The notes under the pieces: generated by a model | Seen by the model: the letters and a program-made list of their open reading frames with translations, nothing else | Database searches by the model: none | What the model was told of the DNA's origin: nothing | In this document: positions 1 through 64,000 of the stretch, piece by piece | Position numbering within the stretch: the stretch's first letter is position 1 | Layout: the number at the start of each line of letters is the position of its first letter | Made by a program: the position numbers and the translations under genes | Source of the DNA: an uncultured Flavobacteriales bacterium | GTDB taxonomy: Bacteria; Bacteroidota; Bacteroidia; Flavobacteriales; BACL11 | Assembly (NCBI GenBank): GCA_905478765.1 | Contig: CAJQJY010000014.1 | Span: forward strand, 47,605-111,604 | Length of the DNA stretch: 64,000 nucleotides | Reading direction: 5' to 3'

Positions 1-24
1 TAAGAATCAAGAAATAGCAAACGC

Positions 25-750
25 ATGATTTTAAGAGCAGATAAAATAGTAAAGTATTATGGAAAAAGGGCAGTAGTTAAAGGTGTTGCAGTTGAGGTAA
101 AGCAAGGTGAGATTGTTGGGCTTTTAGGGCCAAATGGAGCAGGTAAAACAACCTCTTTCTATATGATGGTTGGATTGGTAAAACCAAATGAGGGGAATGT
201 TTATTTAGATAATGTAAATATCACAAAACTTCCTATGTATAAGCGCGCTCAAATGGGTGTTGGTTATTTAGCGCAAGAGGCATCAGTTTTCAGAACAATG
301 AGTGTAGAGGATAATATCTTGGCTGTACTTGAAATGACAGCTCTAAGTAAGAAGGAACAAAAGGAAAAATGTGAATCTTTGCTTGATGAATTTAGCTTGC
401 AAAATGTGCGTAAGAATATGGGAGGATTACTCTCAGGAGGAGAGAGAAGAAGAACAGAGATTGCAAGAGCTTTAGCCACTAACCCAAAGTTTATTTTGCT
501 TGACGAGCCATTTGCAGGTGTTGATCCTATTGCTGTTGAGGATATTCAGCAGATAGTCGCTACTTTAAAAGAAAAGAATATTGGCATCTTGATTACTGAC
601 CATAATGTGCATGAAACTCTAAAAATTACTGATAGAGCATATCTTTTGTTTGAAGGAAATATCCTAAAACAAGGTACTGCTGAGGAGTTAGCAGCTGATG
701 AGCAAGTAAGAAAAGTTTACTTAGGTAAGAATTTTGAGCTTAGGAAATAA
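25..750 (+). CDS. lptB: LPS export ABC transporter ATP-binding protein LptB
   Basis: 241-aa ORF. Walker [13 protein letters not shown] signature LSGGERRR, Walker [12 protein letters not shown]. Size and overall sequence are typical of LptB. Confidence 0.85.
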
Positions 751-1002
751 TTATATTTCCTCTAAAGTAAATTCGTAAGATTCCATAATTTGATTGCAAA
801 GCATTTTTTTGCAAGCTTCATCAACCTTATTACTAGCAATTGCCTTGCTATCCGCTTCAATTTGAAGTGTAATGTGTTTTCCAATTCTTACATTTCCAAT
901 TTCTGATAAACCAACATTTCCCATACTTGCACTTACTGCTTTTCCTTGTGGGTCTAATAATGTTTTAAGAGGCATTACATTTATCTCGGCTGTGAACTTC
1001 AT
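751..1002 (-). CDS. purS: phosphoribosylformylglycinamidine synthase subunit PurS
   Basis: 83-aa ORF with the PurS pattern (LLDPQGKAV ... VRIGKHITLQIEA). Size fits the family. Confidence 0.8.
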   Translation of the reverse strand: MKFTAEINVMPLKTLLDPQGKAVSASMGNVGLSEIGNVRIGKHITLQIEADSKAIASNKVDEACKKMLCNQIMESYEFTLEEI

Positions 1003-1004
1003 AA

Positions 1005-1727
1005 TTATAGTATATTATTTAATAGTGATAAAATCAGGTACAAAATTACAATAAAAGGGATAGCAGCAAACTGAAATACAAAGAATAATATTACAGCACT
1101 TAAGATTAATACTATTCTAAATATATTTAACCTAGTATTTAGGGATTCATTTTTACTATATTTAAGAGAAAATAAAGGCATTTCTACTACTAAGAGTATA
1201 GGCATAATTACAGCTAATATCGAAAGTAATTTTATGTCAGCAAACATGGGGAATACCTCAAAATTAATATGAGGGATTGCTGCAATAAAAATAGCAAGTG
1301 CAGGAGTTGGTAACCCAATAAATGAAGTGGATTGTCTAGTATCAATATTAAAATTAGCCAAGCGATAAGCTGAGAAAATTGGAATTAATAGCGCTAATGT
1401 GGCAGGGTATAAAAGCACATCATTTGTCATGGAGTGTTTTAGTATTGTTCCATTACTCAGGTAAAACATTAAATGAAAAAGAATAAATCCTGGGGCTACC
1501 CCAAAAGTTACCATGTCAGCCATGGAATCCAGTTGTTTGCCGAGATCGCCACTTACTTTTAATAGGCGAGCTGCTAGTCCGTCAAAAAAATCAAAGAAAG
1601 CTCCAGCAAAAATACAGAGTGATGCCATTGTGAGGTCGCCTTGAAAAGCAAAAATTATTGCAAAAAGCCCACAAGTTAAGTTGGCTAGAGTTATGAGATT
1701 AGGAATATTTCTTTTTATTGGGTTCAT
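1005..1727 (-). CDS. pssA: CDP-diacylglycerol--serine O-phosphatidyltransferase (CDP-alcohol phosphatidyltransferase family)
   Basis: CDP-alcohol phosphatidyltransferase motif DGLAARLLKVSGDLGKQLDSMADMV plus multiple TM helices. The ORF-track start at 1964 is an upstream extension overlapping lnt, so I trimmed to the ATG at 1727 (MNPIKRNIPNLITLANL). Confidence 0.7.
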   Translation of the reverse strand: MNPIKRNIPNLITLANLTCGLFAIIFAFQGDLTMASLCIFAGAFFDFFDGLAARLLKVSGDLGKQLDSMADMVTFGVAPGFILFHLMFYLSNGTILKHSMTNDVLLYPATLALLIPIFSAYRLANFNIDTRQSTSFIGLPTPALAIFIAAIPHINFEVFPMFADIKLLSILAVIMPILLVVEMPLFSLKYSKNESLNTRLNIFRIVLILSAVILFFVFQFAAIPFIVILYLILSLLNNIL

Positions 1728-1761
1728 ATTCAGCAAAAATATGATAATATTTGTAAAACTT

Positions 1762-3315
1762 ATGAGAAAACTACTTTTAGCTTTGTTTAGCGGATTACTC
1801 TTGGCATTTTCATGGCCAGAGCGTGGTATATTTCCTTTTCTGTTTTTCGCGTTTTTACCCTTATTAATGTTAGAAGATGAATTGAATAATTTAAATGACA
1901 AGAAGAAGGGAAGAAAAGTATTTTGGCATTCTTTTTTAGCCTTCTTTATTTTTAATGCAATCACTACTTACTGGGTGTATCACGCTACATTATTTGGTGC
2001 AATTGCTGCTTTTATTGTAAATGCAACTTTAATGTCTACTGCTTTTTGGTTGTTTCATAAAGTAAAAAACGCTACTACTAATCGTTTGGGTTATTTATCC
2101 TTTATTGTTCTTTGGATATCTATTGAATATCTTCATTTAAACTGGGATTTATCTTGGCCTTGGCTTACCTTAGGGAATGCTTTTGCAAATGTGCCTGGTG
2201 TTGTTCAGTGGTATGAGTTTACAGGATTTTTAGGAGGTTCTCTTTGGGTACTTTTTGTAAATGTACTGCTTTTTAACTTATATATTTCTGCTGATAAAAA
2301 GAAAGCAATGCTGTTGCCTTTACTAGTTTTATTGTTGCCCTTTTTTGTTTCTTATCATATGTATTCAAATTTTGAAACTGAGAATGAAGATACATTAAAA
2401 GTGCTGATTGTTCAGCCAAATATTGATCCTTATACTGATAAATTCAATGTTGGATACGAAAAGCAATTAGCTGATTTTATTACGCTCTCGAAAACAAAGT
2501 TAACAGCTGAAACTCAGCTTCTAATTGGTCCTGAAACTGCATTGCTTGAAGGGATTTGGGAAAATAAATTGGAAGCAACTTATAGTGTAAGGAAGTTTAG
2601 GGAGTTGCAAAAGGAATTCCCAAAATTGAATGTAATTGTTGGGGCTAGTACTTATAAAATGTTTGGTCATGGCGAGAGAAAAACTACTACTGCTCGTCAG
2701 GTTAGAAATGAAAAAATCTATTATGATGCTTATAATTCAGCAATTTTTATACCTGATAGTGGGTTAGTTGAGGTGTATCATAAAACAAAACTAGTACCTG
2801 GAGTGGAGAAAATGCCTTTTCCGTACATACTTGATCCGTTAGCAAAATTGGCTGTTGATTTGGGTGGAATGAGTGGGTCTTTAGGAAGTTCTAATACCCT
2901 TCATGATTTTGAAGTTGATGGAGTAAATGTTCGCCCTTTAATTTGTTATGAAAGTATTTATGGAGAAATGAATTATCAAAATTCTGCTTTGATTGCAATA
3001 ATTACTAATGATGGTTGGTGGAAGAATACTGCAGGATATAAACAACATTTTTCTTATGCTAGTTTAAGGGCTATTGAACAGAGAAAAGCCATAGTGCGTT
3101 CGGCAAATACTGGGATTTCTGGGGTGATTTCATCTAAAGGTAAGATTTTGCAAGAAACTAATTGGGATGAGGCAATTTGTATTGCTGCTGATGTAAAGTT
3201 GAATAGTAAACCAACTTTCTATGCTCAGTTTGGAAATTATATCGGAAGGCTAAGTATTTTTGTTGCCTTTATGCTTTTGATAGTTACTTTTGTTAAAGGC
3301 AAGTTGAGAAATTAA
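1762..3315 (+). CDS. lnt: apolipoprotein N-acyltransferase
   Basis: Polytopic N-terminal membrane region plus a C-terminal carbon-nitrogen hydrolase domain with catalytic Cys context PLICYESIYGE. Start trimmed from 1681 to the ATG at 1762 (MRKLLLALFSG). Confidence 0.85.
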   Translation: MRKLLLALFSGLLLAFSWPERGIFPFLFFAFLPLLMLEDELNNLNDKKKGRKVFWHSFLAFFIFNAITTYWVYHATLFGAIAAFIVNATLMSTAFWLFHKVKNATTNRLGYLSFIVLWISIEYLHLNWDLSWPWLTLGNAFANVPGVVQWYEFTGFLGGSLWVLFVNVLLFNLYISADKKKAMLLPLLVLLLPFFVSYHMYSNFETENEDTLKVLIVQPNIDPYTDKFNVGYEKQLADFITLSKTKLTAETQLLIGPETALLEGIWENKLEATYSVRKFRELQKEFPKLNVIVGASTYKMFGHGERKTTTARQVRNEKIYYDAYNSAIFIPDSGLVEVYHKTKLVPGVEKMPFPYILDPLAKLAVDLGGMSGSLGSSNTLHDFEVDGVNVRPLICYESIYGEMNYQNSALIAIITNDGWWKNTAGYKQHFSYASLRAIEQRKAIVRSANTGISGVISSKGKILQETNWDEAICIAADVKLNSKPTFYAQFGNYIGRLSIFVAFMLLIVTFVKGKLRN

Positions 3316-3364
3316 AAGCCCACTCTTTTAAGAACAGATTTTAATTATTTTGTAAAATAATAAT

Positions 3365-3628
3365 TTATTCTTCTGTTGTTTCTTTTTCCTCAGTTAAGTC
3401 AATATTGATTTCAATTACAGTATCAATCTCACCTTCTATATCAATATTTTCAATCACTGTATCGACCATGCTGTCAATGTTTAAGTTTTCATCTTCAACT
3501 TTAATTTCAACTCTTATTTCTTTTTTTACTTCTGTTGAGCATTCAGTTTTGTAACAATTTCCCATAAATAAGTACCCTAGTATTCCTATGATAAGAATCC
3601 ATGTTAGTGGCTTTTCAAATTTTACCAT
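3365..3628 (-). CDS. small N-terminally anchored, highly acidic protein of unknown function
   Basis: 87-aa ORF. One N-terminal TM helix (LTWILIIGILGYLFMG) followed by a D/E/I-rich tail with an internal repeat (DTVIENIDIEGE / DTVIEINIDLTE). No recognised family. Confidence 0.35.
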   Translation of the reverse strand: MVKFEKPLTWILIIGILGYLFMGNCYKTECSTEVKKEIRVEIKVEDENLNIDSMVDTVIENIDIEGEIDTVIEINIDLTEEKETTEE

Positions 3629-3674
3629 AATATTTTTTGTGTTGGTTAGTTGTAGCTAAATTAGTAAAAATAAA

Positions 3675-4448
3675 CTACTTCAAATTTTTAGGTATGATAC
3701 AAACAGGAATAGCCTTCATTTTGTGTTGGTTAGCCTTGTTAAGTTGTGTGTAAATTTTAAGCACTTCTCTTTCTCTTTTGTTAAGAGTATTTTTTTCGCC
3801 ATCAAATTGCATTGCCCATTCAAGTTCAGGGTAGGTAGCTCCAATCTGATATTCATCAGTTTTATCATTCTCCCAAAGTCCGTCAGTTGGTGGTGCAATT
3901 AGAATATTATTATCAATGCCTAGTTCTTTTCCAAGTATATAAACTTCCGATTTTAACAAATCAGCAATAGGACTTACATCTACTCCCCCGTCTCCATATT
4001 TGGTAAAAAAACCAATTCCAAAATCCTCAACCTTGTTCCCTGTACCAAGTACAAGTGAATTATTTGCTTGTGCAAAATAATAAAGAGTCGTCATCCTTAG
4101 TCTTGCTCTTGTATTTGCCAAAGCAAGTTCGTGAGTGTTTTTATTATTTGGTAGCTGGCAAATAAACCCATCATATACTGACGTAAGATTAAGTTCTGTT
4201 GAACTCACATTTTGGAAATTCTTTTTTAACCAGTTGATATGCTCTTTTCCTCTTTCAACTTGTTCTTTTTGTTGATGAATTGGCATTTCAATACAGATTA
4301 ATGGTAAACCTGTTTTTGCGGCAAGTGTTGAGGTTACTGCCGAGTCAATGCCTCCTGAAATTCCAATTACAAAACCTTTTGATGCTGATGATTTAGCATA
4401 ATCTGAAAGCCAATTAGTGATGTGAGTAATTACTGCTGTTGTTTTCAT
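3675..4448 (-). CDS. nadE: NH3-dependent NAD+ synthetase
   Basis: PP-loop motif GISGGIDSAV and NadE-length protein. The ORF-track TTG start at 4460 was trimmed to the ATG at 4448 (MKTTAVITHITNWL). Confidence 0.85.
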   Translation of the reverse strand: MKTTAVITHITNWLSDYAKSSASKGFVIGISGGIDSAVTSTLAAKTGLPLICIEMPIHQQKEQVERGKEHINWLKKNFQNVSSTELNLTSVYDGFICQLPNNKNTHELALANTRARLRMTTLYYFAQANNSLVLGTGNKVEDFGIGFFTKYGDGGVDVSPIADLLKSEVYILGKELGIDNNILIAPPTDGLWENDKTDEYQIGATYPELEWAMQFDGEKNTLNKREREVLKIYTQLNKANQHKMKAIPVCIIPKNLK

Positions 4449-4453
4449 ATTTG

Positions 4454-4486
4454 TTTGCAAATGTAATGCAAAACTTATTACTTTTG
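4454..4486 (+). promoter_or_regulatory. candidate Bacteroidota sigma-A promoter for gldB (TTTG-N21-TACTTTTG)
   Basis: TTTG at 4454-4457 and TACTTTTG at 4479-4486 match the -33 TTTG / -7 TAnnTTTG consensus described for Bacteroides and Flavobacterium. The -7 box ends 4 nt before the gldB ATG. Confidence 0.35.
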
Positions 4487-4490
4487 CCCT

Positions 4491-5495
4491 ATGAAGCCTA
4501 TAGTCTTATTTCTCTCTATTACTCTTGTAACTTTTTTAGTAGTATCATTAATTTTTTCATATTTTCCTGTGGATAAAAAAGTGAAATTAAAAGTAAATAG
4601 ATTTGAACAGGAGTTGTTTTCAATTACTAATGATAATTTGATTAAAAAATCAAATTCTTGGAATACTATTTTCGGGTCTTTTACTGAGGTTTTTGCTACA
4701 CAGATTATGAATAGCTCTCAATTGACTACAACTCAGTATTATGATGAGTTGCTAGCTTTTACTCAGCATAAAGATATGCGTGAAGCATATGATTCTACTG
4801 CTATTGTTTTTGATGATTTCAGTGAATTTGAGCATAGTTTGGAATTGGCATTTGGGCAATTTACTAATGAGTTTCCTTCTTATCCTCTTCCTGAGATAAC
4901 TACTTTTTTTGGTGGATTTAATTATGGTGTAGTAACCTATGATAATAATATAGCAATAGGTTTAGAGAATTTTTTAGGTACAAATAGTAAGTTTTATCAG
5001 TTTTTAGGAGATCCTCAATATTTAAGATTTCAAAAACAAAAAAAGTTTATTCTCTCAAATGTGATGGAAGTTTGGTATAATGAGCATTTTCAAAAATATC
5101 TTCTAGGTAGAGATTTACTTTCTCAAATAATAGATAAAGGTAAGGCTATGTATTTTATTGATAAAATGCTTGTTAATATTTCTTTAGAAGATAAGTTTCG
5201 TTTTACAAAATCTCAGATGGATTGGGTTATTAAAAATGAAGCAAGTATATGGGAATTTTTAGTACATGAAGATATGCTTTTTTCAAAGAAAGAAATGGAA
5301 TTTAGGTCATTTGTCAATTATGCTCCATTTGCCAAAGGGATGCCTCAAGAAGCTCCTGGTAGAGTTGCTTATTATATTGGCTATAAAATTGTAAATGAGT
5401 ATATGAATAATAATGAAATTGATATTGAGGAATTGATGTATTTAACAGATTCCAGAAAGTTTTTGCAGGAATCAAAATACAAACCCACAAAATAA
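4491..5495 (+). CDS. gldB: gliding motility protein GldB homologue
   Basis: 334 aa. The C-terminal region (NYAPFAKG...EAPGRVAYYIGYKIVNEYMNNN...SKYKPTK) resembles my recollection of Flavobacterium johnsoniae GldB, and it is followed directly by a gldC-like gene. Confidence 0.7.
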   Translation: MKPIVLFLSITLVTFLVVSLIFSYFPVDKKVKLKVNRFEQELFSITNDNLIKKSNSWNTIFGSFTEVFATQIMNSSQLTTTQYYDELLAFTQHKDMREAYDSTAIVFDDFSEFEHSLELAFGQFTNEFPSYPLPEITTFFGGFNYGVVTYDNNIAIGLENFLGTNSKFYQFLGDPQYLRFQKQKKFILSNVMEVWYNEHFQKYLLGRDLLSQIIDKGKAMYFIDKMLVNISLEDKFRFTKSQMDWVIKNEASIWEFLVHEDMLFSKKEMEFRSFVNYAPFAKGMPQEAPGRVAYYIGYKIVNEYMNNNEIDIEELMYLTDSRKFLQESKYKPTK

Positions 5496-5499
5496 AATT

Positions 5500-5820
5500 A
5501 TGAAACAAACTTTAAAATTTGAAGTTGAGTTAGATGAAAATCATTTACCAACAAATATAAAAATGGATGCAACTGGTGGTGCAGATGAGGATAATATCAA
5601 AGCATTAATGATATCAGCTTGGGCTGCAAAAACTAAGGAAACTTTGCGTATAGATTTATGGACAAAAAATATGCCTGTTAATGAGATGTTTATAATGTAT
5701 CATCAGACTATGATGGGGATGGCAGGTAGTTTGGAAAAAGCAACAGGACATGATAAGCTCGCTGGTGCTTTACGAGACTATTGTGAATTTTTTGCTGAGC
5801 AAACAAAGATTAAAGGGTAA
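5500..5820 (+). CDS. gldC: gliding motility-associated protein GldC homologue
   Basis: 106 aa. The N-terminus KFEVELDENHLPTNIKMDATGG resembles GldC, and the gene sits immediately downstream of gldB as in F. johnsoniae. Confidence 0.65.
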   Translation: MKQTLKFEVELDENHLPTNIKMDATGGADEDNIKALMISAWAAKTKETLRIDLWTKNMPVNEMFIMYHQTMMGMAGSLEKATGHDKLAGALRDYCEFFAEQTKIKG

Positions 5821-6429
5821 TTACCTTACCTCTTTAAAATGTGGATTAAGCTTTTCAATATAGTCTGCAATTTCTTGCGTTCCCATTTTCTTTTCAGATG
5901 AGGTGACAAATGTTTCTGGAAGTTCTTCCCATTCTTTTTGCATCTCACTTTTGTACGCTTCAATTTGTTTATTGAGGGCTATCTTCCCTAGTTTATCTGC
6001 TTTGGTAAATATTATTACAAACGGAATTCCTTTTTCGGCTAGCCACTGCATAAATTCTTGATCAATTGCTTGTGGTTTGTGCCTGCAATCAACTAACACG
6101 AAAAGGCACATTAAATTTGTTCTATTTGTTAAGTAATTGCTAATCATATCATGAAACTGAGCTCTCAATGATTTAGGAATCTTTGCGTAACCAAATCCTG
6201 GTAAATCAACTAAATACCATTCTTTGTTAATTAGAAAATGATTTATTAATTGGGTTTTCCCTGGCTTTCCTGATGTTTTGGCAAGATTTCTGTGATTAAC
6301 TAATGCGTTTATCAAAGATGATTTCCCGACATTTGACCTTCCAATAAATGCGTATTCTGGCATTTTTGGAGCAGGACAAATTCTGTAATCACTATTACTA
6401 ATTACAAATTCTGAAGTTTTAATCTTCAT
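5821..6429 (-). CDS. engB: ribosome biogenesis GTP-binding protein EngB/YsxC/YihA
   Basis: G1 motif [15 protein letters not shown]3 DLPGFGYA, G4 TKADK. 202 aa. Confidence 0.85.
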
Positions 6430-6435
6430 GAATAG

Positions 6436-7188
6436 TTAAAATCTTTTTTTAAGAAATTCTAGTACTAACTCACTAAATCTTTTTGGGTGTTCCCACATTG
6501 CAGCATGTCCGCATAATGGAATCCAATTGAGTTCAGAGTCAGGAAGTAGTTTGTGGAATTCCTCAGCCACATGAGGTGGAGTTACTTTGTCTTCAGCTCC
6601 CCATATTAATGACACAGGCTTATTAATATTTGGGATATCTTCAGCCATATTGTGCCTAATAGCAGATTTTGCATATCCTAATAGTTTTAGGATTGACATT
6701 CTGTTGTTTGCAATTTCAAATACTCTATCTACTAAGTCGTCAGTTGCTACTTTTGGGTCGTAAAATACTTCTTCTGTTTTTACTCTTATATAGTCTTTAT
6801 CTCCTCTTCTTGGAAAAGAATTTCCCATTGAACTTTCAAATAAACCTGAACTTCCAGTTAAAATTAAACCATCTACTTTTATAGGATGATCTTTTGCAAA
6901 TATTAAGCCGATATGCCCCCCCATAGAATTTCCCATTAGTACTGCGCTTTCTAATCCTAAATGCTCCATGAATTCATAAAGGTAATCACTAAGTCCTTTT
7001 ACTGACACTTTAAGTAATTTGCCTTCAAATAACTTAAGATCTAAACCATAAACCTTGTACTCCTCAGAAATATAATCTACCATTTCACCAAAGTTCTCCA
7101 CACCACCCATTAAACCATGTAGTAAGATGATTGGTTGTCCTTTAGTTCCTTCTTCAAGCCATTTAAATTTTCCCTCTTCCTTAACCAT
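6436..7188 (-). CDS. alpha/beta-fold hydrolase
   Basis: HG oxyanion motif (ILLHGLMGG), nucleophile elbow GNSMGG and a C-terminal His context (CGHAAMWEHP). Confidence 0.75.
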   Translation of the reverse strand: MVKEEGKFKWLEEGTKGQPIILLHGLMGGVENFGEMVDYISEEYKVYGLDLKLFEGKLLKVSVKGLSDYLYEFMEHLGLESAVLMGNSMGGHIGLIFAKDHPIKVDGLILTGSSGLFESSMGNSFPRRGDKDYIRVKTEEVFYDPKVATDDLVDRVFEIANNRMSILKLLGYAKSAIRHNMAEDIPNINKPVSLIWGAEDKVTPPHVAEEFHKLLPDSELNWIPLCGHAAMWEHPKRFSELVLEFLKKRF

Positions 7189-7295
7189 GTTTAGTTGTAG
7201 ATTTTATACTGCAAATAAACGAAAATATTTGTTAATAGCAACGCCTAGGTTAAAATGAGCTCAAAACAGGATGTTGTGGTGGAAGTTATCAACAA

Positions 7296-7322
7296 AGTGG
7301 GGTTAAGTGGGGAATAGTGGGG
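7296..7322 (+). promoter_or_regulatory. putative MraZ operator: three direct AGTGGGG repeats at 10-bp phasing
   Basis: AGTGGGG occurs at 7296-7302, 7306-7312 and 7316-7322, about 40 bp upstream of the mraZ start. It resembles the phased TGGGN / AAAGTGG MraZ boxes known from E. coli and Mollicutes. Confidence 0.6.
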
Positions 7323-7362
7323 TTTATTCGTATATTAGCACCCAGATTTAAACAAGAACAAA

Positions 7363-7839
7363 GTGATTAATATAATTGGAACATACGAATGTAAAGCAGA
7401 TGCCAAAGGGCGTGTAATGTTTCCCGCTGCTTTAAAAAAACAGTTGCAAAAAGTGCTTGGAGATGGTTTCGTAATTAAACGTTCAGTTTTTAATCATTGT
7501 TTGGAGATTCATCCTATGCAAGAATGGAATGAAGTTGTTGGGCACGTAAATAAGCTGAATCGTTTTGTTAAAAAGAATAATGATTTTATCAGATCCTATA
7601 TGGCTGGATTGAAAGTAGTTGATGTAGATGGCTCTGGTAGGTTCTTAATTCCTAAGGATTTATTGTCTTTTGCTGGATTGCAAAAACAAATTGTCCTTTC
7701 ATCATCAGTAAATAGGATTGAGATTTGGGATAAAGATAAATATGAAAGTTCAGTGGCTGAATCTTTAAAGGATTTTGGTGATTTAGCTGAAGAGGTGATG
7801 GGTAATCAACCATTAGACGGATCGGATGGGATATCATAG
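7363..7839 (+). CDS. mraZ: division/cell wall cluster transcriptional regulator MraZ
   Basis: 158 aa with the duplicated SpoVT/AbrB-like pattern (DAKGRVMFPAALKK ... DGSGRFLIPKDLL). First gene of the dcw cluster. GTG start. Confidence 0.9.
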   Translation: MINIIGTYECKADAKGRVMFPAALKKQLQKVLGDGFVIKRSVFNHCLEIHPMQEWNEVVGHVNKLNRFVKKNNDFIRSYMAGLKVVDVDGSGRFLIPKDLLSFAGLQKQIVLSSSVNRIEIWDKDKYESSVAESLKDFGDLAEEVMGNQPLDGSDGIS

Positions 7840-8731
7840 TCCAGTATTGTTAAACCAATGTATTGAAGGGTTAAATATAAAGCCCACAGGAATTTATGTT
7901 GATGTCACTTTTGGTGGTGGTGGTCATTCTAAAGAAATAATGAAACATCTGGATGGAGGTAAATTATTTGCGTTTGATCAGGATGCGGATGCACATAAAA
8001 ATAATTTGGAGCAAGATGGGTTTAAATTGATTGATGCAAACTTTAGCTATCTAAGGAATTTTTTAAGAATGGAAGGGGTAAAAAAAGTTGATGGGATTCT
8101 AGCTGATCTGGGAGTTTCTTCTCATCAATTTGATGTTGCTGAAAGAGGTTTTTCTACTCGATTTGAAGCAGAATTGGATATGCGAATGAACTCTAAATCT
8201 GATTTATCGGCAAAGGAAATAGTAAATAATTATTCTGAAGAAAATTTGGCTAATGTTCTTTATAAATACGGAGAGTTAAAAAACTCAAGAAGAATAGCCA
8301 GGGAAATTGTAAACGCAAGACAAGTTGAAAAGATTAATACTACTACCGAACTTATTTTTGTAGTTGCAAAAATAGTTCCTGAAAAATATAGAAATCAGTT
8401 TTTGGCTCGAATTTTCCAAGCAATTAGAATAGAAGTGAATGATGAGATTGTTGCTTTGGAGGAAATGCTTTTAAGTGCAGTGGATATGTTAAAGCCTGGA
8501 GGAAGATTGGTAGTGCTTTCTTATCATTCTTTAGAGGATAGATTGGTTAAAAACCTAATGAAGAAAGGGAATTTGGAAGGAAATGCAGAGAAAGATTTTT
8601 TTGGCAATCCGATTAAAGATTTAAAAGAAATAAATAGAAAAGTAATTGTTGCTACTGCTGATGAGATAAAAAAAAATTCAAGAGCAAGAAGCGCAAAATT
8701 AAGAATAGCTGAAAAATCAAATGACAACTAA
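7826..8731 (+). CDS. rsmH: 16S rRNA (cytosine1402-N4)-methyltransferase RsmH/MraW
   Basis: YHSPVLL N-terminus, SAM-binding DVTFGGGGHS, conserved dcw position. Overlaps mraZ by 14 nt. Confidence 0.9.
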   Translation: MGYHSPVLLNQCIEGLNIKPTGIYVDVTFGGGGHSKEIMKHLDGGKLFAFDQDADAHKNNLEQDGFKLIDANFSYLRNFLRMEGVKKVDGILADLGVSSHQFDVAERGFSTRFEAELDMRMNSKSDLSAKEIVNNYSEENLANVLYKYGELKNSRRIAREIVNARQVEKINTTTELIFVVAKIVPEKYRNQFLARIFQAIRIEVNDEIVALEEMLLSAVDMLKPGGRLVVLSYHSLEDRLVKNLMKKGNLEGNAEKDFFGNPIKDLKEINRKVIVATADEIKKNSRARSAKLRIAEKSNDN

Positions 8732-9044
8732 AAAAGACACATCAAATACACTTATCTCAATTATGAGGGGGGAGTTTATTGCTGAAGAAAGCAATAGAAA
8801 ATATGTGCCTTTTTTATTAATGATAGTTTTTTTGGTTTTGGTAAATATCAGTTCTTCTTTCCGAGCAGAAAAATTATTAAAGCAATCTATTTCATTAGAA
8901 AAAGAAGTAGCTGATTTAAGGTTGATTTATATTACTACAAAATCTGATTTGATGAGTATGTACAGGAGGTCGGTAATTGAAAATGTTGTGAATGACCATG
9001 GCTTAAAAACATCATTAACTCCTCCCATAATCATTGAAAAATAG
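8721..9044 (+). CDS. ftsL: FtsL-like cell division protein
   Basis: 107 aa, single TM (VPFLLMIVFLVLVNI) followed by a coiled-coil-like segment. Lies between rsmH and ftsI. Called on position and topology only. Confidence 0.65.
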   Translation: MTTKKDTSNTLISIMRGEFIAEESNRKYVPFLLMIVFLVLVNISSSFRAEKLLKQSISLEKEVADLRLIYITTKSDLMSMYRRSVIENVVNDHGLKTSLTPPIIIEK

Positions 9045-11134
9045 TGAAGAAAACTACAAAAAATAGCAATTTAAGAATCATAGGACTTTACTTATTCGTG
9101 TTCCTCCTTGCTGTTGGTGTAGTTGTTAAAATTGTAAAAGTTCAGCAGTTTGATGAATTGATTAACACTACCAGTCAGCCAAGGTTTTTTACAGTTGAAG
9201 CCCCAAGAGGAAATATATTAGCTGATGATGGATCTTTACTTGCAATTTCAATGCCACTCTATAAAATTTATCTGGATTTAAGTGTGATAAGCCAAGTGCT
9301 TTTTGATAAGCATATTGTTGAGATGTCTGAGGGTTTGAGTGATTTGTTTGCTGATAAATCTGCTGAGGAATACGAACGGTTTTTAAGATTGGCTAAAAAA
9401 TCAAGAAAAAATAAATATGTCCTTTTGAAATTGAAGGTTACACACAATGAATTAAAATTTTTGCAAAGTCTTCCTGTATTTAAATTAGGACAAAATAGAG
9501 GAGGATTAATAGCAGAGCAAAGGCCTCATAGAGAAGTGCCATTTGGTTTGCTTGCACAAAGAACTGTTGGTGTTTTAAGAGATGTAAATCCAGTTGGTAT
9601 TGAGGTGGCTTTTAATCAAGTATTATCTGGAGTTGATGGTCAGCATTTAAAAAGAAAAATTGCACAAGGAGCTTGGGTTCCTCAAGATTCAGAGGGGAAT
9701 AGTTTACCAAAAGCTGGTAGAGATATTTTAACAACTATCAATATTGACATGCAGGATGTTGCTGAAAAATCATTGGAACAAACCTTAATAAAAGAAAATG
9801 CAGATTGGGGTTGCGTAATAATGATGGAGGTAAAAACAGGTGAAGTGAAGGTTATTGCGAACTTGCGTAAAGATACTTCTGATAGAGTAACTGAGTATTT
9901 TAATTATGCAATAGCTCAGCATGATGCGCCTGGATCAACTTTTAAATTAGCATCTATAATTGCTGGATTAGAGGATGGAAAGTTTACAGTAAATGATTCT
10001 GTGAATTTGCAAAAAGGAAGAAGAATATATTATGATAGAGTAATGAGGGACTCTCCGCATAATTTTAAAAATGTAACAATTAAAAAAGCGTTTATTATTT
10101 CCTCTAATGTTGGGATTTCAAAAATTATAAATGATAATTATAAGCAGAATCCTGCTGAGTATACTGATCGAATTTATAAAATGGGATTAAGCACACCTCT
10201 AAATTTGGAATTACCATTTCCTGATGATGGTTTAAGAATGCCAATCCCAAATAAAAGAGGTTGGTCTGGTGTTACTTTACCATGGATGTCTACTGGTTAT
10301 GAAATGGCATTAACGCCTCTTCATATGCTAACTTTTTACAATGCAATTGCCAATAATGGTAAAATGATGAACCCAATTTTTACTAAAGCCATAATGATGG
10401 GCGGAAATATTATTGAAGAGAAAAGCCCTGTTGTTGTAAATCCTTCTATTTGTTCAGAATCAACAATAAGAGAAATTTTACCTTTATTGATAGGTGTAGT
10501 TGAAGAAGGAACAGCTGCAAATATCCGTACTGATAAATATAAAATTGCTGGTAAAACAGGGACAACAGTTCTGAATTATGCTGGCAGAAAGGAAGATGAG
10601 GAGAAAAAGTACCAAGCTTCTTTTGCTGGATTTTTTCCAGCTGATAATCCAAAATATTCCTGCATAGTTGTAATTAATAATCCTAAGAATGGTCAGTTAT
10701 ACGGAGGGAAAGTTGCTGCTCCCATCTTTAAAGAGTTAGCTGATAAAGTTTATGCGCTTGATATGGATATTCATAATCCGATTATTAGTACTGATACATT
10801 TACAAATCTTCCAATAGTAAAACAAGGCAAGACTTTTGATGCAAATCAAATTCTGACTGAACTTAATATTTCTACACAAAATACTGAATCAAATTGGATG
10901 GTATCCCAAACATCAAATTCAGAAGTAAAGCTAATGGTAAGAAAAATTGAAGAGGATTTACAAAGAGGAAAGATGCCAAACTTGAAAGGAATGAATTTGA
11001 AAGATGCAGTCTATTTGCTAGAAACATATGGTTTAAATGTAAGTATTGAGGGGTCTGGATCGGTTGTTAGTCAGTCGATTAAAAAGGGAGTGAAGTTCAA
11101 AAAAGGAAACTTAATTAAATTAGAATTAGCTTAA
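9044..11134 (+). CDS. ftsI: peptidoglycan D,D-transpeptidase FtsI (PBP3) with C-terminal PASTA-like domain
   Basis: Transpeptidase motifs STFK (PGSTFKLAS), SSN (IISSNVG) and KTG (AGKTGT). The C-terminal ~65 aa (LKGMNLKDAVYLLETYGLNV...) is PASTA-like. GTG start overlaps the ftsL stop. Confidence 0.9.
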   Translation: MKKTTKNSNLRIIGLYLFVFLLAVGVVVKIVKVQQFDELINTTSQPRFFTVEAPRGNILADDGSLLAISMPLYKIYLDLSVISQVLFDKHIVEMSEGLSDLFADKSAEEYERFLRLAKKSRKNKYVLLKLKVTHNELKFLQSLPVFKLGQNRGGLIAEQRPHREVPFGLLAQRTVGVLRDVNPVGIEVAFNQVLSGVDGQHLKRKIAQGAWVPQDSEGNSLPKAGRDILTTINIDMQDVAEKSLEQTLIKENADWGCVIMMEVKTGEVKVIANLRKDTSDRVTEYFNYAIAQHDAPGSTFKLASIIAGLEDGKFTVNDSVNLQKGRRIYYDRVMRDSPHNFKNVTIKKAFIISSNVGISKIINDNYKQNPAEYTDRIYKMGLSTPLNLELPFPDDGLRMPIPNKRGWSGVTLPWMSTGYEMALTPLHMLTFYNAIANNGKMMNPIFTKAIMMGGNIIEEKSPVVVNPSICSESTIREILPLLIGVVEEGTAANIRTDKYKIAGKTGTTVLNYAGRKEDEEKKYQASFAGFFPADNPKYSCIVVINNPKNGQLYGGKVAAPIFKELADKVYALDMDIHNPIISTDTFTNLPIVKQGKTFDANQILTELNISTQNTESNWMVSQTSNSEVKLMVRKIEEDLQRGKMPNLKGMNLKDAVYLLETYGLNVSIEGSGSVVSQSIKKGVKFKKGNLIKLELA

Positions 11135-12594
11135 TGAATTTACAAGATATTCTATATAAAGTAAATATTGATAAAGCAGTTGGCTCTACTGATATTGAAA
11201 TTTCAAACATTGCTTTTGATTCAAGAAAGGTTAGTGCAAATGGACTATTTGTTGCTATAAATGGAACTATTTTTGATGGTAATCAATTTATAGATAGTAC
11301 CATTGAAAAAGGTGCAGTTGCAATTATTGTTGAGCAAATTCCTGCTAATATTAATAAAGATATAACTTATATTAAAGTTGAAAACTCCCATGACGCTCTG
11401 GGAATTATTGCAAGTAATTTTTATAACAATCCATCTGATAGAATAAAATTAGTTGGCGTTACTGGGACAAATGGAAAAACAACAATTGTTAGTTTATTGC
11501 ATCAATTGTTTGGGTTTTTGAATGTAAAAGCAGGAATGCTTTCTACAATTCAGAATAAAATTATTGAGCAGGTAATTCCATCTACTCATACAACTCCTGA
11601 TGCTTTACATATAAACTTTTTGCTAAGTGAAATGTTAGAGAAAGGTTGTGAGTATTGCTTTATGGAAGTGAGTTCACATGCACTTTCGCAAGGAAGGGTT
11701 AATGGCTTAAATTTTGCTGGAGGAGTTTTTACAAATCTTACGCAAGATCATTTAGATTATCACAACACTTTTGCTCAATACCGAGATGTGAAAAAATTAT
11801 TCTTTGATGCTTTACCAAAAGATGCTTTTTCATTAGTTAATAAAGATGATAAAAACGGCATGAAAATGCTTGAAGGAACAAAATCGAATAAGCTTACTTA
11901 TTCTCTAAAATCAATTGCTGATTATAAATGTAGAGTTTTAGAGAACGAGTTTGAAGGCATGTTATTGCAAATTAATAAAGTTGATGTTTGGGTGAAATTG
12001 ATAGGTGATTTTAATGCTTACAATATTCTTTCTGTTTACGCTATATCTAATCAATTTGGCTTTGAAGATTATGATGTGCTTACTGCCTTAAGTATGCTAA
12101 ATTCTGCTGAAGGCAGGTTTCAGTTTATTCGATCAGAAAATCAAATTACTGGCATAGTTGATTATGCTCATACTGATGATGCTTTAAAGAATGTACTTTC
12201 TACAATTAATAATATCAGAAGTAATGCAGAACAGTTGATTACAGTAATTGGCTGTGGTGGAGATAGAGATAAAAGTAAAAGGCCACTAATGGCAAAAGTT
12301 GCTTGTGATTTAAGCACTCAAGTTATTTTAACTTCTGACAATCCGAGATCAGAAAGTCCTGATGCAATTATTGATGATATGCTTGCAGGATTGGATCCTG
12401 TGCAAAATAAGAAAGTACTTGTTATTTCTGATAGAAAACAAGCAATTAAAACTGCTTGCAGATTGGCAAATGATACCGATATAATACTTGTTGCAGGAAA
12501 AGGACATGAAAAATATCAAGAAATTAAAGGAGAAAAATTTCCTTTTGATGATATGGAAGAACTAAAACAATCACTAAATATAATTAAAGACTAA
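11134..12594 (+). CDS. murE: UDP-N-acetylmuramoyl-L-alanyl-D-glutamate--2,6-diaminopimelate ligase
   Basis: Mur ligase P-loop [10 protein letters not shown] and the DNPR motif (TSDNPRSE). dcw position. Confidence 0.9.
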
Positions 12595-13808
12595 TGTTAT
12601 ACTATTTATTTGAATATCTTCAAAGCGCATATGATTTCCCTGGGGCAGGTTTGTTCCAGTATATCTCTTTTCGTGCTGCTATGGCAGTGATTACATCCTT
12701 GTTAGTCTCCTTAGTTTTTGGAGGAAAAATAATCAGATTTATCCAAAGAAAACAAATTGGTGAGGAAGTTAGAACTTTGGGTTTAGCGGGGGAGGAGAGT
12801 AAGAAAGGAACTCCAACTATGGGGGGGCTAATTATTTTGGGTGCAATATTGATTCCCACTTTGTTATTTACGAAACTGGATAATGTCTACATCCAAATTA
12901 TGCTAGTTTCTACTGTATGGCTAGGATCTATCGGCTTTATTGATGATTATATTAAAGTATTTAAGAAAGATAAAGAAGGTTTGGCAGGTAGGTTTAAAGT
13001 ATTAGGGCAAATTGGAATAGGATTAATTGTTGGAATAGTGATGGTATTTCATTCTAATATAGTGGTGAAAGATGAAGTAATTTTATCATCAGAAACGGAA
13101 GTTATTGGCTCAATTAGTTTGGCTCAGAAATCATCTAAAACAACTACTCCATTCTTTAAAAATAATGAATTTGATTATCAGTCATTAACATCCTGGATGG
13201 GTGATACGGCAAAGGATTATGCTTGGATTTTATTTATTTTGATAGTTGTTGTAATTGTTACATCGGTAAGTAATGGAGCAAACATGACGGATGGTTTAGA
13301 CGGTTTAGCTACAGGAACTTCAGCAATTATTGGGGCTACTTTGGCGCTTTTTGCTTATGTGTCGGGTAATATTATTGCAGCTGATTATTTAAATATTATG
13401 TACATCCCAGATACGGGAGAACTTGTAATCTACATGTCTGCTTTTGTTGGGGCTTGTGTCGGTTTTATGTGGTATAACTCTTACCCAGCTCAGGTTTTTA
13501 TGGGGGATACAGGTTCTTTAGCTCTTGGTGGGATAATAGCTGTTGTTGCTATTTTAATCCGTAAGGAATTATTGATTCCAATTTTATGTGGTGTGTTTTT
13601 GGTTGAAAACTTATCCGTGATAATGCAAGTTGGTTATTTCAAATATACAAAGAAGAAATTTGGGAAGGGGAAGCGAATATTTAAAATGGCTCCACTACAT
13701 CATCATTATCAGAAATTAGGGATGCATGAAAGTAAAATTGTTACTCGGTTTTGGATAGTTGGAATTATGCTTGCAGTAATAACAGTTGTTACTCTTAAAT
13801 TAAGATAA
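12594..13808 (+). CDS. mraY: phospho-N-acetylmuramoyl-pentapeptide transferase
   Basis: Polytopic protein with MraY motifs ([30 protein letters not shown]). Confidence 0.9.
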
Positions 13809-15127
13809 TGGTAAAAAGAATAGTCGTTTTAGGAGCAGGAATTAGTGGAGTTGGAGCGGCTGTTTTAGCACAGAAAAAAGGGTATAAGGTTTTTGTTTCT
13901 GATAAAGGAAAAATTACTGAAGACAATAAAAAAGTTCTTTTAAATAATGAGATTGATTGGGAAGAAAACAATCACACTCTTGATAAAATTTTAAATGCTG
14001 ATGAAGTAATTAAAAGTCCAGGAATCCCTGATAGTATTGAGCTAATTATGAATCTTAAAAATGCAAAAATCCCTTTGATTTCTGAAGTAGAATTTGCTTT
14101 TAGATATACTAAAGCAAAAATTGCAGCTATCACAGGAAGTAATGGAAAAACAACTACCACTTTGCTTTTAGGACATGTGCTGAAAAATGCTGGATATGAT
14201 GTTTTAGTAGCAGGTAATGTTGGGGTTGGCTTTGCTCTATCAATTGCCGAAAGGGATTATGATTATATCGTTCTGGAATTAAGCAGTTTTCAACTTGATG
14301 GAATTAAAAATTTTAGAAGTGATGTAGCAATTTTACTAAATATTACTGCTGATCATTTGAATAGATATGACTATAAGCTAGAAAATTATTCAGCATCAAA
14401 ATTCAAAATCACAGAAAATCAGCAAGAACAAGATTTCCTGGTCTATAATGCAGATGATGAAATTGTAAAAGAAATAAAAACTAAAGCAAAAAAGTTACCA
14501 ATCTCATTAAAAAACGAACAAAAAGAAGGGGGATTTTTAAATAAGAATGAATTAATAATTAAATTAAATAATAATACTATGACAATGCAAGAATTAGCTT
14601 TACAAGGCAAACACAACATCTTTAATTCAATGGCTGCTGCAATGGCTGCAAGAGTTTTTGAAGTAAAAGATTCAGTAATCAGACAGTCAATGATAGACTT
14701 TCAAAATGTAGAACACAGACTGGAATATGTGCTAACAGTACATGGGATTGATTTTATTAACGATTCAAAAGCTACTAATGTAAATGCTTGTTGGTTTGCA
14801 TTAGAAAGTATGAATAAAGGGGTAGTGTGGATAGTTGGGGGGGTTGATAAAGGAAATGATTATTCTGAGTTAGCGGAAATGGTTGATGAAAAAGTAAAAG
14901 CAATTATTTGCTTAGGAGAAAACAATCAGAATATAATAGATGCTTTTAAAGATAAGGTAGTTACTATTGTCCAGGCATCAACAATGTCAGAAGCGGTAAA
15001 TCAATCTTATAGTTTAGCAAACAAAGGTGAAACTGTTTTACTTTCTCCAGCTTGTGCAAGTTTTGATTTGTTTGCGAATTATGAGGATAGAGGCGTTCAG
15101 TTTAAAAAGTATGTAAGAACACTGTAA
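13808..15127 (+). CDS. murD: UDP-N-acetylmuramoylalanine--D-glutamate ligase
   Basis: N-terminal Rossmann VLGAGISG and Mur ligase P-loop ITGSNGKTTT. dcw position. Confidence 0.9.
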   Translation: MVKRIVVLGAGISGVGAAVLAQKKGYKVFVSDKGKITEDNKKVLLNNEIDWEENNHTLDKILNADEVIKSPGIPDSIELIMNLKNAKIPLISEVEFAFRYTKAKIAAITGSNGKTTTTLLLGHVLKNAGYDVLVAGNVGVGFALSIAERDYDYIVLELSSFQLDGIKNFRSDVAILLNITADHLNRYDYKLENYSASKFKITENQQEQDFLVYNADDEIVKEIKTKAKKLPISLKNEQKEGGFLNKNELIIKLNNNTMTMQELALQGKHNIFNSMAAAMAARVFEVKDSVIRQSMIDFQNVEHRLEYVLTVHGIDFINDSKATNVNACWFALESMNKGVVWIVGGVDKGNDYSELAEMVDEKVKAIICLGENNQNIIDAFKDKVVTIVQASTMSEAVNQSYSLANKGETVLLSPACASFDLFANYEDRGVQFKKYVRTL

Positions 15128-16258
15128 GTGAGTTCATTCTTTGGAAATATAAAATTTAAAGGTGATAAAATCATCTGGGCAATTGTAATTTTACTTTCAT
15201 TATTCTCAATAATGGTTGTGTATTCAGCTGCTGGATGGTCTGATTTAACAAGTCATATTCCAAAATTATTAATAGGACTTTTTGCAATGTATGTAGTGCA
15301 TTTAATTCCGTTTAAATACTTTTCAAAGTTAGGGCAATTGGGTTATTTTACGAGCTTATTATTACTAGTTTTAGTGTTAGTAATTGGTGTTACTGTAAAT
15401 GGTGCCTCAAGGTGGATAAACATAGTTGGCTTACAGTTTCAGCCTTCTGATGTTGCGAAACTAACAGTTATTTTATTTATGGCTCGTCAGATTAGTGTAA
15501 ATAGAGATAATCTATCTGGATTTAAGGAATTTATTTGGTTTGTTTTAGCACCACTGGTCATAGTGTGCTTGCTAATATTACCTAATAATTTTTCTACATC
15601 AGCTTTAGTTTTTATTAATGGTTTGGTTTTAATGTTTGTAGGGAAAATCAGATTTCAATTTATAGCGAAAGTTTTAGGAATGGCATTAATTGGAGTATTT
15701 ATTATTTATGCTTCGGCAAAATGGACTCCTGTAGGAACTAGCGTTATGCCTAGATCAGCAACATGGGTAAGTAGGATAGATAACTATGTTACAGGAAGTG
15801 ATGAGCAACAAATGGATAAAGATTATCAGCAAACACAAGCATTAGTTGCTATTCAGAATGGTGGATTATATGGGGTTGGTCCAGGAAAAAGTACGCAAAG
15901 GAGTATTTTACCTTATTCATACTCTGATTTTATTTATGCTATAATTCTAGAAGAGTATGGTTTGATTGGAGGTGTTTCTGCCATTTTATTTTATTTGATT
16001 TTACTTTTTCGAGCAGTACGAATTTCCTTAAAATCAGGAAGTGTTTTTGGTAGTTTAGTTGCAATTGGCTTAATGTTTTCTTTAGTATTTCAGGCTTTTA
16101 TAAATATGTTAGTTTCAGTAGAAATTATGCCAGTAACTGGGCAGACTTTACCTCTTATAAGTATGGGGGGGACATCAATAGTTTTTAGTTGTATAGCAAT
16201 AGGAATAGTATTAAGTATTAGTAGAGATTCAATAGAAGGAGAATATGAAAAATCTTAA
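15128..16258 (+). CDS. ftsW: SEDS-family peptidoglycan glycosyltransferase FtsW
   Basis: Polytopic FtsW/RodA-family protein (SDFIYAIILEEYGLIGG, PLISMGGTS). dcw position. GTG start directly after the murD stop. Confidence 0.85.
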   Translation: MSSFFGNIKFKGDKIIWAIVILLSLFSIMVVYSAAGWSDLTSHIPKLLIGLFAMYVVHLIPFKYFSKLGQLGYFTSLLLLVLVLVIGVTVNGASRWINIVGLQFQPSDVAKLTVILFMARQISVNRDNLSGFKEFIWFVLAPLVIVCLLILPNNFSTSALVFINGLVLMFVGKIRFQFIAKVLGMALIGVFIIYASAKWTPVGTSVMPRSATWVSRIDNYVTGSDEQQMDKDYQQTQALVAIQNGGLYGVGPGKSTQRSILPYSYSDFIYAIILEEYGLIGGVSAILFYLILLFRAVRISLKSGSVFGSLVAIGLMFSLVFQAFINMLVSVEIMPVTGQTLPLISMGGTSIVFSCIAIGIVLSISRDSIEGEYEKS

Positions 16259-17345
16259 AGTGATTATTAGTGGTGGTGGTACTGGAGGACATATATTTCC
16301 TGCCATAGCAATTGCGAAAGCAATAGAAAATAAAGTGCAAAATGTAGAGTTTCTTTTTGTAGGTGCAAAGGATAGAATGGAGATGGAGAAGGTCCCTGCT
16401 GCTGGGTATAAAATAATAGGACTTTGGATAAGTGGCTTGCAAAGAAAATTGGATAAACGAAATTTACTTTTTCCTTTTAAAGTGCTTCATAGTATATTTA
16501 AAGCAAAGAATATTGTAAAAGAATTTAAGCCAGATTTAGCAATAGGTACTGGTGGCTATGCTAGTGCGCCACTGCTTTATGCAGCTGCTAAAAAAGGCAT
16601 TCCAACTGTTATTCAGGAGCAGAATTCTTATCCTGGGATTACAAATAGAATTTTAGCAAAACATGTGCAGAAGATATGTGTAGCATATGATGAGATGGAA
16701 CGCTTTTTTCCAACTGAGAAATTGATTATCACAGGAAATCCTATCCGTGAGGGTATTTTAGATTTTAATAATAAAGTAACAGATGGGCAAGTGAAATTTA
16801 ATATTGACAAAACAAAACTAACTGTTTTAGTTGTGGGTGGTAGTTTGGGTGCTTTAACGATTAATAATGCAATTGCAGAAAATATCAATCAGATAAAAAA
16901 TATGGATGTAAATCTGATTTGGCAAACTGGAATTTCATATCAATATCAAGCTCAAAATTTCATCACGGATGTTAATACAAAAGGGATTAATGCTCATACA
17001 TTTATTAAGGAAATGGATTTGTCTTATGCTGCTGCTGATGTAATTATTTCAAGAGCTGGAGCGATTGCTATTTCAGAATTATGTTGTGTTGGAAAGCCAA
17101 TTATATTGGTTCCATCTCCAAATGTTGCAGAAAATCATCAGTATAAAAATGCACAATCGCTAGTTAATAAGAATGCCGCATTGCTTGTAGAAGATGCTGA
17201 TGCAAGCCGTAAACTTGTAAGTACTCTGGAGGAGTTGATTAAAAATGAAGATTTAAGAACTTCTTTAAGTAGTAATATTAAAAAAATAGCCGTAACTGAT
17301 GCAGCTGAGCAGATCGCAAAAATTGCATTAGATTTAGTAAAATGA
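16245..17345 (+). CDS. murG: undecaprenyldiphospho-muramoylpentapeptide beta-N-acetylglucosaminyltransferase
   Basis: G-loop SGGGTGGHIFPAIA and GT28 C-terminal domain. dcw position. Confidence 0.9.
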   Translation: MKNLKVIISGGGTGGHIFPAIAIAKAIENKVQNVEFLFVGAKDRMEMEKVPAAGYKIIGLWISGLQRKLDKRNLLFPFKVLHSIFKAKNIVKEFKPDLAIGTGGYASAPLLYAAAKKGIPTVIQEQNSYPGITNRILAKHVQKICVAYDEMERFFPTEKLIITGNPIREGILDFNNKVTDGQVKFNIDKTKLTVLVVGGSLGALTINNAIAENINQIKNMDVNLIWQTGISYQYQAQNFITDVNTKGINAHTFIKEMDLSYAAADVIISRAGAIAISELCCVGKPIILVPSPNVAENHQYKNAQSLVNKNAALLVEDADASRKLVSTLEELIKNEDLRTSLSSNIKKIAVTDAAEQIAKIALDLVK

Positions 17346-18742
17346 ACTTAGATTTATACAAATATATTTACCTGATTGGTGTTGGTGGGATTGGAATGAG
17401 TGCTTTGGCGCGCTATTTTAATTCTAAAGGGAAAATGGTTTCTGGATATGATAAAATAAAATCTGAGTTGTGTATAGAATTAGAAACTGAAGGAATTAAT
17501 ATTCATTATTCTGATGATGTAAATGAAATTCCAGAACCTATAAAAAATGCAGGGTTTAATGATATTTTAGTGATTTATACTCCTGCAATTTCTAGCGAAA
17601 ATAAAGTAATTTCTTTCTTTACCAATAAAGGATTTAAGGTTTACAAAAGAGCAGAAGTTTTAGGAATGATCAGTAAGCAATCTTTTACAATTGCAGTTGC
17701 TGGGACTCATGGGAAAACGACTACTTCTACAATTTTGGCTCATATCTTAAAACAAGCAGGTAAAGAATCAACAGCTTTTCTAGGAGGTATTAGTAGAAAT
17801 TATAATACTAACTTGTTATTGGCTGATAAAGGAAATATTTTGATTGTTGAGGCAGATGAATATGACAGATCATTTTTGCAGTTACATGCTGATATTGCAA
17901 TTATAACATCTGTAGATACAGACCATTTAGACATCTATGAAAATAAAGAAGATTTAGAGAAAGCTTTTGTGCAGTTTGCTACACAAATAAAACAAAAAGG
18001 ATTATTATTAGTTGAGGAAAGTGTTTCTATTGATTTTCCCGCTCCGGAAGATGGAGCAAAACTGACTTATTCAGCAACTAAAAATGCTGATTATTATGCT
18101 GAGAATATCAAAGTCAAAGATGGGAAAATGAATTTTGATTTAAAGGCTTTAGATATTATGCCTGGAATGTCATATGAGCAAAAACAGGAAGGCTTAGAAT
18201 TTATTTTACCTGGCATTCACAATGTAAGTAATTCTATTGCAGCCTCAGCTGTTTCTTGTTATTTAGGATTAGGATGTAAGGATATTGCAAGGGGACTTAC
18301 TACTTTTAAAGGAATTAAAAGAAGGTTTGATGTGCATTTAAGTACTAGTAAAGTTGCTTATGTTGATGATTATGCCCATCATCCAGAAGAAGTAAGTGCA
18401 ACTATTGGTGCAGCAATACAATTGTTTCCTCAAAGAGATTTGACGATTGTTTTTCAACCTCATTTATTTAGTAGAACGCAAGATTTTGCAAATGAATTTG
18501 CTTCTTCATTAGTTGGGGCTAATGATTTAATTTTGCTAGACATCTATCCTGCGAGAGAAAAACCAATTACTGGAGTTGATTCTCAAATGTTATTGGATTT
18601 ATGTACTAACCCGATAAAAGAGGTTTGTAAAAAAGAAGAACTATTGGCTGTACTTAAAAACAAAGAGTTAGATGTTTTGTTAACGCTAGGAGCTGGCGAT
18701 ATAGGGACATTAGTTGAACCGATAAAACACCTTCTTAACTAA
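17342..18742 (+). CDS. murC: UDP-N-acetylmuramate--L-alanine ligase
   Basis: GVGGIGMSALA N-terminus and Mur ligase P-loop AGTHGKTTT. Confidence 0.9.
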   Translation: MNLDLYKYIYLIGVGGIGMSALARYFNSKGKMVSGYDKIKSELCIELETEGINIHYSDDVNEIPEPIKNAGFNDILVIYTPAISSENKVISFFTNKGFKVYKRAEVLGMISKQSFTIAVAGTHGKTTTSTILAHILKQAGKESTAFLGGISRNYNTNLLLADKGNILIVEADEYDRSFLQLHADIAIITSVDTDHLDIYENKEDLEKAFVQFATQIKQKGLLLVEESVSIDFPAPEDGAKLTYSATKNADYYAENIKVKDGKMNFDLKALDIMPGMSYEQKQEGLEFILPGIHNVSNSIAASAVSCYLGLGCKDIARGLTTFKGIKRRFDVHLSTSKVAYVDDYAHHPEEVSATIGAAIQLFPQRDLTIVFQPHLFSRTQDFANEFASSLVGANDLILLDIYPAREKPITGVDSQMLLDLCTNPIKEVCKKEELLAVLKNKELDVLLTLGAGDIGTLVEPIKHLLN

Positions 18743-19461
18743 TGAGAAAAGTGTTTTTAATATTACAATGGGCTAGTGTATTGGCATTATTTATTGTAGT
18801 ACTGTCATTCACTAATTCTAGGCAGGCGCAACAATTTGTTTCTTTGGATAAGATTAGTGTTTTATTATCAGAAGATAATTTTGTAAATGAAAAAATTGTA
18901 ATGAGTTATATGGATGAAAATAAAGTGAGTTTTGATAGCACTCTACTGAGTAATTTTAAGTCTGAAGACCTAGAATTATTGTTAGAGCAATACCCCTTAA
19001 TAGAAAAGGCAGAAGTTTTTGCAAATCAAAAAGGTAATGTAGTTGTTACTGTTAAGCAGAAAAAAGCAGTTGTAAGAATCAAGAGTATTTATGATGATTA
19101 CTATTTAGATGAGTTTGGGAAACGAATGCAATTATCATCAAATTATACGCCAAACTTATTGGTAGTAACAGGTGAAGTTAGAAAGACTAATCATCAAGAA
19201 ATATTTGATTTTGTTTCTATAATTAATAAAAGTGAATTTTGGAAAGCACAAATTACTCAGTTGCATTTTATGGGTAATGAAGTAATAATGTCTCCTAGAG
19301 TTGGTAATCAAAAGATACGCTTTGGTTATTTGGTAGATGTAAAAGAAAAATTAAATAATCTGTATGAGTTTTACAAACAAGCTATGCCTGTGAAAGGTTG
19401 GCAAGCTTATAGCGATATTAATTTAAAGTTTAAAAATCAAGTGGTTTGTACTAGAAAATAA
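18742..19461 (+). CDS. ftsQ: cell division protein FtsQ
   Basis: 239 aa, single N-terminal TM and a POTRA-like region. Lies between murC and ftsA. Confidence 0.7.
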   Translation: MRKVFLILQWASVLALFIVVLSFTNSRQAQQFVSLDKISVLLSEDNFVNEKIVMSYMDENKVSFDSTLLSNFKSEDLELLLEQYPLIEKAEVFANQKGNVVVTVKQKKAVVRIKSIYDDYYLDEFGKRMQLSSNYTPNLLVVTGEVRKTNHQEIFDFVSIINKSEFWKAQITQLHFMGNEVIMSPRVGNQKIRFGYLVDVKEKLNNLYEFYKQAMPVKGWQAYSDINLKFKNQVVCTRK

Positions 19462-20787
19462 ATGATGGAAGAGAATATAAAAGATTTGCAAACGGGAGCT
19501 TATATGGTTGGGCTCGATATTGGGACGACTAAAATATCAGTAATGATTGGTAGAAAAAATCAATATGGAAAATTAGAAATCTTAGGAACAGGAAGAGCTG
19601 TTTCTAATGGGGTTGCAAGAGGAATTGTTTCTAATATTGACAAAACTGTAGAATCCATTAGAGAAGCAGTTGTAGAAGCAAAACAAAAATCAGGATTAGA
19701 AATTATTGATGTTTTTGTTGGTATTGCTGGGCAACATATTAAAAGTTTACAACACAGGGGTGAAATTGTAAGAGACAATATTGATATAGAGATTGATAAA
19801 GCGGATATTGATAAGTTAAAGTCTAATATGTTTAAGTTAATTACTATTCCTGGAGAGGAAGTGATTCATGTAATTCCTCAAGAATATACAGTTGATGGTG
19901 AGGATGGAATACAAGACCCAAAAGGAATGGCTGGCGTAAAGCTAGAAGCTAATTTTCATGTGATAACTGCACAAGTAGGGGCAGTAAGAAATATCATGAG
20001 ATGTGTTGAAAAGGCAGGGCTTACACCTAGAGAATTAATTTTAGAACCATTTGCGTCAGCAGTTGCTACTTTGGATGAAGATGAACTAAGAGAAGGAGTT
20101 GCATTGGTAGATATTGGAGGTGGAACAACTGATGTAGCTATCTTCTTAGATAATATAATAAGACATACAGCAGTGATCCCTTTTGGAGGAAATATTATTA
20201 CTAAAGATATAAAAGGAGGATTGGAGATTTTAGAGAAACAAGCTGAACTGTTAAAAGTAAAATTTGGCTCTGCAATGTATACTGAGGATCAGGAAAATGT
20301 AATGGTTTCTATTCCTGGATTGCGAGGTAGACCTCCAAAGGAAATTGCAGTAAAAACATTATCAGAAATTATCGGTGCTAGATATAAAGAGATTATTGAT
20401 TTAGTATATCATCAGATTAAAATATCAGGATACGAACATAAATTAATGACAGGAATTGTATTGACTGGAGGTGGTTCTCAAATCAGAAATTTAAAACAAT
20501 TGGTAGCTTTTGTAACGGGTAAAGAAACAAGAATAGGCTTGCCTAATGAACACTTAGGAACTGAGTCAGTGGATAAAGTTGTTAGCCCAATGTATTCAAC
20601 TGGAGTTGGGCTGGTGATTAAAGGATTTGAATATGCTGAGCAACATCCTGACAAAATAAGTATGCCAAAGCCAATAAAAGAAAAGGATACTATTGTTGAG
20701 CAGGAACCTGAAGAAATGCCAAGTGAACTATCTATTGTTGATAGAATAACACAGATATTCACTGATGATGTAAAAAGAACAAAATAA
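19462..20787 (+). CDS. ftsA: cell division protein FtsA
   Basis: Actin-fold motifs (GLDIGTTKISVMIG, DIGGGTTDVAIF, LTGGGSQI). Confidence 0.9.
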   Translation: MMEENIKDLQTGAYMVGLDIGTTKISVMIGRKNQYGKLEILGTGRAVSNGVARGIVSNIDKTVESIREAVVEAKQKSGLEIIDVFVGIAGQHIKSLQHRGEIVRDNIDIEIDKADIDKLKSNMFKLITIPGEEVIHVIPQEYTVDGEDGIQDPKGMAGVKLEANFHVITAQVGAVRNIMRCVEKAGLTPRELILEPFASAVATLDEDELREGVALVDIGGGTTDVAIFLDNIIRHTAVIPFGGNIITKDIKGGLEILEKQAELLKVKFGSAMYTEDQENVMVSIPGLRGRPPKEIAVKTLSEIIGARYKEIIDLVYHQIKISGYEHKLMTGIVLTGGGSQIRNLKQLVAFVTGKETRIGLPNEHLGTESVDKVVSPMYSTGVGLVIKGFEYAEQHPDKISMPKPIKEKDTIVEQEPEEMPSELSIVDRITQIFTDDVKRTK

Positions 20788-20816
20788 TAATATTAATAAA
20801 TTCAAAAAAGAAAATT

Positions 20817-22499
20817 ATGAGCGAAATTGACTTAGGAATGGATTTCCAAATGCCAAAAAACCAATCATCACAAATAAAAGTTATGGGAATAGGTGGTGGA
20901 GGAAGTAATGCTGTAAACTATATGTTTGAGCATGGGATTAATGGAGTAGATTTTGTAATCTGTAATACAGATTCACAAGCATTAGAAGCAAGTATTGTAC
21001 CTGTTAAAATACAGCTTGGAGCTTCTCTTACAGAGGGCTTGGGTGCTGGAGCTAATCCTGAAGTTGGAAGAAAGGCAGCAGAGGAAAGTGCTGATAGAAT
21101 TACTGAGCTTTTGGATGCAAATACTAAGATGTTATTTTTAACTGCAGGTATGGGAGGTGGTACTGGTACTGGTGCAGCCCCTGTAATTGCTGAAATTGCA
21201 AGGGAAAAAGGGATCCTTACTGTTGGTGTAGTTACTATTCCTTTTTCTACTGAGGGTGGTTTTAGAAAAAAGTATGCTGATGATGGTATTGCAGAGCTCA
21301 AAAAGTATGTAGATACACTTCTGGTAATTAATAATGAAAAACTAATTGAGGTGTATGGTGATTTAACTTTTACTCAAGCATTTGGTAAAGCGAATGAAGT
21401 TTTGAATACAGCCACTAAGGGGATCGCTGAAGTGATTTCACAGCACTTAATGGTTAATATTGATCTTAATGATGCAAGAAGAGTTTTAGAAAATAGCGGA
21501 ACGGCTGTAATGGGACAAGCTGAAGCTGAAGGTGAAAATAGAGCTATTGAAGCTGTAAAAGAAGCATTGGATTCTCCACTTTTAAATGATAACGATATAA
21601 CTGGCGCTCAGCAAGTATTGTTAAAAATTGTAACTGGTGCAGGTGAGGATGAAATAAAAATGTCAGAGTTGGCTAATATTAAAAATGCAATACAAAAGGC
21701 TGCAGGTACAAATGTTAATATTATTGAGGGTATTGGAATTGATGCTGATTTAGGGTCTAAAGTGAGTGTTACCGTTATTGCTACTGGATTTGAAGAAAGA
21801 AGAAAGCCAAAAGGGGAAAGAAAAGTTATCTTGGGAGAAGATTGCCTTGATAGTATTATTTCATTAGAAAATGAAGGTGTTTCTGAGCCTACTATTAATG
21901 CACAACAAACATTGTCTCTTGAAGATGAAATAGATTTTTCAATCCCTTATATTGATGATCCTATTGCTGAAGTTGCTCCTTCAGTAGTAAATGATGTAAT
22001 TGAATCAGTTGTTGATTCACAGAATAAACCAGAAAAAATTGTTTTTGATTTAGGAAATGAATTTGAAACTAAAGAAGTCGATATGCTTAATGAAACTGTT
22101 GAAGATGAAAGTCCTGATGAACTAATTGCTTCAATTATGTTAGATGAGAAAGTTCAAGAGGTACAACAAACTGTTGTACTGGATTTAGATATTGAGGAAG
22201 ATGTGATAGAAGAGCTAACTCTTAATTCAACCCAAACTGCTACTGTAAATACTGAGGTGATGAAAGTAGAAGCAAGAGAAAGAGAGAACAGGTTAAGGTC
22301 TATTTCAATGCAGTTGCGTACTCCTTCAGGATTAACTTCTTTGGAAGATGTTCCTGCTTACAAGCGTAATAACATTGAGTTGGATGAACCTACTCATTCA
22401 TCAGAAAGTGAAGTGTCTACTTATACTTTAACTAATGGAAATAATAATACTACAGAATTAAAGCAAAACAATTCTTTTTTGCACGATAATGTAGATTAA
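20817..22499 (+). CDS. ftsZ: cell division protein FtsZ (long C-terminal tail)
   Basis: Tubulin signature GGGTGTGAAP, N-terminal IKVMGIGGGGSNAV, and a C-terminal DVPAYKRNN peptide followed by an extension ending NNSFLHDNVD. Confidence 0.95.
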   Translation: MSEIDLGMDFQMPKNQSSQIKVMGIGGGGSNAVNYMFEHGINGVDFVICNTDSQALEASIVPVKIQLGASLTEGLGAGANPEVGRKAAEESADRITELLDANTKMLFLTAGMGGGTGTGAAPVIAEIAREKGILTVGVVTIPFSTEGGFRKKYADDGIAELKKYVDTLLVINNEKLIEVYGDLTFTQAFGKANEVLNTATKGIAEVISQHLMVNIDLNDARRVLENSGTAVMGQAEAEGENRAIEAVKEALDSPLLNDNDITGAQQVLLKIVTGAGEDEIKMSELANIKNAIQKAAGTNVNIIEGIGIDADLGSKVSVTVIATGFEERRKPKGERKVILGEDCLDSIISLENEGVSEPTINAQQTLSLEDEIDFSIPYIDDPIAEVAPSVVNDVIESVVDSQNKPEKIVFDLGNEFETKEVDMLNETVEDESPDELIASIMLDEKVQEVQQTVVLDLDIEEDVIEELTLNSTQTATVNTEVMKVEARERENRLRSISMQLRTPSGLTSLEDVPAYKRNNIELDEPTHSSESEVSTYTLTNGNNNTTELKQNNSFLHDNVD

Positions 22500-22525
22500 C
22501 GGAATGTAATTTGACTGTCTTTATA

Positions 22526-22566
22526 TTGAAAATCTCTATTGTATCAGTAGGGATTTTCAATTTATT
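22526..22566 (+). terminator. rho-independent terminator after ftsZ
   Basis: TTGAAAATCTCT ... AGGGATTTTCAA forms a 12-bp stem with one mismatch and an 11-nt loop, followed by TTTATT, 27 nt after the ftsZ stop. Confidence 0.6.
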
Positions 22567-22630
22567 ATGCAAAGCATAACACTATATTTTTGGTTACTTA
22601 TTTTTGTTCTGCAATCCAACTTATTGTATT

Positions 22631-23014
22631 ATGAAAAAACTAACACTACTTTTAATAGCACTAACTACATTTAACAATGTGAGTTATGCTTCTTTTCCTG
22701 TTACTGAAACTCAGCAAATAGAAATTGTAGAAACTACTACTTTAGAGTTGCCGACTTATAAAAGAGAGACGTCATTCTGTGCTATTTTATCTATAAGTTG
22801 TGCATTGCTTAGTTTTGGATTAGTGCAAAATCCATTGGCTGCAACTATAGTTGCATTATTAGGTGTTGTATTTGGTGTAATTGGCTTTAATAAAGAATTA
22901 AAAGGTTTAGCTATTTCTGGCTTTGTATTGTCTTTGATTATTTTCTTAGTATCATCTTTTATAACGTTTGTATTATTGTTATTTGGAGAAGATCCTACAA
23001 AATTAGGTGATTAA
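22631..23014 (+). CDS. small secreted/membrane protein, signal peptide ending SYA|SFPV plus three C-terminal TM helices
   Basis: Start trimmed to the ATG at 22631 (MKKLTLLLIALTTFNNVSYASFPV). The hydrophobic C-terminal half predicts TM helices. The first 24 codons are paralogous to the next gene. Confidence 0.5.
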   Translation: MKKLTLLLIALTTFNNVSYASFPVTETQQIEIVETTTLELPTYKRETSFCAILSISCALLSFGLVQNPLAATIVALLGVVFGVIGFNKELKGLAISGFVLSLIIFLVSSFITFVLLLFGEDPTKLGD

Positions 23015-23041
23015 ATTTTGTTAAATTTATTATTATCAATT

Positions 23042-23395
23042 ATGAAAAGAACACTACTAACTTTAATAACGCTAACTACATACATGAATGTGAGTTACGC
23101 TTCTTTTCCAATTTCAGACACTCTGGAGTTGCAACAAGATATTTTACAAACTGAAGAAATTAAGCAATATCATTATAGTTTACAACAAATGGGGATTGAT
23201 CTTAATACTTGCAAATGCGAAAGTTGTAGAAATGGTTTATATCCATTAACAAATAAGAGAGAAGTAAATAGGCCAATAAATCAATACCAAAGAATATTGA
23301 TACCAATAATAATAGCAATGGCAATTTTAGTAATCGTAATTGTGATTTTACTTTTTAGATGGGTTGATAATTTCAATAAATCTCATCAATATTAA
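23042..23395 (+). CDS. small secreted/membrane protein, signal peptide ending SYA|SFPI, CxCxxC segment and C-terminal TM anchor
   Basis: Start trimmed to the ATG at 23042 (MKRTLLTLITLTTYMNVSYASFPI). Contains CKCESC and a C-terminal TM helix (ILIPIIIAMAILVIVIVILLF). Confidence 0.5.
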   Translation: MKRTLLTLITLTTYMNVSYASFPISDTLELQQDILQTEEIKQYHYSLQQMGIDLNTCKCESCRNGLYPLTNKREVNRPINQYQRILIPIIIAMAILVIVIVILLFRWVDNFNKSHQY

Positions 23396-23422
23396 TTGTA
23401 TCTCCGTTGTAGAGATCGTAGT

Positions 23423-23454
23423 TAAAAAAAATCCCCACCAAACTGGCGAGGATT
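23423..23454 (-). terminator. rho-independent terminator of groES-groEL
   Basis: On the minus strand, AATCCTCGCC-AGTTT-GGTGGGGATT forms a 10-bp stem including two G-U pairs, followed by a T8 run, 25 nt after the groEL stop. Confidence 0.7.
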
Positions 23455-23479
23455 CTTGTTAATGTTTAGCTCATTCTGA

Positions 23480-25117
<1,638 letters not shown>

Positions 25118-25399
25118 TTATTTTATGATTGCTAAAATGTCCGATTCTCTCATTATAAGATAATCTTTTCCTTCATGTTGTAGTTCAGTTCCTCCATATT
25201 TTCCGTAGAGGATATTGTCCCCAACTTTTACCGTTATGGGGTTGTCTTTTGTTCCTTTTCCGCAAGCAATTACGCTACCTTTTTGTGGTTTTTCTTGTGC
25301 AGTATCAGGAATTATTATACCGCTAGCAGTTGTAGTTTCTGCTTCCGCTTGTTTAATAATAACTCTATCAGCAAGTGGAGTAATGTTTATCTTTGACAT
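25118..25399 (-). CDS. groES: co-chaperonin GroES
   Basis: 93 aa. PLADRVIIK...[14 protein letters not shown] mobile-loop pattern. Immediately upstream of groEL. Confidence 0.95.
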
Positions 25400-25437
25400 A
25401 TTTATATAATTTAATTTGTTAATTCTGATGTATACTA

Positions 25438-25455
25438 TTGCATAAAGTATGCCAA
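25438..25455 (-). promoter_or_regulatory. candidate sigma-54 (-24/-12) promoter in the groES leader
   Basis: Minus strand reads TTGGCATACTTTATGCAA. TGGCA and TGCA are spaced so that GG and GC are separated by exactly 10 nt (consensus TGGCAC-N5-TTGCA). The GC lies about 40 nt upstream of the groES ATG. Confidence 0.4.
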
Positions 25456-25525
25456 AGCAATATCAGCACAAAATAACTGAAATTATGTCAGATAAACTTA
25501 CAAAATAGGAAAATGTGTTGTTTGC

Positions 25526-25846
25526 TTACTCGCCAGCAGGTGCAGCAGGTAAGTTAGGGATTACAGCATCATCAATCATGTCTTGAGCTTTTATTTCAGT
25601 TGATTCTATAGTATTGTTTCTTGGTATTGCAAAGTTTGATGCTAATGATAAAACAATTAATGCAGTTGCCAAAAACCAAGTTGCTTTTTCTAAAAAGTCA
25701 GTGGTCTTTTTTGCTCCCATTATTTGGTTGCCTGCCCCACCACCAAATGATGAAGATAACCCTCCTCCTTTAGGATTTTGAACTAAAACAACTAATACTA
25801 ATAAGATTGAAGTGATGATAATTAGGATTGCAAAAATTGTGTACAT
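25526..25846 (-). CDS. secG: preprotein translocase subunit SecG
   Basis: 106 aa, two TM helices flanking a Gly-rich loop (LVQNPKGGGLSSSFGGGAGNQIMG). Confidence 0.75.
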   Translation of the reverse strand: MYTIFAILIIITSILLVLVVLVQNPKGGGLSSSFGGGAGNQIMGAKKTTDFLEKATWFLATALIVLSLASNFAIPRNNTIESTEIKAQDMIDDAVIPNLPAAPAGE

Positions 25847-25847
25847 T

Positions 25848-26519
25848 TTATTTTTTATTTAATTTATTTATCAATTTAATTTGTTCTGCAAAGAAACTAC
25901 TTTTTTCTGGATATTTCAGAATTAATTTCTCATAAGCTAAAATAGCTTTACCATAATGCTTTTGCTCTAGGTAAACCTTTGCTAATGTTGGGGTAACTAA
26001 TTCATTATTTTTTATCAGACTTTCTTTAGCAGCATCTGATGCTTTAAAAAATACTTCTTTTTTTGGTCTGCTTATTTTTACTTCTTTTTCTAAAAATTTA
26101 TTAACCAAGTTAGTTGCTTTAGTTTGTTCTTCTCTTTCAACTTTCTTAACTTTTATTAAAGTTAGCCATTCCGAAAATGAGTGATTATCACCTTCAGAAA
26201 ACTCCAAAGGTTTTCCAATCTCTAATTGTTCTTTAGCTGTTTCTGTTTTTTCTTCCTTGCTAATTATCGCTTCAGATTTTGTGATGTTGTTTAAAGTAAT
26301 TAAGCTAAAAAGTTTCTGTCTGTCCAAGCAATAAGCAGCAGCTTTTTTAAGCTGTCGGTTATATCTAATGCTGTTAGTATTCAATAATCCTTTGGTTAGT
26401 AAAAGTTGTGCGCTACTAAAATAGGGGTGTTTTATTAGATAAGCATCTAATTTACTGACATCAGCATTCGTTATTTCTTGCGGATTATTAATTAAGGATA
26501 TGAATTTTTCGTTTACCAA
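25848..26519 (-). CDS. hypothetical protein with C-terminal TPR-like motif
   Basis: 223-aa ORF in tight operon context. C-terminal AKVYLEQKHYGKAILAYEKLILKYPE is TPR-like. No family recognised. Confidence 0.5.
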   Translation of the reverse strand: MVNEKFISLINNPQEITNADVSKLDAYLIKHPYFSSAQLLLTKGLLNTNSIRYNRQLKKAAAYCLDRQKLFSLITLNNITKSEAIISKEEKTETAKEQLEIGKPLEFSEGDNHSFSEWLTLIKVKKVEREEQTKATNLVNKFLEKEVKISRPKKEVFFKASDAAKESLIKNNELVTPTLAKVYLEQKHYGKAILAYEKLILKYPEKSSFFAEQIKLINKLNKK

Positions 26520-27010
26520 TTCACAAAGGCTTTATTAAATACATCTTCAATTAATTCTTTACTTATTTCTTCAATAAGTCCCTCTTCCACATCAACTATA
26601 TTTTCTGAACTTGCATAATCTCTATATCTAGTAAAAGTAGTTTCAAAGTTTTGTTTATCATCAAAACTATTGTTGTATTTTAATTTTATGGCTATAGTTA
26701 ATCTGTTTTGACTGGCGGTTTCATTTGCCTTTATTGCCATTGGTTTTATCTGATATTTTGTAATATATCCGCTAAAAGACAAATCACCTTCATTCTCAGT
26801 CATTTCTAAGTTGGTTTGTCCAGCAAAAGCATCAATTAAGCCATCAGTAATTACTTGGCTTAATGAGGGTTGTACTATTGCTGCCTTATTACTTATGTGT
26901 TGCACAGAGATAGTTTTCGCTTCGGTTGGTATTGATGCTCCAGTAAAAGAATAAACTCCACAAGAAACAACTAGGGTGCTAAGTGATATAAGGCTTAAAA
27001 ATAGCTTCAT
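26513..27010 (-). CDS. LptE-like LPS-assembly lipoprotein
   Basis: Lipobox LVVSCG, 165 aa. The N-terminal CGVYSFTGASIP pattern resembles Bacteroidota proteins that I recall being annotated as LptE family. Confidence 0.55.
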   Translation of the reverse strand: MKLFLSLISLSTLVVSCGVYSFTGASIPTEAKTISVQHISNKAAIVQPSLSQVITDGLIDAFAGQTNLEMTENEGDLSFSGYITKYQIKPMAIKANETASQNRLTIAIKLKYNNSFDDKQNFETTFTRYRDYASSENIVDVEEGLIEEISKELIEDVFNKAFVNW

Positions 27011-28182
27011 TACAATCCGAATTCTTTTAATTTACGGTAAAGAGTTCGCTCAGATATTCCTAGTTCAGCAGCTGCATCTTTCCTTTTACCTTTATGTTTT
27101 AATAATGATTTTTCTACCAATCTTTTTTCTTGTTCAAATAATGATAATGACTCCTCAACTTCAATTGTTTTTGGTTCGTTCTGCTGATTTAAAACAAAAT
27201 TATTATCATCATTTTCGTTAAAAATTCTAGGATTAACTGATTGCATAATTTCAGCGTTTCCTTCTTTTTGCATCAGGTCAAAAGTAATCTTTTTAAGTTC
27301 AGATAAGTCTCTTTTCATGTCGAAAAGTACTTTGTAAAGTATTTCCCTCTCTGATAAATCTGATTTATTTTTATCCTCAAACTTAACTAAACCACTAGTA
27401 GAAATATTAGGTAACTGCTCTTTTAATCTGTTAGAAGTTATCATTCTTTCTTCTGCCATTATTGATAATTGTGCTACAAAATTCATCAATTGCCTGATGT
27501 TTCCTGGCCAATTGTAGTTTTTAAGAACCTCAACCGCTTCATCAGTTAGTTTAACGGGGGGGGTGTTATATTGATCTGCAAAATCAGCCGCAAACTTCCT
27601 AAAAAGCAGGTGAATATCATTCCCTCTATCTCTTAGTGGAGGGAGATTAATGCTGATTGTATTTAATCTGTAAAATAGATCCTCTCTAAATTTTCCTTCC
27701 TTTACAGCTTTAGGTAAATTTACATTTGTAGCGGCAATAATTCTCACATCAGTTGTGTATGCTTTAGATGAACCTACCTTTAGGAATTCTCCATTTTCAA
27801 GTACTCTTAATAATCTTGCTTGTGATGCCATAGGTAATTCTCCTACTTCATCAAGGAAAATAGTCCCTCCATCAGCAGCTTCAAAGTATCCTTTTCGGCT
27901 ATCATGTGCACCTGTAAACGATCCCTTTTCATGTCCAAATAGTTCAGAATCTATTGTTCCCTCAGGTATTGCTCCACAATTAACAGCAATATAAGGGTTG
28001 TGTTTTCTTTTACTATTTTGATGAATAATTTTTGGAATATTTTCTTTTCCTGTTCCACTTTCACCAATAACTAATATTGATATGTCGGTAGGAGAAACTT
28101 GCAAGGCTACATCAATTGCTCTTTCTAGTTTTCTATCGTTTCCAATTATGCCAAATCTTTGTTTTGCTTGTTTTGAATTCAT
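27010..28182 (-). CDS. sigma-54-dependent transcriptional activator (AAA+ plus Fis-type HTH, no sensory domain)
   Basis: Walker A GESGTGKE, GAFTGA-loop variant GSFTGA, Walker B FLDEVGEL, R-finger region, C-terminal HTH AAAELGISERTLYRKLKEFGL. The AAA+ domain starts within ~10 residues of the N-terminus. Confidence 0.85.
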   Translation of the reverse strand: MNSKQAKQRFGIIGNDRKLERAIDVALQVSPTDISILVIGESGTGKENIPKIIHQNSKRKHNPYIAVNCGAIPEGTIDSELFGHEKGSFTGAHDSRKGYFEAADGGTIFLDEVGELPMASQARLLRVLENGEFLKVGSSKAYTTDVRIIAATNVNLPKAVKEGKFREDLFYRLNTISINLPPLRDRGNDIHLLFRKFAADFADQYNTPPVKLTDEAVEVLKNYNWPGNIRQLMNFVAQLSIMAEERMITSNRLKEQLPNISTSGLVKFEDKNKSDLSEREILYKVLFDMKRDLSELKKITFDLMQKEGNAEIMQSVNPRIFNENDDNNFVLNQQNEPKTIEVEESLSLFEQEKRLVEKSLLKHKGKRKDAAAELGISERTLYRKLKEFGL

Positions 28183-29624
28183 AATACGGTGCCTTTTAAA
28201 GTTGCAGAAGTACAGTCATCAATTTTTACCATTATATAATCTCCTAATTTATGGGTTCCTTTTTCAAAAATAACTGAAGCATTATGTGTTGTTCTTCCGT
28301 ACAAATGATTATTTGATTTTTTTGAAAACCCTTCAACCAATACCTCATAAGTTTTTCCAACTTTGGCTTTCATGTTTTTTAAAGAATGCTGTTGTTGTTT
28401 TTCAATAATCTCAGCAAGTCTTCTTTGTTTTTCCTTAGGTGTAACATCATCTTCAAATCTTGCAGCTGGAGTGTTAGGCCTTACTGAATATTTGTACATG
28501 TATCCAAAAGCATATTCCACATAATCCATTAATGATAAGGTTTCTTGATGGTCCTCCTTAGTTTCTGTGCAAAATCCTGCAATCATATCCATTGATATTG
28601 TGCAGTCAGGTATTCTTTGTTTTATATTATCAATTAAAGTAATGTATTTTGCTCTGTCATATCCTCTTTTCATTACTTCTAATAGTCGGCTACTGCCTGA
28701 TTGTACTGGCAAATGAATATAGTTGCAAATATTGTTGTGTTTTGCCATAACATCAATTACATCTATTCCCATATCTTGCGGGTTTGATGTAGAAAATCTT
28801 ATTCTTAATAGTGGATTTACTTTTGCAACTCTATCTAGTAAGTTAGAAAATTTGATGCAATTCTCTTGATTTTCATTAGTTGCTTTTTTAAAGTCTTTTT
28901 TGGCTCCACCACCATACCAAAGGTAAGAGTCAACATTTTGCCCTAGTAGTGTTATTTCACGATACCCATCATTAAATAAGTCATTACATTCCTTTAAAAT
29001 GCTTTCAGGATCTCTACTTCTTTCCCTTCCTCTTGTAAATGGTACTACACAAAAAGTGCACATATTATCACATCCTCTAGTGATAGAAACAAATGCTGTA
29101 ACTCCATTCCCTCCAAGTCTTACTGGGTTGATGTCAGCATATGTTTCTTCAAGAGATAAAATAACATTAATTGCTTTTTTTCCATCTTCAACTTCTTTAA
29201 TTAGGTTTGGTAAATCTCTGTAAGCATCAGGCCCTACAACAATATCTACTAATTTTTCTTCTTCTAAAAATTTAGATTTTAATCTTTCGGCCATGCATCC
29301 CAATACCCCAACTAGCATTTTTGAGTTTTTATCTCTTTTTATTGAATTGTAGAATTCTAATCTTTTTCTTACAGTTTGTTCTGCTTTTTCACGAACTGAG
29401 CAAGTATTTACAAAAACTATATCAGCTTCTGTGATGTCTTGTGTAGTTGAAAATCCTTCTTTTATTAAAATTGATGCAACTATCTCACTATCAGAGAAAT
29501 TCATCTGACAACCATAGCTTTCAAGGTACATCTTTTTTGTTGATTTTTCAGATGTAGGAATGCTTAAGGCATCTCCTTGCTTGCTTTCATCAATTTCTTT
29601 TCCAAATAATTTTTCTTGGTCCAT
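28179..29624 (-). CDS. miaB: tRNA-2-methylthio-N6-dimethylallyladenosine synthase MiaB
   Basis: UPF0004 N-terminal Cys cluster (YGCQMN ... NTCSVR ... GCMA), radical-SAM CDNMCTFCVVP, C-terminal TRAM domain. Confidence 0.9.
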   Translation of the reverse strand: MDQEKLFGKEIDESKQGDALSIPTSEKSTKKMYLESYGCQMNFSDSEIVASILIKEGFSTTQDITEADIVFVNTCSVREKAEQTVRKRLEFYNSIKRDKNSKMLVGVLGCMAERLKSKFLEEEKLVDIVVGPDAYRDLPNLIKEVEDGKKAINVILSLEETYADINPVRLGGNGVTAFVSITRGCDNMCTFCVVPFTRGRERSRDPESILKECNDLFNDGYREITLLGQNVDSYLWYGGGAKKDFKKATNENQENCIKFSNLLDRVAKVNPLLRIRFSTSNPQDMGIDVIDVMAKHNNICNYIHLPVQSGSSRLLEVMKRGYDRAKYITLIDNIKQRIPDCTISMDMIAGFCTETKEDHQETLSLMDYVEYAFGYMYKYSVRPNTPAARFEDDVTPKEKQRRLAEIIEKQQQHSLKNMKAKVGKTYEVLVEGFSKKSNNHLYGRTTHNASVIFEKGTHKLGDYIMVKIDDCTSATLKGTVL

Positions 29625-29786
29625 TCTTTACGTATAATTAATTGCAAAAATAGTAAAAATATGACAATGTGTCAGTATATCATTTTACTTATATTATAAA
29701 TAATATAATGGAAACTGACACAATTTTTTGTTTTTTTTATGTCAAAAAAGTTTTTTTAATTTGCACAAAATTCAAAGACAAAAAAT

Positions 29787-32126
29787 ATGGCAAAGAACTT
29801 AGTGATTGTAGAATCACCAGCAAAAAAGAAAATCATTCAAGGATTTTTAGGTAAGGATTTTGTTGTGGAATCCAGTATTGGACATATTAGAGATTTACCG
29901 AAAAAAGGAGGTATGGCTATTGATATAGAGAATGGTTTTGAGCCTAATTATGTAATATCAGAAGATAAAACTAAGGTAGTAAAGCATCTAAGAAGTGTTG
30001 CAAAAAAAGCTGAAACTGTTTGGCTTGCTACTGATGAGGATCGTGAGGGAGAGGCTATTGCATGGCACCTTACTGAGGCACTTAGGCTAGATGCAAGCTC
30101 TACTAAAAGAATTGTTTTTCATGAAATTACTAAAAAAGCAATTACGCATGCAGTTGCAAATCCTAAGTTATTAGACACTAATTTAGTAAATGCACAACAG
30201 GCTAGGCGTGTACTTGATAGATTAGTTGGTTTTGAATTATCTCCTGTACTTTGGAGAAAAGTAAAACAAGGACTTTCTGCAGGGCGTGTACAATCAGTTG
30301 CTGTTCGTTTAATAGTAGAAAGGGAAAATGAGATTACTAACTATACATCTGTATCATCTTATAAAGTTGTTGCTTTTTTCTTAAATATAGATAGTAAAGT
30401 TGTAAAAGCTGAATTGCCTCAAAGATTTAAGTGTAATGAAGATGCTTATTCATTTATGGAGAAATGTAAAGATGCTAATTTTTCAGTTGAATCTTTAGAA
30501 GAAAAGCCAGCTAGAAAATCACCTACAGCACCATTTACTACTTCTACTTTGCAGCAAGAAGCATCAAGAAAACTAGGCTTTTCAGTTTCACAAACAATGA
30601 TGGTTGCTCAAAAATTATATGAAGCAGGTAAAATTACATATATGAGAACTGATAGCGTAAATTTATCTAATGACGCACTTGATGCTGCTGAAAAAGCAAT
30701 TAGTTCGATTTATGGTGATGAATATGCAAAAAGAAGAGCTTATACAGGAAAATCAAAAGGAGCGCAAGAGGCGCATGAGGCGATTCGCCCTTCTTATATG
30801 GAGCAAAAAACTGTTGATGGAGATAGCTCACATCAAAGACTTTATGATTTGATTTGGAAAAGAACAATTTCTTCTCAGATGGCAGATGCTCAATTTGACA
30901 GAACTACTGTAAAAATTAAAATATCAAATACTTCTGAGCAATTTGTTGCTAAAGGTGAGGTGATTACATTTGAAGGATTTATGAAGGTTTATCTGGAAGG
31001 AAAAGATGATGATAATGAAGAGCAAAAAGGAATGTTGCCTAAATTATCAATTGGGGAATTTTTAGGGCTTTCTGAAGCTATTGCTTCTGAGCAATTTTCG
31101 CGCCCTCCTGCTAGGTATGCTGAGGCAAGTTTGGTAAAGAAAATGGAAGAATTAGGGATTGGAAGGCCATCAACTTATGCTGCTACAATTACTACTATTC
31201 AAAAGAGAGGATATATTGAAAAAGAAAGCCGTGATGGTATAGATAGAATTTCTCAAATGATAGAGCTGAAAGATGGAAATCTTAAAGCATTTGAAAAAAC
31301 CTCAATTACTGGAGCTGAGAATAAAAAACTTTTTCCAACAGATGTAGGTATTGTTGTTACTGATTTTTTAGTTGAACATTTTTCTGATGTGATGGAGTAT
31401 ACTTTTACGGCATCAGTAGAAACTGAATTTGATGAAATTGCGGAAGGGAAAAAGGTTTGGAATGAAATGATTGCTTCTTTTTATGGGGGATTTAAAGACA
31501 AAGTTGTTGATGTAATTGGAAATGTTGGAAAAGCATCTGGAGAACGAGAGTTAGGTGTTGATCCAGCAAGTGGAAATAAGATTTTTGCTAGAATTGGGCC
31601 TTTTGGACCTATGGTACAATTAGGAGAAAAGCAAGAAGATGAAGAAGCTTCAAAACCAAAATTTGCCTCACTTTTAAAAGGGCAAACAATTCAAACCATT
31701 ACAATGGATGAGGCTTTGGATTTGTTTAAATTACCTAGAATTGTAGGAGAGTGGGAAGGCAAAGAAGTTGTTGCTTCTGTCGGTAGATTTGGTCCTTATT
31801 TGAGGTATGATGGAAAGTTTACATCTATTAAGAAAGATGATGAGGAAGATCCTTTAACAATTGATTTAGAGCGTTCAATTGAATTGATAAAAATTAAGAT
31901 TCAAGCGGATAAAGACAGATTAATTTCTAATTTTGAAGGAGACCCTTTAATTCAAGTTTTAAATGGAAGATATGGTCCCTTTATTCAGGTGAGTCCTGTA
32001 AAAGTTAAAAAGATAAATGTTAAAATCCCAAAAGGAACAGAGCCAAAAGATTTAACGAGAGAAGATTGCATTTCTCTTTGGGAAAATCAACCAGCTAAAA
32101 AACCTAGAGGTAAAAAGAAAAAATAA
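29787..32126 (+). CDS. topA: DNA topoisomerase I
   Basis: Toprim (LVIVESPAKKK, ATDEDREGEAIAWH), active-site Tyr context ITYMRTDS, Cys-less C-terminal repeats (GRFGPYLRYDGKF, GRYGPFIQV). Confidence 0.92.
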   Translation: MAKNLVIVESPAKKKIIQGFLGKDFVVESSIGHIRDLPKKGGMAIDIENGFEPNYVISEDKTKVVKHLRSVAKKAETVWLATDEDREGEAIAWHLTEALRLDASSTKRIVFHEITKKAITHAVANPKLLDTNLVNAQQARRVLDRLVGFELSPVLWRKVKQGLSAGRVQSVAVRLIVERENEITNYTSVSSYKVVAFFLNIDSKVVKAELPQRFKCNEDAYSFMEKCKDANFSVESLEEKPARKSPTAPFTTSTLQQEASRKLGFSVSQTMMVAQKLYEAGKITYMRTDSVNLSNDALDAAEKAISSIYGDEYAKRRAYTGKSKGAQEAHEAIRPSYMEQKTVDGDSSHQRLYDLIWKRTISSQMADAQFDRTTVKIKISNTSEQFVAKGEVITFEGFMKVYLEGKDDDNEEQKGMLPKLSIGEFLGLSEAIASEQFSRPPARYAEASLVKKMEELGIGRPSTYAATITTIQKRGYIEKESRDGIDRISQMIELKDGNLKAFEKTSITGAENKKLFPTDVGIVVTDFLVEHFSDVMEYTFTASVETEFDEIAEGKKVWNEMIASFYGGFKDKVVDVIGNVGKASGERELGVDPASGNKIFARIGPFGPMVQLGEKQEDEEASKPKFASLLKGQTIQTITMDEALDLFKLPRIVGEWEGKEVVASVGRFGPYLRYDGKFTSIKKDDEEDPLTIDLERSIELIKIKIQADKDRLISNFEGDPLIQVLNGRYGPFIQVSPVKVKKINVKIPKGTEPKDLTREDCISLWENQPAKKPRGKKKK

Positions 32127-33286
32127 TGTTAGAACTCAATTCCTATTTTAATTCTGTAAGCTCAGAATTGTATGCTGATAAGAACAGATGGGAAACTACT
32201 CAAATTGGTAGAGGAATTGACACGCATGTAAATGAAAATTTTCCGAACATTAAATTTGCAGAAATAGCAATTTTTAATGTTCCAGAATATGAAGGTTCTA
32301 AGAACTCACTAAGTGAATATGATTGTAAAGTCAGAACTACTTTTTATTCTTTTCATCATGATAATTTACCAAGAATAGCTGATTTAGGAGTTTTTCAATT
32401 ATTGCCTACTCGTAAAGAGTCCTTCAGTTTAATTCAAAAAGTTTGTAAGGAACTATTGCATCATGGAATTATTCCTGTAATTATTGGTGGAGGACATGAT
32501 GTGAGTTATGCTGTTTATAAAGCTTACGCATCTTTAGATAAGTTCATTACTTTAACAGCTGTGGATAGTAAATTTGATATTGGTTTAGAGGAAGATAATT
32601 TAGCTTCTTTCTCTCACCTAGGCAAGATGATTTCCCATAAACCAAGTCATCTTTTTCATTATGCTAATTTAGCTTATCAGACTTATTTTGTTTCGGGTAT
32701 GGCTATTGAAATGTTACAATCAATGAATTTTGATGTAATAAGACTAGGGGAATTAAAAGCTGATTTTTCAGAAGTAGAGCCTATTATGAGAAACACTGAT
32801 TTTTTAAGTTTTGATATTTCATCAATAAAGCATGCTTATGCTGGTGCAAATGTGTATTCTTCTCCTAATGGGTTGAATGGTGAAGAATCTTGTAAAATCA
32901 TGCGTTATGCTGGAGTAAGCGATAAAATTACTGCTGTTGGGTTATTTGAGTACAATCAAGATTTAGATGCTGATAGTCAAACTGCCTATTTGTTGGCTGA
33001 AATGATTTGGTATTTTATTGATGGTTACAAAATCAGAAAGAATGAACTAAATCCTAACATTAAAAACTGTGTAAAATACACGGTTTCTTTTGATGATGGT
33101 AAGAATGAAATTACTTTTTACAAAAGCAAAAGTAGTGGTAGGTGGTGGATGGGTGTTCCTTTCAAGAAAGAAGGTTTTAAAGAACTTCAATATTTCTATG
33201 TAGCTTCCTCTTATCGTGATTACGAAATAGCTAATCAGGGAGAAGTTCCTGAAAGATGGCTTAAGACCTTAAATAAATTCCTGTAG
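32126..33286 (+). CDS. arginase/formiminoglutamase-fold protein with degenerate metal-binding motifs
   Basis: GGGHD motif present. The expected DAHxD reads DSKFD and the expected DxDxxD reads DISSIK. The start overlaps the topA stop (TAATG). Confidence 0.6.
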   Translation: MLELNSYFNSVSSELYADKNRWETTQIGRGIDTHVNENFPNIKFAEIAIFNVPEYEGSKNSLSEYDCKVRTTFYSFHHDNLPRIADLGVFQLLPTRKESFSLIQKVCKELLHHGIIPVIIGGGHDVSYAVYKAYASLDKFITLTAVDSKFDIGLEEDNLASFSHLGKMISHKPSHLFHYANLAYQTYFVSGMAIEMLQSMNFDVIRLGELKADFSEVEPIMRNTDFLSFDISSIKHAYAGANVYSSPNGLNGEESCKIMRYAGVSDKITAVGLFEYNQDLDADSQTAYLLAEMIWYFIDGYKIRKNELNPNIKNCVKYTVSFDDGKNEITFYKSKSSGRWWMGVPFKKEGFKELQYFYVASSYRDYEIANQGEVPERWLKTLNKFL

Positions 33287-33413
33287 ACAACTCTTTGATT
33301 ATCAATTTATTTCTAGCTAATTATTGCTAAAAATATAAGATGTGTATCTAGTTTTAGTGCAAAGTGTTAAAAAATGTTTATTTTAGCGGAAATTTTTTAT
33401 TGAAAATTACAAT

Positions 33414-34331
33414 ATGAAGAGAATCTTAATTCTAGTTTTAGCTTTCTTATCAGCAGGAATTGTTTCAGCACAGCAAGTGCCACAGTTCAGTCAGAATATG
33501 TTTAATAAACTAGCTAATAATCCAGGTTTCGCTGGTAGTAGAGGTTTAATTGCTACTTCAGTTTTACACAGGTCACAATATATGGGATTTGGAGAAGGAG
33601 GTTCTGCTATTTCTACTCAAAATTTTAGTGTTGATGCTGAAATTCCATTTTTAAATGGGGGTGTAGGATTAAATATTGTAAAAGATGAAGTCGCTCAATT
33701 TAGTAATTTAGGATTGCAAGCTTCTTACGCATACAGAACAGAGTTAGGAATTGGACAGCTTGGTTTAGGTATGTCAGTAGGCATGTATCAAAGTGGTGTT
33801 AATGGGTTAAACTTTAATCCTGCTCAAAGTGGTGACGTTGCAATTCCTATGAATAGTGTATCTGGATCAAAATTAGATTTGGGAGCAGGTGCATATTTCA
33901 ACACTCAGGATGTTTATATTGGCATTTCTTCTGCTCATTTATCACAACCAGTAGTTGAATGGAGTGATGGAAAAAAATATGCATTAAAAAGACATTATTT
34001 CTTAATTGCTGGCTATTATTATGAATTGAACCCAGTTCTTTCTATAAACCCATCTATTTATCTTAAAAACGCTCCAGGAGTTTCACAATTAGATATTAAC
34101 GCTAACCTAATATACAATAACAAGATGTGGGGGGGCGTTAGTTACAGGTTAGATGAAGGTTTAATCTTACTTGCAGGAATGAATATTAATGATGATTTCA
34201 GCTTTGGAATTGGTTATGATGTAACTATGGTAAATCCTTTAGGAAACTCATTTGAAGTTATGCTAGGGTATAACTTTAAAATTAAAGTGAATAATGTAAT
34301 CTCTAAATATAAAAACCCGAGATTCTTATAA
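33414..34331 (+). CDS. type IX secretion system membrane protein PorP/SprF family
   Basis: Signal peptide followed by the QQVPQFSQNMFNKLANNPGFAG pattern characteristic of PorP/SprF. About 300 aa, predicted beta-barrel. Directly upstream of gldK. Confidence 0.75.
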   Translation: MKRILILVLAFLSAGIVSAQQVPQFSQNMFNKLANNPGFAGSRGLIATSVLHRSQYMGFGEGGSAISTQNFSVDAEIPFLNGGVGLNIVKDEVAQFSNLGLQASYAYRTELGIGQLGLGMSVGMYQSGVNGLNFNPAQSGDVAIPMNSVSGSKLDLGAGAYFNTQDVYIGISSAHLSQPVVEWSDGKKYALKRHYFLIAGYYYELNPVLSINPSIYLKNAPGVSQLDINANLIYNNKMWGGVSYRLDEGLILLAGMNINDDFSFGIGYDVTMVNPLGNSFEVMLGYNFKIKVNNVISKYKNPRFL

Positions 34332-34366
34332 AACAGATTTTAACTCGCTTAGGTGATAAAATAAAA

Positions 34367-35677
34367 ATGAATATGAAAAAAATAATATTATTAAGTTCAA
34401 TAGTTGCTCTTCTAAGTGCCTGTGGAGGTTCTGGAAATGGAGAGTTAATTGGAGTGCAAAACAGGGCAATCTGGAATCCTACTGATCCTTATGGAATGGT
34501 GTTTATTCCACAAGGAAGTTTTAATATGGGGCCTTCTGATCAGGATGTTCCTTTTGCGAATGTCTCTCAAGCTAAAACAGTTTCTGTTGGTGCTTTTTAT
34601 ATGGATGAGACAGAAATCACAAATAATGAATACCGTCAATTTACATCTTGGGTAAGAGATTCTTTAGCTCATATTATATTGGGTGAAGCTGGAATTGAAG
34701 GTCATTTAATTGAAGAAGATAAGTTTGGTAACTTCTTAGATCCTGCAAGAATTAATTGGAGTACAAGAATCAATTGGGATGATCAAGAGGTTAGAGAAAT
34801 TCTTGAAGAAGAAATGTATTTGCCTGAACATGAGAGGTTAAATTCAAGAAGAGAGTTTGATACAAGAAAGTATATTTATAAATATCAAGTTTTAGACATC
34901 AGTGCTGCTGCAGTAAAAAGTAAAAGAGAAGGTGATGCTACGGGAAAAAGAGATAGAAGTGAGTTTTTATCTACTGTTGAGTTGAATATTTTCCCTGACA
35001 CTCTAACTTGGACACATGACTATTCTTATTCATTTAATGACCCTTACACTAAAAGTTATTTCTTTCACCCGGCTTTTGATGATTATCCTGTGGTTGGTGT
35101 AAATTGGAAGCAAGCAACTGCTTTTTCTAATTGGAGAACTAAAATGATGAATTCATTCTTAAGAAAAATTAAACAACCAACATTGCCAGAATTCAGGCTA
35201 CCTACTGAATCTGAATGGGAATATGCATCAAGAGGAGGTTTAGATGCATCTCCTTATCCTTGGGGAGGGCCTTATACTCGTAATATTAAAGGTTGTTTCT
35301 TAGCAAACTTTAAACCATTAAGAGGTAACTATGTTGCTGATGGAGGGTTAAAAACAATTAAAACAGCATCTTATAATCCAAATGGATATGGACTTTATGA
35401 TATGTCAGGAAATGTTTCTGAATGGACTTCAAATGCTTATGATGAGTCTGCTTTCTCTTATTCTCATGATATGAATATGGATCGTCATTATAATGCTGAA
35501 GAAGATGATCATGCAGTATTAAAGAGAAAATCAATTAGAGGAGGTTCTTGGAAAGATATTGCGTACTTTATACAAAATGGAACAAGAACTTTTGAATACC
35601 AAGATACTGCCAAATCTTATGTAGGATTTAGAAATGTAGTTGACTTCTTAGGTAGAGATAAAGAAGATTTTCAATAA
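34367..35677 (+). CDS. gldK: T9SS/gliding motility lipoprotein GldK (PorK)
   Basis: Lipobox LLSACGG and a formylglycine-generating-enzyme/sulfatase-modifying-factor-like domain (RGGSWKD, GFR). Heads the gldKLMN series. Confidence 0.85.
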   Translation: MNMKKIILLSSIVALLSACGGSGNGELIGVQNRAIWNPTDPYGMVFIPQGSFNMGPSDQDVPFANVSQAKTVSVGAFYMDETEITNNEYRQFTSWVRDSLAHIILGEAGIEGHLIEEDKFGNFLDPARINWSTRINWDDQEVREILEEEMYLPEHERLNSRREFDTRKYIYKYQVLDISAAAVKSKREGDATGKRDRSEFLSTVELNIFPDTLTWTHDYSYSFNDPYTKSYFFHPAFDDYPVVGVNWKQATAFSNWRTKMMNSFLRKIKQPTLPEFRLPTESEWEYASRGGLDASPYPWGGPYTRNIKGCFLANFKPLRGNYVADGGLKTIKTASYNPNGYGLYDMSGNVSEWTSNAYDESAFSYSHDMNMDRHYNAEEDDHAVLKRKSIRGGSWKDIAYFIQNGTRTFEYQDTAKSYVGFRNVVDFLGRDKEDFQ

Positions 35678-35715
35678 AAATAAAATTTAAAACTAACAAT
35701 TTAATAAAACAAAAA

Positions 35716-36363
35716 ATGGGATTAGGAAATATTACAGATGCGACATGGTACAAAACAATGATGCCAAAATTATATGGATGGGGAGCTGCACTAGTAATTA
35801 TTGGTGCGTTATTTAAAATTGAACACTTACCTGGGGCCTCAATCATGCTTATACTTGGTTTAGGTACTGAAGCTATTATTTTCTTCTTCTCTGCATTTGA
35901 AAAACAGCCTGAGGAAACAGATTGGTCATTAGTTTATCCTGAGTTAGCTGGTATGAATGATCCTAATGCAGCTAAAAGACCAGCTCAACAATTAGATGAT
36001 GCGTTAGCGAAAGCTAAAATAGATAATGAGTTAGTGGAAAGCTTAAATGAAGGTTTAAGATCATTTGGAGAATCTGCAAAGGCTTTAAATGAAACTGTTT
36101 CTGCCGCTTCTGGTATCTCAGAGTATAATTCTCAAATTCAGGAAGGAGTTCAAAATATGAATGCTTTAAATTCACTATACGAGTTACAGTTACAAACTTC
36201 TAATCAACAAATGGAAGCAACTACTTTATTCTTGCAAAACTTACAATCTTCTGTTGAGGACTCTAAGAAATTCCAAGAACAAGTTAGTAGCTTAGCTGAA
36301 AACTTAGAGCAACTGAATAAAGTGTATGGAAATATGCTTACTGCTATGAATCCAAATAAATAA
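35716..36363 (+). CDS. gldL: T9SS/gliding motility protein GldL (PorL)
   Basis: 215 aa, two N-terminal TM helices (GWGAALVIIGALFKIEHLPGA...) plus a cytoplasmic coiled region. Position between gldK and gldM. Confidence 0.8.
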   Translation: MGLGNITDATWYKTMMPKLYGWGAALVIIGALFKIEHLPGASIMLILGLGTEAIIFFFSAFEKQPEETDWSLVYPELAGMNDPNAAKRPAQQLDDALAKAKIDNELVESLNEGLRSFGESAKALNETVSAASGISEYNSQIQEGVQNMNALNSLYELQLQTSNQQMEATTLFLQNLQSSVEDSKKFQEQVSSLAENLEQLNKVYGNMLTAMNPNK

Positions 36364-36397
36364 TCATCAATAATTATTAATTAATAAATAAAATTAT

Positions 36398-38119
36398 ATG
36401 GCTGGAGGAAAAGTGTCCCCAAGACAGAAGATGATTAATATGATGTATTTAGTGCTTACGGCACTGCTTGCTTTAAATGTATCTAAAGAGGTTTTAAATT
36501 CATTTTTTGAAGTAAATTTAGGTATTGAGAGATCTACAAATAACTTTAATGCTAAGAATGGAGATACTTATGCCGCATTTGATGCTGCTGCTGAATTAAA
36601 TAAAGTTAAAGCAGGCGCTTTTAGAGATCAAGCTTATGAAGTAAAAGCTAATGCTGATAAACTTGTTGAGTTTATCCAAGAGATGAAGTATAATTTAGTT
36701 TTATCAGCTGACAATGAAGTATATTTGGGTTCTCAGTCTGAATTGAAAGACGAGGATGGAGATCTTTTAGAAGATAAAGCTAAAACAACACCCTGGAATG
36801 AGTTGTCTCAAGCTGAAAAGAAAATGACAATTGGTAATTTATCTGTTAAAGATGATAGGCATGCTGCAGGTGATTTATTTTATAGTGCAAAAAGAAAAGA
36901 TAATATTGCGACAGATTTAAAGAATGAATTGATTTCTTACAAAAATTCACTTCTATCTCTTTCTGAAGGAAACGAATCTCTTATTAAATCAATTAATGAG
37001 ACTTGTAATTATGATGACAAGAAAGTAAAAGGGAAAAAACAGTTATGGGAAGAATATAATTTTTATGATATGCCTTCAGTTGGAGCGTTAACATTGCTTT
37101 CAAAAATGCAATCTGATGTAAGAAATACTGAGGCTGATGTCATTACTATGTTAAGAGAAAATATTGATGCGACTTCATTAAAATTTACTACTGCTGAGGG
37201 GATTCAGATACCACAATCTAATTTTGTGTTAAGAGGAGATTCTTTTAGAGCTCAAATTTTTATTTCTGCTAAAGATACTACTCAAGATCCAATGATTTAT
37301 GTTGGTGAGTATGATAGTATAGGAAATGGGAATTACCAAATGAAAGGAACTGAAGGTGTAGATTATAATTCAGTAAAAGTTGTAAATGGAAAAGGTATTT
37401 TTTCAGAGAGAGCTAGCTCTGAAGGTATGAAAAAGTGGGGAGGTTTAATTGCTATGAAAACTGCTAGTGGGACTAAAATGTACCCATTCAATGGCGAATA
37501 TTTAGTTGCTGCTAAAACTGCTGTTGTTTCTCCAACAAATATGAATATACTTTATCTTGAGGTTGATAATCCATTAAAGATATCAGTTCCTGGTTATACT
37601 GCAGGAGAAATTTCTGCTGTAATTAGTAATGGTAAAGTTGCTGCTACAAAACGATCTTTAGGAGAATACTCAGCTAGACCATCTAAAAAAGGAAAGGCAA
37701 TTGTTAGTTTGTTCGCTAATGTTGAAGGAAAAAGGACTAAGATGGGACAAATGGAATTTAGAGTTAAAGAGGTGCCGCCACCAAAAGCTAAAGTGCAATT
37801 TGCAATTTCAGCAAATGGAGTTTTAGTTATTGATAAGATGAAAATGGTAAATGCTGGTGGTTTAGGGGCTGAACTAAAAGACTTTGATTTTAAAGGAGTA
37901 AGGTATGTTATTACTTCTTATAGATTATCAGGAGTGTATAAAGGTGAACAAATGAAGGAGGATACAAAAGGACCTCAATTTACAACTAAGATGATTAATA
38001 TCATTAAAAACACAAAATCAGGAAATGCAATAACAATTTCTAACATTAAGGCAAAAAGAGTAGATGCAAAAAATACTGCTGTCAGAGTTCTTGATCCTTT
38101 AGTGATAGAAATAAAATAA
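36398..38119 (+). CDS. gldM: T9SS/gliding motility protein GldM (PorM)
   Basis: N-terminus MAGGKVSPRQKMINMMYLVLTALLALNVS matches the conserved GldM start. Single TM plus a long periplasmic region. Confidence 0.85.
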   Translation: MAGGKVSPRQKMINMMYLVLTALLALNVSKEVLNSFFEVNLGIERSTNNFNAKNGDTYAAFDAAAELNKVKAGAFRDQAYEVKANADKLVEFIQEMKYNLVLSADNEVYLGSQSELKDEDGDLLEDKAKTTPWNELSQAEKKMTIGNLSVKDDRHAAGDLFYSAKRKDNIATDLKNELISYKNSLLSLSEGNESLIKSINETCNYDDKKVKGKKQLWEEYNFYDMPSVGALTLLSKMQSDVRNTEADVITMLRENIDATSLKFTTAEGIQIPQSNFVLRGDSFRAQIFISAKDTTQDPMIYVGEYDSIGNGNYQMKGTEGVDYNSVKVVNGKGIFSERASSEGMKKWGGLIAMKTASGTKMYPFNGEYLVAAKTAVVSPTNMNILYLEVDNPLKISVPGYTAGEISAVISNGKVAATKRSLGEYSARPSKKGKAIVSLFANVEGKRTKMGQMEFRVKEVPPPKAKVQFAISANGVLVIDKMKMVNAGGLGAELKDFDFKGVRYVITSYRLSGVYKGEQMKEDTKGPQFTTKMINIIKNTKSGNAITISNIKAKRVDAKNTAVRVLDPLVIEIK

Positions 38120-38127
38120 AAATAATT

Positions 38128-39030
38128 ATGAAAAAAGTAATCTTATTAGTTGCAACTATCTTTACTTATGTGGGGGTAAATGCACAAGATGTTTTAACAA
38201 CTGAACAAATGAATTCGGTTTATAAAAAAGAAAAACATCATGAAAAGAAAGTACAACATTATGCTCCATTAAGACAAGCTGATGTCATGTGGTCTCGAAA
38301 AGTTTGGAGAGAGATTGATTTAAGACAAAAAATAAATCACCCTTTTTATTACCCAGAAAACAATGGTATTGTTGGTGCTGCTGTTACTGGAGATAGAAAA
38401 AGTTTAATTGATGTTGTATACTCTGCTATAAAAGAAGGAAGTATTACTGCTTATGGTAATGCAGTATATGATGATGAGATGCGCGTGCCTATGACTCAAC
38501 AAGAAATTAATTCTGTTGGAGGAGCAAAAGAGGAAATTATTGAAGTTACTGATTGGGATGCCGTTGCTTTAGGTGCTGATCCTGAAGATGCAAAAACTAC
38601 TAAAACTAATATTGTCCCATTCAACAGAAATACAGTTAAAAAATGGAGATTGAAAGAAGAATGGTTTTTTGATAAACAAAGATCTGTAATGGATGTTCGT
38701 ATTCTTGCTATTGCCCCATTACAGGAAGATAAAGATGAGGTTAATGGCCAATTATTAGGTACGTTTTCACCATTATTTTGGGTATATTTTCCTGAAGCTA
38801 GAGAAATTCTTATTAATGCTGAAGTATTTAATTTAGTTAAAAATGATGCTGAAAGAAGAACATATGATGATATTTTTTGGAAAAGAATGTTTTCTTCTAC
38901 TATTACAAAAGAGGCGAATGTAATGGATAGAAAGATTAATGAATATATGGTTGGGCTTGATGCTTTGTTAGAAGCTCAAAGAATTAAGACAGAAATCTTT
39001 AATATGGAGCATGACCTTTGGGAGTATTAA
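38128..39030 (+). CDS. gldN: T9SS/gliding motility protein GldN (PorN)
   Basis: 300 aa with a signal peptide. Last gene of the gldKLMN block. The conserved WRLKEEWFFDKQRS segment is typical of GldN as I recall it. Confidence 0.8.
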   Translation: MKKVILLVATIFTYVGVNAQDVLTTEQMNSVYKKEKHHEKKVQHYAPLRQADVMWSRKVWREIDLRQKINHPFYYPENNGIVGAAVTGDRKSLIDVVYSAIKEGSITAYGNAVYDDEMRVPMTQQEINSVGGAKEEIIEVTDWDAVALGADPEDAKTTKTNIVPFNRNTVKKWRLKEEWFFDKQRSVMDVRILAIAPLQEDKDEVNGQLLGTFSPLFWVYFPEAREILINAEVFNLVKNDAERRTYDDIFWKRMFSSTITKEANVMDRKINEYMVGLDALLEAQRIKTEIFNMEHDLWEY

Positions 39031-39051
39031 GTTTGATTTTTTAAAATAATT

Positions 39052-39074
39052 AAAGCCCCATTTGGGGCTTTTTT
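39052..39074 (+). terminator. rho-independent terminator after gldN
   Basis: AAAGCCCC-ATTT-GGGGCTTT perfect 8-bp stem followed by a T-run, 22 nt after the gldN stop. Confidence 0.85.
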
Positions 39075-39229
39075 ACTTTAATCGAAAAACAAGAGAAAAT
39101 ATAAATTATTTTTTTAGGTTTCTTAGTTATCCCTTTACTTTTGCTTATTTTGAGTTTTATCAGTAATATGTTTTTGATATTTATTCTACAAGAATTTCTG
39201 AGTTAATTAATTCTCTTGCTGATTTTAAG

Positions 39230-39259
39230 TTGTTAACAAAAGGAAAACTTGTACTTTTG
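39230..39259 (+). promoter_or_regulatory. candidate sigma-A promoter of the polysaccharide locus (TTG-N19-TACTTTTG)
   Basis: TTG at 39230-39232 and TACTTTTG at 39252-39259, 54 nt upstream of the first locus gene. Matches the Bacteroidota -33/-7 consensus. Confidence 0.45.
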
Positions 39260-39313
39260 TAACCTAAGGGGGTTTACGAAAAATCTTCATGGAAATTGTA
39301 AAAAACATAAAAA

Positions 39314-40165
39314 ATGAAAGAAGAATTAAGTTTAAGAGAAATAATTAATGAGGTGATTATCTTTTTTATTAATTTTAAAACATTGATAATTGTAATTACC
39401 TTCGTTGGAACTTTAGGTGTTATTGTTTTTCAAAAGATACGACCAGCTTATTACAATACTACTTCTATTGCAACTTCAGGTATCTCTGCTTTTGAAAGAA
39501 TTGAAGATGAGAAGGAGGTTTTGAACCAAAGGACAGCAATAAATCTTATTAATACTCTTGATCTAGATGTTCAGAAAGAAGATTTCATTGTTCTTGGAGA
39601 AAAATTAAATATATCGATGGAAAAAGCAGCTTCCATCAAGAGTATAAACGCAACTCAAATATTTAGAAAAGATCAGGATGGGAAAGACTTTAATACACCT
39701 AAATTTGAAATACTTTTAACTGTAAAAGATAATGGGATTATTAAGAATATTGAAGAAGGATTATTGCATTATTTTAATTCTAATCAATATATACATTCCT
39801 ATTATGATTACTTTAAACTTACAAATGATAATGAAATAATAGCGATTGATAGTGAGATAGAAAGTTTGCAGAAATTTAGATCAGATAAGGGTTCTAATAT
39901 TGATATGAGTTCTTTTAATTTATATTCAAAAAAAGGATTAACTGAGGTGCAAAATCAGATTATTGAACTAAATCAGCTAAAATCAATTAACGCGACAAAT
40001 CAAATGTTACTTAAGCCACTATCATTTGTTCAAGGATTTACAATTTCTCAAACACCAGAAAGAGGTGTTTTACTTTTAGGTTCTTTAGCGTTTGTGATAT
40101 CTTTTATAGTTGCTATAATAGTTGCTGTTTTTGTAAATGTTAAACAAAAATTAAACATTAAATAA
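39314..40165 (+). CDS. Wzz-like polysaccharide chain-length determinant (PCP) protein, no kinase domain
   Basis: 283 aa. N-terminal EELSLREII motif plus TM helix, long periplasmic-type middle region, C-terminal TM (LLLGSLAFVISFIVAIIVAVF). This is the PCP-1 topology. Confidence 0.5.
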   Translation: MKEELSLREIINEVIIFFINFKTLIIVITFVGTLGVIVFQKIRPAYYNTTSIATSGISAFERIEDEKEVLNQRTAINLINTLDLDVQKEDFIVLGEKLNISMEKAASIKSINATQIFRKDQDGKDFNTPKFEILLTVKDNGIIKNIEEGLLHYFNSNQYIHSYYDYFKLTNDNEIIAIDSEIESLQKFRSDKGSNIDMSSFNLYSKKGLTEVQNQIIELNQLKSINATNQMLLKPLSFVQGFTISQTPERGVLLLGSLAFVISFIVAIIVAVFVNVKQKLNIK

Positions 40166-40166
40166 C

Positions 40167-41486
40167 ATGAAAGTAGGTATTGTAGGTTCGGGATATGTGG
40201 GTTTAGTGGCGGCTGCTTGTTTTGCTGAAATGGGAAATAAAGTTGTTTGTGTTGATATTGATGATGAAAAAATCAACAAACTTAAGCATGGAGAGATTCC
40301 AATTTATGAGCCTGGTTTGTCTGATTTAGTTATTGAAAATCAGAAAAAAAATAACTTAACTTTTACAACAAATCTTATTGATGCGTTAGTAGTTTCAGAA
40401 GTGATATTTATTGCTGTTGGAACTCCTATGGGTGATGATGGTTCAGCAGATTTGAAATATGTTTTACAGGTTGCCGAAGCAATTGGTAAAAATATGACTA
40501 AGCATTTAGTTGTTGTTGATAAATCAACAGTTCCAGTTGGTACTGCTGATTTAGTGACACAAACTATACAAAAAGCTTTAGATCTACGTAAATCTTATTT
40601 AACTTTTGCTGTGGTTTCTAATCCAGAGTTTTTAAAAGAAGGTGCTGCAATTAAAGATTTTATGCACCCAGATAGAGTTGTTGTTGGAGCTGATAATGAT
40701 GATGCAATGAGTTTAATGAGAAATTTGTATGCTCCTTTTACCTTAATTAATGATAGGTTTATAGCAATGGATGTTAGGTCAGCAGAAATGACTAAATATG
40801 CTGCAAATGCCATGTTAGCCACAAAAATCTCATTTATTAATGAAATTGCTAATATTTGTGAGAAAGTTGGTGCTGATGTAAATCATGTAAGAACTGGAAT
40901 TGGCAGTGATAAAAGAATTGGTTATCAATTTATTTATCCTGGTTGTGGATATGGAGGTAGTTGTTTTCCAAAGGATGTTCAAGCTTTAATTAATATCGCT
41001 AATCATCATGGCTATAACCCTGAGTTAATATCATCTGTTGAAATTGTAAATAAAGCTCAAAAAGAGGTGTTGTTTTCTAAATTAACTTCTCAACTAGGAA
41101 CTAATTTAGAAGGCAAGAAAATTGCAGTTTGGGGCCTTTCCTTCAAGCCTGAAACTGATGATATGAGAGAAGCTCCATCCATTAATTTAATTAAATCAAT
41201 TATTTTAGCCGGTGGGAAGGTCAACGCTTATGACCCTAAAGCTATTCATGAGGCAAAATTTTATTTAAAAGGAATGGAAGTAAATTATTTAGAGGATAAA
41301 TATTCAGTCTTAGAGGGTGTTGATGCTTTAATTCTAGTTACTGAATGGAAAGAGTTTAGGAGTCCTGACTTTGAATTAATTAAGAGCAAAATGAAAGGTA
41401 ATATTTTTATTGATGGAAGAAATCAGTTTAATAAAGAATATATTCGTTCAAAAGGCTTGGAATATTTTCAGATAGGAGTTAAATAA
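40167..41486 (+). CDS. ugd: UDP-glucose 6-dehydrogenase
   Basis: Rossmann VGIVGSGYVGLV and catalytic Cys context GYGGSCFPKD. 439 aa. Confidence 0.9.
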   Translation: MKVGIVGSGYVGLVAAACFAEMGNKVVCVDIDDEKINKLKHGEIPIYEPGLSDLVIENQKKNNLTFTTNLIDALVVSEVIFIAVGTPMGDDGSADLKYVLQVAEAIGKNMTKHLVVVDKSTVPVGTADLVTQTIQKALDLRKSYLTFAVVSNPEFLKEGAAIKDFMHPDRVVVGADNDDAMSLMRNLYAPFTLINDRFIAMDVRSAEMTKYAANAMLATKISFINEIANICEKVGADVNHVRTGIGSDKRIGYQFIYPGCGYGGSCFPKDVQALINIANHHGYNPELISSVEIVNKAQKEVLFSKLTSQLGTNLEGKKIAVWGLSFKPETDDMREAPSINLIKSIILAGGKVNAYDPKAIHEAKFYLKGMEVNYLEDKYSVLEGVDALILVTEWKEFRSPDFELIKSKMKGNIFIDGRNQFNKEYIRSKGLEYFQIGVK

Positions 41487-41491
41487 TAAAA

Positions 41492-42766
41492 ATGTTTAAA
41501 TCATATGTCTTAAAATCAAAATCGATTATTGATTTTTTTTATATGTTTATTTCTAACATAATTAAGAAGAGTTTTGGTTTTGTTAGAGAAATAATTCTTG
41601 CTTATTTCTTTGGATCTTCAATGGTTTATGCTAATTTTTTGCTACTTAAAACTGCCGCTGACTTGTTTTCTCAATTAACCCAAGGTAGTGCGCTTCAGGC
41701 AAGTTTGCTGTCCAATTTTTCAAGTTTATATGACAAAGGACATAAAGTTTCATTATCAAATGTTCTAGTTTTCTCTAAGAATTTAGCATGGAAAATATTT
41801 TTAGTAAGTCAAATTATTCAAATACCATTAGTGTTTTATATTTCTCCTGAAAATTTCTGGTTATTTATAATGATATCTCTGGTGCTAGGATTAGTGGTAT
41901 CTTCTAATTTTTTTAGTTCCATTTTTTTAATTGTGATCCAAGGAAAAGGTGATTTTAAGAAATTTTCTATCTCAACAGCTGTAGATATTTTTGTATCAAC
42001 AGTTTTGTTGTATCCCCTCTCCTTAATGTTTGGTGTGGTTGGTATTGCTGTCAGTAGAGCTATAGGTCTAGGTGTTTTAATATATAAATACTTTACACCA
42101 ATTTTTAATGAGACAGAAGGATATAAAATCGGTTTTGGAATGAAAGATATAAATTTGTCAATTATGCTTCTTGGTAATTTTGCAAATATAATAATGTTTC
42201 TATCACGCTTTGTTGTAGGTTTAGATGCTGGAAATAGTATTACATTTTTTAATTATTCTATTGTGTTGTTAAATGTATTCCTAACGGCAATAATTATGAA
42301 TGTCAATACTATTGTTTTAAGAAGATTGTCAGTTAAAAAAGAAGTAAAGTTAATAGTATTTTCTTTTTTAATTTCATTAGGTCTTGGGTTAATTCTAGTT
42401 TTTGGTGTTGAAGTATATGGGTTAAGTATTATTAAATTCATTTTTGAAAGAGGTGCTTTTACTTCTGAAGATACCGTGTTAACTTATGAATTTGCTAAAG
42501 ACTTAAGTATTAGTTTTATTTTTATTTTTATTGCTTCAGCTTTGTTTCAACCCTTCTTTAGTATTGATCAAAAATTAATAAGAAGGGAGAGTAGTGTTAT
42601 GGCGAGTATTTTAGTGCTTAGTACTCTAGTATTGTTTGTGATTTTTTCTTTTACAACTACATCTGCAAGAGAAAATTCTTTGATTATGATTTACTCTTTA
42701 TCTTTTTTAAGTGTGGTTTTAGCATCTTATTCGTCATATAAATATTTTACAATTAAAACTATATAA
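41492..42766 (+). CDS. MurJ/MviN-like MOP-superfamily flippase (short form)
   Basis: Polytopic 424-aa protein. The N-terminus FGFVREIILAYFFGSS resembles the MurJ signature. Confidence 0.55.
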   Translation: MFKSYVLKSKSIIDFFYMFISNIIKKSFGFVREIILAYFFGSSMVYANFLLLKTAADLFSQLTQGSALQASLLSNFSSLYDKGHKVSLSNVLVFSKNLAWKIFLVSQIIQIPLVFYISPENFWLFIMISLVLGLVVSSNFFSSIFLIVIQGKGDFKKFSISTAVDIFVSTVLLYPLSLMFGVVGIAVSRAIGLGVLIYKYFTPIFNETEGYKIGFGMKDINLSIMLLGNFANIIMFLSRFVVGLDAGNSITFFNYSIVLLNVFLTAIIMNVNTIVLRRLSVKKEVKLIVFSFLISLGLGLILVFGVEVYGLSIIKFIFERGAFTSEDTVLTYEFAKDLSISFIFIFIASALFQPFFSIDQKLIRRESSVMASILVLSTLVLFVIFSFTTTSARENSLIMIYSLSFLSVVLASYSSYKYFTIKTI

Positions 42767-42767
42767 A

Positions 42768-43772
42768 ATGGAATTTATAGGTTTTATAGTTTTATTAGTT
42801 TTAGGTATTGCAGCAATTATTTTTGACAGAATAGAGATACTCAAGTACTTGTATATTCCATTGTTATTTTCGTTTATGGTTATTGTTAGGTTAAATGCAT
42901 TTATTTTTAATGCCTTTGAAATTGATATCATCACTTATGGGCTAGAAATGAAGGCCTATTCATTTGACATCTATTACTTAAGAGAATTTGTTTTCTGGTT
43001 TGGAATTAGGATACTCTATTTTATTACTCAATCAGAGTTAGTTGCATTCCTTCTACTTGATATTTTATGGATTTACTTGCTTTATAAGGTGTCAATGAAA
43101 GTTAGTGTTAATAAGATTGGCAACACCTTATTAATCATTTTAGCTACTTGTTTCCCATTCTTTTTTGGATACCAAAATATTTATAGACAATTTTTTGCGA
43201 CTATTGTATTGTTATATTCTTATTCATTAATAGATGATAGATCTAATCGTTCAATATTCTTCTTCCTTATTTCTATATTCATTCATAATTTATCTTTATT
43301 AATTCTTCCACTATTTATAATTAAGAAATTTTTCACATTTAAGTTAAATGACAGATTAGTATTGTCTTCATTTTTAGTTGCTATATACTTACTTGTTTTA
43401 CCGTCACTTCTCTCATTAAAAGACGGTGATGACCCGACTGAAATTGATTTAAGTATACTGTATATGGTATTATTTATATTCCTGTTTTTATTTTACATAT
43501 ATAAATTTAGGAATAATATTCTTAATTTCATTTTAATTGTTCCCTCATTAATTCCCGCTACTTTATTAACGATAGGGTTTGTCGCATACAGACAAGAAAT
43601 GATTGCTGAACGATTAGGAATGATGTTTATTCCTTTTATTATTTTTGATATTTATAATTACTCATTATTAATTAAAAGTAGTTTTAAAAGAAAGTTACTT
43701 CAATTATTTTTGTTGTTATTGTTTAGTGTTCCAGTTTTGTTATTTACAAGTTCTTTAATGTTTTTGGATTAG
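42768..43772 (+). CDS. EpsG-like polysaccharide polymerase (Wzy-type)
   Basis: 334-aa highly hydrophobic polytopic protein with an EpsG-like central segment (YRQFFATIVLLYSY). Located inside the glycan locus. Confidence 0.5.
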   Translation: MEFIGFIVLLVLGIAAIIFDRIEILKYLYIPLLFSFMVIVRLNAFIFNAFEIDIITYGLEMKAYSFDIYYLREFVFWFGIRILYFITQSELVAFLLLDILWIYLLYKVSMKVSVNKIGNTLLIILATCFPFFFGYQNIYRQFFATIVLLYSYSLIDDRSNRSIFFFLISIFIHNLSLLILPLFIIKKFFTFKLNDRLVLSSFLVAIYLLVLPSLLSLKDGDDPTEIDLSILYMVLFIFLFLFYIYKFRNNILNFILIVPSLIPATLLTIGFVAYRQEMIAERLGMMFIPFIIFDIYNYSLLIKSSFKRKLLQLFLLLLFSVPVLLFTSSLMFLD

Positions 43773-43776
43773 AATT

Positions 43777-44598
43777 ATGATGAATAATTGGTTAAAATAT
43801 AATGGCTCAATAATTCCATCATCGCCTCCACATATTATGGTTACGGAGTCTAAAGTAGAAATTCAAAAATTACTTGTAAGTAGTAGATCTTTTTTTGCAA
43901 GGTGGGTTTCAAATTTTGATGCATCTATAGATTCTTCTTTTTGGTATGTAATTAATGATAAGGCTTTAGAAATCGAAGATTATAGTAAAAATACCAGGAG
44001 TAAGATCAGGAGAGGATTGAAGAATTTTGTTGTGAAAAAGATTGAAAAATCTGAGTTAATTAATCATGGTTATCAAGTTTATGTTGCCGCTTTTAAAAGG
44101 TATAAAACAATTAATAAGCCAATGAGTAGTAAAAAGTTCATTAAGCATATCAATAGCTTAGATAAGGGTTGGGAGTTTTGGGGAGTTTATTCAAGAGAAA
44201 CTGATGAATTGATTGCTTATAGTCAAAATAAGATTGTAACTGACCAATGTTATTACTCAACTATTAAGTTTCATGAAAAATACTTGAAAATGTACTCTAG
44301 TTATGCTCTTTATTTTGCAATGAATAGTTATTACTTAAAAGAAAGAAAATTAAAATATGTAAATGAAGGCACAAGAAGTATTTTACATGAAACAAATGTT
44401 CAATCTTTTTTAATTGATAAATTTAAATTTAGAAAAGCTTATTGTAAATTACACGTTCAATATCATCCTTTAGTCACTCCAATTATTTTTGTTTTGTATC
44501 CTTTTAGGAAAATCATTGTTAAAAGTAATTTATTGTTTTTTAGAAAAATTGGAGTAGTTTTATCTCAAGAAAAATTGCGTAGAAATCCTAATGAATAG
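43777..44598 (+). CDS. hypothetical protein, possibly FemAB/BioF2-like GNAT acyltransferase
   Basis: 273 aa, soluble. Segments TRSKIRRGLKN and SFLIDKFKFRKAY resemble FemAB-like GNAT families. Weak recognition by eye only. Confidence 0.3.
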   Translation: MMNNWLKYNGSIIPSSPPHIMVTESKVEIQKLLVSSRSFFARWVSNFDASIDSSFWYVINDKALEIEDYSKNTRSKIRRGLKNFVVKKIEKSELINHGYQVYVAAFKRYKTINKPMSSKKFIKHINSLDKGWEFWGVYSRETDELIAYSQNKIVTDQCYYSTIKFHEKYLKMYSSYALYFAMNSYYLKERKLKYVNEGTRSILHETNVQSFLIDKFKFRKAYCKLHVQYHPLVTPIIFVLYPFRKIIVKSNLLFFRKIGVVLSQEKLRRNPNE

Positions 44599-45340
44599 TT
44601 TAGTTTCCATAATAACTCCATCTTATAATTCCTCAAAATTTATTATGGAATGTATTGCTTCAGTTTTTTCTCAAACGTATACAAATTGGGAAATGATTAT
44701 TGTAGATGATTGTTCTAAAGATAATTCAAAAAAAATAATTAAAGAACTTGCAGTTAAAGATAAAAGAATTAAGCCAATCTTTTTAGAAAAAAATGTTGGT
44801 GCTGCTAAGGCCAGAAATGTTGCAATTAGACAAGCAAAAGGAAAATATGTTGCCTTTTTAGATTCAGATGATTTATGGAATCCTAAAAAATTAGAAAAAC
44901 AACTCTCTTTTATGTGTGAAAATGACATAGCTTTTTCTTATACAAATTATCAGTTTATGTCCGAAAATGGTGCCAATCTATCAAATATCATTTTAGCTCC
45001 TAAAAAGATGACTTACGATTCATATTTGAAAAATACTATTATTGGTTGTTTGACCGTTATTGTTGATAGAGAGAAATCTGGTGAATTTGAAATGCCAAAT
45101 ATCCGTTCTTCTCATGATATGGCTCTTTGGTTGTTAATTATGAAAAGAGGTTTCTATGCTTACGGATTAGATGAGAATCTTGCAAGATATAGAATTGTCT
45201 CAACATCAAATACCGCTAGTAAATGGCATGCAGCAAAGGATGTTTGGAAAGTATATAGGCATGTTGAAAAGTTATCATTTACATATAGTGCTTGGTGTTT
45301 TTTTTGGTATGCTTTTAATGCATTAAAAAAAAGAATATAA
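44591..45340 (+). CDS. family 2 glycosyltransferase
   Basis: VSIITPSYNSSKFI...SQTY..WEMIIVDDCSKDNS and DSDD motif (FLDSDDLW). Confidence 0.85.
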   Translation: MNSLVSIITPSYNSSKFIMECIASVFSQTYTNWEMIIVDDCSKDNSKKIIKELAVKDKRIKPIFLEKNVGAAKARNVAIRQAKGKYVAFLDSDDLWNPKKLEKQLSFMCENDIAFSYTNYQFMSENGANLSNIILAPKKMTYDSYLKNTIIGCLTVIVDREKSGEFEMPNIRSSHDMALWLLIMKRGFYAYGLDENLARYRIVSTSNTASKWHAAKDVWKVYRHVEKLSFTYSAWCFFWYAFNALKKRI

Positions 45341-45924
45341 TGAAAAGAGTCTTTGATTTTTTAGTTTCCCTTATGGGATTATTTTTATTCACCCCATTGC
45401 TTGTATTGTTATCATTGCTAATTAAATTTACTTCTAAAGGAACCATATTTTTTATTCAGGAAAGAGTTGGAGAGAATGGAGTTTTTTTTAAGATGATTAA
45501 GTTTAGAAGTATGCAAATGATTCAGGATTCAGATATTACAATATCAGTGAAGGGTGATATGAGAGTTACTAAAGTTGGTTCATTTCTGAGAAGATATAAA
45601 TTAGATGAATTGCCTGAGTTATGGAATGTTTTAGTTGGGGATATGAGTTTGGTTGGACCAAGGCCGGATGTGCCTGGATATGCTGATTTTCTGAAAGGAG
45701 AAGATAGAAATATCCTAAAATTGAAGCCTGGAATTACTGGTCCTGCAAGTTTAAAATATGCTAATGAGGAAGAAATATTATCAAGACAGGAGAATCCTAA
45801 AGAATATAATGATGAGATAATTTACCCAGATAAAGTCAGAATCAATTTAGATTATTACTATCAATCTAACTTATGGATTGATATTAAAATTATATTTGCG
45901 ACAATATTTAGAAATTCGTATTAG
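45340..45924 (+). CDS. small monotopic phosphoglycosyl transferase (PglC/WcfS-like initiating sugar transferase)
   Basis: 194 aa. KRVFDFLVSLMGL re-entrant helix, KFRSM, DELPELWNVLVGDMSLVGPRP. Confidence 0.85.
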   Translation: MKRVFDFLVSLMGLFLFTPLLVLLSLLIKFTSKGTIFFIQERVGENGVFFKMIKFRSMQMIQDSDITISVKGDMRVTKVGSFLRRYKLDELPELWNVLVGDMSLVGPRPDVPGYADFLKGEDRNILKLKPGITGPASLKYANEEEILSRQENPKEYNDEIIYPDKVRINLDYYYQSNLWIDIKIIFATIFRNSY

Positions 45925-47057
45925 TGAAAGATAATAAAAAAATATGGTTAGCCTCACCACATATGGGAGGAGATGAGTTGAGATTTGTAAAAGAGACATT
46001 TGATACGAATTGGATTGCTCCTATTGGTCCGCATATAAATACTTTTGAAGAACAACTTTCTAAAATCTCAAATGGATATAAGGTAGCGGCATTAAGCAGC
46101 GGAACTGCCTCAATTCATTTAGCTTTGATTTTAGCTGGAGTCAAAGCTAATGATGATGTGATTTGTTCTACTTTTACCTTTTCAGCATCAGCAAATCCAA
46201 TTAAATATTTGGGTGCAAATCCAGTCTTTATTGATAGTGAATCCTTGAGTTGGAATATGTGCCCTGAACTTTTGGAAAAATCAATAGTTGAAGGAATTGA
46301 AAAAAATAAAAAACCAAAAGCAATTATTTTGGTTCATCTATATGGGATGCCTGCAAAAATGGATGTGATAATGGAAATTTCCAATCAATATGATATTCCT
46401 TTGATTGAGGATGCTGCTGAGGCACTTGGCTCAACATACAAAAACCAGCCTTTAGGGACATTTGGTAAGTTTGGTGTTTATTCTTTTAATGGAAATAAGA
46501 TAATAACAACATCAGCAGGTGGAGCTTTACTTTGTAAGGATAAGAGTTTGATTAAAAAAGCAAAATTTTTTGCTACTCAATCCAGGGATAATGCTCCCCA
46601 TTATGAACATTCTGAAATTGGATATAACTACAGAATGAGTAATGTGTGTGCTGCTATTGGATTAGGTCAATTAGAAGTGTTATCTGATAGAGTAAGACGA
46701 AAAAGAGAAATTTATAATTTTTATAAAACTGAACTTTCTGGAATTAAAGAGATTACTTTTTTATATGAAAGTATAGGTAGTTTTTCTAATTATTGGCTAA
46801 CAACAATTTTACTTGATAAAAATAGCACAATAGATAGAGAACAATTGCGTTTGCATCTGGAAAAAGATAATATTGAGAGTCGTCCATTATGGAATCCAAT
46901 GCATTTGCAACCAGTATTTAAAAATTGTAAAGCATATGTAAATGGAGTCTCTGGTGATTTATTTAATAGAGGATTATGCTTGCCTTCTGGAACCAATATT
47001 TCTAATAAGGATTTAAAAAGAGTAGTTAATAAAATAAAAGAATTATATGAAGCTTAG
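45924..47057 (+). CDS. DegT/DnrJ/EryC1/StrS-family sugar aminotransferase (PglE/WcfR-like)
   Basis: PLP-Lys context FNGNKIITTSAGGAL and N-terminal ASPHMGGDELRFVKETF..NWIAPIGP. GTG start overlaps the upstream stop. Confidence 0.85.
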   Translation: MKDNKKIWLASPHMGGDELRFVKETFDTNWIAPIGPHINTFEEQLSKISNGYKVAALSSGTASIHLALILAGVKANDDVICSTFTFSASANPIKYLGANPVFIDSESLSWNMCPELLEKSIVEGIEKNKKPKAIILVHLYGMPAKMDVIMEISNQYDIPLIEDAAEALGSTYKNQPLGTFGKFGVYSFNGNKIITTSAGGALLCKDKSLIKKAKFFATQSRDNAPHYEHSEIGYNYRMSNVCAAIGLGQLEVLSDRVRRKREIYNFYKTELSGIKEITFLYESIGSFSNYWLTTILLDKNSTIDREQLRLHLEKDNIESRPLWNPMHLQPVFKNCKAYVNGVSGDLFNRGLCLPSGTNISNKDLKRVVNKIKELYEA

Positions 47058-48900
47058 ACTTCAAAATCTGCAGCGAATTTACAAGCAAATTATCATGTTG
47101 ATTGTTGATGTTCTGACTTTATTTTTAGCTTTGTGGTTAGCTTTTGTTTTACGATTAGGTGAGGCCTATCCTGTAGAATATCTTCTTCCATCATGGTGGT
47201 TGTTTCTTGTAATACCAATAATAATGATGCCGCTTTTTGTGAAGTTAGGCTTATATCGTGCAGTTTTGCAATATATTGGAATTAATGTTATAACTACAAC
47301 TTTTAAAGCTACAACCATTTCGTGTTTAATTGTAGGGTTTTTTATGATGTTTTTTCGTGAATCAAATTTACCAAGATCAGTGTTGCCAATATTTTGGTTT
47401 ATAATAAATATCTTTATTATTTCAAGTCGTTTCTTGTTTAAGGGTTATTTGTATTCTTGGGATAGTTTTGTAAATTCTAGAAAACAGACTATTATCTATG
47501 GAGCGGGAAATGCAGGAGTTCAGCTCATTGAAAGTTTGAAAAAAAGCTCTGTTTATGCGCCAATTGCCTTTATTGATGATGATAAAACAAAACAGGGTAC
47601 TATTCTTAATTTTTTAGAGGTTTTCCCATACAGTTCAATTGAGAATCTTATTAAAAATAAAGAAGCAAAAGTTTTGCTTTTAGCTGTTCCTTCTGCAAAT
47701 GTAAAACAAAGAACACAAATACTAAAGAAATTATCAAAACACCCTATTGAGGTTAAAATTTTGCCTTCAATGGACAATATAGTAAATGGGGTAGTTTCTA
47801 TTGATAATATAAAACATGTTGAAGTTGGTGATATCTTGGGAAGAACAGTAGTTTCTCCAAAGAAAGATTTGCTAAAAAGAAATATTTCAGGAAAAAATAT
47901 TTTGATTACTGGCGCTGGAGGAAGTATTGGTTCTGAGCTGTCAAGACAGATCATGAAACTTTCTCCAAATAAGGTTGTGCTGTTAGATAACTCAGAATTT
48001 AATTTATACAATATACATTTAGAGCTTGTTAGTAAAGATTTTTCAATTGATTTGATTCCATCACTTTGTACGGTTACAAATTACCATCAGTTGAAGAAGA
48101 TTACTGAAATGAATAAGATTGATACAATTTATCATGCGGCCGCCTATAAGCATGTTCCTATGGTTGAAATGAATGTTGTTTCTGGAACCTATAATAATGT
48201 TGTTGGGACTTTTAATGTCGCAAAAGTTGCTGATGAATTAAATTTGGAAAATTTAGTTCTTGTTTCTACAGATAAAGCAGTCCGACCTACAAATGTGATG
48301 GGAGCCTCAAAGAGAATGTCAGAATTAGTATTACAAGCATTTTCTGAGAAAAGCAACACATGTTTTTCAATGGTTCGTTTTGGTAATGTATTAAATTCTG
48401 CTGGTTCAGTAGTGCCTCTGTTCAGAAATCAAATAAAAAAAGGAGGACCTGTTACTGTAACTCATAGAAATATTACAAGATATTTTATGTCAATCCCAGA
48501 AGCAGTTGAGCTGGTTATACAATCAGGAGCTATGGCAAAAGGAGGTGATGTTTTTGTTTTAGATATGGGGGAGCCAATTAAAATTATTGATTTAGCTTAT
48601 AAAATGATTCATCTAAGTGGGCTTACACCTATTGATAATGAAAACCCTGATGGAGATATAAGAGTAGAATTTACTGGACTTAGACCTGGGGAAAAATTAT
48701 ATGAAGAGTTATTGATTGGAAATGATGTAGTTCAATCAGAACATCCCAGGATTATGCAAGCTAAAGAAAGTAAATTATCAATGCAAGACATACTATATTG
48801 TATCGGTCTTATTAAATCCTCTAGAGAAGGTCAGGATGAAAAGGTTGTTAAAGAACTCTTGTTGAAATATGTTGATGGTTACACATCAGAAGTAGTATAA
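47047..48900 (+). CDS. membrane-anchored UDP-HexNAc 4,6-dehydratase (CapD/PglF/WbpM family)
   Basis: Four N-terminal TM helices followed by an SDR domain (ILITGAGGSIGSEL, YKHVP, STDKAVRPTNVMGASK). Confidence 0.85.
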   Translation: MKLRLQNLQRIYKQIIMLIVDVLTLFLALWLAFVLRLGEAYPVEYLLPSWWLFLVIPIIMMPLFVKLGLYRAVLQYIGINVITTTFKATTISCLIVGFFMMFFRESNLPRSVLPIFWFIINIFIISSRFLFKGYLYSWDSFVNSRKQTIIYGAGNAGVQLIESLKKSSVYAPIAFIDDDKTKQGTILNFLEVFPYSSIENLIKNKEAKVLLLAVPSANVKQRTQILKKLSKHPIEVKILPSMDNIVNGVVSIDNIKHVEVGDILGRTVVSPKKDLLKRNISGKNILITGAGGSIGSELSRQIMKLSPNKVVLLDNSEFNLYNIHLELVSKDFSIDLIPSLCTVTNYHQLKKITEMNKIDTIYHAAAYKHVPMVEMNVVSGTYNNVVGTFNVAKVADELNLENLVLVSTDKAVRPTNVMGASKRMSELVLQAFSEKSNTCFSMVRFGNVLNSAGSVVPLFRNQIKKGGPVTVTHRNITRYFMSIPEAVELVIQSGAMAKGGDVFVLDMGEPIKIIDLAYKMIHLSGLTPIDNENPDGDIRVEFTGLRPGEKLYEELLIGNDVVQSEHPRIMQAKESKLSMQDILYCIGLIKSSREGQDEKVVKELLLKYVDGYTSEVV

Positions 48901-48918
48901 TCCTGTTATTTTTGTAAA

Positions 48919-50283
48919 ATGAATATTATTGTACTAGGAGCAGGTGCATTTGGAACAGCTATTGCTAATGAACTTTCAGTAAATACTGAAAATAATGCAG
49001 TATTGTTTTCCAGAAACAAAGAGAAAGTTGAAGAGATTAATTTACACAATACTAATCAATCTTGTTTCCCTAACAAACATCTTACAAAGCATCTACGGGC
49101 TTCTTTTGATAAAAAGGAAATTCAAAGAGCAGATGTTATTTTTATTGCATTGCCATCACCTATTATTATAGAGTATCTAAAAAAATTAAGACCGTACTTT
49201 TCAAAAAGTGTACTGCTTGTTAATTTATCGAAAGGATTATTAGAAAATGGAGTAACAATAGTAGATAGAGTAAAGATAGAGTTAAATACTGAGAATGTTG
49301 TTGCATTAAAAGGGCCTTCTTTTGCGGTTGAGATTATGGAACATGCAGATACATTGTTAACTCTTGGTTATTCAACAAGAGAACAATATGAAATTATCAA
49401 TAAAATAATTATTGACACTGCATTGCATATTGATTGTACAACTGATATTAGGGGTGTTGAGGTTCTTAGTGTTCTAAAAAATATTTATGCTTTAGTTTTG
49501 GGTATTGTAGATGCAAAATACAATTCTCCTAATACTCGTTTTATGATATTAACTAAAGCATTTTCAGAAGTTAGGGTATTGTTAAGGGCATTGGGTGGTG
49601 CTCACGACACTTTGTTCTTGGCTTGTGGTTTTGGTGATTTATGCTTAACATCACTTAACGATTTGAGTAGAAACAGAACTTTAGGATTGTTAATTGGAAA
49701 AGGCTTTTTTAATGCTGATTATAAATCAAATTCTGTGATTTTGGAGGGATTGAAAGCAGTTGATTTAGTTCATAGTTTTCCATTGGATCATGTTATGGAT
49801 ACTTTACCTTTATTAAATAAGTTACATTCGTTTTTTGGGAGTAAGGAAAATGTACTTTCAATACAGTTTGATAAGCTAGTAGACCAAAAGTTTAAAACTG
49901 TTTTGACTTATGGTACTTTTGATTTATTACATTATGGACATCTTGAAATATTAAGAAGAGCAAGTTCACTAGGAGATAAATTAATAGTTGGAATTTCAAC
50001 TGATGAATTTAATGAGTTGAAAGGCAAAACGTGTATTTTGCCATACGAGAAAAGAAAAGAGCTATTAGAATCACTTGATTATGTTGACAAAGTAATTCCA
50101 GAAGATAATTGGGAACAAAAAGTTTCAGATGTTAAAGAAAATGATGTAGATATTTTTGTAATGGGAAATGACTGGGAAGGAAAATTTGATGAATTAAAAG
50201 CTTATTGTAAAGTGATATATTTTCCAAGAACAAAGGGCATCTCAACAACTAAATTAAAGTCAATTTTAAAAGAAGAAGAGTAA
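48919..50283 (+). CDS. fusion protein: NAD(P)-dependent glycerol-3-phosphate dehydrogenase (GpsA-like) plus glycerol-3-phosphate cytidylyltransferase (TagD-like)
   Basis: N-terminal Rossmann IIVLGAGAFGTAIANEL and a GpsA-like body (~320 aa). The C-terminal ~129 aa carry TYGTFDLLHYGHLEILRRA, ISTDEFN and RTKGISTT, closely resembling B. subtilis TagD as I recall it. Continuous ORF. Confidence 0.8.
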   Translation: MNIIVLGAGAFGTAIANELSVNTENNAVLFSRNKEKVEEINLHNTNQSCFPNKHLTKHLRASFDKKEIQRADVIFIALPSPIIIEYLKKLRPYFSKSVLLVNLSKGLLENGVTIVDRVKIELNTENVVALKGPSFAVEIMEHADTLLTLGYSTREQYEIINKIIIDTALHIDCTTDIRGVEVLSVLKNIYALVLGIVDAKYNSPNTRFMILTKAFSEVRVLLRALGGAHDTLFLACGFGDLCLTSLNDLSRNRTLGLLIGKGFFNADYKSNSVILEGLKAVDLVHSFPLDHVMDTLPLLNKLHSFFGSKENVLSIQFDKLVDQKFKTVLTYGTFDLLHYGHLEILRRASSLGDKLIVGISTDEFNELKGKTCILPYEKRKELLESLDYVDKVIPEDNWEQKVSDVKENDVDIFVMGNDWEGKFDELKAYCKVIYFPRTKGISTTKLKSILKEEE

Positions 50284-50290
50284 GCTATTA

Positions 50291-51553
50291 ATGAAAATTG
50301 ATGCTGAAATAATTAATAAAGAGGATTTTAAAACAATTCTTAATAATTTTTTTTCACTTACATTGCTTAAGGTATTGACCTATATTTTACCTTTAATTAC
50401 GTTTCCATATTTAATTAGAGTATTAGGGGTAGAAAAATTTGGGCTTATTATGTTTGCTCAGGCAACAATGTATTATTTTGAGATTGTCGTTGATTTTGGG
50501 TTTAATCTTTCAGCTACTAGAGAGGTTGCTTTAAATGCTAAAAAAGTAAATAAATTAAATGAGATTATTAGTGCTGTATTTAGTATTAAGTGTTTTTTAT
50601 TAATCATTTCCTTTTTAATTTTATTTATAGTGCTTAGTATTTTTGATCGCTTCACAGATGATTATTTAATTTATTATTATTCCTTTTTAAAAGTAATTGC
50701 CATTACTTTTTTTCCAGTTTGGTTTTTTCAAGGAATAGAGAAAATGAAATATGTAACTTACATTAACATCGTTTCTAAATCCATATATACAGTTCTGATA
50801 TTTGTGTTTATTCAAACTGAATCAGATTATCTGTTGGTGCCTTTAATTAATGGTTTTGGTTTTTTTATTGGAAGCCTATTAGCTTTGTATTATGTATTTA
50901 AGCATTTTAAGCATGTTTTTGTGTTTAATTCTTTCGCAATAATTAAACAGCATTTTATAGATAGTTCTATGTTCTTTTTATCTAGAGTTTCTGTATCGCT
51001 ATATACTTCTAGTAACACTTTTGTACTGGGTCTAGTAGCAAGTAATCTTACGGTAGGTTATTATGCAATAGCAGAAAAATTATATATGGTTATTCGCCAA
51101 CTATATCAGCCAATTGTACAGGTGATTTATCCATATATTTCTAAAAGTAAGAATTTGGTTTTTTTCAAGAAGCTATATCCAGTAGTTGTATTACTAAATT
51201 TTATTGGAGTTTATATTCTTTGGGTTTTTGCTCCTGAGCTGATTTATTTGGTATCCAAGGAATATTTTTTAGAATCTATTAAAGTATTTAGGATTTTACT
51301 TGTTGTATCATGTATTGTTGTTCCCTCTATTTTAATTGGTTATCCATTTTTGGCTGCTTTAGGATTTAAAAATGAAGCAAATTATAGTACAATTATTGGT
51401 TCTCTTTTTCATGTAGTTATTTTAGGTATTTTATATTTTAGTAATCTGATAAATATGTATAATATAGTTTACTTGCTGTTAGCAACTGAGTCGATTGTTC
51501 TGTTATATAGATATTATGCAGTATATAAAAATAAACTTTTTCAAATCGCCTGA
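50291..51553 (+). CDS. Wzx-type oligosaccharide flippase (polysaccharide biosynthesis protein family)
   Basis: 420-aa polytopic protein with N-terminal LKVLTYILPLITFPYLIRVLGVEKFG, typical of Wzx/RfbX flippases. Confidence 0.7.
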   Translation: MKIDAEIINKEDFKTILNNFFSLTLLKVLTYILPLITFPYLIRVLGVEKFGLIMFAQATMYYFEIVVDFGFNLSATREVALNAKKVNKLNEIISAVFSIKCFLLIISFLILFIVLSIFDRFTDDYLIYYYSFLKVIAITFFPVWFFQGIEKMKYVTYINIVSKSIYTVLIFVFIQTESDYLLVPLINGFGFFIGSLLALYYVFKHFKHVFVFNSFAIIKQHFIDSSMFFLSRVSVSLYTSSNTFVLGLVASNLTVGYYAIAEKLYMVIRQLYQPIVQVIYPYISKSKNLVFFKKLYPVVVLLNFIGVYILWVFAPELIYLVSKEYFLESIKVFRILLVVSCIVVPSILIGYPFLAALGFKNEANYSTIIGSLFHVVILGILYFSNLINMYNIVYLLLATESIVLLYRYYAVYKNKLFQIA

Positions 51554-51554
51554 C

Positions 51555-52775
51555 ATGATAAAGAAATATATTAAGTACTTGCCTAAAATATTGAATCCTT
51601 TAATGTATATTATTTATTGTTTAGTATATTTTATTCCTAGAAATAAGAAAAATTGGGTTTTTGGTTCTGGAGTAGGATTAAATTTTAGCGATAATGCAAA
51701 ATATTTATTTTTGTATTGTACTTCTTTACCGGAAATTAATTCTTTTTGGATAACAAGAAATAAGACTTTGGTAGAAAACTTAAGGAGTGAAGGGTTAAAA
51801 GCATATTATAAATATAGCTTAAAGGGTTTATGGTTAAGTATTTCATCTAAGGTATATGTATATGATTCTCGGACAGGAAGTATTAATCATTGGGTCTCAG
51901 CAGGAGCTCTTAGAGTAAATCTTTGGCATGGGTCACCATTAAAAACAATTGACAGAGACATTACGGTTAAGCATAATGCATTTTATATTGGTAATCATAC
52001 TTGGGGTCCAAAACGATATCTTGTAAGGATGATGATGCCAGAATGGTTTGTGGTGGCTGATTTAATGATAGCTACTTCTGATAAAGTAAAAGGTTATTTT
52101 AAGTCAGCTTTTGGCTCGGAAAAAATTGAGGTCACAGGCTATCCCAGGAATGATATTGTTATCAATCCTAATTTGTATGCAAGACATTTGGGATTTGAAC
52201 AACAAATTATTGAATCTATTACTACTGAAAAAACAATTTTGTATGCACCTACTTTTCGTGATACAAATCGTTTTGCTAGAGAAACTCCAATTGAATGGGA
52301 AAAGTTAAATAATTTATTAATAAAACAAAATGCTACTTTTCTAATTAAATTACATAGGCATGATTACTCTATGGTAATGAAAGAAGAGTATAGTAATATT
52401 AGAGTGTTAGATAATGAAAGTGATATGTACCCATTATTTACTAAAGTTGATCTTTTAATCACAGATTACTCATCTATTTTCTTTGATTTCTTATTAACAG
52501 ATAAACCAGTATTGTTTTACCCTTATGATAAAGATGAATATCTGAATATGGACCGCTCTATGTATGATGATTATGACACAGTAACACCAGGTTATAAGGC
52601 TTATGATTATTCTGATTTTCATAAAAAGTTAGAATTGTTTTTTGAACAGCCAAATGCATTAAAGGAAGGTGATTTAGATTATCAGAAAATTAAGAAAATG
52701 TATAATAAGTATAGTGATTTCAATGGTGCAAAGCGTACTTATGAGTTTATTAATTCAAACCTATATAGTTTTTGA
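51555..52775 (+). CDS. CDP-glycerol glycerophosphotransferase (TagB/TagF family)
   Basis: Start trimmed to the ATG at 51555, directly after the upstream stop. YAPTFRD motif, KLHRHD and ITDYSSIFFDF segments are typical of the Glyphos_transf family. Confidence 0.7.
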   Translation: MIKKYIKYLPKILNPLMYIIYCLVYFIPRNKKNWVFGSGVGLNFSDNAKYLFLYCTSLPEINSFWITRNKTLVENLRSEGLKAYYKYSLKGLWLSISSKVYVYDSRTGSINHWVSAGALRVNLWHGSPLKTIDRDITVKHNAFYIGNHTWGPKRYLVRMMMPEWFVVADLMIATSDKVKGYFKSAFGSEKIEVTGYPRNDIVINPNLYARHLGFEQQIIESITTEKTILYAPTFRDTNRFARETPIEWEKLNNLLIKQNATFLIKLHRHDYSMVMKEEYSNIRVLDNESDMYPLFTKVDLLITDYSSIFFDFLLTDKPVLFYPYDKDEYLNMDRSMYDDYDTVTPGYKAYDYSDFHKKLELFFEQPNALKEGDLDYQKIKKMYNKYSDFNGAKRTYEFINSNLYSF

Positions 52776-54073
52776 GGCAAGGATTAAAAAATAGAATTGT
52801 TTCAGAATTATATTTCTTAATACTATTATTCCCCATTTGGTGGATTCTAGGCATGGAACAATTTATTTGGGTCATCTCAGTTGGCTTGATTTTTATACAA
52901 TTTTTAATATATAGCAAATTTCAATTTAAAATGAATATTCTTGGATTATTGTTGTTATTTTTCCTTGTGATCTATGGGATTTCATTTATTAGCATTACTG
53001 AGAAAATGAGATATATAACCTATTTTAGAAACTTGAGCACCTATCTAACAGCTTTTATGCTTGTTATTGTAGTGTGGAATATTGTTGATGAATGGTGGCA
53101 GGTTGAGAAATTATTAGGGGCTATTATTTTTGTAATGCTGATAGCATCTATTGTTGGAGTTTTAGCTTTCATATTCGATTCATTTAGAGTTAGATTTAAA
53201 TCATTGGCAGGTTTTTTTATGCCCTCATCAATATCAAGTACAGGTTATGGAAGTGTAATTGCTATTAGAAATGTAGGTTTTTATAATTGGTTTATTGGTT
53301 TGGGTGAGTATTTTAGGGTCAGTTCCTTTTTTTTGTATTCAACTATGTTTTCTTCTACATTAGCAATTGTATTACCAATTGCAATGTTTCTTAAAAAAAT
53401 AAACATTGGTATAAAAAAAACTTACTTTACAATAGTAGTTATAATTATGGGTTTAGCGCTTTTAGCTACAACAGGGCGTGTTGCAATATTAGCAATATTT
53501 ATTGCGTATTTTATTTTTAAATTTCTCTCTATTAAGAATTTTAGTATTCGTTTTTCTATTATTGCTTTTTCTTTTTTCTTTATCTTACTATCTTTACTTT
53601 GGCTTGAACAAACTGGATTACTTTATCAGATTATTGATTTTGCTTTATATTCAAGGGGTAAAGGTAGTGCAAACGCAAGGTCTAAAATATATATTCAAAC
53701 CTTTGAAGGTTTTTTAGAACGACCAATTTTTGGATGGGGAACTGAAAGAGATGTTAAGGGCTTAGCATATCCATTAGGATCCCATAGTTATTATCTTGGG
53801 ACGTTATATAAACAAGGTGTGGCTGGTTTAATATTGTTTTTAAGCATTTTTGCAAATGTTTGGACTAATATTAAAGTTAAGAATAATTTAAATTACCGGG
53901 TTTCTTTATTTTACAGATATGGTCAATTTATGTTATTAGTATTTCTTATTAATAGCTTTACAGATGTTTTAGATTTAGATGCAACTACTATGATGTTTTT
54001 ATGGGTTATTATTGCACTCTTAACTGTTTCTAAAAGATTATCTACTAATCCCCAAAATCAATTCAATGATTAA
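52772..54073 (+). CDS. O-antigen polymerase/ligase-like (Wzy_C-type) membrane protein
   Basis: 433-aa polytopic protein with a TGRVAILAIFIAYF segment and a large loop (YSRGKGSANARSKIY...WGTERD). The TTG start is uncertain. Confidence 0.55.
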   Translation: MRQGLKNRIVSELYFLILLFPIWWILGMEQFIWVISVGLIFIQFLIYSKFQFKMNILGLLLLFFLVIYGISFISITEKMRYITYFRNLSTYLTAFMLVIVVWNIVDEWWQVEKLLGAIIFVMLIASIVGVLAFIFDSFRVRFKSLAGFFMPSSISSTGYGSVIAIRNVGFYNWFIGLGEYFRVSSFFLYSTMFSSTLAIVLPIAMFLKKINIGIKKTYFTIVVIIMGLALLATTGRVAILAIFIAYFIFKFLSIKNFSIRFSIIAFSFFFILLSLLWLEQTGLLYQIIDFALYSRGKGSANARSKIYIQTFEGFLERPIFGWGTERDVKGLAYPLGSHSYYLGTLYKQGVAGLILFLSIFANVWTNIKVKNNLNYRVSLFYRYGQFMLLVFLINSFTDVLDLDATTMMFLWVIIALLTVSKRLSTNPQNQFND

Positions 54074-54737
54074 TCTTATTGTTAGAGATAAAAGTTCAAA
54101 AAGACCAACTACTTTCTTAAATCCATTTTCATATATTGTTGCAAGGAGAAATATTAAACACCTAAGCCAGTTTAATATTGAAATTGATGGAGGGATGTTA
54201 GTGGTAGTTTTAAGATTTTTTGGCATTAGAGTTAAAAGGAAAAGTTTTGATATGACTTCTTTAGCACCTCTTGTTTTTGAAAATGCAATTAAGAATAATC
54301 AATCAGTTTTTTTTATAGGCACTAAACCAAAAGTTATTGACGTGGCTATTCAGAATATTCAGAATCAATTTCCTGAGTTAAATATTTGTGGTTATAGAGA
54401 TGGATATATGTCAATTGAAGAAAGAGAATCGGTGCTTACAAAAGTTAAGAGTCTTAATCCGTATTTTGTCATTTGTGGTATGGGAGCCCCTTTGCAAGAG
54501 CAATTCCTGATTGATCTGAAAAATATTGGATGGGTTGGAAAAGGGTATACATGTGGCGGGTTCTTGCATCAAACTGCTGATGGAATCGAGTATTATCCTA
54601 AGTGGATAACTGAATTTGGTTTAAGGGCTTTTTATAGAATGTATGATGAGCCTCAGTTATTAAAAAGATATTTTATCAACTATCCTATTGCAATGATTGT
54701 GATTGTATATGACTTGATTAAGTATAAAATGAGTTAG
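54066..54737 (+). CDS. WecG/TagA/CpsF-family (GT26) glycosyltransferase
   Basis: FFIGTKPKVIDVAIQNIQNQFPELNICGYRDGY ... ICGMGAPLQEQF pattern of GT26. Confidence 0.8.
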   Translation: MINLIVRDKSSKRPTTFLNPFSYIVARRNIKHLSQFNIEIDGGMLVVVLRFFGIRVKRKSFDMTSLAPLVFENAIKNNQSVFFIGTKPKVIDVAIQNIQNQFPELNICGYRDGYMSIEERESVLTKVKSLNPYFVICGMGAPLQEQFLIDLKNIGWVGKGYTCGGFLHQTADGIEYYPKWITEFGLRAFYRMYDEPQLLKRYFINYPIAMIVIVYDLIKYKMS

Positions 54738-54771
54738 ATTAATTCCCTACCTTTACATCAAATTTTAGAAA

Positions 54772-55890
54772 ATGAAAAGCAAAGTTGCATTAATCACAGG
54801 TATTACAGGGCAAGATGGTTCTTATTTGGCAGAATTCTTGTTAAAAAAAGGGTATAAAGTTCATGGAATAAAAAGAAGAGTATCCTCATTTAATACAGAT
54901 AGAATAGAGCATTTATATGAAGGCCCGTATATTGAAAATAGAAATTTGATTTTGCATTATGGTGATATGACAGATTCTATGAATCTGACTAAAATTATAA
55001 AGGAAGTTCAGCCAGATGAAATTTACAATTTAGCAGCAATGAGCCATGTCCATGTTTCTTTTGAAATTCCTGAATATGTCGCTAATACTGATGGAATTGG
55101 AACACTAAGACTTTTGGAAGCAATAAGGTTATTAGGCTTATCTGATAAAACAAAAGTTTATCAAGCCTCAACTTCTGAGTTATTTGGTAAAGCACAAGAA
55201 GTTCCTCAGTCTGAATCAACACCTTTTTACCCTAGAAGTCCTTATGCAGTTGCAAAGATGTACGCTTATTGGATTACAGTTAATTATCGCGAGGCCTATG
55301 GTATTTTTGCTTGTAATGGGATTTTGTTCAACCATGAGTCGCCCGTTAGAGGTGAAACTTTTGTTACTCGTAAAATTACTCGTGCTGCATCAAAAATTGT
55401 ATTAGGATTGCAGGATAAATTATACTTAGGAAATTTAGATGCCAAAAGAGATTGGGGACATGCTAAGGATTATGTGCGTATGATGTGGATGATATTACAA
55501 ACAGAAGTTGCTGAAGATTGGGTAATTGCAACAGGTAAAACGACTACAGTTCGTGATTTTGTAAAAATGTCTTTTGCTCATGCTGGAGTAGAATTAACAT
55601 TTAAAGGTGAAGGTAAGGATGAGAAAGGTATTGTTATGTCTTGTTCTAATCCTAATTACAAAGTTGAGATAGGAAAAGAGGTAGTTGCTGTTGATCCAAC
55701 CTATTTCAGACCAACTGAGGTTGATTTATTGATTGGAGATCCAACAAAAGCAAATACTCAATTAGGTTGGATTCCAGAATATAACTTGGAAAAATTGATA
55801 AGTGAAATGATGGAATCAGATTTGAAATTGATGACGAAAGACCAGTACTTGAAGGACGGAGGCTACACCATTAAGAATTATTTTGAGTAA
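54772..55890 (+). CDS. gmd: GDP-mannose 4,6-dehydratase
   Basis: [19 protein letters not shown], catalytic STSELFG and YAVAK. 372 aa. Confidence 0.95.
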
Positions 55891-56965
55891 AATGAAAAAA
55901 GATAGTAAAATCTATATTGCTGGGCATAGTGGCTTGGTTGGCTCTGCAATTGTTAAAAATTTAAAAGCAAAAGGGTATAGTAATATTGTTTATCGCACAC
56001 ATTCAGAATTAGATTTAACGAACCAAGAGGATGTTAAAAAATTCTTTCAGATAGAAAAGCCTGAATTTGTAATTTTAGCAGCTGCAAAAGTGGGGGGTAT
56101 TATAGCTAATAATAGATATAGAGCTGATTTTATTTATGAAAATAGTATGATTCAGAATAATGTGATTCATCAATCATATTTGCAAGGAGTTAAAAAATTA
56201 TTGTTTTTAGGAAGCACTTGTATTTATCCAAAAAATACAGAACAACCTATTGTTGAAGAAAGTTTAATGACCTCTGAATTAGAATATACTAATGAGCCTT
56301 ATGCAATTGCTAAGATAGCGGGAATAAAAATGTGTGAGAGTTATAATTTGCAATATGGCACAAACTTTATTTCAGTAATGCCGACTAATTTATATGGTCC
56401 GAATGATAATTTTGATTTAGAAAAATCCCATGTCTTACCTGCTTTAATTCGTAAAATTCATTTAGGGAAATGTTTGCAACAGAACAAATGGAATTCTATT
56501 AAATTGGATTTAGATAAAAACCCAATTGGAGGGATTAAAGGGGATTCAAATAAAGAACAGATTACTAATATCTTGTCAAAATATGGGGTTAAAGAAGATT
56601 CAATTGAGATTTGGGGAAGCGGAAACCCTAAAAGAGAGTTTTTATGGTCAGAGGATATGGCAGATGCTTGCGTATATTTGTTAGAAAACATGGATTTCAG
56701 TGATACATTTGACTCAGAAAATACTGAAATTAGAAATACGCATATTAATATTGGAACAGGTATAGATATATCAATAAAAGACCTTGCTGAAGAAATTAAA
56801 TCTGTTATTGGATATAAAGGTAATTTTGTTTTTAATACATCAAAACCAGATGGAAATATGATGAAACTCACGGATGTAAGCAAGTTGAACAATTTAGGTT
56901 GGAAGCATAAAATTCCACTTGAAAAGGGTGTTGAAAAGATGTATGCTTGGTATCTTACAGAGTAG
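55883..56965 (+). CDS. fcl: GDP-L-fucose synthase
   Basis: [27 protein letters not shown]. Directly follows gmd. Carries a ~40-aa insertion relative to E. coli Fcl. Confidence 0.9.
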
Positions 56966-56998
56966 AACTATTCTTTTCTTTTTCTTACTTTTGTTCTA

Positions 56999-58384
56999 AT
57001 GAAAGGTTATTCTAAATATTTTTGGTTCATACATTTTATTGGTGATATTTTATGTATTAATATTGCTTTTATCTTAATGTATTATCTAAAGTTTGATTCT
57101 TTTGATTTTTCAGATAAGTATCGTTTTTTAATAATTATTTTCAATGCGAACTGGATACTAGTTGCATTGATGCTAAAGCTTTATGAGTTGAATAGAATCA
57201 TGAGGTTAGATAAAGTTTTGTTCAATCTTTTTAAAGCATTTGGATTTAACATTTTAGTAATTACAGCTGTTCTTTTTTCTTTAAAACAATCTCAATTTTC
57301 AAGAGAACATTTGTACGCAACATACTTAATATTATTTGGGTTAATTATGTTTTGGAGATATTTGTCAATTAAGTTAATTAGACTTTACAGAAAATCAGGA
57401 TATAACTATAGGAGGGTTGTTATAGTTGGAGGAGGAGAAGTAGCTCAACAATTAAATGACTATTTTAATTCTGATGATGTTTTAGGAGTAAGGTTGCTAG
57501 GTGTATTCACCGATTCTGACTTATCTTTTGGTATAAAGGATAGTGTAAAAACTGGTACATTAGATAGTTTAGAGCAGTTTGCATTAAAAAATGATATTGA
57601 TGAGATTTTCTATACTATGCCTTTAACATATACTAAAAAAATTAAAGGATTAGTTGATTTCTGTGATAGATACATGATAAGGTTTAAAGTAGTTCCTGAT
57701 TTTAGAGGGTTTATATTTAAACGTGTAAACATTGATTTTTTTAATGATGTACCAGTTATTACTTTAAGAGAAGAGCCTCTTACGGATTTTATTAATAGAT
57801 TTACAAAAAGAGTATTTGATTTGATATTCTCATTACTTACTGTTGTTTTTGTGTTGAGTTGGTTGTATCCTATTATAGCTGTATTAATTAAATTGTCATC
57901 AAAGGGACCTGTTCTGTTTAAGCAATCTCGTTCTGGAGTAAATAATGAAGAATTTTTGTGTTATAAATTTCGCTCAATGACAATGAGTGAAGAAGCTGAT
58001 ACTAAACAAGCTACAAAAGGTGACGTGAGAATAACAAAGATTGGAGCATTTTTAAGAAAATCATCTTTGGATGAGTTTCCACAGTTTTTTAATGTACTTA
58101 TGGGGGATATGTCCATTGTTGGGCCTAGGCCACATATGCTAAAACATACAGAAGAATACTCTGAGTTGATACAAAAATATATGGTAAGGCAATTGGTAAA
58201 GCCCGGTATAACTGGGGCTGCTCAAGTAAAAGGGTATAGAGGAGAAACTAAAGAATTGGAAGATATGGAGGGGCGTGTGCGTTTAGATGTTTGGTATATC
58301 GAGAACTGGTCATTGTCATTGGATATAAATATAATATTTTATACGGTTTGGAATGTTTTTAAAGGTGATGAAAAAGCATATTAA
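56999..58384 (+). CDS. large polyprenyl-phosphate hexose-1-phosphate transferase (WbaP/WcaJ family)
   Basis: N-terminal TM bundle, central Rossmann-like domain (VVIVGGGEVAQQL) and a C-terminal sugar-transferase domain (KFRSM, DEFPQFFNVLMGDMSIVGPRP). Confidence 0.85.
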   Translation: MKGYSKYFWFIHFIGDILCINIAFILMYYLKFDSFDFSDKYRFLIIIFNANWILVALMLKLYELNRIMRLDKVLFNLFKAFGFNILVITAVLFSLKQSQFSREHLYATYLILFGLIMFWRYLSIKLIRLYRKSGYNYRRVVIVGGGEVAQQLNDYFNSDDVLGVRLLGVFTDSDLSFGIKDSVKTGTLDSLEQFALKNDIDEIFYTMPLTYTKKIKGLVDFCDRYMIRFKVVPDFRGFIFKRVNIDFFNDVPVITLREEPLTDFINRFTKRVFDLIFSLLTVVFVLSWLYPIIAVLIKLSSKGPVLFKQSRSGVNNEEFLCYKFRSMTMSEEADTKQATKGDVRITKIGAFLRKSSLDEFPQFFNVLMGDMSIVGPRPHMLKHTEEYSELIQKYMVRQLVKPGITGAAQVKGYRGETKELEDMEGRVRLDVWYIENWSLSLDINIIFYTVWNVFKGDEKAY

Positions 58385-59783
58385 ATTACTTATTTTAGTT
58401 TTCTTTCCTTTTTGTTTGATTGGTCAGATTTCTAGCTTTAAACCTTATCCATATACACAATTCTCAAACTACTTTTTAGATACGATTACTTCTTATGATT
58501 CTGATATAAATCAGCATATTGAGTTAGGCTCAAGAATCAACTCTAAGATTAATTATCGTGATAATAAGATGTATAGTAGTTTACTTTTAGGTAAAGTTTT
58601 TTCAGCTAATCTTAAAAATAAGATTACACTTAATTCTAATCTCGATCATCTAATTGGAGATTTCCATCCATTAAATCAGCATCTTGCTGATTCTCTAGAT
58701 TTATATTTCCCTACTTATGGAGATAAAAGGTTTAGATGGCAATTTAATTTAAAGTATAAGGTAAATAAATTTATAACTGCAGATTTTGGAAAAGGCAGGC
58801 ATTTTATTGGAAATGGTTATCGTTCACTTTTATTGTCTGCTAATCATACCCCTTACCCTTACTTAAGATTGACAACAGAATTCGGTAGAGTTAAGTACTA
58901 TAATTTATATACAACTTTCTTAAATCCTAATCAAAGTGATTTTGGAAGAAAGAAACATTCAACTATTCATTTTTTAGATTTTGCTATAACTGAGAATATT
59001 CACTTTGGAGTTTTTGAAAGTATTTTATGGCAATCAAAATCAGAAGAAGTTAATAAAGGCTTTGAGTTTGCTTATCTTAATCCTATCATTTTTTATCGTC
59101 CGGTGGAGTTTTCAAAACAATCTAGTAAAGGTAATGCTTTGATGGGCGCTAATTTTAATGCTACGTTCAATACAACTCTTATATATGGGCAGGCAGTGCT
59201 TGATGATATTAATATTTCACGCCAAAAAGATAGTGATGTAGAAGATTATGAAGAAGGGTTTTTTCAAAATAAGTTTGGGTTTCAGATTGGAGTACAAACT
59301 AAATATAAAGGAGTTGATTTATTAGCTGAGTACAATCAAGTCCAACCTTATACTTATGGGCATAGAACAATATTGCAAAATTATTCTCATATGAACGAAG
59401 CTTTAGCTCATCCTTTGGGAGCCAATTTTAAGGAAGTAGTTTTGGTGGCCAATTATAAAAAAGATAAATGGATGTATAGCATTAAAGTTACAACTTCAAA
59501 AGTAGGTTTGGATTCGTTAGACACTCATTATGGACAGAATATCTTTGAATCAGATTATGAAGCAAGTACAGGGGGTCAATATTCTTATGGGAACTATAAC
59601 GGGCAAGGGTTTTTAACTCAACTAAACACTATGTATGCTGAAATCTCTTATGATTATAAAGGGTTTGATATTTTTTGTTCATTATTCTATAAAAGTAAGA
59701 AGTCTGAACTATTAGATCAGACTTCTTACTTTTATTCATTAGGATTGAGGACTTTTCCATTCTCAACATTCACTGATTATTAA
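58368..59783 (+). CDS. predicted outer-membrane beta-barrel protein, possibly Wzi-like capsule-assembly family
   Basis: Start trimmed to the ATG at 58368 (MKKHIKLLILVFFPFCLIGQ signal peptide). Alternating beta-strand-like sequence and an aromatic C-terminus (FTDY). Last gene of the glycan locus. The family call is tentative. Confidence 0.4.
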   Translation: MKKHIKLLILVFFPFCLIGQISSFKPYPYTQFSNYFLDTITSYDSDINQHIELGSRINSKINYRDNKMYSSLLLGKVFSANLKNKITLNSNLDHLIGDFHPLNQHLADSLDLYFPTYGDKRFRWQFNLKYKVNKFITADFGKGRHFIGNGYRSLLLSANHTPYPYLRLTTEFGRVKYYNLYTTFLNPNQSDFGRKKHSTIHFLDFAITENIHFGVFESILWQSKSEEVNKGFEFAYLNPIIFYRPVEFSKQSSKGNALMGANFNATFNTTLIYGQAVLDDINISRQKDSDVEDYEEGFFQNKFGFQIGVQTKYKGVDLLAEYNQVQPYTYGHRTILQNYSHMNEALAHPLGANFKEVVLVANYKKDKWMYSIKVTTSKVGLDSLDTHYGQNIFESDYEASTGGQYSYGNYNGQGFLTQLNTMYAEISYDYKGFDIFCSLFYKSKKSELLDQTSYFYSLGLRTFPFSTFTDY

Positions 59784-61381
59784 AATTCTAATTTCTCTCC
59801 ATCTTTATAAGCAACTATAAAGCTGTTAGTATACCCTTTCCTTCTCATTTCTTCTTGGAATTCCTCTGCCTCATCTAAGCTATAAAATAGCCCAGCTAAA
59901 TAAGCTGTTTTTCTCTCATCAATAGGGATTGTAATTACATGCTCTTCATTAAATAATGATACTGGAGTATCAAAATCTCCGAAAGTACCAAGGTTTAGCC
60001 TAAAGATATAAGGAGCGCCTCCTTGTGCTATTTGATCTTCCTTGCTGAATGAGCGCATTAAGTTATCTCGTGCTTTGAGGTAAGATTTGTGAATATTAAG
60101 AGCTTTTTTATCTTCTCCTTCATTTTTATAGATGTAAATTAAATTCTCATAAGCAGGTAAGAATAATCTTTCTTGTTTTATTGATTTTTTAAATAGTTTT
60201 ATGGCTTCTTTTAAATTTAAAGAAGAGGCAGTTGTGTGTTTTACACTACCATCTCTGTTTTTACGAGCAGATCTTGCTGAAAAATCAGCATAAGCAACAG
60301 CCAAATTATATGTCCATTTTTGATTGCTGTAAATTTTTGATGTGATTGCTTTTAAGTATCTTTTAGCTTGACCTAGCCCTCTTTTATCTTGCAACGCAAG
60401 GTAAGAAATTGCTAAATTTGCTCTAGAGAAGTTTAGCCCATCTTCAGATATTTTTCCTCTTTTCAATCTTTTTTCTGCATTTTTAAGATTCTTTTGAGCT
60501 GATTTATATTCTTTTTTAGCAAGAGCTTTGGCTCCTAAATTATACTCTCCAATCCCTTCTTGAATTTGAATCATACTTCTTTCATCAATTTTACTCACTT
60601 TATCAAACTGTAAGTGATCATCCTTTTTTATAATTTGTAAATTAGTTACATCTGCTTTTTTTCCTCTAGGAACAATAGCTCTTTTAATGTTATTAGTTTT
60701 AGCAACATCCTTTACTTGAGATTTTGTTTTTTTATTTTTTCTATCAAGTTTTTCAATAGCTGTTTGCATTCTATCATTAACTCTGTTTGCATCATCATCA
60801 TTTCCAGAATTTCTATAAAGTGCTTCCAGAGTTATAAATGCTTGAAAGTCAAATTCAGCTTTACGAATTAAGGCACTTAATAATGAAGCGGCTTCATTTT
60901 GATTTCCTGAAAAATAATGGCCCATAGCAATATTATAAGTCCAATTATTATCATTAAAAGCCTTTGATGTAATTAAATTTAAATATCTATTTGCTACTGC
61001 TAGATCCTCTCTATTTCCTGTTTTTGCATAAGAAAGAGCCATATTTGCATGTATGTAGTTTAGGGCATCTGGAGTTAATTTTGCTCTTTTGTAGCGCTTC
61101 ATTGCTGCCTTAAACTCAATTAAAGCTGCATCATATTCTTTATTTTCCATCAAATTAAAAGCAGCAACATAATGCTCTTCAGCTTTCTTTGTTTGGTCAA
61201 TAGTTCTCTTAGTAATGTCTTTTTGATTTTCGTATTGCAAAATCTTTTCTACATCAGATATAGGTTTCCATTCAAAGGCCGTAATTCCATCTGTATATGA
61301 GGTGTCAATAGCTGAGATAGTTGCGAAAATATTTGTCGTAAATACGATTAGAGCTATTGAAAGTATGATTCTTTTTATCAT
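59780..61381 (-). CDS. TPR-repeat protein with C-terminal SPOR-like peptidoglycan-binding domain
   Basis: Signal peptide, two duplicated ~115-aa TPR-like modules, and a C-terminal ~75 aa (YIFRLNLGTFGDF...YLAGLFYSLDEAEEFQEEMRRKGYTNSFIVAY) resembling SPOR. Confidence 0.6.
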   Translation of the reverse strand: MIKRIILSIALIVFTTNIFATISAIDTSYTDGITAFEWKPISDVEKILQYENQKDITKRTIDQTKKAEEHYVAAFNLMENKEYDAALIEFKAAMKRYKRAKLTPDALNYIHANMALSYAKTGNREDLAVANRYLNLITSKAFNDNNWTYNIAMGHYFSGNQNEAASLLSALIRKAEFDFQAFITLEALYRNSGNDDDANRVNDRMQTAIEKLDRKNKKTKSQVKDVAKTNNIKRAIVPRGKKADVTNLQIIKKDDHLQFDKVSKIDERSMIQIQEGIGEYNLGAKALAKKEYKSAQKNLKNAEKRLKRGKISEDGLNFSRANLAISYLALQDKRGLGQAKRYLKAITSKIYSNQKWTYNLAVAYADFSARSARKNRDGSVKHTTASSLNLKEAIKLFKKSIKQERLFLPAYENLIYIYKNEGEDKKALNIHKSYLKARDNLMRSFSKEDQIAQGGAPYIFRLNLGTFGDFDTPVSLFNEEHVITIPIDERKTAYLAGLFYSLDEAEEFQEEMRRKGYTNSFIVAYKDGEKLEF

Positions 61382-61423
61382 CTTATTTTTGTTTTCTTTT
61401 ATTGTGTGCCAAATTATAAAAAA

Positions 61424-64000
61424 TTATTGAAGTACAATTCTGTAATTCATAATCTGATTATTTTGTTCAACTTGAATGAAATAAATTCCTTTAGCAAATG
61501 TAGTTAAATCAATTTCTGACTTGCTATAGTCGTTACTATTGTTTTCAACTGAAAAAAGTTGATTACCTAAAGTGTTAAGGACTATGATTTTTTGAATGTT
61601 AGAACTTCCTTCAATTGTCAGTATTCCCATAGTAGGGTTTGGGTAAACACTAATATTATTGTCAAGATTATCTATTACGCTTATATTATAATTTAAGGTA
61701 TATGAAACGTCTTCACAATCTTCATCCGTAACTACTACATAGTATTCTCCAACTGATGAGGGCTCATAAATTTCAGAATTTTCCCCTGTAATTAGAGTCC
61801 CATTTGCATAATACCATTGATACGAGTCAAAACCACTAGTTGCTTCAATTGTGTTTCCACTGATCCAAATATTGATTGCTAATGGGAATGGTTCGTAAAC
61901 TATAGTTGTGTTAGTTGCTAAGCATCCATTTGAATCAGTAATAGTAAGATTGTAAATTCCAGCACATAAGTTAGTTGTATCACCTCCCCAGTCATAAGAA
62001 TAAGGTGGAGTCCCACCAGATATATTTTCAAAAACCTCCCCATCACAATCCCCATAACAACTTACAGAATCAGCATTCGTGATGCTTATGATTGGACTAG
62101 GTTGAATAATTTCAGCAGATGCTGAACTCAAACATCCATTAAAGTCAGTTACTAAATAAGTATAAGTACCTATTGAAAGATTATCAAAAACATTTGAGTT
62201 CTGATAAGTATTTCCACCATCATCAGAATAGTTATATGGGGTTAACCCCCCAGAAATAAATAGCTCAACCTGTCCATTATTTATACCATTACAGCTAACA
62301 TTAACTGTAGATGTTTGTGTATAAATTGAATCAGGGTTTGCTAGAGATATTGAGTCTGTAATAGTACATCCATTTTGATCAGTTGCAGTTATTGTGTAGT
62401 TTCCGCTAGATAAAGTCGTAATGTAAGTTGTAGCTAAATTTGACCATAAATAATCAAAACTTTGTGTTCCTCCCCAAACATTTATTGCTGCTTGAGTTGT
62501 TCCGTTATGACATAAAATTGAGTCGGTTGTTAATATAGTTGATAATGGTTGTGGTTGGTAAATATTAAAGGTATCAATAATTATTGTGATTGAGTCATCT
62601 AAAGTTAAGATATATTCTCCATAACAAAGGTTACTGATGTTAGCAGTAGATGCTGCAAACCCATTTGGTCCAGTCCAACTGTAAGTATAAGTTGAATCTC
62701 CACCATTTGCAGAAATAAATAAAGAAGCATTACAAGAATCATAACAACTTATAGTTATCACACTGTCAAGATTTAATGATAATGAAGATGGTTGGGTAAG
62801 CTCAACAAAAGTATCTAAAGAACAAGAATTACTATCAGTAATATTTAGAACATAAATTGCGCTCATCAAATTATCAATATCTTCTAAATTAGAAGAGAAA
62901 GCTAATGGATTTGTCCAATAATAAGTTAAATTACCAACCCCGCCACTAGCAGAAATATAGATACTTCCATCATTACCTGCATAAGTTGAGATATTTGAGA
63001 TGGAGTCAATTGAAAATGAAATTGTACTTGGCTCATTTATTGTTGCAGAACTATTAGCAGTACATCCATTTCCATCACTTATTGATAAGTCGTACAGTCC
63101 TGCACATAGATTTGAAATGTCTGCTGTTGTGTCTGGTAAGCTTGTCCATGTGTAAGAATATGGTAAGAGACCACCAAAAGAGCTGCTAATTATTTGACCA
63201 TCACAAATACCATTACAACTAATGTTTGTAGACGTGAGTGTTGAAACTAATTCAGTAGGTTCGTCTAGAATAATTGTATTTATGGTAGTACAACCATTAG
63301 CATCTTGAATTGAATCAGTATAACTACCAGCAGATAAATTAGAAGTTATTAATGATGATTGAAGCGATCCATTTAAATAGTTGTCAAACGGAGCTTCTCC
63401 TCCATTTATTTGAATAACAATCTCTCCATCATTTCCTCCAAAGCAAGAAATTTCATAGTCACTAAAATTAGTTGTACTGTATGTTGTGTATAAGCTGTCA
63501 GGTTGAGTTATTATAATAGTGTCATATATAGTACAACCATTTAAATCAGCAACTGTATAGGAGTATATTCCTGCAGGAACACCAATTGGAGTAGTGAAAT
63601 AATCAAAAGGGTATGGAAGGGTATAGGTTAACGTGTCCCATCCTAAAATATAATTAGTATCATTAGGAGCATTTCCAATTGTTCCGCCAAAGAAATTAAC
63701 TGTAGCTACTCCATCATTTACTCCAAAACAACTAATATTTGTTTGAGTATAAGAGGATGTTAGTTCTGCTGGTTCAGAAATTGAAAATACAATAGTATCT
63801 GAACATTGTTGCCAATTCAAGTCTGTTATAATACAAGTGTAATTTCCAGGTGTTAAATTATTGATTTCATTAGTAGTATCTCCATTATTCCAATTGTAAG
63901 AATAACTACCACTTCCATTTTGCAGTGTTAAAATACTAGCGTTTCCATCATTAAATCCATTACAAGTGATATCTACATGATTTGAGCTGTCAACTCCAAA
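61424..64000 (-). CDS. T9SS-secreted SprB-repeat surface protein (5'-truncated by window edge)
   Basis: At least 9 tandem ~75-aa SprB-type repeats (xSCxGxxDGxxxxxxxGGxxPYxYxW) and a C-terminal Por-secretion sorting domain (VYPNPTMGILTIEG...GIYFIQVEQNNQIMNYRIVLQ). The frame stays open from 63820 to 64000. Confidence 0.8.
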   Translation of the reverse strand, partial: FGVDSSNHVDITCNGFNDGNASILTLQNGSGSYSYNWNNGDTTNEINNLTPGNYTCIITDLNWQQCSDTIVFSISEPAELTSSYTQTNISCFGVNDGVATVNFFGGTIGNAPNDTNYILGWDTLTYTLPYPFDYFTTPIGVPAGIYSYTVADLNGCTIYDTIIITQPDSLYTTYSTTNFSDYEISCFGGNDGEIVIQINGGEAPFDNYLNGSLQSSLITSNLSAGSYTDSIQDANGCTTINTIILDEPTELVSTLTSTNISCNGICDGQIISSSFGGLLPYSYTWTSLPDTTADISNLCAGLYDLSISDGNGCTANSSATINEPSTISFSIDSISNISTYAGNDGSIYISASGGVGNLTYYWTNPLAFSSNLEDIDNLMSAIYVLNITDSNSCSLDTFVELTQPSSLSLNLDSVITISCYDSCNASLFISANGGDSTYTYSWTGPNGFAASTANISNLCYGEYILTLDDSITIIIDTFNIYQPQPLSTILTTDSILCHNGTTQAAINVWGGTQSFDYLWSNLATTYITTLSSGNYTITATDQNGCTITDSISLANPDSIYTQTSTVNVSCNGINNGQVELFISGGLTPYNYSDDGGNTYQNSNVFDNLSIGTYTYLVTDFNGCLSSASAEIIQPSPIISITNADSVSCYGDCDGEVFENISGGTPPYSYDWGGDTTNLCAGIYNLTITDSNGCLATNTTIVYEPFPLAINIWISGNTIEATSGFDSYQWYYANGTLITGENSEIYEPSSVGEYYVVVTDEDCEDVSYTLNYNISVIDNLDNNISVYPNPTMGILTIEGSSNIQKIIVLNTLGNQLFSVENNSNDYSKSEIDLTTFAKGIYFIQVEQNNQIMNYRIVLQ

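Follow-up and report, generated by a model that had tools for sequence, protein, structure and literature searches.

A probable sigma-54 promoter of groES-groEL with a conserved palindromic box in an uncultured Flavobacteriales bacterium

The groES-groEL genes of an uncultured Flavobacteriales bacterium are very probably served by a sigma-54 (RpoN) promoter at positions 25454-25439, the local copy of a promoter type that is associated with proteostasis genes in the Bacteroidota. The initial annotation had read a sigma-54 promoter in front of the chaperonin genes, and this reading is now borne out by phylum-wide conservation, by a published transcription start in Flavobacterium psychrophilum and by an intact activator gene. 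We refer throughout to the window, i.e., the whole 64,000-nt stretch of DNA that was analyzed (contig CAJQJY010000014.1, assembly GCA_905478765.1). The genes concerned are as follows:

29624-28179, minus strand: miaB, first gene of the activator's operon
28182-27010, minus strand: gene for a sigma-54 enhancer-binding protein (EBP) with AAA+, lid and Fis-type HTH domains in a PspF-like layout, the candidate groES activator (Pfam)
27010-26513, minus strand: lptE (ORF coordinates)
26519-25848, minus strand: gene for a 223-aa protein without a family (ORF coordinates)
25846-25526, minus strand: secG (ORF coordinates)
25526..29624, minus strand: predicted operon miaB - EBP - lptE - 223-aa protein - secG (ORF coordinates, Pfam, synteny)
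25118..25399, minus strand: groES, 93 aa (Pfam Cpn10, E = 1.4e-32)
23480..25111, minus strand: groEL, 543 aa (Pfam Cpn60_TCP1, E = 2.8e-81)

Since the five genes from miaB to secG overlap or abut, they probably constitute a single operon, whose predicted end lies just before the groES leader. The groEL start is 7 nt past the groES stop, and groEL is listed as co-transcribed with groES. The leader itself, from the secG stop (25526) to the groES ATG (25399), is 126 nt long, the same length as originally given, and in the window it reads ...TCTGACATAATTTCAGTTATTTTGTGCTGATATTGCTTTGGCATACTTTATGCAATAGTATACATCAGAATTAACAAATTAAATTATATAAATATG. An NCBIfam search returned no family for the 223-aa protein or for LptE, and an Rfam search of the window gave no match. 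Between positions 25000 and 26000, a generic sigma-70 scan, which does not have Bacteroidota promoters within its scope, found 6 promoter-like sites versus 5.0 in shuffled sequence, and a terminator scan of the same interval detected none after secG. The closest relative among the loci used below, L001, is an uncultured Flavobacteriales metagenome-assembled genome (MAG) with a GroES identity of 97%.

The promoter element and the start predicted from it are as follows:

25439..25454, minus strand: sigma-54 -24/-12 promoter element TGGCATACTTTATGCA, with GG at 25453-25452 and GC at 25441-25440
25426..25429, minus strand: predicted transcription start, 11-14 nt past the C of the -12 GC

From 25455 to 25438, the minus-strand sequence is TTGGCATACTTTATGCAA, so that the letters and the position first reported for the -24/-12 element are correct, as is the 10-nt distance between GG and GC. 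The core of the element is TGGCAT-ACTTTA-TGCA, and its GG-to-GC spacing of 10 nt matches that of TGGCAC-N5-TTGCA. When compared with TGGCAC-N5-TTGCW, TGGCATACTTTATGCA has 3 mismatches over the 12 specified positions, with both doublets intact. Such matches occur readily in the window: TGGCA-N7-TGCA is found twice versus 0.53 expected (at least two in 8 of 100 shuffles), and 66 sites lie within 3 mismatches of the strict sigma-54 consensus versus 47.8 expected. The core of the element alone is thus not significant, and its significance derives solely from conservation.

To assess conservation, we collected 80 groES loci covering Flavobacteriales, Cytophagales, Bacteroidales, Chitinophagales and other groups, which yielded 78 usable leaders. 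TGGCA was present no more than 200 nt from the ATG in 77 of the 78, while 0.26 occurrences are expected per 200 nt on one strand. As a guard against selection bias, the 42 leaders with exactly one TGGCA were taken as an unbiased subset; every one of them has a G at +13 (background 0.24) and a Y at +5 (background 0.45). The count matrix of the leaders (n = 77) can be written T-TGGCA-Y-A-n-TTT-nn-G-(A/C), with an invariant GG. The C of the -12 GC is relaxed across the phylum (A in 39 and C in 28 of 77 leaders), so that the groES promoters of this phylum depart from the canonical GC. We then scored the window with a log-odds matrix made from the 75 other groES leaders, i.e., with the window and L001 left out. 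The window site reaches 21.6 bits, close to the ortholog median of 21.0 (maximum 25.1), and ranks first among ~128,000 window positions, the runner-up having 13.9 bits. Over 1.5 Mb of locus positions, 68 of the 76 matches with at least 15 bits sit in groES leaders. The motif is thus conserved, at a set distance from the gene, in orthologous groES leaders, a check that the initial annotation had proposed. Together, these comparisons are a clean demonstration that the predicted sigma-54 promoter of groES is conserved across at least three orders.

A single relative, L071, which is labeled as an F. psychrophilum MAG, lacks the motif and has a sigma-A promoter in place of the whole arrangement. 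It evidently represents another species or a promoter replacement, and its clash with the published F. psychrophilum promoter is resolved because the supplementary table of that publication gives the true F. psychrophilum sequence. We also came across a perfect sigma-54 consensus, TGGCACGCTAATTGCT, at 24638-24623 inside groEL, where it codes for GTLIA. It was rejected as a sigma-54 promoter and attributed to coincidence, because its score on the phylum matrix is 13.9 bits and the other loci show no strong match at the equivalent place. The window does not contain rpoN, which the genome is presumed, from its relatives, to carry.

The initial annotation had further placed the promoter in the loop of an interrupted inverted repeat, and this part of it fails. 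The structure in question is as follows:

25425..25466, minus strand: interrupted repeat CTGATATTGC ... GCAATA-N7-TCAG, not a feature

Were this bracket functional, it would be an operator or a DNA hairpin that gates the sigma-54 promoter. The arms are present in the window as written, and in L001, too, short complementary words rich in A/T flank the promoter on either side. When folded as DNA, however, the stretch reaches -3.9 kcal/mol, no different from the -3.65 ± 1.5 kcal/mol of shuffled sequence (z = -0.17; equaled or bettered by 83 of 200 shuffles), and a repeat finder did not report an interrupted repeat at 25466-25425. Moreover, the inner arm ATTGC reads ATCAC in L001, no equivalent bracket exists in the other 75 leaders, and one arm is in part the -12 element itself. 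A gating role is thus extremely improbable, and the interrupted repeat is an artifact of reading AT-rich sequence. Conversely, the statement that the leader has no CIRCE holds well beyond this leader: the pattern TTAGCACTC-N9-GAGTGCTAA, with up to 4 of 18 mismatches allowed, was found neither in the window nor in any of the 78 groES leaders, and the best CIRCE-like match upstream of groES has 8 mismatches out of 18.

The sigma-54 promoter of groES has an experimentally mapped counterpart. Guerin et al. (2021, ISME Commun) mapped transcription starts in F. psychrophilum and described a motif class, SM4, with typical -24/-12 sigma-54 elements, whose members include the promoters of groES-groEL, lon, dnaK, grpE-dnaJ, htpG, clpB and skp (PMC9723704). 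The groS promoter is given in the supplementary table as AAAaaatgtcagttttaaatccTTGGCATAATTTCTGAAAAGacaataacagcattaaaac, with the start at 867211, 30 nt before groS, at ...aaatgtcagttttaaatccTTGGCATAATTTCTGAA..., and a Sig54 probability of 1 (PMC9723704). Judged from the sigma-A entries in the same table, the start should be base 51 of the 61-nt promoter string; on that reading, it would lie 13 nt past the position equivalent to the C of GC, a distance that fits sigma-54 and not a sigma-A -7 box, from which transcription starts ~3 nt past the G. The evidence for groES in that study consists of the position of the start together with the motif, mutagenesis having been done on the remF promoter (PMC9723704), and our literature search found no rpoN-mutant evidence for groES itself. 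According to the literature, groESL, dnaK, grpE-dnaJ, htpG and lon are co-expressed, forming one cluster with a high basal level.

Compared with the F. psychrophilum groS locus, the window has the orthologous gene, the common gene order activator, lptE, secG, groES, groEL, and the common TTGGCAT-A-N-TTT-NN-G element with an upstream ...TGTCAG half-site. Both leaders are short, with a start mapped 30 nt before the gene there and predicted at ~28 nt here. The -12 elements differ, in that the window keeps the canonical GC (TGCA) while F. psychrophilum has TGAA. By analogy with the mapped start, transcription in the window should begin at 25429-25426, about 28 nt before the groES ATG, which would leave a 5' UTR of ~27-30 nt; the ~29 nt proposed earlier was a reasonable estimate. 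In addition, a 2025 survey in PLoS One predicts sigma-54 promoters before GroES, GroEL, DnaK, DnaJ, GrpE and IbpA, reports that they are enriched in Bacteroidota and above all in Flavobacteriia, and cites sigma-54-dependent GroES in B. thetaiotaomicron (PMC12316311). Sigma-54 promoters for the chaperonin and other heat-shock genes in Flavobacteriia are thus already published, and the present locus is one more instance of the chaperone promoters in that survey. Sigma-54 control of a chaperonin operon, which the initial annotation had called unusual, is indeed so among bacteria in general, yet it is not so in this phylum, as indicated by the mapped starts (PMC9723704) and by the survey (PMC12316311). 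Planctomycetota, too, are reported to have chaperone promoters of the sigma-54 type.

Upstream of the -24 element lies a second conserved feature:

25477..25491, minus strand: palindromic box CTGACATAATTTCAG, consensus CTGACA-N3-TGTCAG, predicted regulator site

The leaders have a conserved block here, in most species TGAAAnTTTGTCAGT, with its end 11 nt ahead of the T of TGGCA. Within 90 nt, 70 of 77 leaders carry a box that scores 7 bits or more, compared to a fraction of 0.11 of random 90-nt stretches, and the window box, with 10.6 bits on the box matrix, is typical of its orthologs (median 10.4). The offsets of the box are quantized, falling at -11 (47 leaders), -22, -32, -43, -53, -63 and -74. 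For the 23 leaders with a box beyond -15, a period of 10.25-10.5 bp gives the circular resultant its peak of 0.857, and the phase agrees with that of the -11 class; this peak was matched by none of 20,000 permutations, a p-value that kinship among the leaders makes optimistic, although several separate lineages contribute. The window box, in which 22 nt lead from the last base to the T of TGGCA, stands on the second rung of this ladder (-22), one helical turn further upstream than usual and than in F. psychrophilum (-11).

The few strong sigma-54 matches elsewhere in the loci lack the box, which thus does not come with sigma-54 promoters in general. Promoter and box persist where the synteny of activator and groES is lost. 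The box is hence a conserved, dyad-symmetric upstream site that depends on the helical face and is specific to a regulon, as is expected of an upstream activating sequence, and it is probably the binding site of the regulator of that regulon. The palindrome is absent from the text of the F. psychrophilum paper (PMC9723704), and the accessible text of the 2025 survey, which is purely matrix-based, gives no upstream element, activator assignment or helical phasing (PMC12316311). A literature search, which had most subscription journals outside its reach, did not find the palindrome, its phasing or an autoregulatory copy described.

We scanned metagenomes with the pattern TTGTCAGT-N9-11-TTGGCAYA-N6-G and obtained at least 125 matches on at least 120 DNA stretches. 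Among the matches listed, the first ORF downstream encodes GroES in 40 cases (42 by BLAST), DnaK in 15, HtpG in 8 and ClpB or Clp_N in 6; three further ORFs encode a small protein that carries two UVR motifs, and Lon, an HtrA/DegP protease and a BaxI/YccA-like protein are encoded once each. These assignments were confirmed by Pfam. The proportions of gene classes in this listing are biased by the pattern and by which matches were listed, while the occurrence of chaperone genes other than groES is unbiased. The remaining 52 listed matches are mostly GC-rich chance hits, with a local GC of 0.45 or 0.37 versus 0.30 in the chaperone class. The chaperone class also differs in its left half-site, which agrees at 4.08 of 6 positions versus 2.2-2.6 of 6 in the chance class of listed matches, and in its gap, which among the matches listed is 9-10 nt, compared to an even spread over 9-11 nt in chance matches. 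The pattern places no constraint on the left half, and yet this half is conserved in the listed chaperone sites (G in 69 and A in 60 of 73), from which follows the dyad CTGACA-N3-TGTCAG. The dnaK, clpB and htpG members read TGGCAC-N5-TTGA or TTGC, i.e., the classical sigma-54 form. By these matches, the composite of box and predicted promoter is the mark of a proteostasis regulon that comprises groESL, dnaK, clpB, htpG, lon and others across the Bacteroidota.

These data also bear on the possibility that the -24/-12 likeness is fortuitous and that sigma-A transcribes groES, be it from a weak -7-like box in the leader, for which the TTTG of the palindrome would act as -33 element, or through transcription that reads on from secG. 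The -7 consensus reported for sigma-A of F. psychrophilum is TAnnTTTG (PMC9723704). The conserved Y-A-n-TTT-nn-G faintly resembles this box and lies ~20 nt past the TTTG of the palindrome, which is the usual -33/-7 spacing; furthermore, the core motif by itself lacks significance in the window, no terminator was detected there after secG, and the relative L071 does use a sigma-A box. However, an exact TAnnTTTG is absent from the 126-nt leader, which has two TATTTTG near-misses at -108 and -76. The invariant GG and the G at +13 in all 42 unbiased leaders are foreign to sigma-A promoters, the start mapped in F. psychrophilum is 14 nt past that G rather than the ~3 nt at which sigma-A starts past the G of TAnnTTTG, and the dnaK, clpB and htpG members of the regulon have no T-run at all. 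Transcription of groES by sigma-A in this manner is consequently very improbable, and we retain the sigma-54 promoter in what follows.

A sigma-54 promoter calls for an activator, and the initial annotation had pointed to a sigma-54 activator gene upstream of groES in the same orientation. This gene (28182-27010) is confirmed: its product matches PF00158 (Sigma54_activat) with E = 4e-68, the AAA+ domain starting at residue 12, followed by an AAA lid and a Fis-type HTH (HTH_8, E = 5e-11, residues 350-388). The hallmark motifs are in place, with Walker A GESGTGKE at 40, the GSFTGA loop at 87 and Walker B IFLDEV at 108. The HTH motif ELGISERTLYRK is invariant in 53 orthologs, but as this motif is generic to Fis-type domains, its conservation does not discriminate for or against a link between activator and box. 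The 52 complete orthologs measure 347-477 aa, which leaves no room for a sensory domain. In 59 of the 80 loci, the activator gene is upstream of groES on the same strand. NCBIfam holds no equivalog for the protein; its only end-to-end alignment there is to PspF (TIGR02974), with 279 bits versus a cut-off of 443.55, and solved structures match its AAA+ core only (PspF AAA+ structures, E = 1e-59). The predicted activator is PspF-like in layout, while its score falls short of that of a PspF equivalog.

A second copy of the palindrome connects the box with the operon of this activator:

29661..29675, minus strand: second palindromic box CTGACACATTGTCAT, 37 nt before the miaB ATG
29645..29652, minus strand: -7 box TATTTTTG of sigma-A type for the miaB operon, 8 nt past the palindromic box

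Allowing up to 2 mismatches, the palindrome has two matches in the window, one in the groES leader and the other before miaB. With up to 1 mismatch, it has 29 matches in 753 kb of loci, comprising 19 in groES leaders, 10 directly before miaB and none elsewhere. Wherever the sequence extends far enough, i.e., in 16 loci, the box stands before miaB, and in each of the 16 TAnnTTTG follows 7-19 nt past it (background 0.021). In the window, the arrangement is CTGACACATTGTCAT-atttttac-TATTTTTG at 29675-29645. The gap between box and TAnnTTTG is 7-8 nt in 3 loci, the window included, and 15-19 nt in the other 13. In this majority class, the TTTG of the box precedes the -7 box by 20-21 nt and so occupies the place of the -33 element in these promoters. 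As the box thus overlaps the -33 region, a protein bound to it would cover that region of the promoter of the activator's operon.

In comparative genomics, a cognate factor is usually recognized by a copy of its site in front of its own gene, and PspF and NtrC repress their own sigma-70 promoters from such sites. Because the box before the activator's operon fits this pattern, we assign the palindrome to the activator, with about as much confidence for as against. On this assignment, the sensor-less PspF-like activator would bind CTGACA-N3-TGTCAG and occupy the copy in front of its own operon, a proposal that we hold to be evenly balanced.

Several observations sit against the assignment. The site before groES is centered near -44 (-55 in the window), much nearer to the promoter than classical enhancers are; one palindrome would bring in a dimer and not a hexamer; and F. 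psychrophilum has three such activators. Sigma-54 enhancers typically consist of two or more sites at least 70 bp upstream. A named heat-shock activator of Bacteroidota was not found in the literature search, which left most subscription journals outside.

We weighed whether the promoter is a sigma-54 promoter as proposed but the palindrome is read by another protein, either a heat-shock repressor analogous to HrcA, HspR or CtsR, or a response regulator of the RprY type with an influence on the access of activator or polymerase; the miaB operon would then be merely another member of the regulon. Heat-shock regulons elsewhere are typically under repressors on inverted repeats near promoters, HrcA/CIRCE and HspR/HAIR being examples, and the position of the miaB box over a sigma-A -33 region is repressor-like, just as a site centered at -44 is unusually close for an enhancer. 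In Porphyromonas gingivalis, RprY, which acts as a repressor, shifted the groES, dnaK and clpB promoter fragments and not the htpG fragment in electrophoretic mobility shift assays, no motif being defined, and CIRCE was noted as absent from that species (PMC3646045). RprY is accordingly a Bacteroidota regulator that binds overlapping target promoters in vitro, in a species without CIRCE (PMC3646045). However, htpG carries the composite in metagenomes although its fragment was not bound by RprY (PMC3646045), and RprY is an OmpR-family response regulator, a family that usually reads direct repeats, whereas the candidate here is a sigma-54 activator. Moreover, the helical ladder out to -74 fits contact with the polymerase from one face rather than steric occlusion, and within the 10-kb loci the box is found outside groES leaders only before the activator's operon. 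Readout of the palindrome by another protein appears unlikely on this evidence, although it is the main rival, and we proceed with the activator as the preferred candidate.

With the activator in this role, the predicted circuit would work as follows. Sigma-54 RNA polymerase would bind GG (-24) and GC (-12) to form a closed complex, which would open only when an AAA+ enhancer-binding protein hydrolyzes ATP against it. The activator encoded 1.5 kb upstream would bind the dyad and reach the closed complex from a single helix face, and the same protein, on the box over the -33 region of its own sigma-A promoter, may bring about autoregulation. As the activator is without a sensory domain, it would most likely be controlled in trans. 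Precedents for such control are PspA acting on PspF and chaperones titrating sigma-32, HrcA and HspR; speculatively, the stress signal could be conveyed here by a trans-acting inhibitor that is titrated away by unfolded proteins.

The nearest parallel is the E. coli PspF/pspA system, in which the activator likewise consists of AAA+ and HTH domains without a sensory domain, and the repression by PspF of its own promoter parallels the box over the promoter of the miaB operon. Unlike that system, there is no pspA-like gene adjacent here, the targets are cytoplasmic chaperones instead of a membrane-stress operon, and the predicted site is much closer to the promoter than PspF enhancer sites. HrcA/CIRCE, HspR/HAIR and sigma-32 have groESL, dnaK, clpB, htpG and lon as common targets with the present regulon, and, as in the HrcA and HspR systems, a short palindrome stands beside the promoters of a coherent regulon. 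The palindrome CTGACA-N3-TGTCAG is nonetheless unrelated to CIRCE, and since sigma-54 needs an ATP-driven activator, control is expected to be positive, in contrast to the repressor circuits of HrcA and HspR. We know of no study that implicates sigma-32, HrcA or CtsR in Bacteroidota.

As far as the promoter itself is concerned, this locus is a confirmation of the sigma-54 chaperonin promoter for a further, uncultured lineage. Beyond that, interest attaches to the palindrome, the helical ladder and the second copy before the activator's operon, which together offer follow-up work a defined 15-bp palindrome, a position rule, a candidate protein and an apparent autoregulatory site. It is conceivable, though we put it somewhat short of an even chance, that palindrome and activator are the missing master switch of the heat-shock or proteostasis response of the Bacteroidota; with the same reservation, the activator would activate groESL, dnaK, clpB, htpG, lon and htrA from one helix face and repress its own operon. 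If true, this would be a sigma-54 heat-shock circuit with ATP-driven promoter opening, mechanistically unlike the models of sigma-factor exchange and repressors.

In most relatives (among others the fetched loci L006, L009, L010 and L016), secG is followed in the groES leader by a strong terminator hairpin (AAAATGCCAAC...GTTGGCATTTTTT). This hairpin is the source of the extra TGGCA in their leaders. In the corresponding interval of the window (25400-25525), no terminator after secG was detectable. Transcription of the miaB-secG operon could therefore run on into groES in the window. In and around this operon, the groES leader and groEL, the window carries these features:

Window 25848-26519, minus strand: gene for a 223-aa protein, in the same operon as the activator gene
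Window 25500-25507 and 25468-25475, minus strand: two copies of TATTTTGT, 32 nt apart, on either side of the palindrome
Window 29716-29727, minus strand: extra right half-site TTGTGTCAGT; the miaB palindrome lies ~55 nt downstream of it
Window 24623-24638, minus strand: TGGCACGCTAATTGCT, which matches the textbook sigma-54 consensus perfectly, inside the groEL coding sequence

Of the 80 loci, 64 keep a gene for the 223-aa protein between lptE and secG. The protein returned no Pfam or NCBIfam match; it looks soluble, with a C-terminus that appears TPR-like by eye. Each TATTTTGT copy misses a sigma-A -7 box by one base and also resembles the right half of the palindrome (TTTGT...), and the two may be leftovers of a shift of the box by ~11 nt in the window lineage. 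The half-site before miaB may, in turn, represent a second, weaker site. As for the match inside groEL, it encodes GTLIA, scores only 13.9 bits with the phylum matrix and had no counterpart at the same place in the other loci when these were scanned for strong hits; it is probably a coincidence.

Many Flavobacteriaceae groES leaders carry a second palindrome, TAACGCTTAAGCGTTAA, in the 17 nt directly following the -12 element, and this palindrome is not present in the window:

Leaders with this second palindrome: L009, L010, L017, L022, L046, L047, L050, L053, L061, L064

Its arms covary between species (AACGC/GCGTT versus AATGC/GCATT). Since the predicted transcription start falls within it, the palindrome would act as DNA, perhaps as another operator.

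Two loci stand apart. The groES leader of L071 (100-225), from a MAG labeled Flavobacterium psychrophilum, lacks both the -24/-12 motif and the palindrome; in their place it has a terminator hairpin and, downstream of that, a sigma-A -7 box (TACTTTTG). This arrangement is unlike the published F. psychrophilum promoter, so either the MAG is mislabeled or the promoter has been naturally replaced. In the Bacteroidales locus L057, a sigma-54 motif precedes the activator gene itself:

L057:1067-1084: ATGGCATGTTTTATGACA, 16.2 bits, 43 nt upstream of the activator gene

No palindrome was found at this motif, which suggests that the autoregulatory wiring differs in Bacteroidales.

The composite of palindrome and sigma-54 promoter also recurs at other genes in metagenome contigs. 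In five of these (L096, L141, L146, L183 and L200), clpB and dnaK lie on the same strand, ~2.7 kb apart, and each has its own composite, giving two independent copies per locus. The same composite as at the chaperones lies upstream of a gene for a small protein (125-146 aa) with two UvrB/UvrC (UVR) motifs (L131:1859-2296, L142:1377-1754 and L149). The UVR-motif protein is an uncharacterized member of the regulon and possibly a feedback partner of the activator.

Follow-up and report, generated by a model that had tools for sequence, protein, structure and literature searches.

The finding of five genes reminiscent of Gram-positive wall teichoic acid synthesis in a Bacteroidota genome raises the question of which surface glycan these genes would make, and by which route. 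The genes are located in a 64,000-nucleotide stretch of DNA from the metagenome-assembled genome of an uncultured marine Flavobacteriales bacterium (hereafter, the window). An ORF check found all five, consecutive and co-directional as the preliminary description had it, at the positions listed in Table 1. They are tightly packed: the first two intervals measure 7 nt and 1 nt, and the last two pairs of genes overlap by 4 nt and 8 nt. The block is part of a 20-kb co-directional glycan locus just 3′ of gldKLMN, in which every gene from 39314 to 59783 has the same orientation and is tightly spaced, and its GC content (0.27-0.29) is lower than that of most other DNA in the window (~0.32). The setting was also as described, that of an LPS-making, T9SS-bearing diderm, with lnt, an LptE-like gene, an ABC ATPase and gldK-gldN; PorP/SprF and a gene for an SprB-repeat cargo protein were likewise confirmed in the window.

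Table 1. Features of the window, with the matches that identify them.
Feature	Coordinates	Strand	Evidence
ABC ATPase	25-750
lnt	1681-3315
LptE-like gene	26513-27010
gldK, gldL, gldM, gldN	33414-39030
Candidate chain-length regulator, first gene of the glycan array	39314-40165	+	Wzz-like topology only
GpsA–TagD bifunctional fusion, 454 aa	48919-50283	+	Pfam, NCBIfam, PDB alignments
GpsA-type NAD(P)H glycerol-3-phosphate dehydrogenase domain (aa 1-309)	48919-49845	+	Pfam
Glycerol-3-phosphate cytidylyltransferase domain (aa 326-454)	49894-50283	+	Pfam, NCBIfam
Wzx-type (MOP family) repeat-unit flippase	50291-51553	+	Polysacc_synt 181 bits
TagF/TagB-family CDP-glycerol glycerophosphotransferase, 406 aa, soluble	51555-52775	+	Glyphos_transf 188 bits
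Wzy_C-family polytopic protein, candidate Wzy	52772-54073	+	Wzy_C 54 bits (cutoff 31.7)
GT26 (WecG/TagA/CpsF family) glycosyltransferase	54066-54737	+	Glyco_tran_WecG 115 bits
gmd and fcl (GDP-fucose synthesis), between GT26 and initiating transferase	54772-56965	+
WcaJ-type undecaprenyl-phosphate glucose-1-phosphate transferase	56999-58384	+	TIGR03023 485.7 bits (cutoff 410.75)
SprB-repeat T9SS cargo protein	61424-63820

With a probability of about 0.75, we read the block as the variable half of an O-antigen- or capsule-type locus that depends on Wzx/Wzy and whose lipid-linked repeat unit would carry glycerol phosphate. This reading is suggested by the domains and motifs of the five proteins, by the same gene order in the O28ac/O42 cluster of E. 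coli together with a related triad in Parafilimonas, and by the recurrence of the fusion and glycerophosphotransferase genes as a pair in classic Wzx/Wzy_C loci. It is also favoured by serotype-like variation among relatives, the lack of an ABC transporter and the low GC content of the block.

The first gene encodes the fusion of GpsA and TagD domains that had been proposed. Its N-terminal part matches NAD_Gly3P_dh_N (103 bits) and NAD_Gly3P_dh_C (93 bits), with GpsA motifs intact in an alignment to PDB 3k96, and CTP_transf_like is matched at aa 329-447. The C-terminus is a glycerol-3-phosphate cytidylyltransferase, as it scores above the cutoff of TIGR01518 g3p_cytidyltrns (176 vs 165 bits); it aligns at 168 bits with B. 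subtilis and S. aureus enzymes of known structure (PDB 1coz/2b7l) and retains HxGH, K44/K46 and RTxGISTT. The catalytic motifs are invariant across eight aligned fusion sequences. Since the motifs of both domains are kept, the prediction that the fusion would make CDP-glycerol starting from DHAP is well founded.

The calls of a Wzx-type flippase and of a TagB/TagF-family transferase were also sustained by family matches (Table 1). The product of the third gene, in which the YAPTFRD motif was found, keeps the equivalents of both catalytic histidines of S. epidermidis TagF (3l7i), His444 (WHGSPLK) and His584 (KLHRH), and also has a sequence match to Cps3D (8qoy). Among NCBIfam models TarF scored best, its 104 bits being far short of the cutoff (550), and a crude hydropathy scan detected no transmembrane segment. 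The longest ORF of this gene begins at TTG 51495; the product from ATG 51555 is the form called on 41 public contigs. The enzyme is predicted, with single addition suggested by the context, to add one glycerol phosphate to a lipid-linked repeat unit.

The fourth protein, which shows ~11 hydrophobic segments, with a hydrophilic loop near aa 280-348, fits its earlier designation as Wzy- or O-antigen-ligase-like. Its start is uncertain (TTG 52772 or ATG 52853): the exact product from TTG 52772 is absent from the public collection, and homologues align only from residue 22 on. The gene occupies the position of wzy in E. coli O28ac/O42, and its product is most likely the repeat-unit polymerase (Wzy), within a family in which sequence does not separate polymerases from O-antigen ligases. 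The fifth protein belongs to the WecG/TagA family, as had been noted, and is predicted to supply the repeat unit with its second sugar. It matches TIGR00696 (74.5 bits, cutoff 69) and, weakly, TagA 7mpk (35 bits), and lies far under the cutoffs of the TarA and WecG equivalog models. These scores, and the location of the gene in a strain-variable cassette, argue against taking it as a TagA hallmark of teichoic acid, for which the GT26 family is not specific.

Taken together, the genes suggest the following pathway. Judged from domain matches and motifs, the GpsA domain would convert DHAP into sn-glycerol-3-phosphate, from which, with CTP, the fused TagD domain would form CDP-glycerol. The WcaJ-type enzyme, which contains Bac_transf and CoA_binding_3 domains and scores at equivalog level, would transfer Glc-1-P onto undecaprenyl phosphate, and the GT26 enzyme would add the second sugar. 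At the cytoplasmic face, the TagF-like enzyme would then move one glycerol phosphate from CDP-glycerol to the lipid-linked disaccharide; family and catalytic histidines support the transfer, and the context a single addition. Wzx would flip the unit and the Wzy_C protein polymerise it, with the Wzz-like gene at 39314 possibly controlling this last step. Genes outside the window would then ligate the polymer to lipid A-core or export it; no WaaL, Wza or Wzc gene was found within the window. Glycerol phosphate may form a side branch or lie within the main chain, teichoic-acid-like, two placements that sequence does not tell apart.

Comparison with relatives pointed to the replaceable nature of the cassette. 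In the nearest relative (L001), the flanks are 90-97% identical to the window and the TagF-like protein just 55%; no homologues of the window Wzy and GT26 were detectable there, and L001 has in their place a second Glyphos_transf gene, another kind of polytopic protein, a GT4 and a GT26 other than that of the window. On the contrary, two more distant relatives (L085 and L086) keep the TagF-like, Wzy and GT26 proteins at 55-80% identity. As judged from these sequences, Wzy and GT26 are replaced between relatives in the manner of serotype cassettes. The link between flippase and substrate is loose, since Wzx is not conserved along with the other cassette genes in L085 and L086. Elsewhere, the fusion is directly followed by a Glyphos_transf gene in Mariniflexile, Aestuariibaculum and a 1.4-Mb contig, in each case within classic rml/gmd/fcl/Wzx/Wzy_C/GT loci, and in Parafilimonas a TagD, Wzx and TagF-like triad, whose Wzx is 42% identical to that of the window, is located behind Wza- and Wzz-like genes. 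Cultured Flavobacteriaceae have the fusion and TagF-like pair in ordinary Wzx/Wzy loci.

The neighbouring genes bear on whether the whole 20-kb array makes one complex polymer, with glycerol phosphate carried on a bacillosamine-type unit (DegT and PglF-like genes) initiated by the PglC-like protein (45340), and the five-gene block acting only in decoration or processing. The uniform orientation and tight spacing of 39314-59783, where the fusion starts 18 nt 3′ of the PglF-like gene, would fit such a polymer, as would the presence of just two glycosyltransferases (GT2 and GT26) for four nucleotide-activated precursors. We regard it as unlikely, however, because each half has the complement expected of its own unit, namely a PGT, a GT, a flippase-like and a polymerase-like protein (in one half PglC-like, GT2, the 41492 protein and EpsG-like, in the other WcaJ-like, GT26, Wzx and Wzy_C), and the halves vary independently among relatives. 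The WcaJ-type enzyme, rather than the PglC-like one, is the probable initiator of the glycerol-phosphate unit, a choice made solely on adjacency; in L085 its gene lies directly 3′ of GT26. Both gmd and fcl (GDP_Man_Dehyd, 499 bits, and Epimerase, 206 bits, in the window) are missing from that relative, which nevertheless shares TagF-like, Wzy and GT26 with the window, and the two are probably not needed by the block. The 39314 gene, kept at the same position in the three relatives, has no Pfam or NCBIfam match; its product has hydrophobic stretches at aa 14-32 and 252-270 around ~220 hydrophilic residues.

A true wall-teichoic-acid-like polymer appears less probable still. The TagF-like enzyme would then be processive and build poly(glycerol phosphate) on an Und-PP-Glc-sugar linkage unit, to be exported by Wzx and joined to lipid A-core or another acceptor by the Wzy_C protein as a WaaL-type ligase. 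The PGT, GT26, Glyphos_transf and TagD proteins do parallel TagO, TagA, TagB/F and TagD; L001, with two Glyphos_transf genes and a GT4, resembles a TagB, TagF and TagE set; O-antigen ligases also fall under Pfam Wzy_C; and polymerase TagF has the same catalytic histidines. The Gram-positive pathway shares with the window TagD-type CDP-glycerol, a TagF/TagB-family transferase and a GT26 enzyme working on Und-PP-sugar, but its TagO-type initiator, TagGH ABC exporter and LCP ligase are absent from the locus, which uses Wzx/Wzy. Coupling to Wzx/Wzy instead of an ABC exporter had been proposed and was borne out by domain searches, which detected no ABC transporter gene in 39314-59783. Moreover, Wzx substrates are short units, and the closest named homologue of this Wzx flips an E. 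coli O-unit; like a polymerase gene, the Wzy_C gene changes along with the transferases from one relative to another; the array includes a Wzz-like gene; and the 406-aa enzyme belongs to the size class of TarF/TagB, not of the ~730-aa TagF. None of the TarA, TarB, TarF and TarL equivalog models comes near its cutoff in the block.

Least probable is the addition of glycerol phosphate to a non-polymerised glycan (the outer glycan of Bacteroidota general protein O-glycosylation, or a lipooligosaccharide, with the Wzy_C protein as outer-glycan ligase): although the P. gingivalis protein O-glycan has (acetyl)glycerol phosphate on HexNAc with genes unassigned, deoxyhexose occurs in O-glycans of this and other Bacteroidota (PMC8729774) as gmd and fcl do in the locus, and the outer-glycan ligase is undiscovered (PMC12871550), O-glycosylation (LFG) loci open with metG then wzx and close with two conserved GTs (PMC12871550), whereas the window locus begins after gldN without metG, contains two genes of polymerase type plus a Wzz-like one, differs among close relatives as serotype loci do and, in L085, dispenses with gmd and fcl.

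The Wzx/Wzy-dependent glycerol-phosphate reading has precedents. E. coli O28ac/O42 is likewise a diderm with Wzx/Wzy, and its cluster has the order TagD-type gene, wzx, CDP-glycerol glycerophosphotransferase, wzy and glycosyltransferases. Identity to the window is 35% for Wzx ('O28ac/O42 family O-antigen flippase', 402 aa, E 1e-69), 47% for the TagD domain and 25.5% for the transferase (E 4e-25), with no detectable similarity for Wzy. Unlike the window, this cluster has a stand-alone TagD with no GpsA fused, GT2 glycosyltransferases rather than GT26, and initiation by WecA, encoded elsewhere, rather than by an in-locus WcaJ-type PGT. The same arrangement was found in another E. coli cluster. 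Glycerol-phosphate O-antigens have long been on record for E. coli O28ab, O37, O100, O29, O130 and O33 (papers cited in PMC7685785) and for Citrobacter, Hafnia and Proteus (papers cited in PMC3210612). The proposal of an undescribed hybrid route is therefore not supported, nor is that of a Gram-positive toolkit moved into a diderm: the design, Wzx/Wzy with glycerol phosphate on sugar units, is already known from E. coli O-antigens.

E. faecalis EPA, for which a model has teichoic-type polymers made via Wzx/Wzy with TagA and TagB, and S. pneumoniae capsules such as 18C resemble the predicted pathway in that polyol phosphate is added to Und-PP-linked units, which Wzx flips and Wzy polymerises (PMC7188991); in 18C, glycerol phosphate is a branch (PMC10609480). 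Unlike the window, their hosts are monoderms in which LCP enzymes attach the product to peptidoglycan or rhamnan, and EPA uses mainly LicD-family ribitol-phosphate transferases. Gram-negative group 2 capsule systems (A. pleuropneumoniae, N. meningitidis H/Z, Bibersteinia; C. jejuni HS:1) share with the window a TagF-fold glycerophosphotransferase in diderms, whose domain yields teichoic-acid-like surface polymers (PMC5974469, PMC8262930), but their polymerases are large, multidomain, processive and ABC-transporter-dependent, in contrast to the small, single-domain enzyme of this Wzx/Wzy locus. In Bacteroidota, P. gingivalis also has a glycan that is assembled on Und-P and bears glycerol phosphate, in this case a non-repeating, protein-linked heptasaccharide whose P-Gro genes are not named (PMC8729774) and whose metG–wzx LFG locus type (PMC12871550) differs from that of the window.

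The claim that the route is uncharacterised in the lineage was sustained in part: no Flavobacteriia glycerol-phosphate O-antigen or capsule with assigned genes was found in the open literature searched, but the design is known elsewhere and glycerol phosphate is present on the P. gingivalis glycan. As regards the fusion, H. influenzae Acs1/Bcs1 belong to TarJ- and TarI-type families, unlike its GpsA- and TagD-type domains. They too combine a polyol-phosphate reductase and the activating cytidylyltransferase in one polypeptide of a surface-glycan locus, with ribitol (CDP-ribitol pyrophosphorylase) rather than glycerol as the polyol (Follens 1999, as cited in PMC7685785). The GpsA–TagD fusion is widespread (>100 full-length homologues, those of Aestuariibaculum and Mariniflexile among them) and already machine-annotated; no biochemical characterisation of it was found in the open literature. 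This fused donor-making enzyme pair is the sole uncharacterised feature of an otherwise ordinary Wzx/Wzy cluster.

The five genes of the glycan block (48919-54737, + strand) were recovered as co-directional, nearly contiguous ORFs, separated by gaps of 7 and 1 nt or overlapping by 4 and 8 nt, and profile searches confirmed the family that the preliminary description had assigned to each of them. The block was located in the middle of an array of about 20 kb of co-directional genes (39314-59783) that starts right after gldN. The diderm, T9SS-bearing context described for this locus was also verified, since lnt, an LptE-like gene, an ABC ATPase, gldB, PorP/SprF, gldK, gldL, gldM and gldN are present in the window, which also encodes a T9SS cargo protein with SprB repeats and a sorting domain for this system. 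GC content was 0.26-0.29 over 41-45 kb and 49-54 kb, as compared with ca. 0.32 across most other parts of the window, and we read these dips in the array as typical of exchangeable glycan loci.

Features of the glycan array, in gene order, with profile scores against model cutoffs where available
Feature	Coordinates	Strand	Evidence
Wzz-like two-TM protein, first gene of the array	39314-40165		PCP-like topology alone; no HMM match
ugd (upstream half)
424-aa polytopic protein (upstream half)	41492-42766	+	About 11 hydrophobic segments; no Pfam or NCBIfam match; N-terminus like MurJ/MviN-type flippases by eye
EpsG-type polymerase candidate (upstream half)
273-aa protein (upstream half)	43777-44598	+	No Pfam or NCBIfam match
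GT2 (upstream half)
Small PglC-like phosphoglycosyl transferase (PGT)	45340		Bac_transf
DegT aminotransferase (end of upstream half)
PglF/CapD-type dehydratase (end of upstream half)
GpsA–TagD fusion	48919-50283	+	Both GpsA domains, aa 1-309, then cytidylyltransferase domain, aa 329-447 (profile search)
Wzx	50291-51553	+	Polysacc_synt, 181 bits
TagF-like protein, 406 aa	51555-52775	+	Glyphos_transf, 187.8 bits vs 22.1, profile positions 3-365 of 367
Wzy_C polytopic protein	52772-54073	+	Wzy_C, 54 bits; family spans polymerases and WaaL ligases
GT26 (WecG/TagA/CpsF)	54066-54737	+	115 bits
gmd (3' of the block)
fcl (3' of the block)
WcaJ-type full-length PGT	56999-58384		TIGR03023, 485.7 bits vs 410.75
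476-aa protein (3' of the block)	58353-59783	+	One N-terminal hydrophobic segment; no family match; overlaps the end of the WcaJ-type gene

The C-terminal domain of the fusion, proposed to be a glycerol-3-phosphate cytidylyltransferase, passed the corresponding equivalog model TIGR01518 (176 bits vs a cutoff of 165.4, aa 328-448). Alignment of this domain with B. subtilis TagD (1coz) and the solved S. aureus enzyme (168 bits) revealed that the motifs HYGH (HxGH), RTKGISTT (RTxGISTT) and ELKGK, the last containing the equivalents of B. subtilis Lys44 and Lys46, are kept, and their positions were invariant across eight fusion homologues. The GpsA part matched the Pfam families NAD_Gly3P_dh_N (103.5 bits vs a gathering score of 23.1), NAD_Gly3P_dh_C (93 vs 25 bits) and GPD_NAD_C_bact (58.5 vs 27.6 bits), and its motifs GAGAFG (GxGxxG), SKGL, LKNI, GDL and SRNR, which align to Coxiella GpsA 3k96, were equally invariant in the alignment of the eight homologues. 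None of the NCBIfam models for housekeeping GpsA was passed by the fusion, the best score corresponding to NF000942 (191 bits vs a cutoff of 257); this part is a diverged GpsA-type domain and not a housekeeping orthologue.

The assignment of the TagF-like protein as a glycerophosphotransferase was upheld by its match to Glyphos_transf. Its WHGSPLK and KLHRH motifs align to WHGTPLK and LLRMH of S. epidermidis TagF (3l7i), and the equivalents of the catalytic residues His444 and His584 of that enzyme are kept. Residue-level checks of the fusion and the TagF-like protein agree with both being active enzymes. The named teichoic-acid equivalogs were not reached by the TagF-like protein (104 vs 550 bits for TarF, 68 vs 1000 for TarL and 50 vs 500 for TarB); to our knowledge, no sequence marker tells primases from polymerases in the TagF/TagB family. 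CDP-glycerol is favoured as the predicted donor of this enzyme, because the fusion adjoins the TagF-like gene in every relative compared.

Polymerases and ligases of the Wzy_C family are expected to have one common fold, and a PDB sequence search with the Wzy_C protein of the block returned no match. We consider this protein a candidate repeat-unit polymerase on the basis of its co-variation with the transferases and its wzy-like position. The GT26 had been regarded as a TagA-type hallmark of teichoic acid synthesis, a claim that had to be abandoned: this protein passed the superfamily model alone, with 51 bits vs 350 for the TarA equivalog and 35 bits against TagA 7mpk, and so differs from the TagA orthologue (UDP-ManNAc:GlcNAc-PP-Und transferase) of the Gram-positive system. 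Neither ABC_tran nor ABC2 domains were detected among the ORFs of the array, the sole ABC ATPase found in the window being located at 25-750. These data are in agreement with the proposed coupling to Wzx/Wzy, unlike the Gram-positive wall teichoic acid system with its TagGH-type ABC exporter. WaaL, Wza and Wzc were not identified among the scanned ORFs of the window.

The exact proteins of the block were each found on 26-46 public contigs (NCBI, JGI, ENA, Logan), the named ones belonging to uncultured marine 'Flavobacteriales bacterium' MAGs, and existing pipeline annotation already designates a glycerol-3-phosphate cytidylyltransferase, a CDP-glycerol glycerophosphotransferase (TagB/SpsB family) and a WecB/TagA/CpsF family glycosyltransferase. 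The array was then compared with those of the nearest relative contig (L001) and of two more distant ones (L085 and L086).

Protein identity to the window in three relative contigs
Protein	L001	L085	L086
Flanking genes	90-97%	mostly 39-77%	mostly 40-77%
GpsA–TagD fusion	94%	77%	70%
Wzx	78%	none detected	none detected
TagF-like	55%	80%	69%
Wzy	none detected	67%	59%
GT26	none detected	62%	55%

The TagF-like/Wzy/GT26 set retained its location beside gldN in both distant relatives, where Wzx is unrelated, whereas in L001 Wzy and GT26 have given way to a second Glyphos_transf protein, a distinct polytopic protein, a GT4 and a distinct GT26. Such a mosaic, with conserved flanks around an exchangeable centre, is, as judged from sequence comparison, what marks a serotype locus for O-antigen or capsule. 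A blastn HSP of 89% identity over 38923-52753 had made the TagF-like gene seem conserved in L001, an impression discarded in view of the per-protein values, which fall gradually from the fusion through Wzx to the TagF-like protein. The genes gmd and fcl are absent from L085, which keeps the TagF-like/Wzy/GT26 set, and this shows that GDP-fucose is unnecessary for the five-gene block. The position of gldN directly upstream of the array was seen in L085 and in another compared contig (L002). In Mariniflexile, Aestuariibaculum and a 1.4-Mb contig, a Glyphos_transf gene lies directly after the fusion in loci of conventional composition (rml/gmd/fcl/Wzx/Wzy_C/GT2/GT4). Among the matches listed, TagD adjoins the TagF-like gene in Cryomorphaceae, Chitinophagaceae (Parafilimonas), Cyclobacteriaceae and Balneolaceae contigs. 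In L086, a 457-kb contig, the TagF-like gene (12738-13945) and fcl (17065-18126) are each divided into two ORFs, which could result from frameshift sequencing errors or pseudogenisation.

The array contains two initiating PGTs and presents two complete repeat-unit machinery sets side by side: an upstream one (39314-48900) with the PglC-like PGT, GT2, the 424-aa polytopic protein and the EpsG-type polymerase, and a downstream one (48919-58384) with the WcaJ-type PGT, GT26, Wzx and Wzy_C. The 424-aa protein, a candidate second flippase, is kept in place in L001 (90% identity), L085 (49%) and L086 (46%), and the 273-aa protein is also kept in the upstream sub-cluster of these relatives (97%, 43% and 48% identity). 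In L085 (2878-5655) and L086 (3581-5668), this sub-cluster has a Wzy_C protein instead of the EpsG-type gene, plus a Sulfotransfer_1 protein, suggesting that the first polymer also exists in a sulfated form. The 476-aa protein at the end of the array, kept in L085 (56%) and L086 (50%), may serve the glycan pathway in export or at the outer membrane.

The preliminary description had presented the route as an undescribed hybrid, and in this regard the comparison with known systems led to a different conclusion. A DNA search for distant matches to a gammaproteobacterial tagD identified E. coli O-antigen clusters, and the galF-gnd region of E. coli NCTC9699 encodes a cytidylyltransferase, an O28ac/O42 flippase, a CDP-glycerol glycerophosphotransferase, an O28ac/O42 polymerase, two GT2, an acyltransferase and Glf, in the gene order of the window's block. 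In the O28ac polymer of E. coli, glycerol phosphate is part of the main chain. The window Wzx is 35% identical to the O28ac/O42 flippase over 402 residues (E 1e-69), with identities of 47% for the TagD domain and 25.5% for the glycerophosphotransferase; a second E. coli cluster has the same parts in another order. A Parafilimonas contig encodes Wza-like and Wzz-like proteins, TagD, Wzx (42% identical), a TagF-like protein (36%), GT2 and GT4. The order tagD, wzx, tagF-like is common to Flavobacteriales, Chitinophagaceae and E. coli, with Wzx proteins 35-42% identical (including those at 9407-10636 of L089 and 2869-4119 of L017, two further contigs compared). We regard this identity across phyla as high, a hint that the three genes may form a glycerol-phosphate cassette that moves horizontally; however, Wzx is unrelated in L085 and L086. 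HMMs seeded with the window Wzx and Wzy were too narrow (9 and 0 matches, respectively), and counts of Wzx near TagD are lower bounds.

Studies of glycerol-phosphate O-polysaccharides and their genetics are listed in the E. coli O-antigen review for O28ab, O37, O100, O29 ('teichoic-acid like'), O130 and O33 (PMC7685785), with older examples in Citrobacter O16, Hafnia alvei 1205 and Proteus O54 (PMC3210612). TagF-like enzymes are well described for Gram-negative capsules (PMC5974469, PMC8262930), and glycerol phosphate branches in the Wzy-type pneumococcal capsule 18C are textbook matter (PMC10609480). In addition, a model for E. faecalis has teichoic-type polymers made via Wzx/Wzy with TagA and TagB (PMC7188991), and within the Bacteroidota the protein O-glycan of P. 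gingivalis bears (acetyl)glycerol phosphate (PMC8729774). Searches of the open-access literature, a weak negative in both cases, returned no chemically characterised glycerol-phosphate O-antigen or capsule of Flavobacteriia with assigned genes and nothing specific on CDP-glycerol in Bacteroides capsules. Altogether, the earlier interpretation was right on the enzymology and wrong on the novelty: the locus, in an uncultured marine flavobacterium, is a further case of an established class, that of surface glycan loci which depend on Wzx/Wzy and whose product contains glycerol phosphate, and it reveals no new kind of pathway.

Protein families, motifs, gene order, conservation and cassette behaviour are the observations from which we infer the activities of the route, its initiating enzyme, single rather than processive addition of glycerol phosphate and the final acceptor. 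The fusion would convert DHAP to sn-glycerol-3-phosphate and then to CDP-glycerol. The WcaJ-type enzyme would start the unit by placing Glc-1-P on undecaprenyl phosphate, and GT26 would add the second sugar, a pairing that recalls GumD and GumM of xanthan synthesis, where the GT26 is unrelated to teichoic acid. The small soluble TagF-like enzyme would then add one glycerol phosphate, which may end up as a side branch or within the chain, and the unit would be flipped by Wzx and polymerised by the Wzy_C protein. It is possible that the whole array makes a single complex polymer; against this, either half encodes an initiating transferase and a GT along with one candidate each for the flippase and the polymerase. 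Three points speak against a TagGH-less teichoic acid, in which the Wzy_C protein would ligate a true poly(glycerol phosphate) chain: the Wzx context, the fact that Wzy_C co-varies with the transferases, and the TagF-like enzyme being small. A role of the block in protein O-glycosylation is also disfavoured, since LFG loci, the Bacteroidota locus type for this process, start with metG followed by wzx and have two conserved terminal GTs (PMC12871550), unlike the array, which begins after gldN, lacks metG among its scanned ORFs and varies between close relatives.

Within the predicted Wzx/Wzy-dependent route, the fusion is the sole feature of the locus without a described precedent in the open-access literature searched, in which no characterised GpsA–TagD bifunctional enzyme was found (a weak negative). 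The closest functional analogy is Acs1/Bcs1 of H. influenzae, a bifunctional reductase and CDP-ribitol pyrophosphorylase (cited in PMC7685785). The fusion is not an assembly artefact, because well over 100 full-length homologues (58-99% identity) were found, including those of the cultured species Aestuariibaculum marinum and Mariniflexile rhizosphaerae. It is common across Flavobacteriaceae and, among the matches listed, fusions with the same domain order (32-35% identity) occur in Ruminococcus flavefaciens, other Clostridia and Erysipelotrichaceae. In a contig profile scan with the fusion alignment, the patterns lay in the TagD domain and stand-alone Firmicutes TagD dominated, so that the numbers of fusions are at least those counted. 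The fusion adjoins a LicD-family phosphotransferase, and not a TagF-like gene, in Winogradskyella (L007, 9995-12083) and R. flavefaciens (L015, 8844-11515); in Winogradskyella the two genes belong to no glycan locus, their neighbours being RNase Y on one side and a histidine kinase plus integrase on the other. A Cryomorphaceae MAG (L014, 1078-2814) encodes an unfused TagD of 135 aa, 81% identical to the fused TagD domain of the window, followed by a TagF-like gene (78% identical); this pair is also outside any glycan locus, with a UvrD-like helicase fragment and isocitrate dehydrogenase as its neighbours. This stand-alone TagD indicates that the fusion is not fixed even among close homologues.

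The location of the two-part array directly downstream of gldKLMN raises the idea that marine Flavobacteriales make the polymer bearing glycerol phosphate as a dedicated anionic surface glycan, functionally tied to the T9SS, e.g. as a cargo anchor. A-LPS has this anchoring role for T9SS cargo in P. gingivalis. The two-part array, with an initiating transferase in either half, also recalls this bacterium, where the O-polysaccharide receives a linking saccharide that depends on WbaP and is made separately (PMC13086638). We consider such a tie very improbable, adjacency being its one specific argument.

The fusion is predicted to be a compact, widespread one-protein route from DHAP to CDP-glycerol that pairs with TagF-like or LicD-family transferases, and it could be a handy reagent for the chemoenzymatic synthesis of glycerol-phosphate glycans. 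As for the organism, the data predict that an abundant uncultured lineage of marine Flavobacteriales displays an anionic surface polysaccharide with glycerol phosphate. This predicted polysaccharide would vary in a serotype-like manner between close relatives, which bears on phage adsorption, grazing and particle attachment at sea.

Follow-up and report, generated by a model that had tools for sequence, protein, structure and literature searches.

The question raised by this locus is whether a gene that joins a glycerol-3-phosphate dehydrogenase (GpsA) to a glycerol-3-phosphate cytidylyltransferase (TagD) serves only the glycan encoded around it, or whether it also provides the glycerol-3-phosphate (G3P) needed for phospholipids. 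The gene lies in a 64,000-nucleotide stretch of DNA (the window) from an uncultured Flavobacteriales bacterium, whose genome is available as a 20-contig draft of 1.61 Mb that is 98.6% complete. The window belongs to the Bacteroidota, as shown by SprB repeats with a T9SS sorting domain at 61424-63820. Considered as a whole, the protein is likely to be a bifunctional CDP-glycerol synthase that has also become the sole source of G3P after the loss of the canonical gpsA. It is from the architecture, residue conservation, gene content, synteny and a tree of the GpsA domain that we infer both activities, the dual role and the direction of the evolutionary events.

The gene consists of a single open reading frame (ORF) without an internal stop, in which the following parts can be distinguished:

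48919..50283, + strand: GpsA-TagD fusion gene, 454 aa, recurring as a mostly 451-456-aa ORF in homologue clusters
48919..49890, + strand: GpsA half, residues 1-324, with PF01210 and PF07479 matches, GAGAFG at 7-12, K105, K187/N188, D240, T244 and R251
49891..49893, + strand: junction codon F325, with no linker between the halves
49894..50283, + strand: TagD half, residues 326-454, plus stop codon, with HYGH at 338-341, K368, K370, W398 and RTKGISTT at 437-444

Within the GpsA half, the Pfam family NAD_Gly3P_dh_N (PF01210) covers residues 3-154 (103.5 bits against a cut-off of 23.1) and NAD_Gly3P_dh_C (PF07479) covers residues 176-309 (93 bits against 25), PF20618 is also matched (58.5 bits against 27.6), and the GpsA structure 3K96 aligns with residues 3-305 (E 1.5e-30). 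This half stays below the cut-off of every NCBIfam GpsA model, the best being NF000942 with 191.4 bits against 257. Within the TagD half, CTP_transf_like (PF01467) covers residues 329-447 with 88.6 bits, far over its gathering score, the NCBIfam model TIGR01518 (g3p_cytidyltrns) is passed with 176 bits against an equivalog cut-off of 165.4, and the TagD/TarD structures 1COZ and 2B7L align end to end with residues 326-450 (E 3e-48). Weaker structural matches of this half are to ethanolamine- and choline-phosphate enzymes, which share the HxGH cytidylyltransferase fold. At the junction, D322, Q323, K324 and F325 are followed directly by K326, T327 and V328; in several other fused lineages the position of F325 is occupied by a Met that is probably left over from the TagD initiator. 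A complete GpsA followed by a complete TagD in one polypeptide is a real in-frame fusion, as the sequence-only reading of this DNA had proposed, and the motifs and coordinates quoted there are all found in the 454-aa sequence. Alignment of each half to profiles and structures also bears out the likeness of residues ~326-454 to Bacillus subtilis TagD, which extends end to end over 1COZ, and the TIGR01518 score agrees with the assignment of the C-terminal half to the G3P type and not to another cytidylyltransferase specificity.

The residues expected of both enzymes are present as well. The Rossmann GxGxxG motif of the GpsA half is GAGAFG, and in the alignment with the Leishmania GPDH (1EVY), whose catalytic and substrate residues we take to be K125, K210, D263, T267 and R274, these positions correspond to K105, K187, D240, T244 and R251. 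The earlier reading had allowed for an N-terminal half devoid of GpsA catalytic residues; all the mapped ones are kept. In the TagD half, H338-x-G-H341, K368/K370 (equivalent to K44/K46 of B. subtilis) and R437-T444 (RTxGISTT) align to 1COZ and 2B7L. Across 39 fused homologues, with identities down to 49%, the GpsA-half catalytic residues are invariant or at least 90% conserved, while the HxGH motif, the two lysines, W398 and RTxGISTT of the TagD half are invariant. AlphaFold2 (AF2), run on the alignment of these 39 homologues, folds both domains with a mean pLDDT of 83.8 and a pTM of 0.72, the stretches of low confidence being residues 237-249 (the segment with the substrate motif GFGDLCLT), 270-275, 443-446 (the end of RTxGISTT) and the last three residues.

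It is hardly conceivable that an assembly or sequencing error joined two adjacent genes. In a collection of 5.8 billion proteins, both halves lie in one ORF in 120 of the 120 best-scoring 90%-identity clusters, most of them with the length given above and five of them shorter (344-425 aa) and apparently truncated. The clusters that carry the fusion come from ENA, JGI, Tara, Logan and NCBI assemblies, and the same ORF with the same junction is found in more than 100 independent assemblies, cultured isolates included. Furthermore, contigs from three DNA-type runs, belonging to three studies (2018, 2024 and 2025), cover 49500-50300, junction included, without any difference or gap, which leaves 49850-49930 intact and corroborates the claim that neither a stop nor a frameshift interrupts the frame near 49890. 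These three runs may include the source sample of the window, and the many independent assemblies provide the stronger support. Contigs from an RNA library (X15) cover both halves, none of them bridging 49850-49960, and neither show nor exclude a single transcript. As for its spread, the domain architecture is widespread, and common in Bacteroidota.

The fusion gene is embedded in a glycan locus, in which it is surrounded by genes that all run in the same direction:

43777..48900, + strand: conserved upstream block, comprising an unnamed ORF, GT2, small Bac_transf, DegT aminotransferase and Polysacc_synt_2 dehydratase (Pfam matches and synteny)
50291..51553, + strand: Wzx-type flippase (Polysacc_synt, Pfam match)
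51495..52775, + strand: TagF/TagB-like CDP-glycerol glycerophosphotransferase (PF04464, 187.6 bits)
52772-54073, + strand: Wzy-like polymerase, part of the cassette accompanying the fusion
54066-54737, + strand: WecG/TagA-family transferase, part of the same cassette

Further upstream there are genes for a UDP-glucose dehydrogenase and an EpsG-like protein, and beyond the WecG/TagA-family gene come gmd, fcl and a large Bac_transf. The true start of the TagF-like gene is probably downstream of the listed TTG. Two genes downstream of the fusion, this PF04464 transferase sits between Wzx and Wzy, and among the relatives it accompanies the fused form only; because of this position and this association, the locus very likely makes a Wzx/Wzy repeat unit that bears glycerol phosphate (GroP), in line with the GroP-containing glycan that had been claimed for it.

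From the perspective of metabolism, the N-terminal GpsA domain would convert dihydroxyacetone phosphate (DHAP) and NAD(P)H into sn-glycerol-3-phosphate, the C-terminal TagD domain would use this G3P and CTP to form CDP-glycerol, and the TagF-like neighbour would transfer glycerol phosphate from CDP-glycerol onto the repeat unit made by Wzx/Wzy. With the canonical housekeeping gpsA gone, the GpsA domain of the fusion would also supply the G3P for PlsY-dependent phospholipids. The two active sites are most likely independent, and free G3P would have to escape to PlsY instead of being channelled in full.

The gene content of the genome is consistent with this second role. The only PF07479 match in the whole genome is the fusion gene itself. 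Otherwise, PF01210 exceeds its cut-off only in two 3-hydroxyacyl-CoA dehydrogenases and, within the window itself, in the UDP-glucose dehydrogenase gene at 40167; two frames on contig 2 considered as a second GpsA, one of 325 aa with a weak PF01210 match and one of 393 aa, are both 3-hydroxybutyryl-CoA dehydrogenases. A candidate for a second TagD, on contig 12, is RfaE domain II. When canonical GpsA proteins from genomes of the same family were used as tblastn queries against this genome, nothing was retrieved but the fusion gene, at 24-28% identity. The genome does have PlsY (181.7 bits), the enzyme that acylates G3P, while searches of the genome for GlpK (glycerol kinase), GDPD/GlpQ and GlpT found none of them. 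As the sole GpsA homologue in a genome with PlsY and with none of these three routes found, the fusion is the only recognisable source of G3P in the cell, and it probably feeds membrane-lipid synthesis too. A canonical gpsA could in principle be hidden in a gap of the 20-contig draft, although the closed genomes of the same genus argue against it, and G3P may be supplied by an unrecognised importer or salvage route. The genes that flank the canonical gpsA in genomes of the same family were used to look for a deletion scar, and no clean scar was found: they map to contig C4 of this genome at 9026-9940 and 16364-17718 (~87-92% identity), 6.4 kb apart and in a changed relative orientation.

In 61 related genomes, two classes of PF07479 match can be told apart, with never more than one match per genome. 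The canonical class (147-167 bits) is that of the other families of the order and of three genera within the family of the window; eight genera of this family have the divergent class (92-106 bits), either as standalone open frames of 323-335 aa or as fused ones of 455-460 aa. The fused form is found in three genomes of the same genus (G000, G006 and G009) and in one of another genus (G022). Two further genomes of the same genus, the closed G008 and the 2-contig G015, have PlsY and exactly one GpsA each, which is standalone and follows the conserved block; these standalone proteins share 74-75% identity with residues 1-324 of the fusion, and the fused orthologues are 77-81% identical among themselves. 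In 10 of 11 loci from the same family (G006, G007, G008, G009, G015, G016, G023, G028, G030 and L040), gpsA, fused or standalone, stands directly after the Polysacc_synt_2 dehydratase of the conserved block, whose GT2 gene was not matched in G030. In the exception, G022, the dehydratase lies ~5 kb upstream of the fusion, and the fetched stretch ends before the rest of the block. Given this shared position, fused and standalone gpsA genes are orthologues. What follows gpsA differs between them: TagD and the TagF-like/Wzy/WecG cassette come after it in fused genomes only, the TagF-like gene adjoining the fused gene in G006, G009 and G022 and none of the standalone gpsA genes, and the Wzx type of the window is found only in G006.

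Some of the relatives depart from these two arrangements. No GpsA was found in G014, G027 and G043 (96%, 95% and 98% complete, respectively), which reflects either an assembly gap at the variable island or a dispensable GpsA. In G020 (100% complete), the apparent absence is a contig break inside gpsA, so that absences recorded at the variable island of metagenome-assembled genomes (MAGs) are unreliable. In addition, the standalone tagD genes of G003, G010 and G026 encode the first four residues of the fusion joined to the end of its GpsA half, with TagD after that, residues 2-4 of the G003 protein differing from the start of the fusion. These genes share the 5' DNA of the fusion, in which a TAnnTTTG box stands 4 nt ahead of the ATG, and look like fusions from which the GpsA domain was deleted in frame; G026 has a canonical gpsA.

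Several other functions of the protein have to be weighed against the dual role, of which the closest to the earlier reading is a dedicated glycan enzyme that would channel G3P straight to CDP-glycerol, insulated from phospholipid synthesis. Such an enzyme would suit a chain that carries both active sites without a linker, and it is plausible in larger Flavobacteriaceae that have the fusion beside a canonical gpsA. For the organism studied here it is unlikely, since its genome has no other GpsA, its PlsY needs G3P and no salvage route was found; besides, the paper on the analogous CDP-ribitol synthase of Haemophilus influenzae states in its title that the enzyme acts 'without substrate channeling' (Zolli et al. 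2001, as referenced in PMC10918830 and PMC4017328). The proposal of a G3P supply separate from the pool used for phospholipids is thus the part of the sequence-only reading that finds no support: the status of sole GpsA argues against a separate pool, and synteny makes the fusion the orthologue of the one standalone gpsA that closed genomes of the same genus have.

The alternatives that deny one of the two activities fare worse. A degenerate GpsA half, structural or acting on another substrate, would leave only TagD active and G3P coming from elsewhere. This would fit its failure to reach any NCBIfam GpsA equivalog cut-off, its long branch away from the canonical gpsA and the fact that 'glycerol-3-phosphate cytidylyltransferase' is the only name NCBI gives to relatives, but it is distinctly unlikely when GxGxxG and all five mapped catalytic and substrate residues are kept across the clade, when standalone members of this clade are the only GpsA in closed genomes with PlsY, and when AF2 folds the domain confidently. 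As for the TagD half, the HxGH fold in common with ethanolamine- and choline-phosphate enzymes would allow for the activation of another phospho-alcohol, such as glycerol-2-phosphate, ribitol-5-phosphate, phosphoethanolamine or phosphocholine. This is very unlikely for a domain that passes the TIGR01518 equivalog cut-off, aligns throughout with the solved TagD/TarD structures, keeps the equivalents of K44 and K46 together with RTxGISTT, shares its chain with an enzyme that forms G3P and has a PF04464 CDP-glycerol transferase encoded downstream.

Outside the window's own genome, full-length fusions are found in Pareuzebyella sediminis, two Winogradskyella species, Aestuariibaculum marinum, Mariniflexile rhizosphaerae, Flavobacteriales MAGs and Chitinophagaceae MAGs. 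These other Bacteroidota fusions have an identical architecture and junction, are 49-62% identical to that of the window and form one clade with it. In three larger cultured genomes, those of P. sediminis and the two Winogradskyella species, the gene that comes after the fusion belongs to the LicD family and is not TagF-like, and a canonical gpsA (162-165 bits) is present as well, whereas in the window's genome the fusion is the sole GpsA; a dedicated second GpsA copy does fit these larger genomes. In a tree of the GpsA domain, built quickly by maximum likelihood from 101 rows, the canonical Flavobacteriales gpsA forms a separate clade (support 100) and the window lies, on a long branch away from it, within a clade (support 99) of 19 fused and 12 standalone forms. 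Fusions of the Clostridia type (L044, P0136 and P0236), in which a linker of ~50-60 residues separates the halves, form their own clade (support 100) and represent an independent fusion of gpsA and tagD. The Saccharibacteria 'fusion' (L045) turned out to be two adjacent genes, and that genome has two unfused adjacent gpsA-tagD pairs.

Regarding the history of the locus, the linker-free junction at the same position in all the Bacteroidota fusions examined points to a single origin. Because this junction is common to them, and because it carries a Met in several lineages, the favoured event is a single fusion in Bacteroidota in which the stop codon of gpsA would have been lost before an abutting tagD. 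Since both the fusion and a canonical gpsA are present in larger Flavobacteriaceae, the lineage of the window most likely lost the canonical copy. The simplest model would be an ancestor with a canonical gpsA and a fusion, followed by reciprocal loss. Later on, TagD would have been lost where the downstream glycan cassette was swapped, and the GpsA domain would have been deleted in frame where the canonical gpsA was kept. The tree is compatible both with repeated loss of TagD and with its regain by recombination. Alleles of the fused, TagD-less and GpsA-deleted kinds coexist within one family. That reciprocal loss of paralogues made a glycan fusion enzyme the only G3P source in a clade of streamlined marine flavobacteria has, in our view, a somewhat better than even chance of being correct.

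Among known systems, the same two reactions are carried out by the same two families in B. subtilis and Staphylococcus aureus, where GpsA (EC 1.1.1.94) and TagD/TarD (EC 2.7.7.39) are separate proteins; known structures include 1COZ, 1N1D and 2B7L for TagD/TarD and 3K96 and 1Z82 for GpsA. In contrast to these, the protein described here is one linker-free polypeptide whose GpsA half belongs to a divergent Bacteroidota clade, and its product would feed a diderm Wzx/Wzy glycan instead of wall teichoic acid. In working principle, the closest analogue is Bcs1, the CDP-ribitol synthase of H. influenzae, which is not homologous. Bcs1 consists of an IspD-type cytidylyltransferase and a short-chain reductase (SDR), in a domain order opposite to that of the fusion. 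Pfam found no IspD or SDR family in the fusion, only PF01467, PF01210 and PF07479. The substrates also differ, being a triose phosphate for the fusion and a pentulose phosphate for Bcs1. Bcs1 and TarI/TarJ of S. aureus likewise join an alditol-phosphate reductase to a cytidylyltransferase, with the reduction as the first step (Zolli et al. 2001; Pereira & Brown 2004; both as referenced in PMC10918830 and PMC4017328).

The fusion is real but common in Bacteroidota and under-annotated, and what is new here is its condition as the sole GpsA of a streamlined genome. A full-text literature search for a GpsA-TagD fusion found no paper describing one, and public names are one-sided, 'glycerol-3-phosphate cytidylyltransferase' being used in A. 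marinum, M. rhizosphaerae and Flavobacteriaceae MAGs. With only one half annotated, metabolic reconstructions would wrongly show these abundant marine flavobacteria as lacking gpsA and having a gap in phospholipid synthesis. The fusion links GpsA cleanly to TagD in the manner of a 'Rosetta stone' and is the glycerol counterpart of the characterised CDP-ribitol synthase, and a one-protein route from DHAP to CDP-glycerol could serve the enzymatic synthesis of GroP-containing glycans. With a single copy in the cell, the gene also offers a natural experiment on the release of the intermediate by a fused two-step enzyme, and the three allele types at one locus offer a compact case of domain gain and loss driven by the exchange of glycan cassettes and by genome streamlining. 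If the proposed model is true, phospholipid synthesis in these bacteria would hang on a gene that borders a hypervariable glycan island subject to recombination, PlsY and the fused TagD domain would be in direct competition for the G3P formed next to the latter, and the sister lineages would represent the other outcomes, with TagD lost or with the GpsA domain deleted in frame where the canonical gpsA survives.

Standalone tagD genes are present in three of the related genomes (G003, G010 and G026), each encoding a protein of 138 aa:
L125:1069-1485, plus strand, standalone tagD of G003
L126:6941-7357, minus strand, standalone tagD of G010
L127:6790-7206, minus strand, standalone tagD of G026

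In G010 and G026, the N-terminus of the protein consists of residues 1-4 of the fusion joined to the final residues of the GpsA half, and the G003 protein carries the same junction while differing from the fusion at residues 2-4. All three genes also have the 5' DNA of the fusion in common with it, and the same TagF-like gene comes after each of them. The standalone genes are apparently derivatives of the fusion, generated by in-frame deletion of the GpsA domain. The G026 gene lies outside the glycan block, just 3' of a gene with an MnmE-like FCIGK tail.

The upstream DNA includes a short box, which precedes the three standalone genes at equal spacing:
window 48907-48921, TAnnTTTG box, 4 nt 5' of the ATG of the fusion
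This is consistent with a predicted internal promoter of the Bacteroidota type that moves along with the gene.

Divergent TagD-like cytidylyltransferases are encoded in G030 and G015, genomes in which gpsA is standalone:
L035 (G030), tblastn 9401-9847, minus strand, 150-aa ORF, about 5 kb from gpsA
L129:6331-6741, minus strand, on contig 1 of G015
These proteins are 41% identical to the TagD half of the fusion and score 94-102 bits, below the TIGR01518 cut-off, and may have a substrate specificity other than that of TagD.

Assemblies break at the edge of the variable glycan island, and the gpsA absences seen in MAGs of this family are therefore unreliable. A 100%-complete MAG, G020, retains a partial gene that ends after residue 85 at the contig end:
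G020:C6:4-258, minus strand, partial gpsA

Outside the window, the genes flanking canonical gpsA in G026 and G036, two genomes of the same family, have orthologues in the source assembly at about 87-92% identity:
C4:9026-9940, flank orthologue
C4:16364-17718, flank orthologue
The two are separated by 6.4 kb that contains no gpsA, and their orientation to each other differs from that in G026 and G036.

Within or beside the glycan locus of the window, five ORFs of 273-533 aa match no Pfam family at E 1e-4:
39314-40165, plus strand
41492-42766, plus strand
43777-44598, plus strand, head of the gpsA-preceding block, conserved across the family
58353-59783, plus strand
59780-61381, minus strand

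Beyond Bacteroidota, one Saccharibacteria MAG, with a 1-Mb genome, carries two separate copies of an adjacent, unfused gpsA-tagD pair, and fusions are found of a Clostridia type:
L045:5980-6990 and 7000-7404, unfused pair
L119:946-1968 and 1977-2375, unfused pair
L044:532-2010, plus strand, Clostridia-type fusion
The Clostridia-type fusions (L044 and database proteins P0136 and P0236), with linkers of ~50-60 residues, are independent of the Bacteroidota fusion. In P0236, other residues replace the HxGH motif, and this cytidylyltransferase copy may therefore be catalytically dead.

In two larger Flavobacteriaceae, the 5' end of a LicD-family gene is overlapped by the fusion gene, and the pair makes up a two-gene module that is not within any large glycan locus:
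L039:7353-8078, plus strand, LicD-family gene of Pareuzebyella sediminis
L043:7352-8083, plus strand, LicD-family gene of Winogradskyella eckloniae
A search of these two genomes found no PF04464 transferase, and the enzyme that uses CDP-glycerol there is probably a LicD-type GroP transferase.
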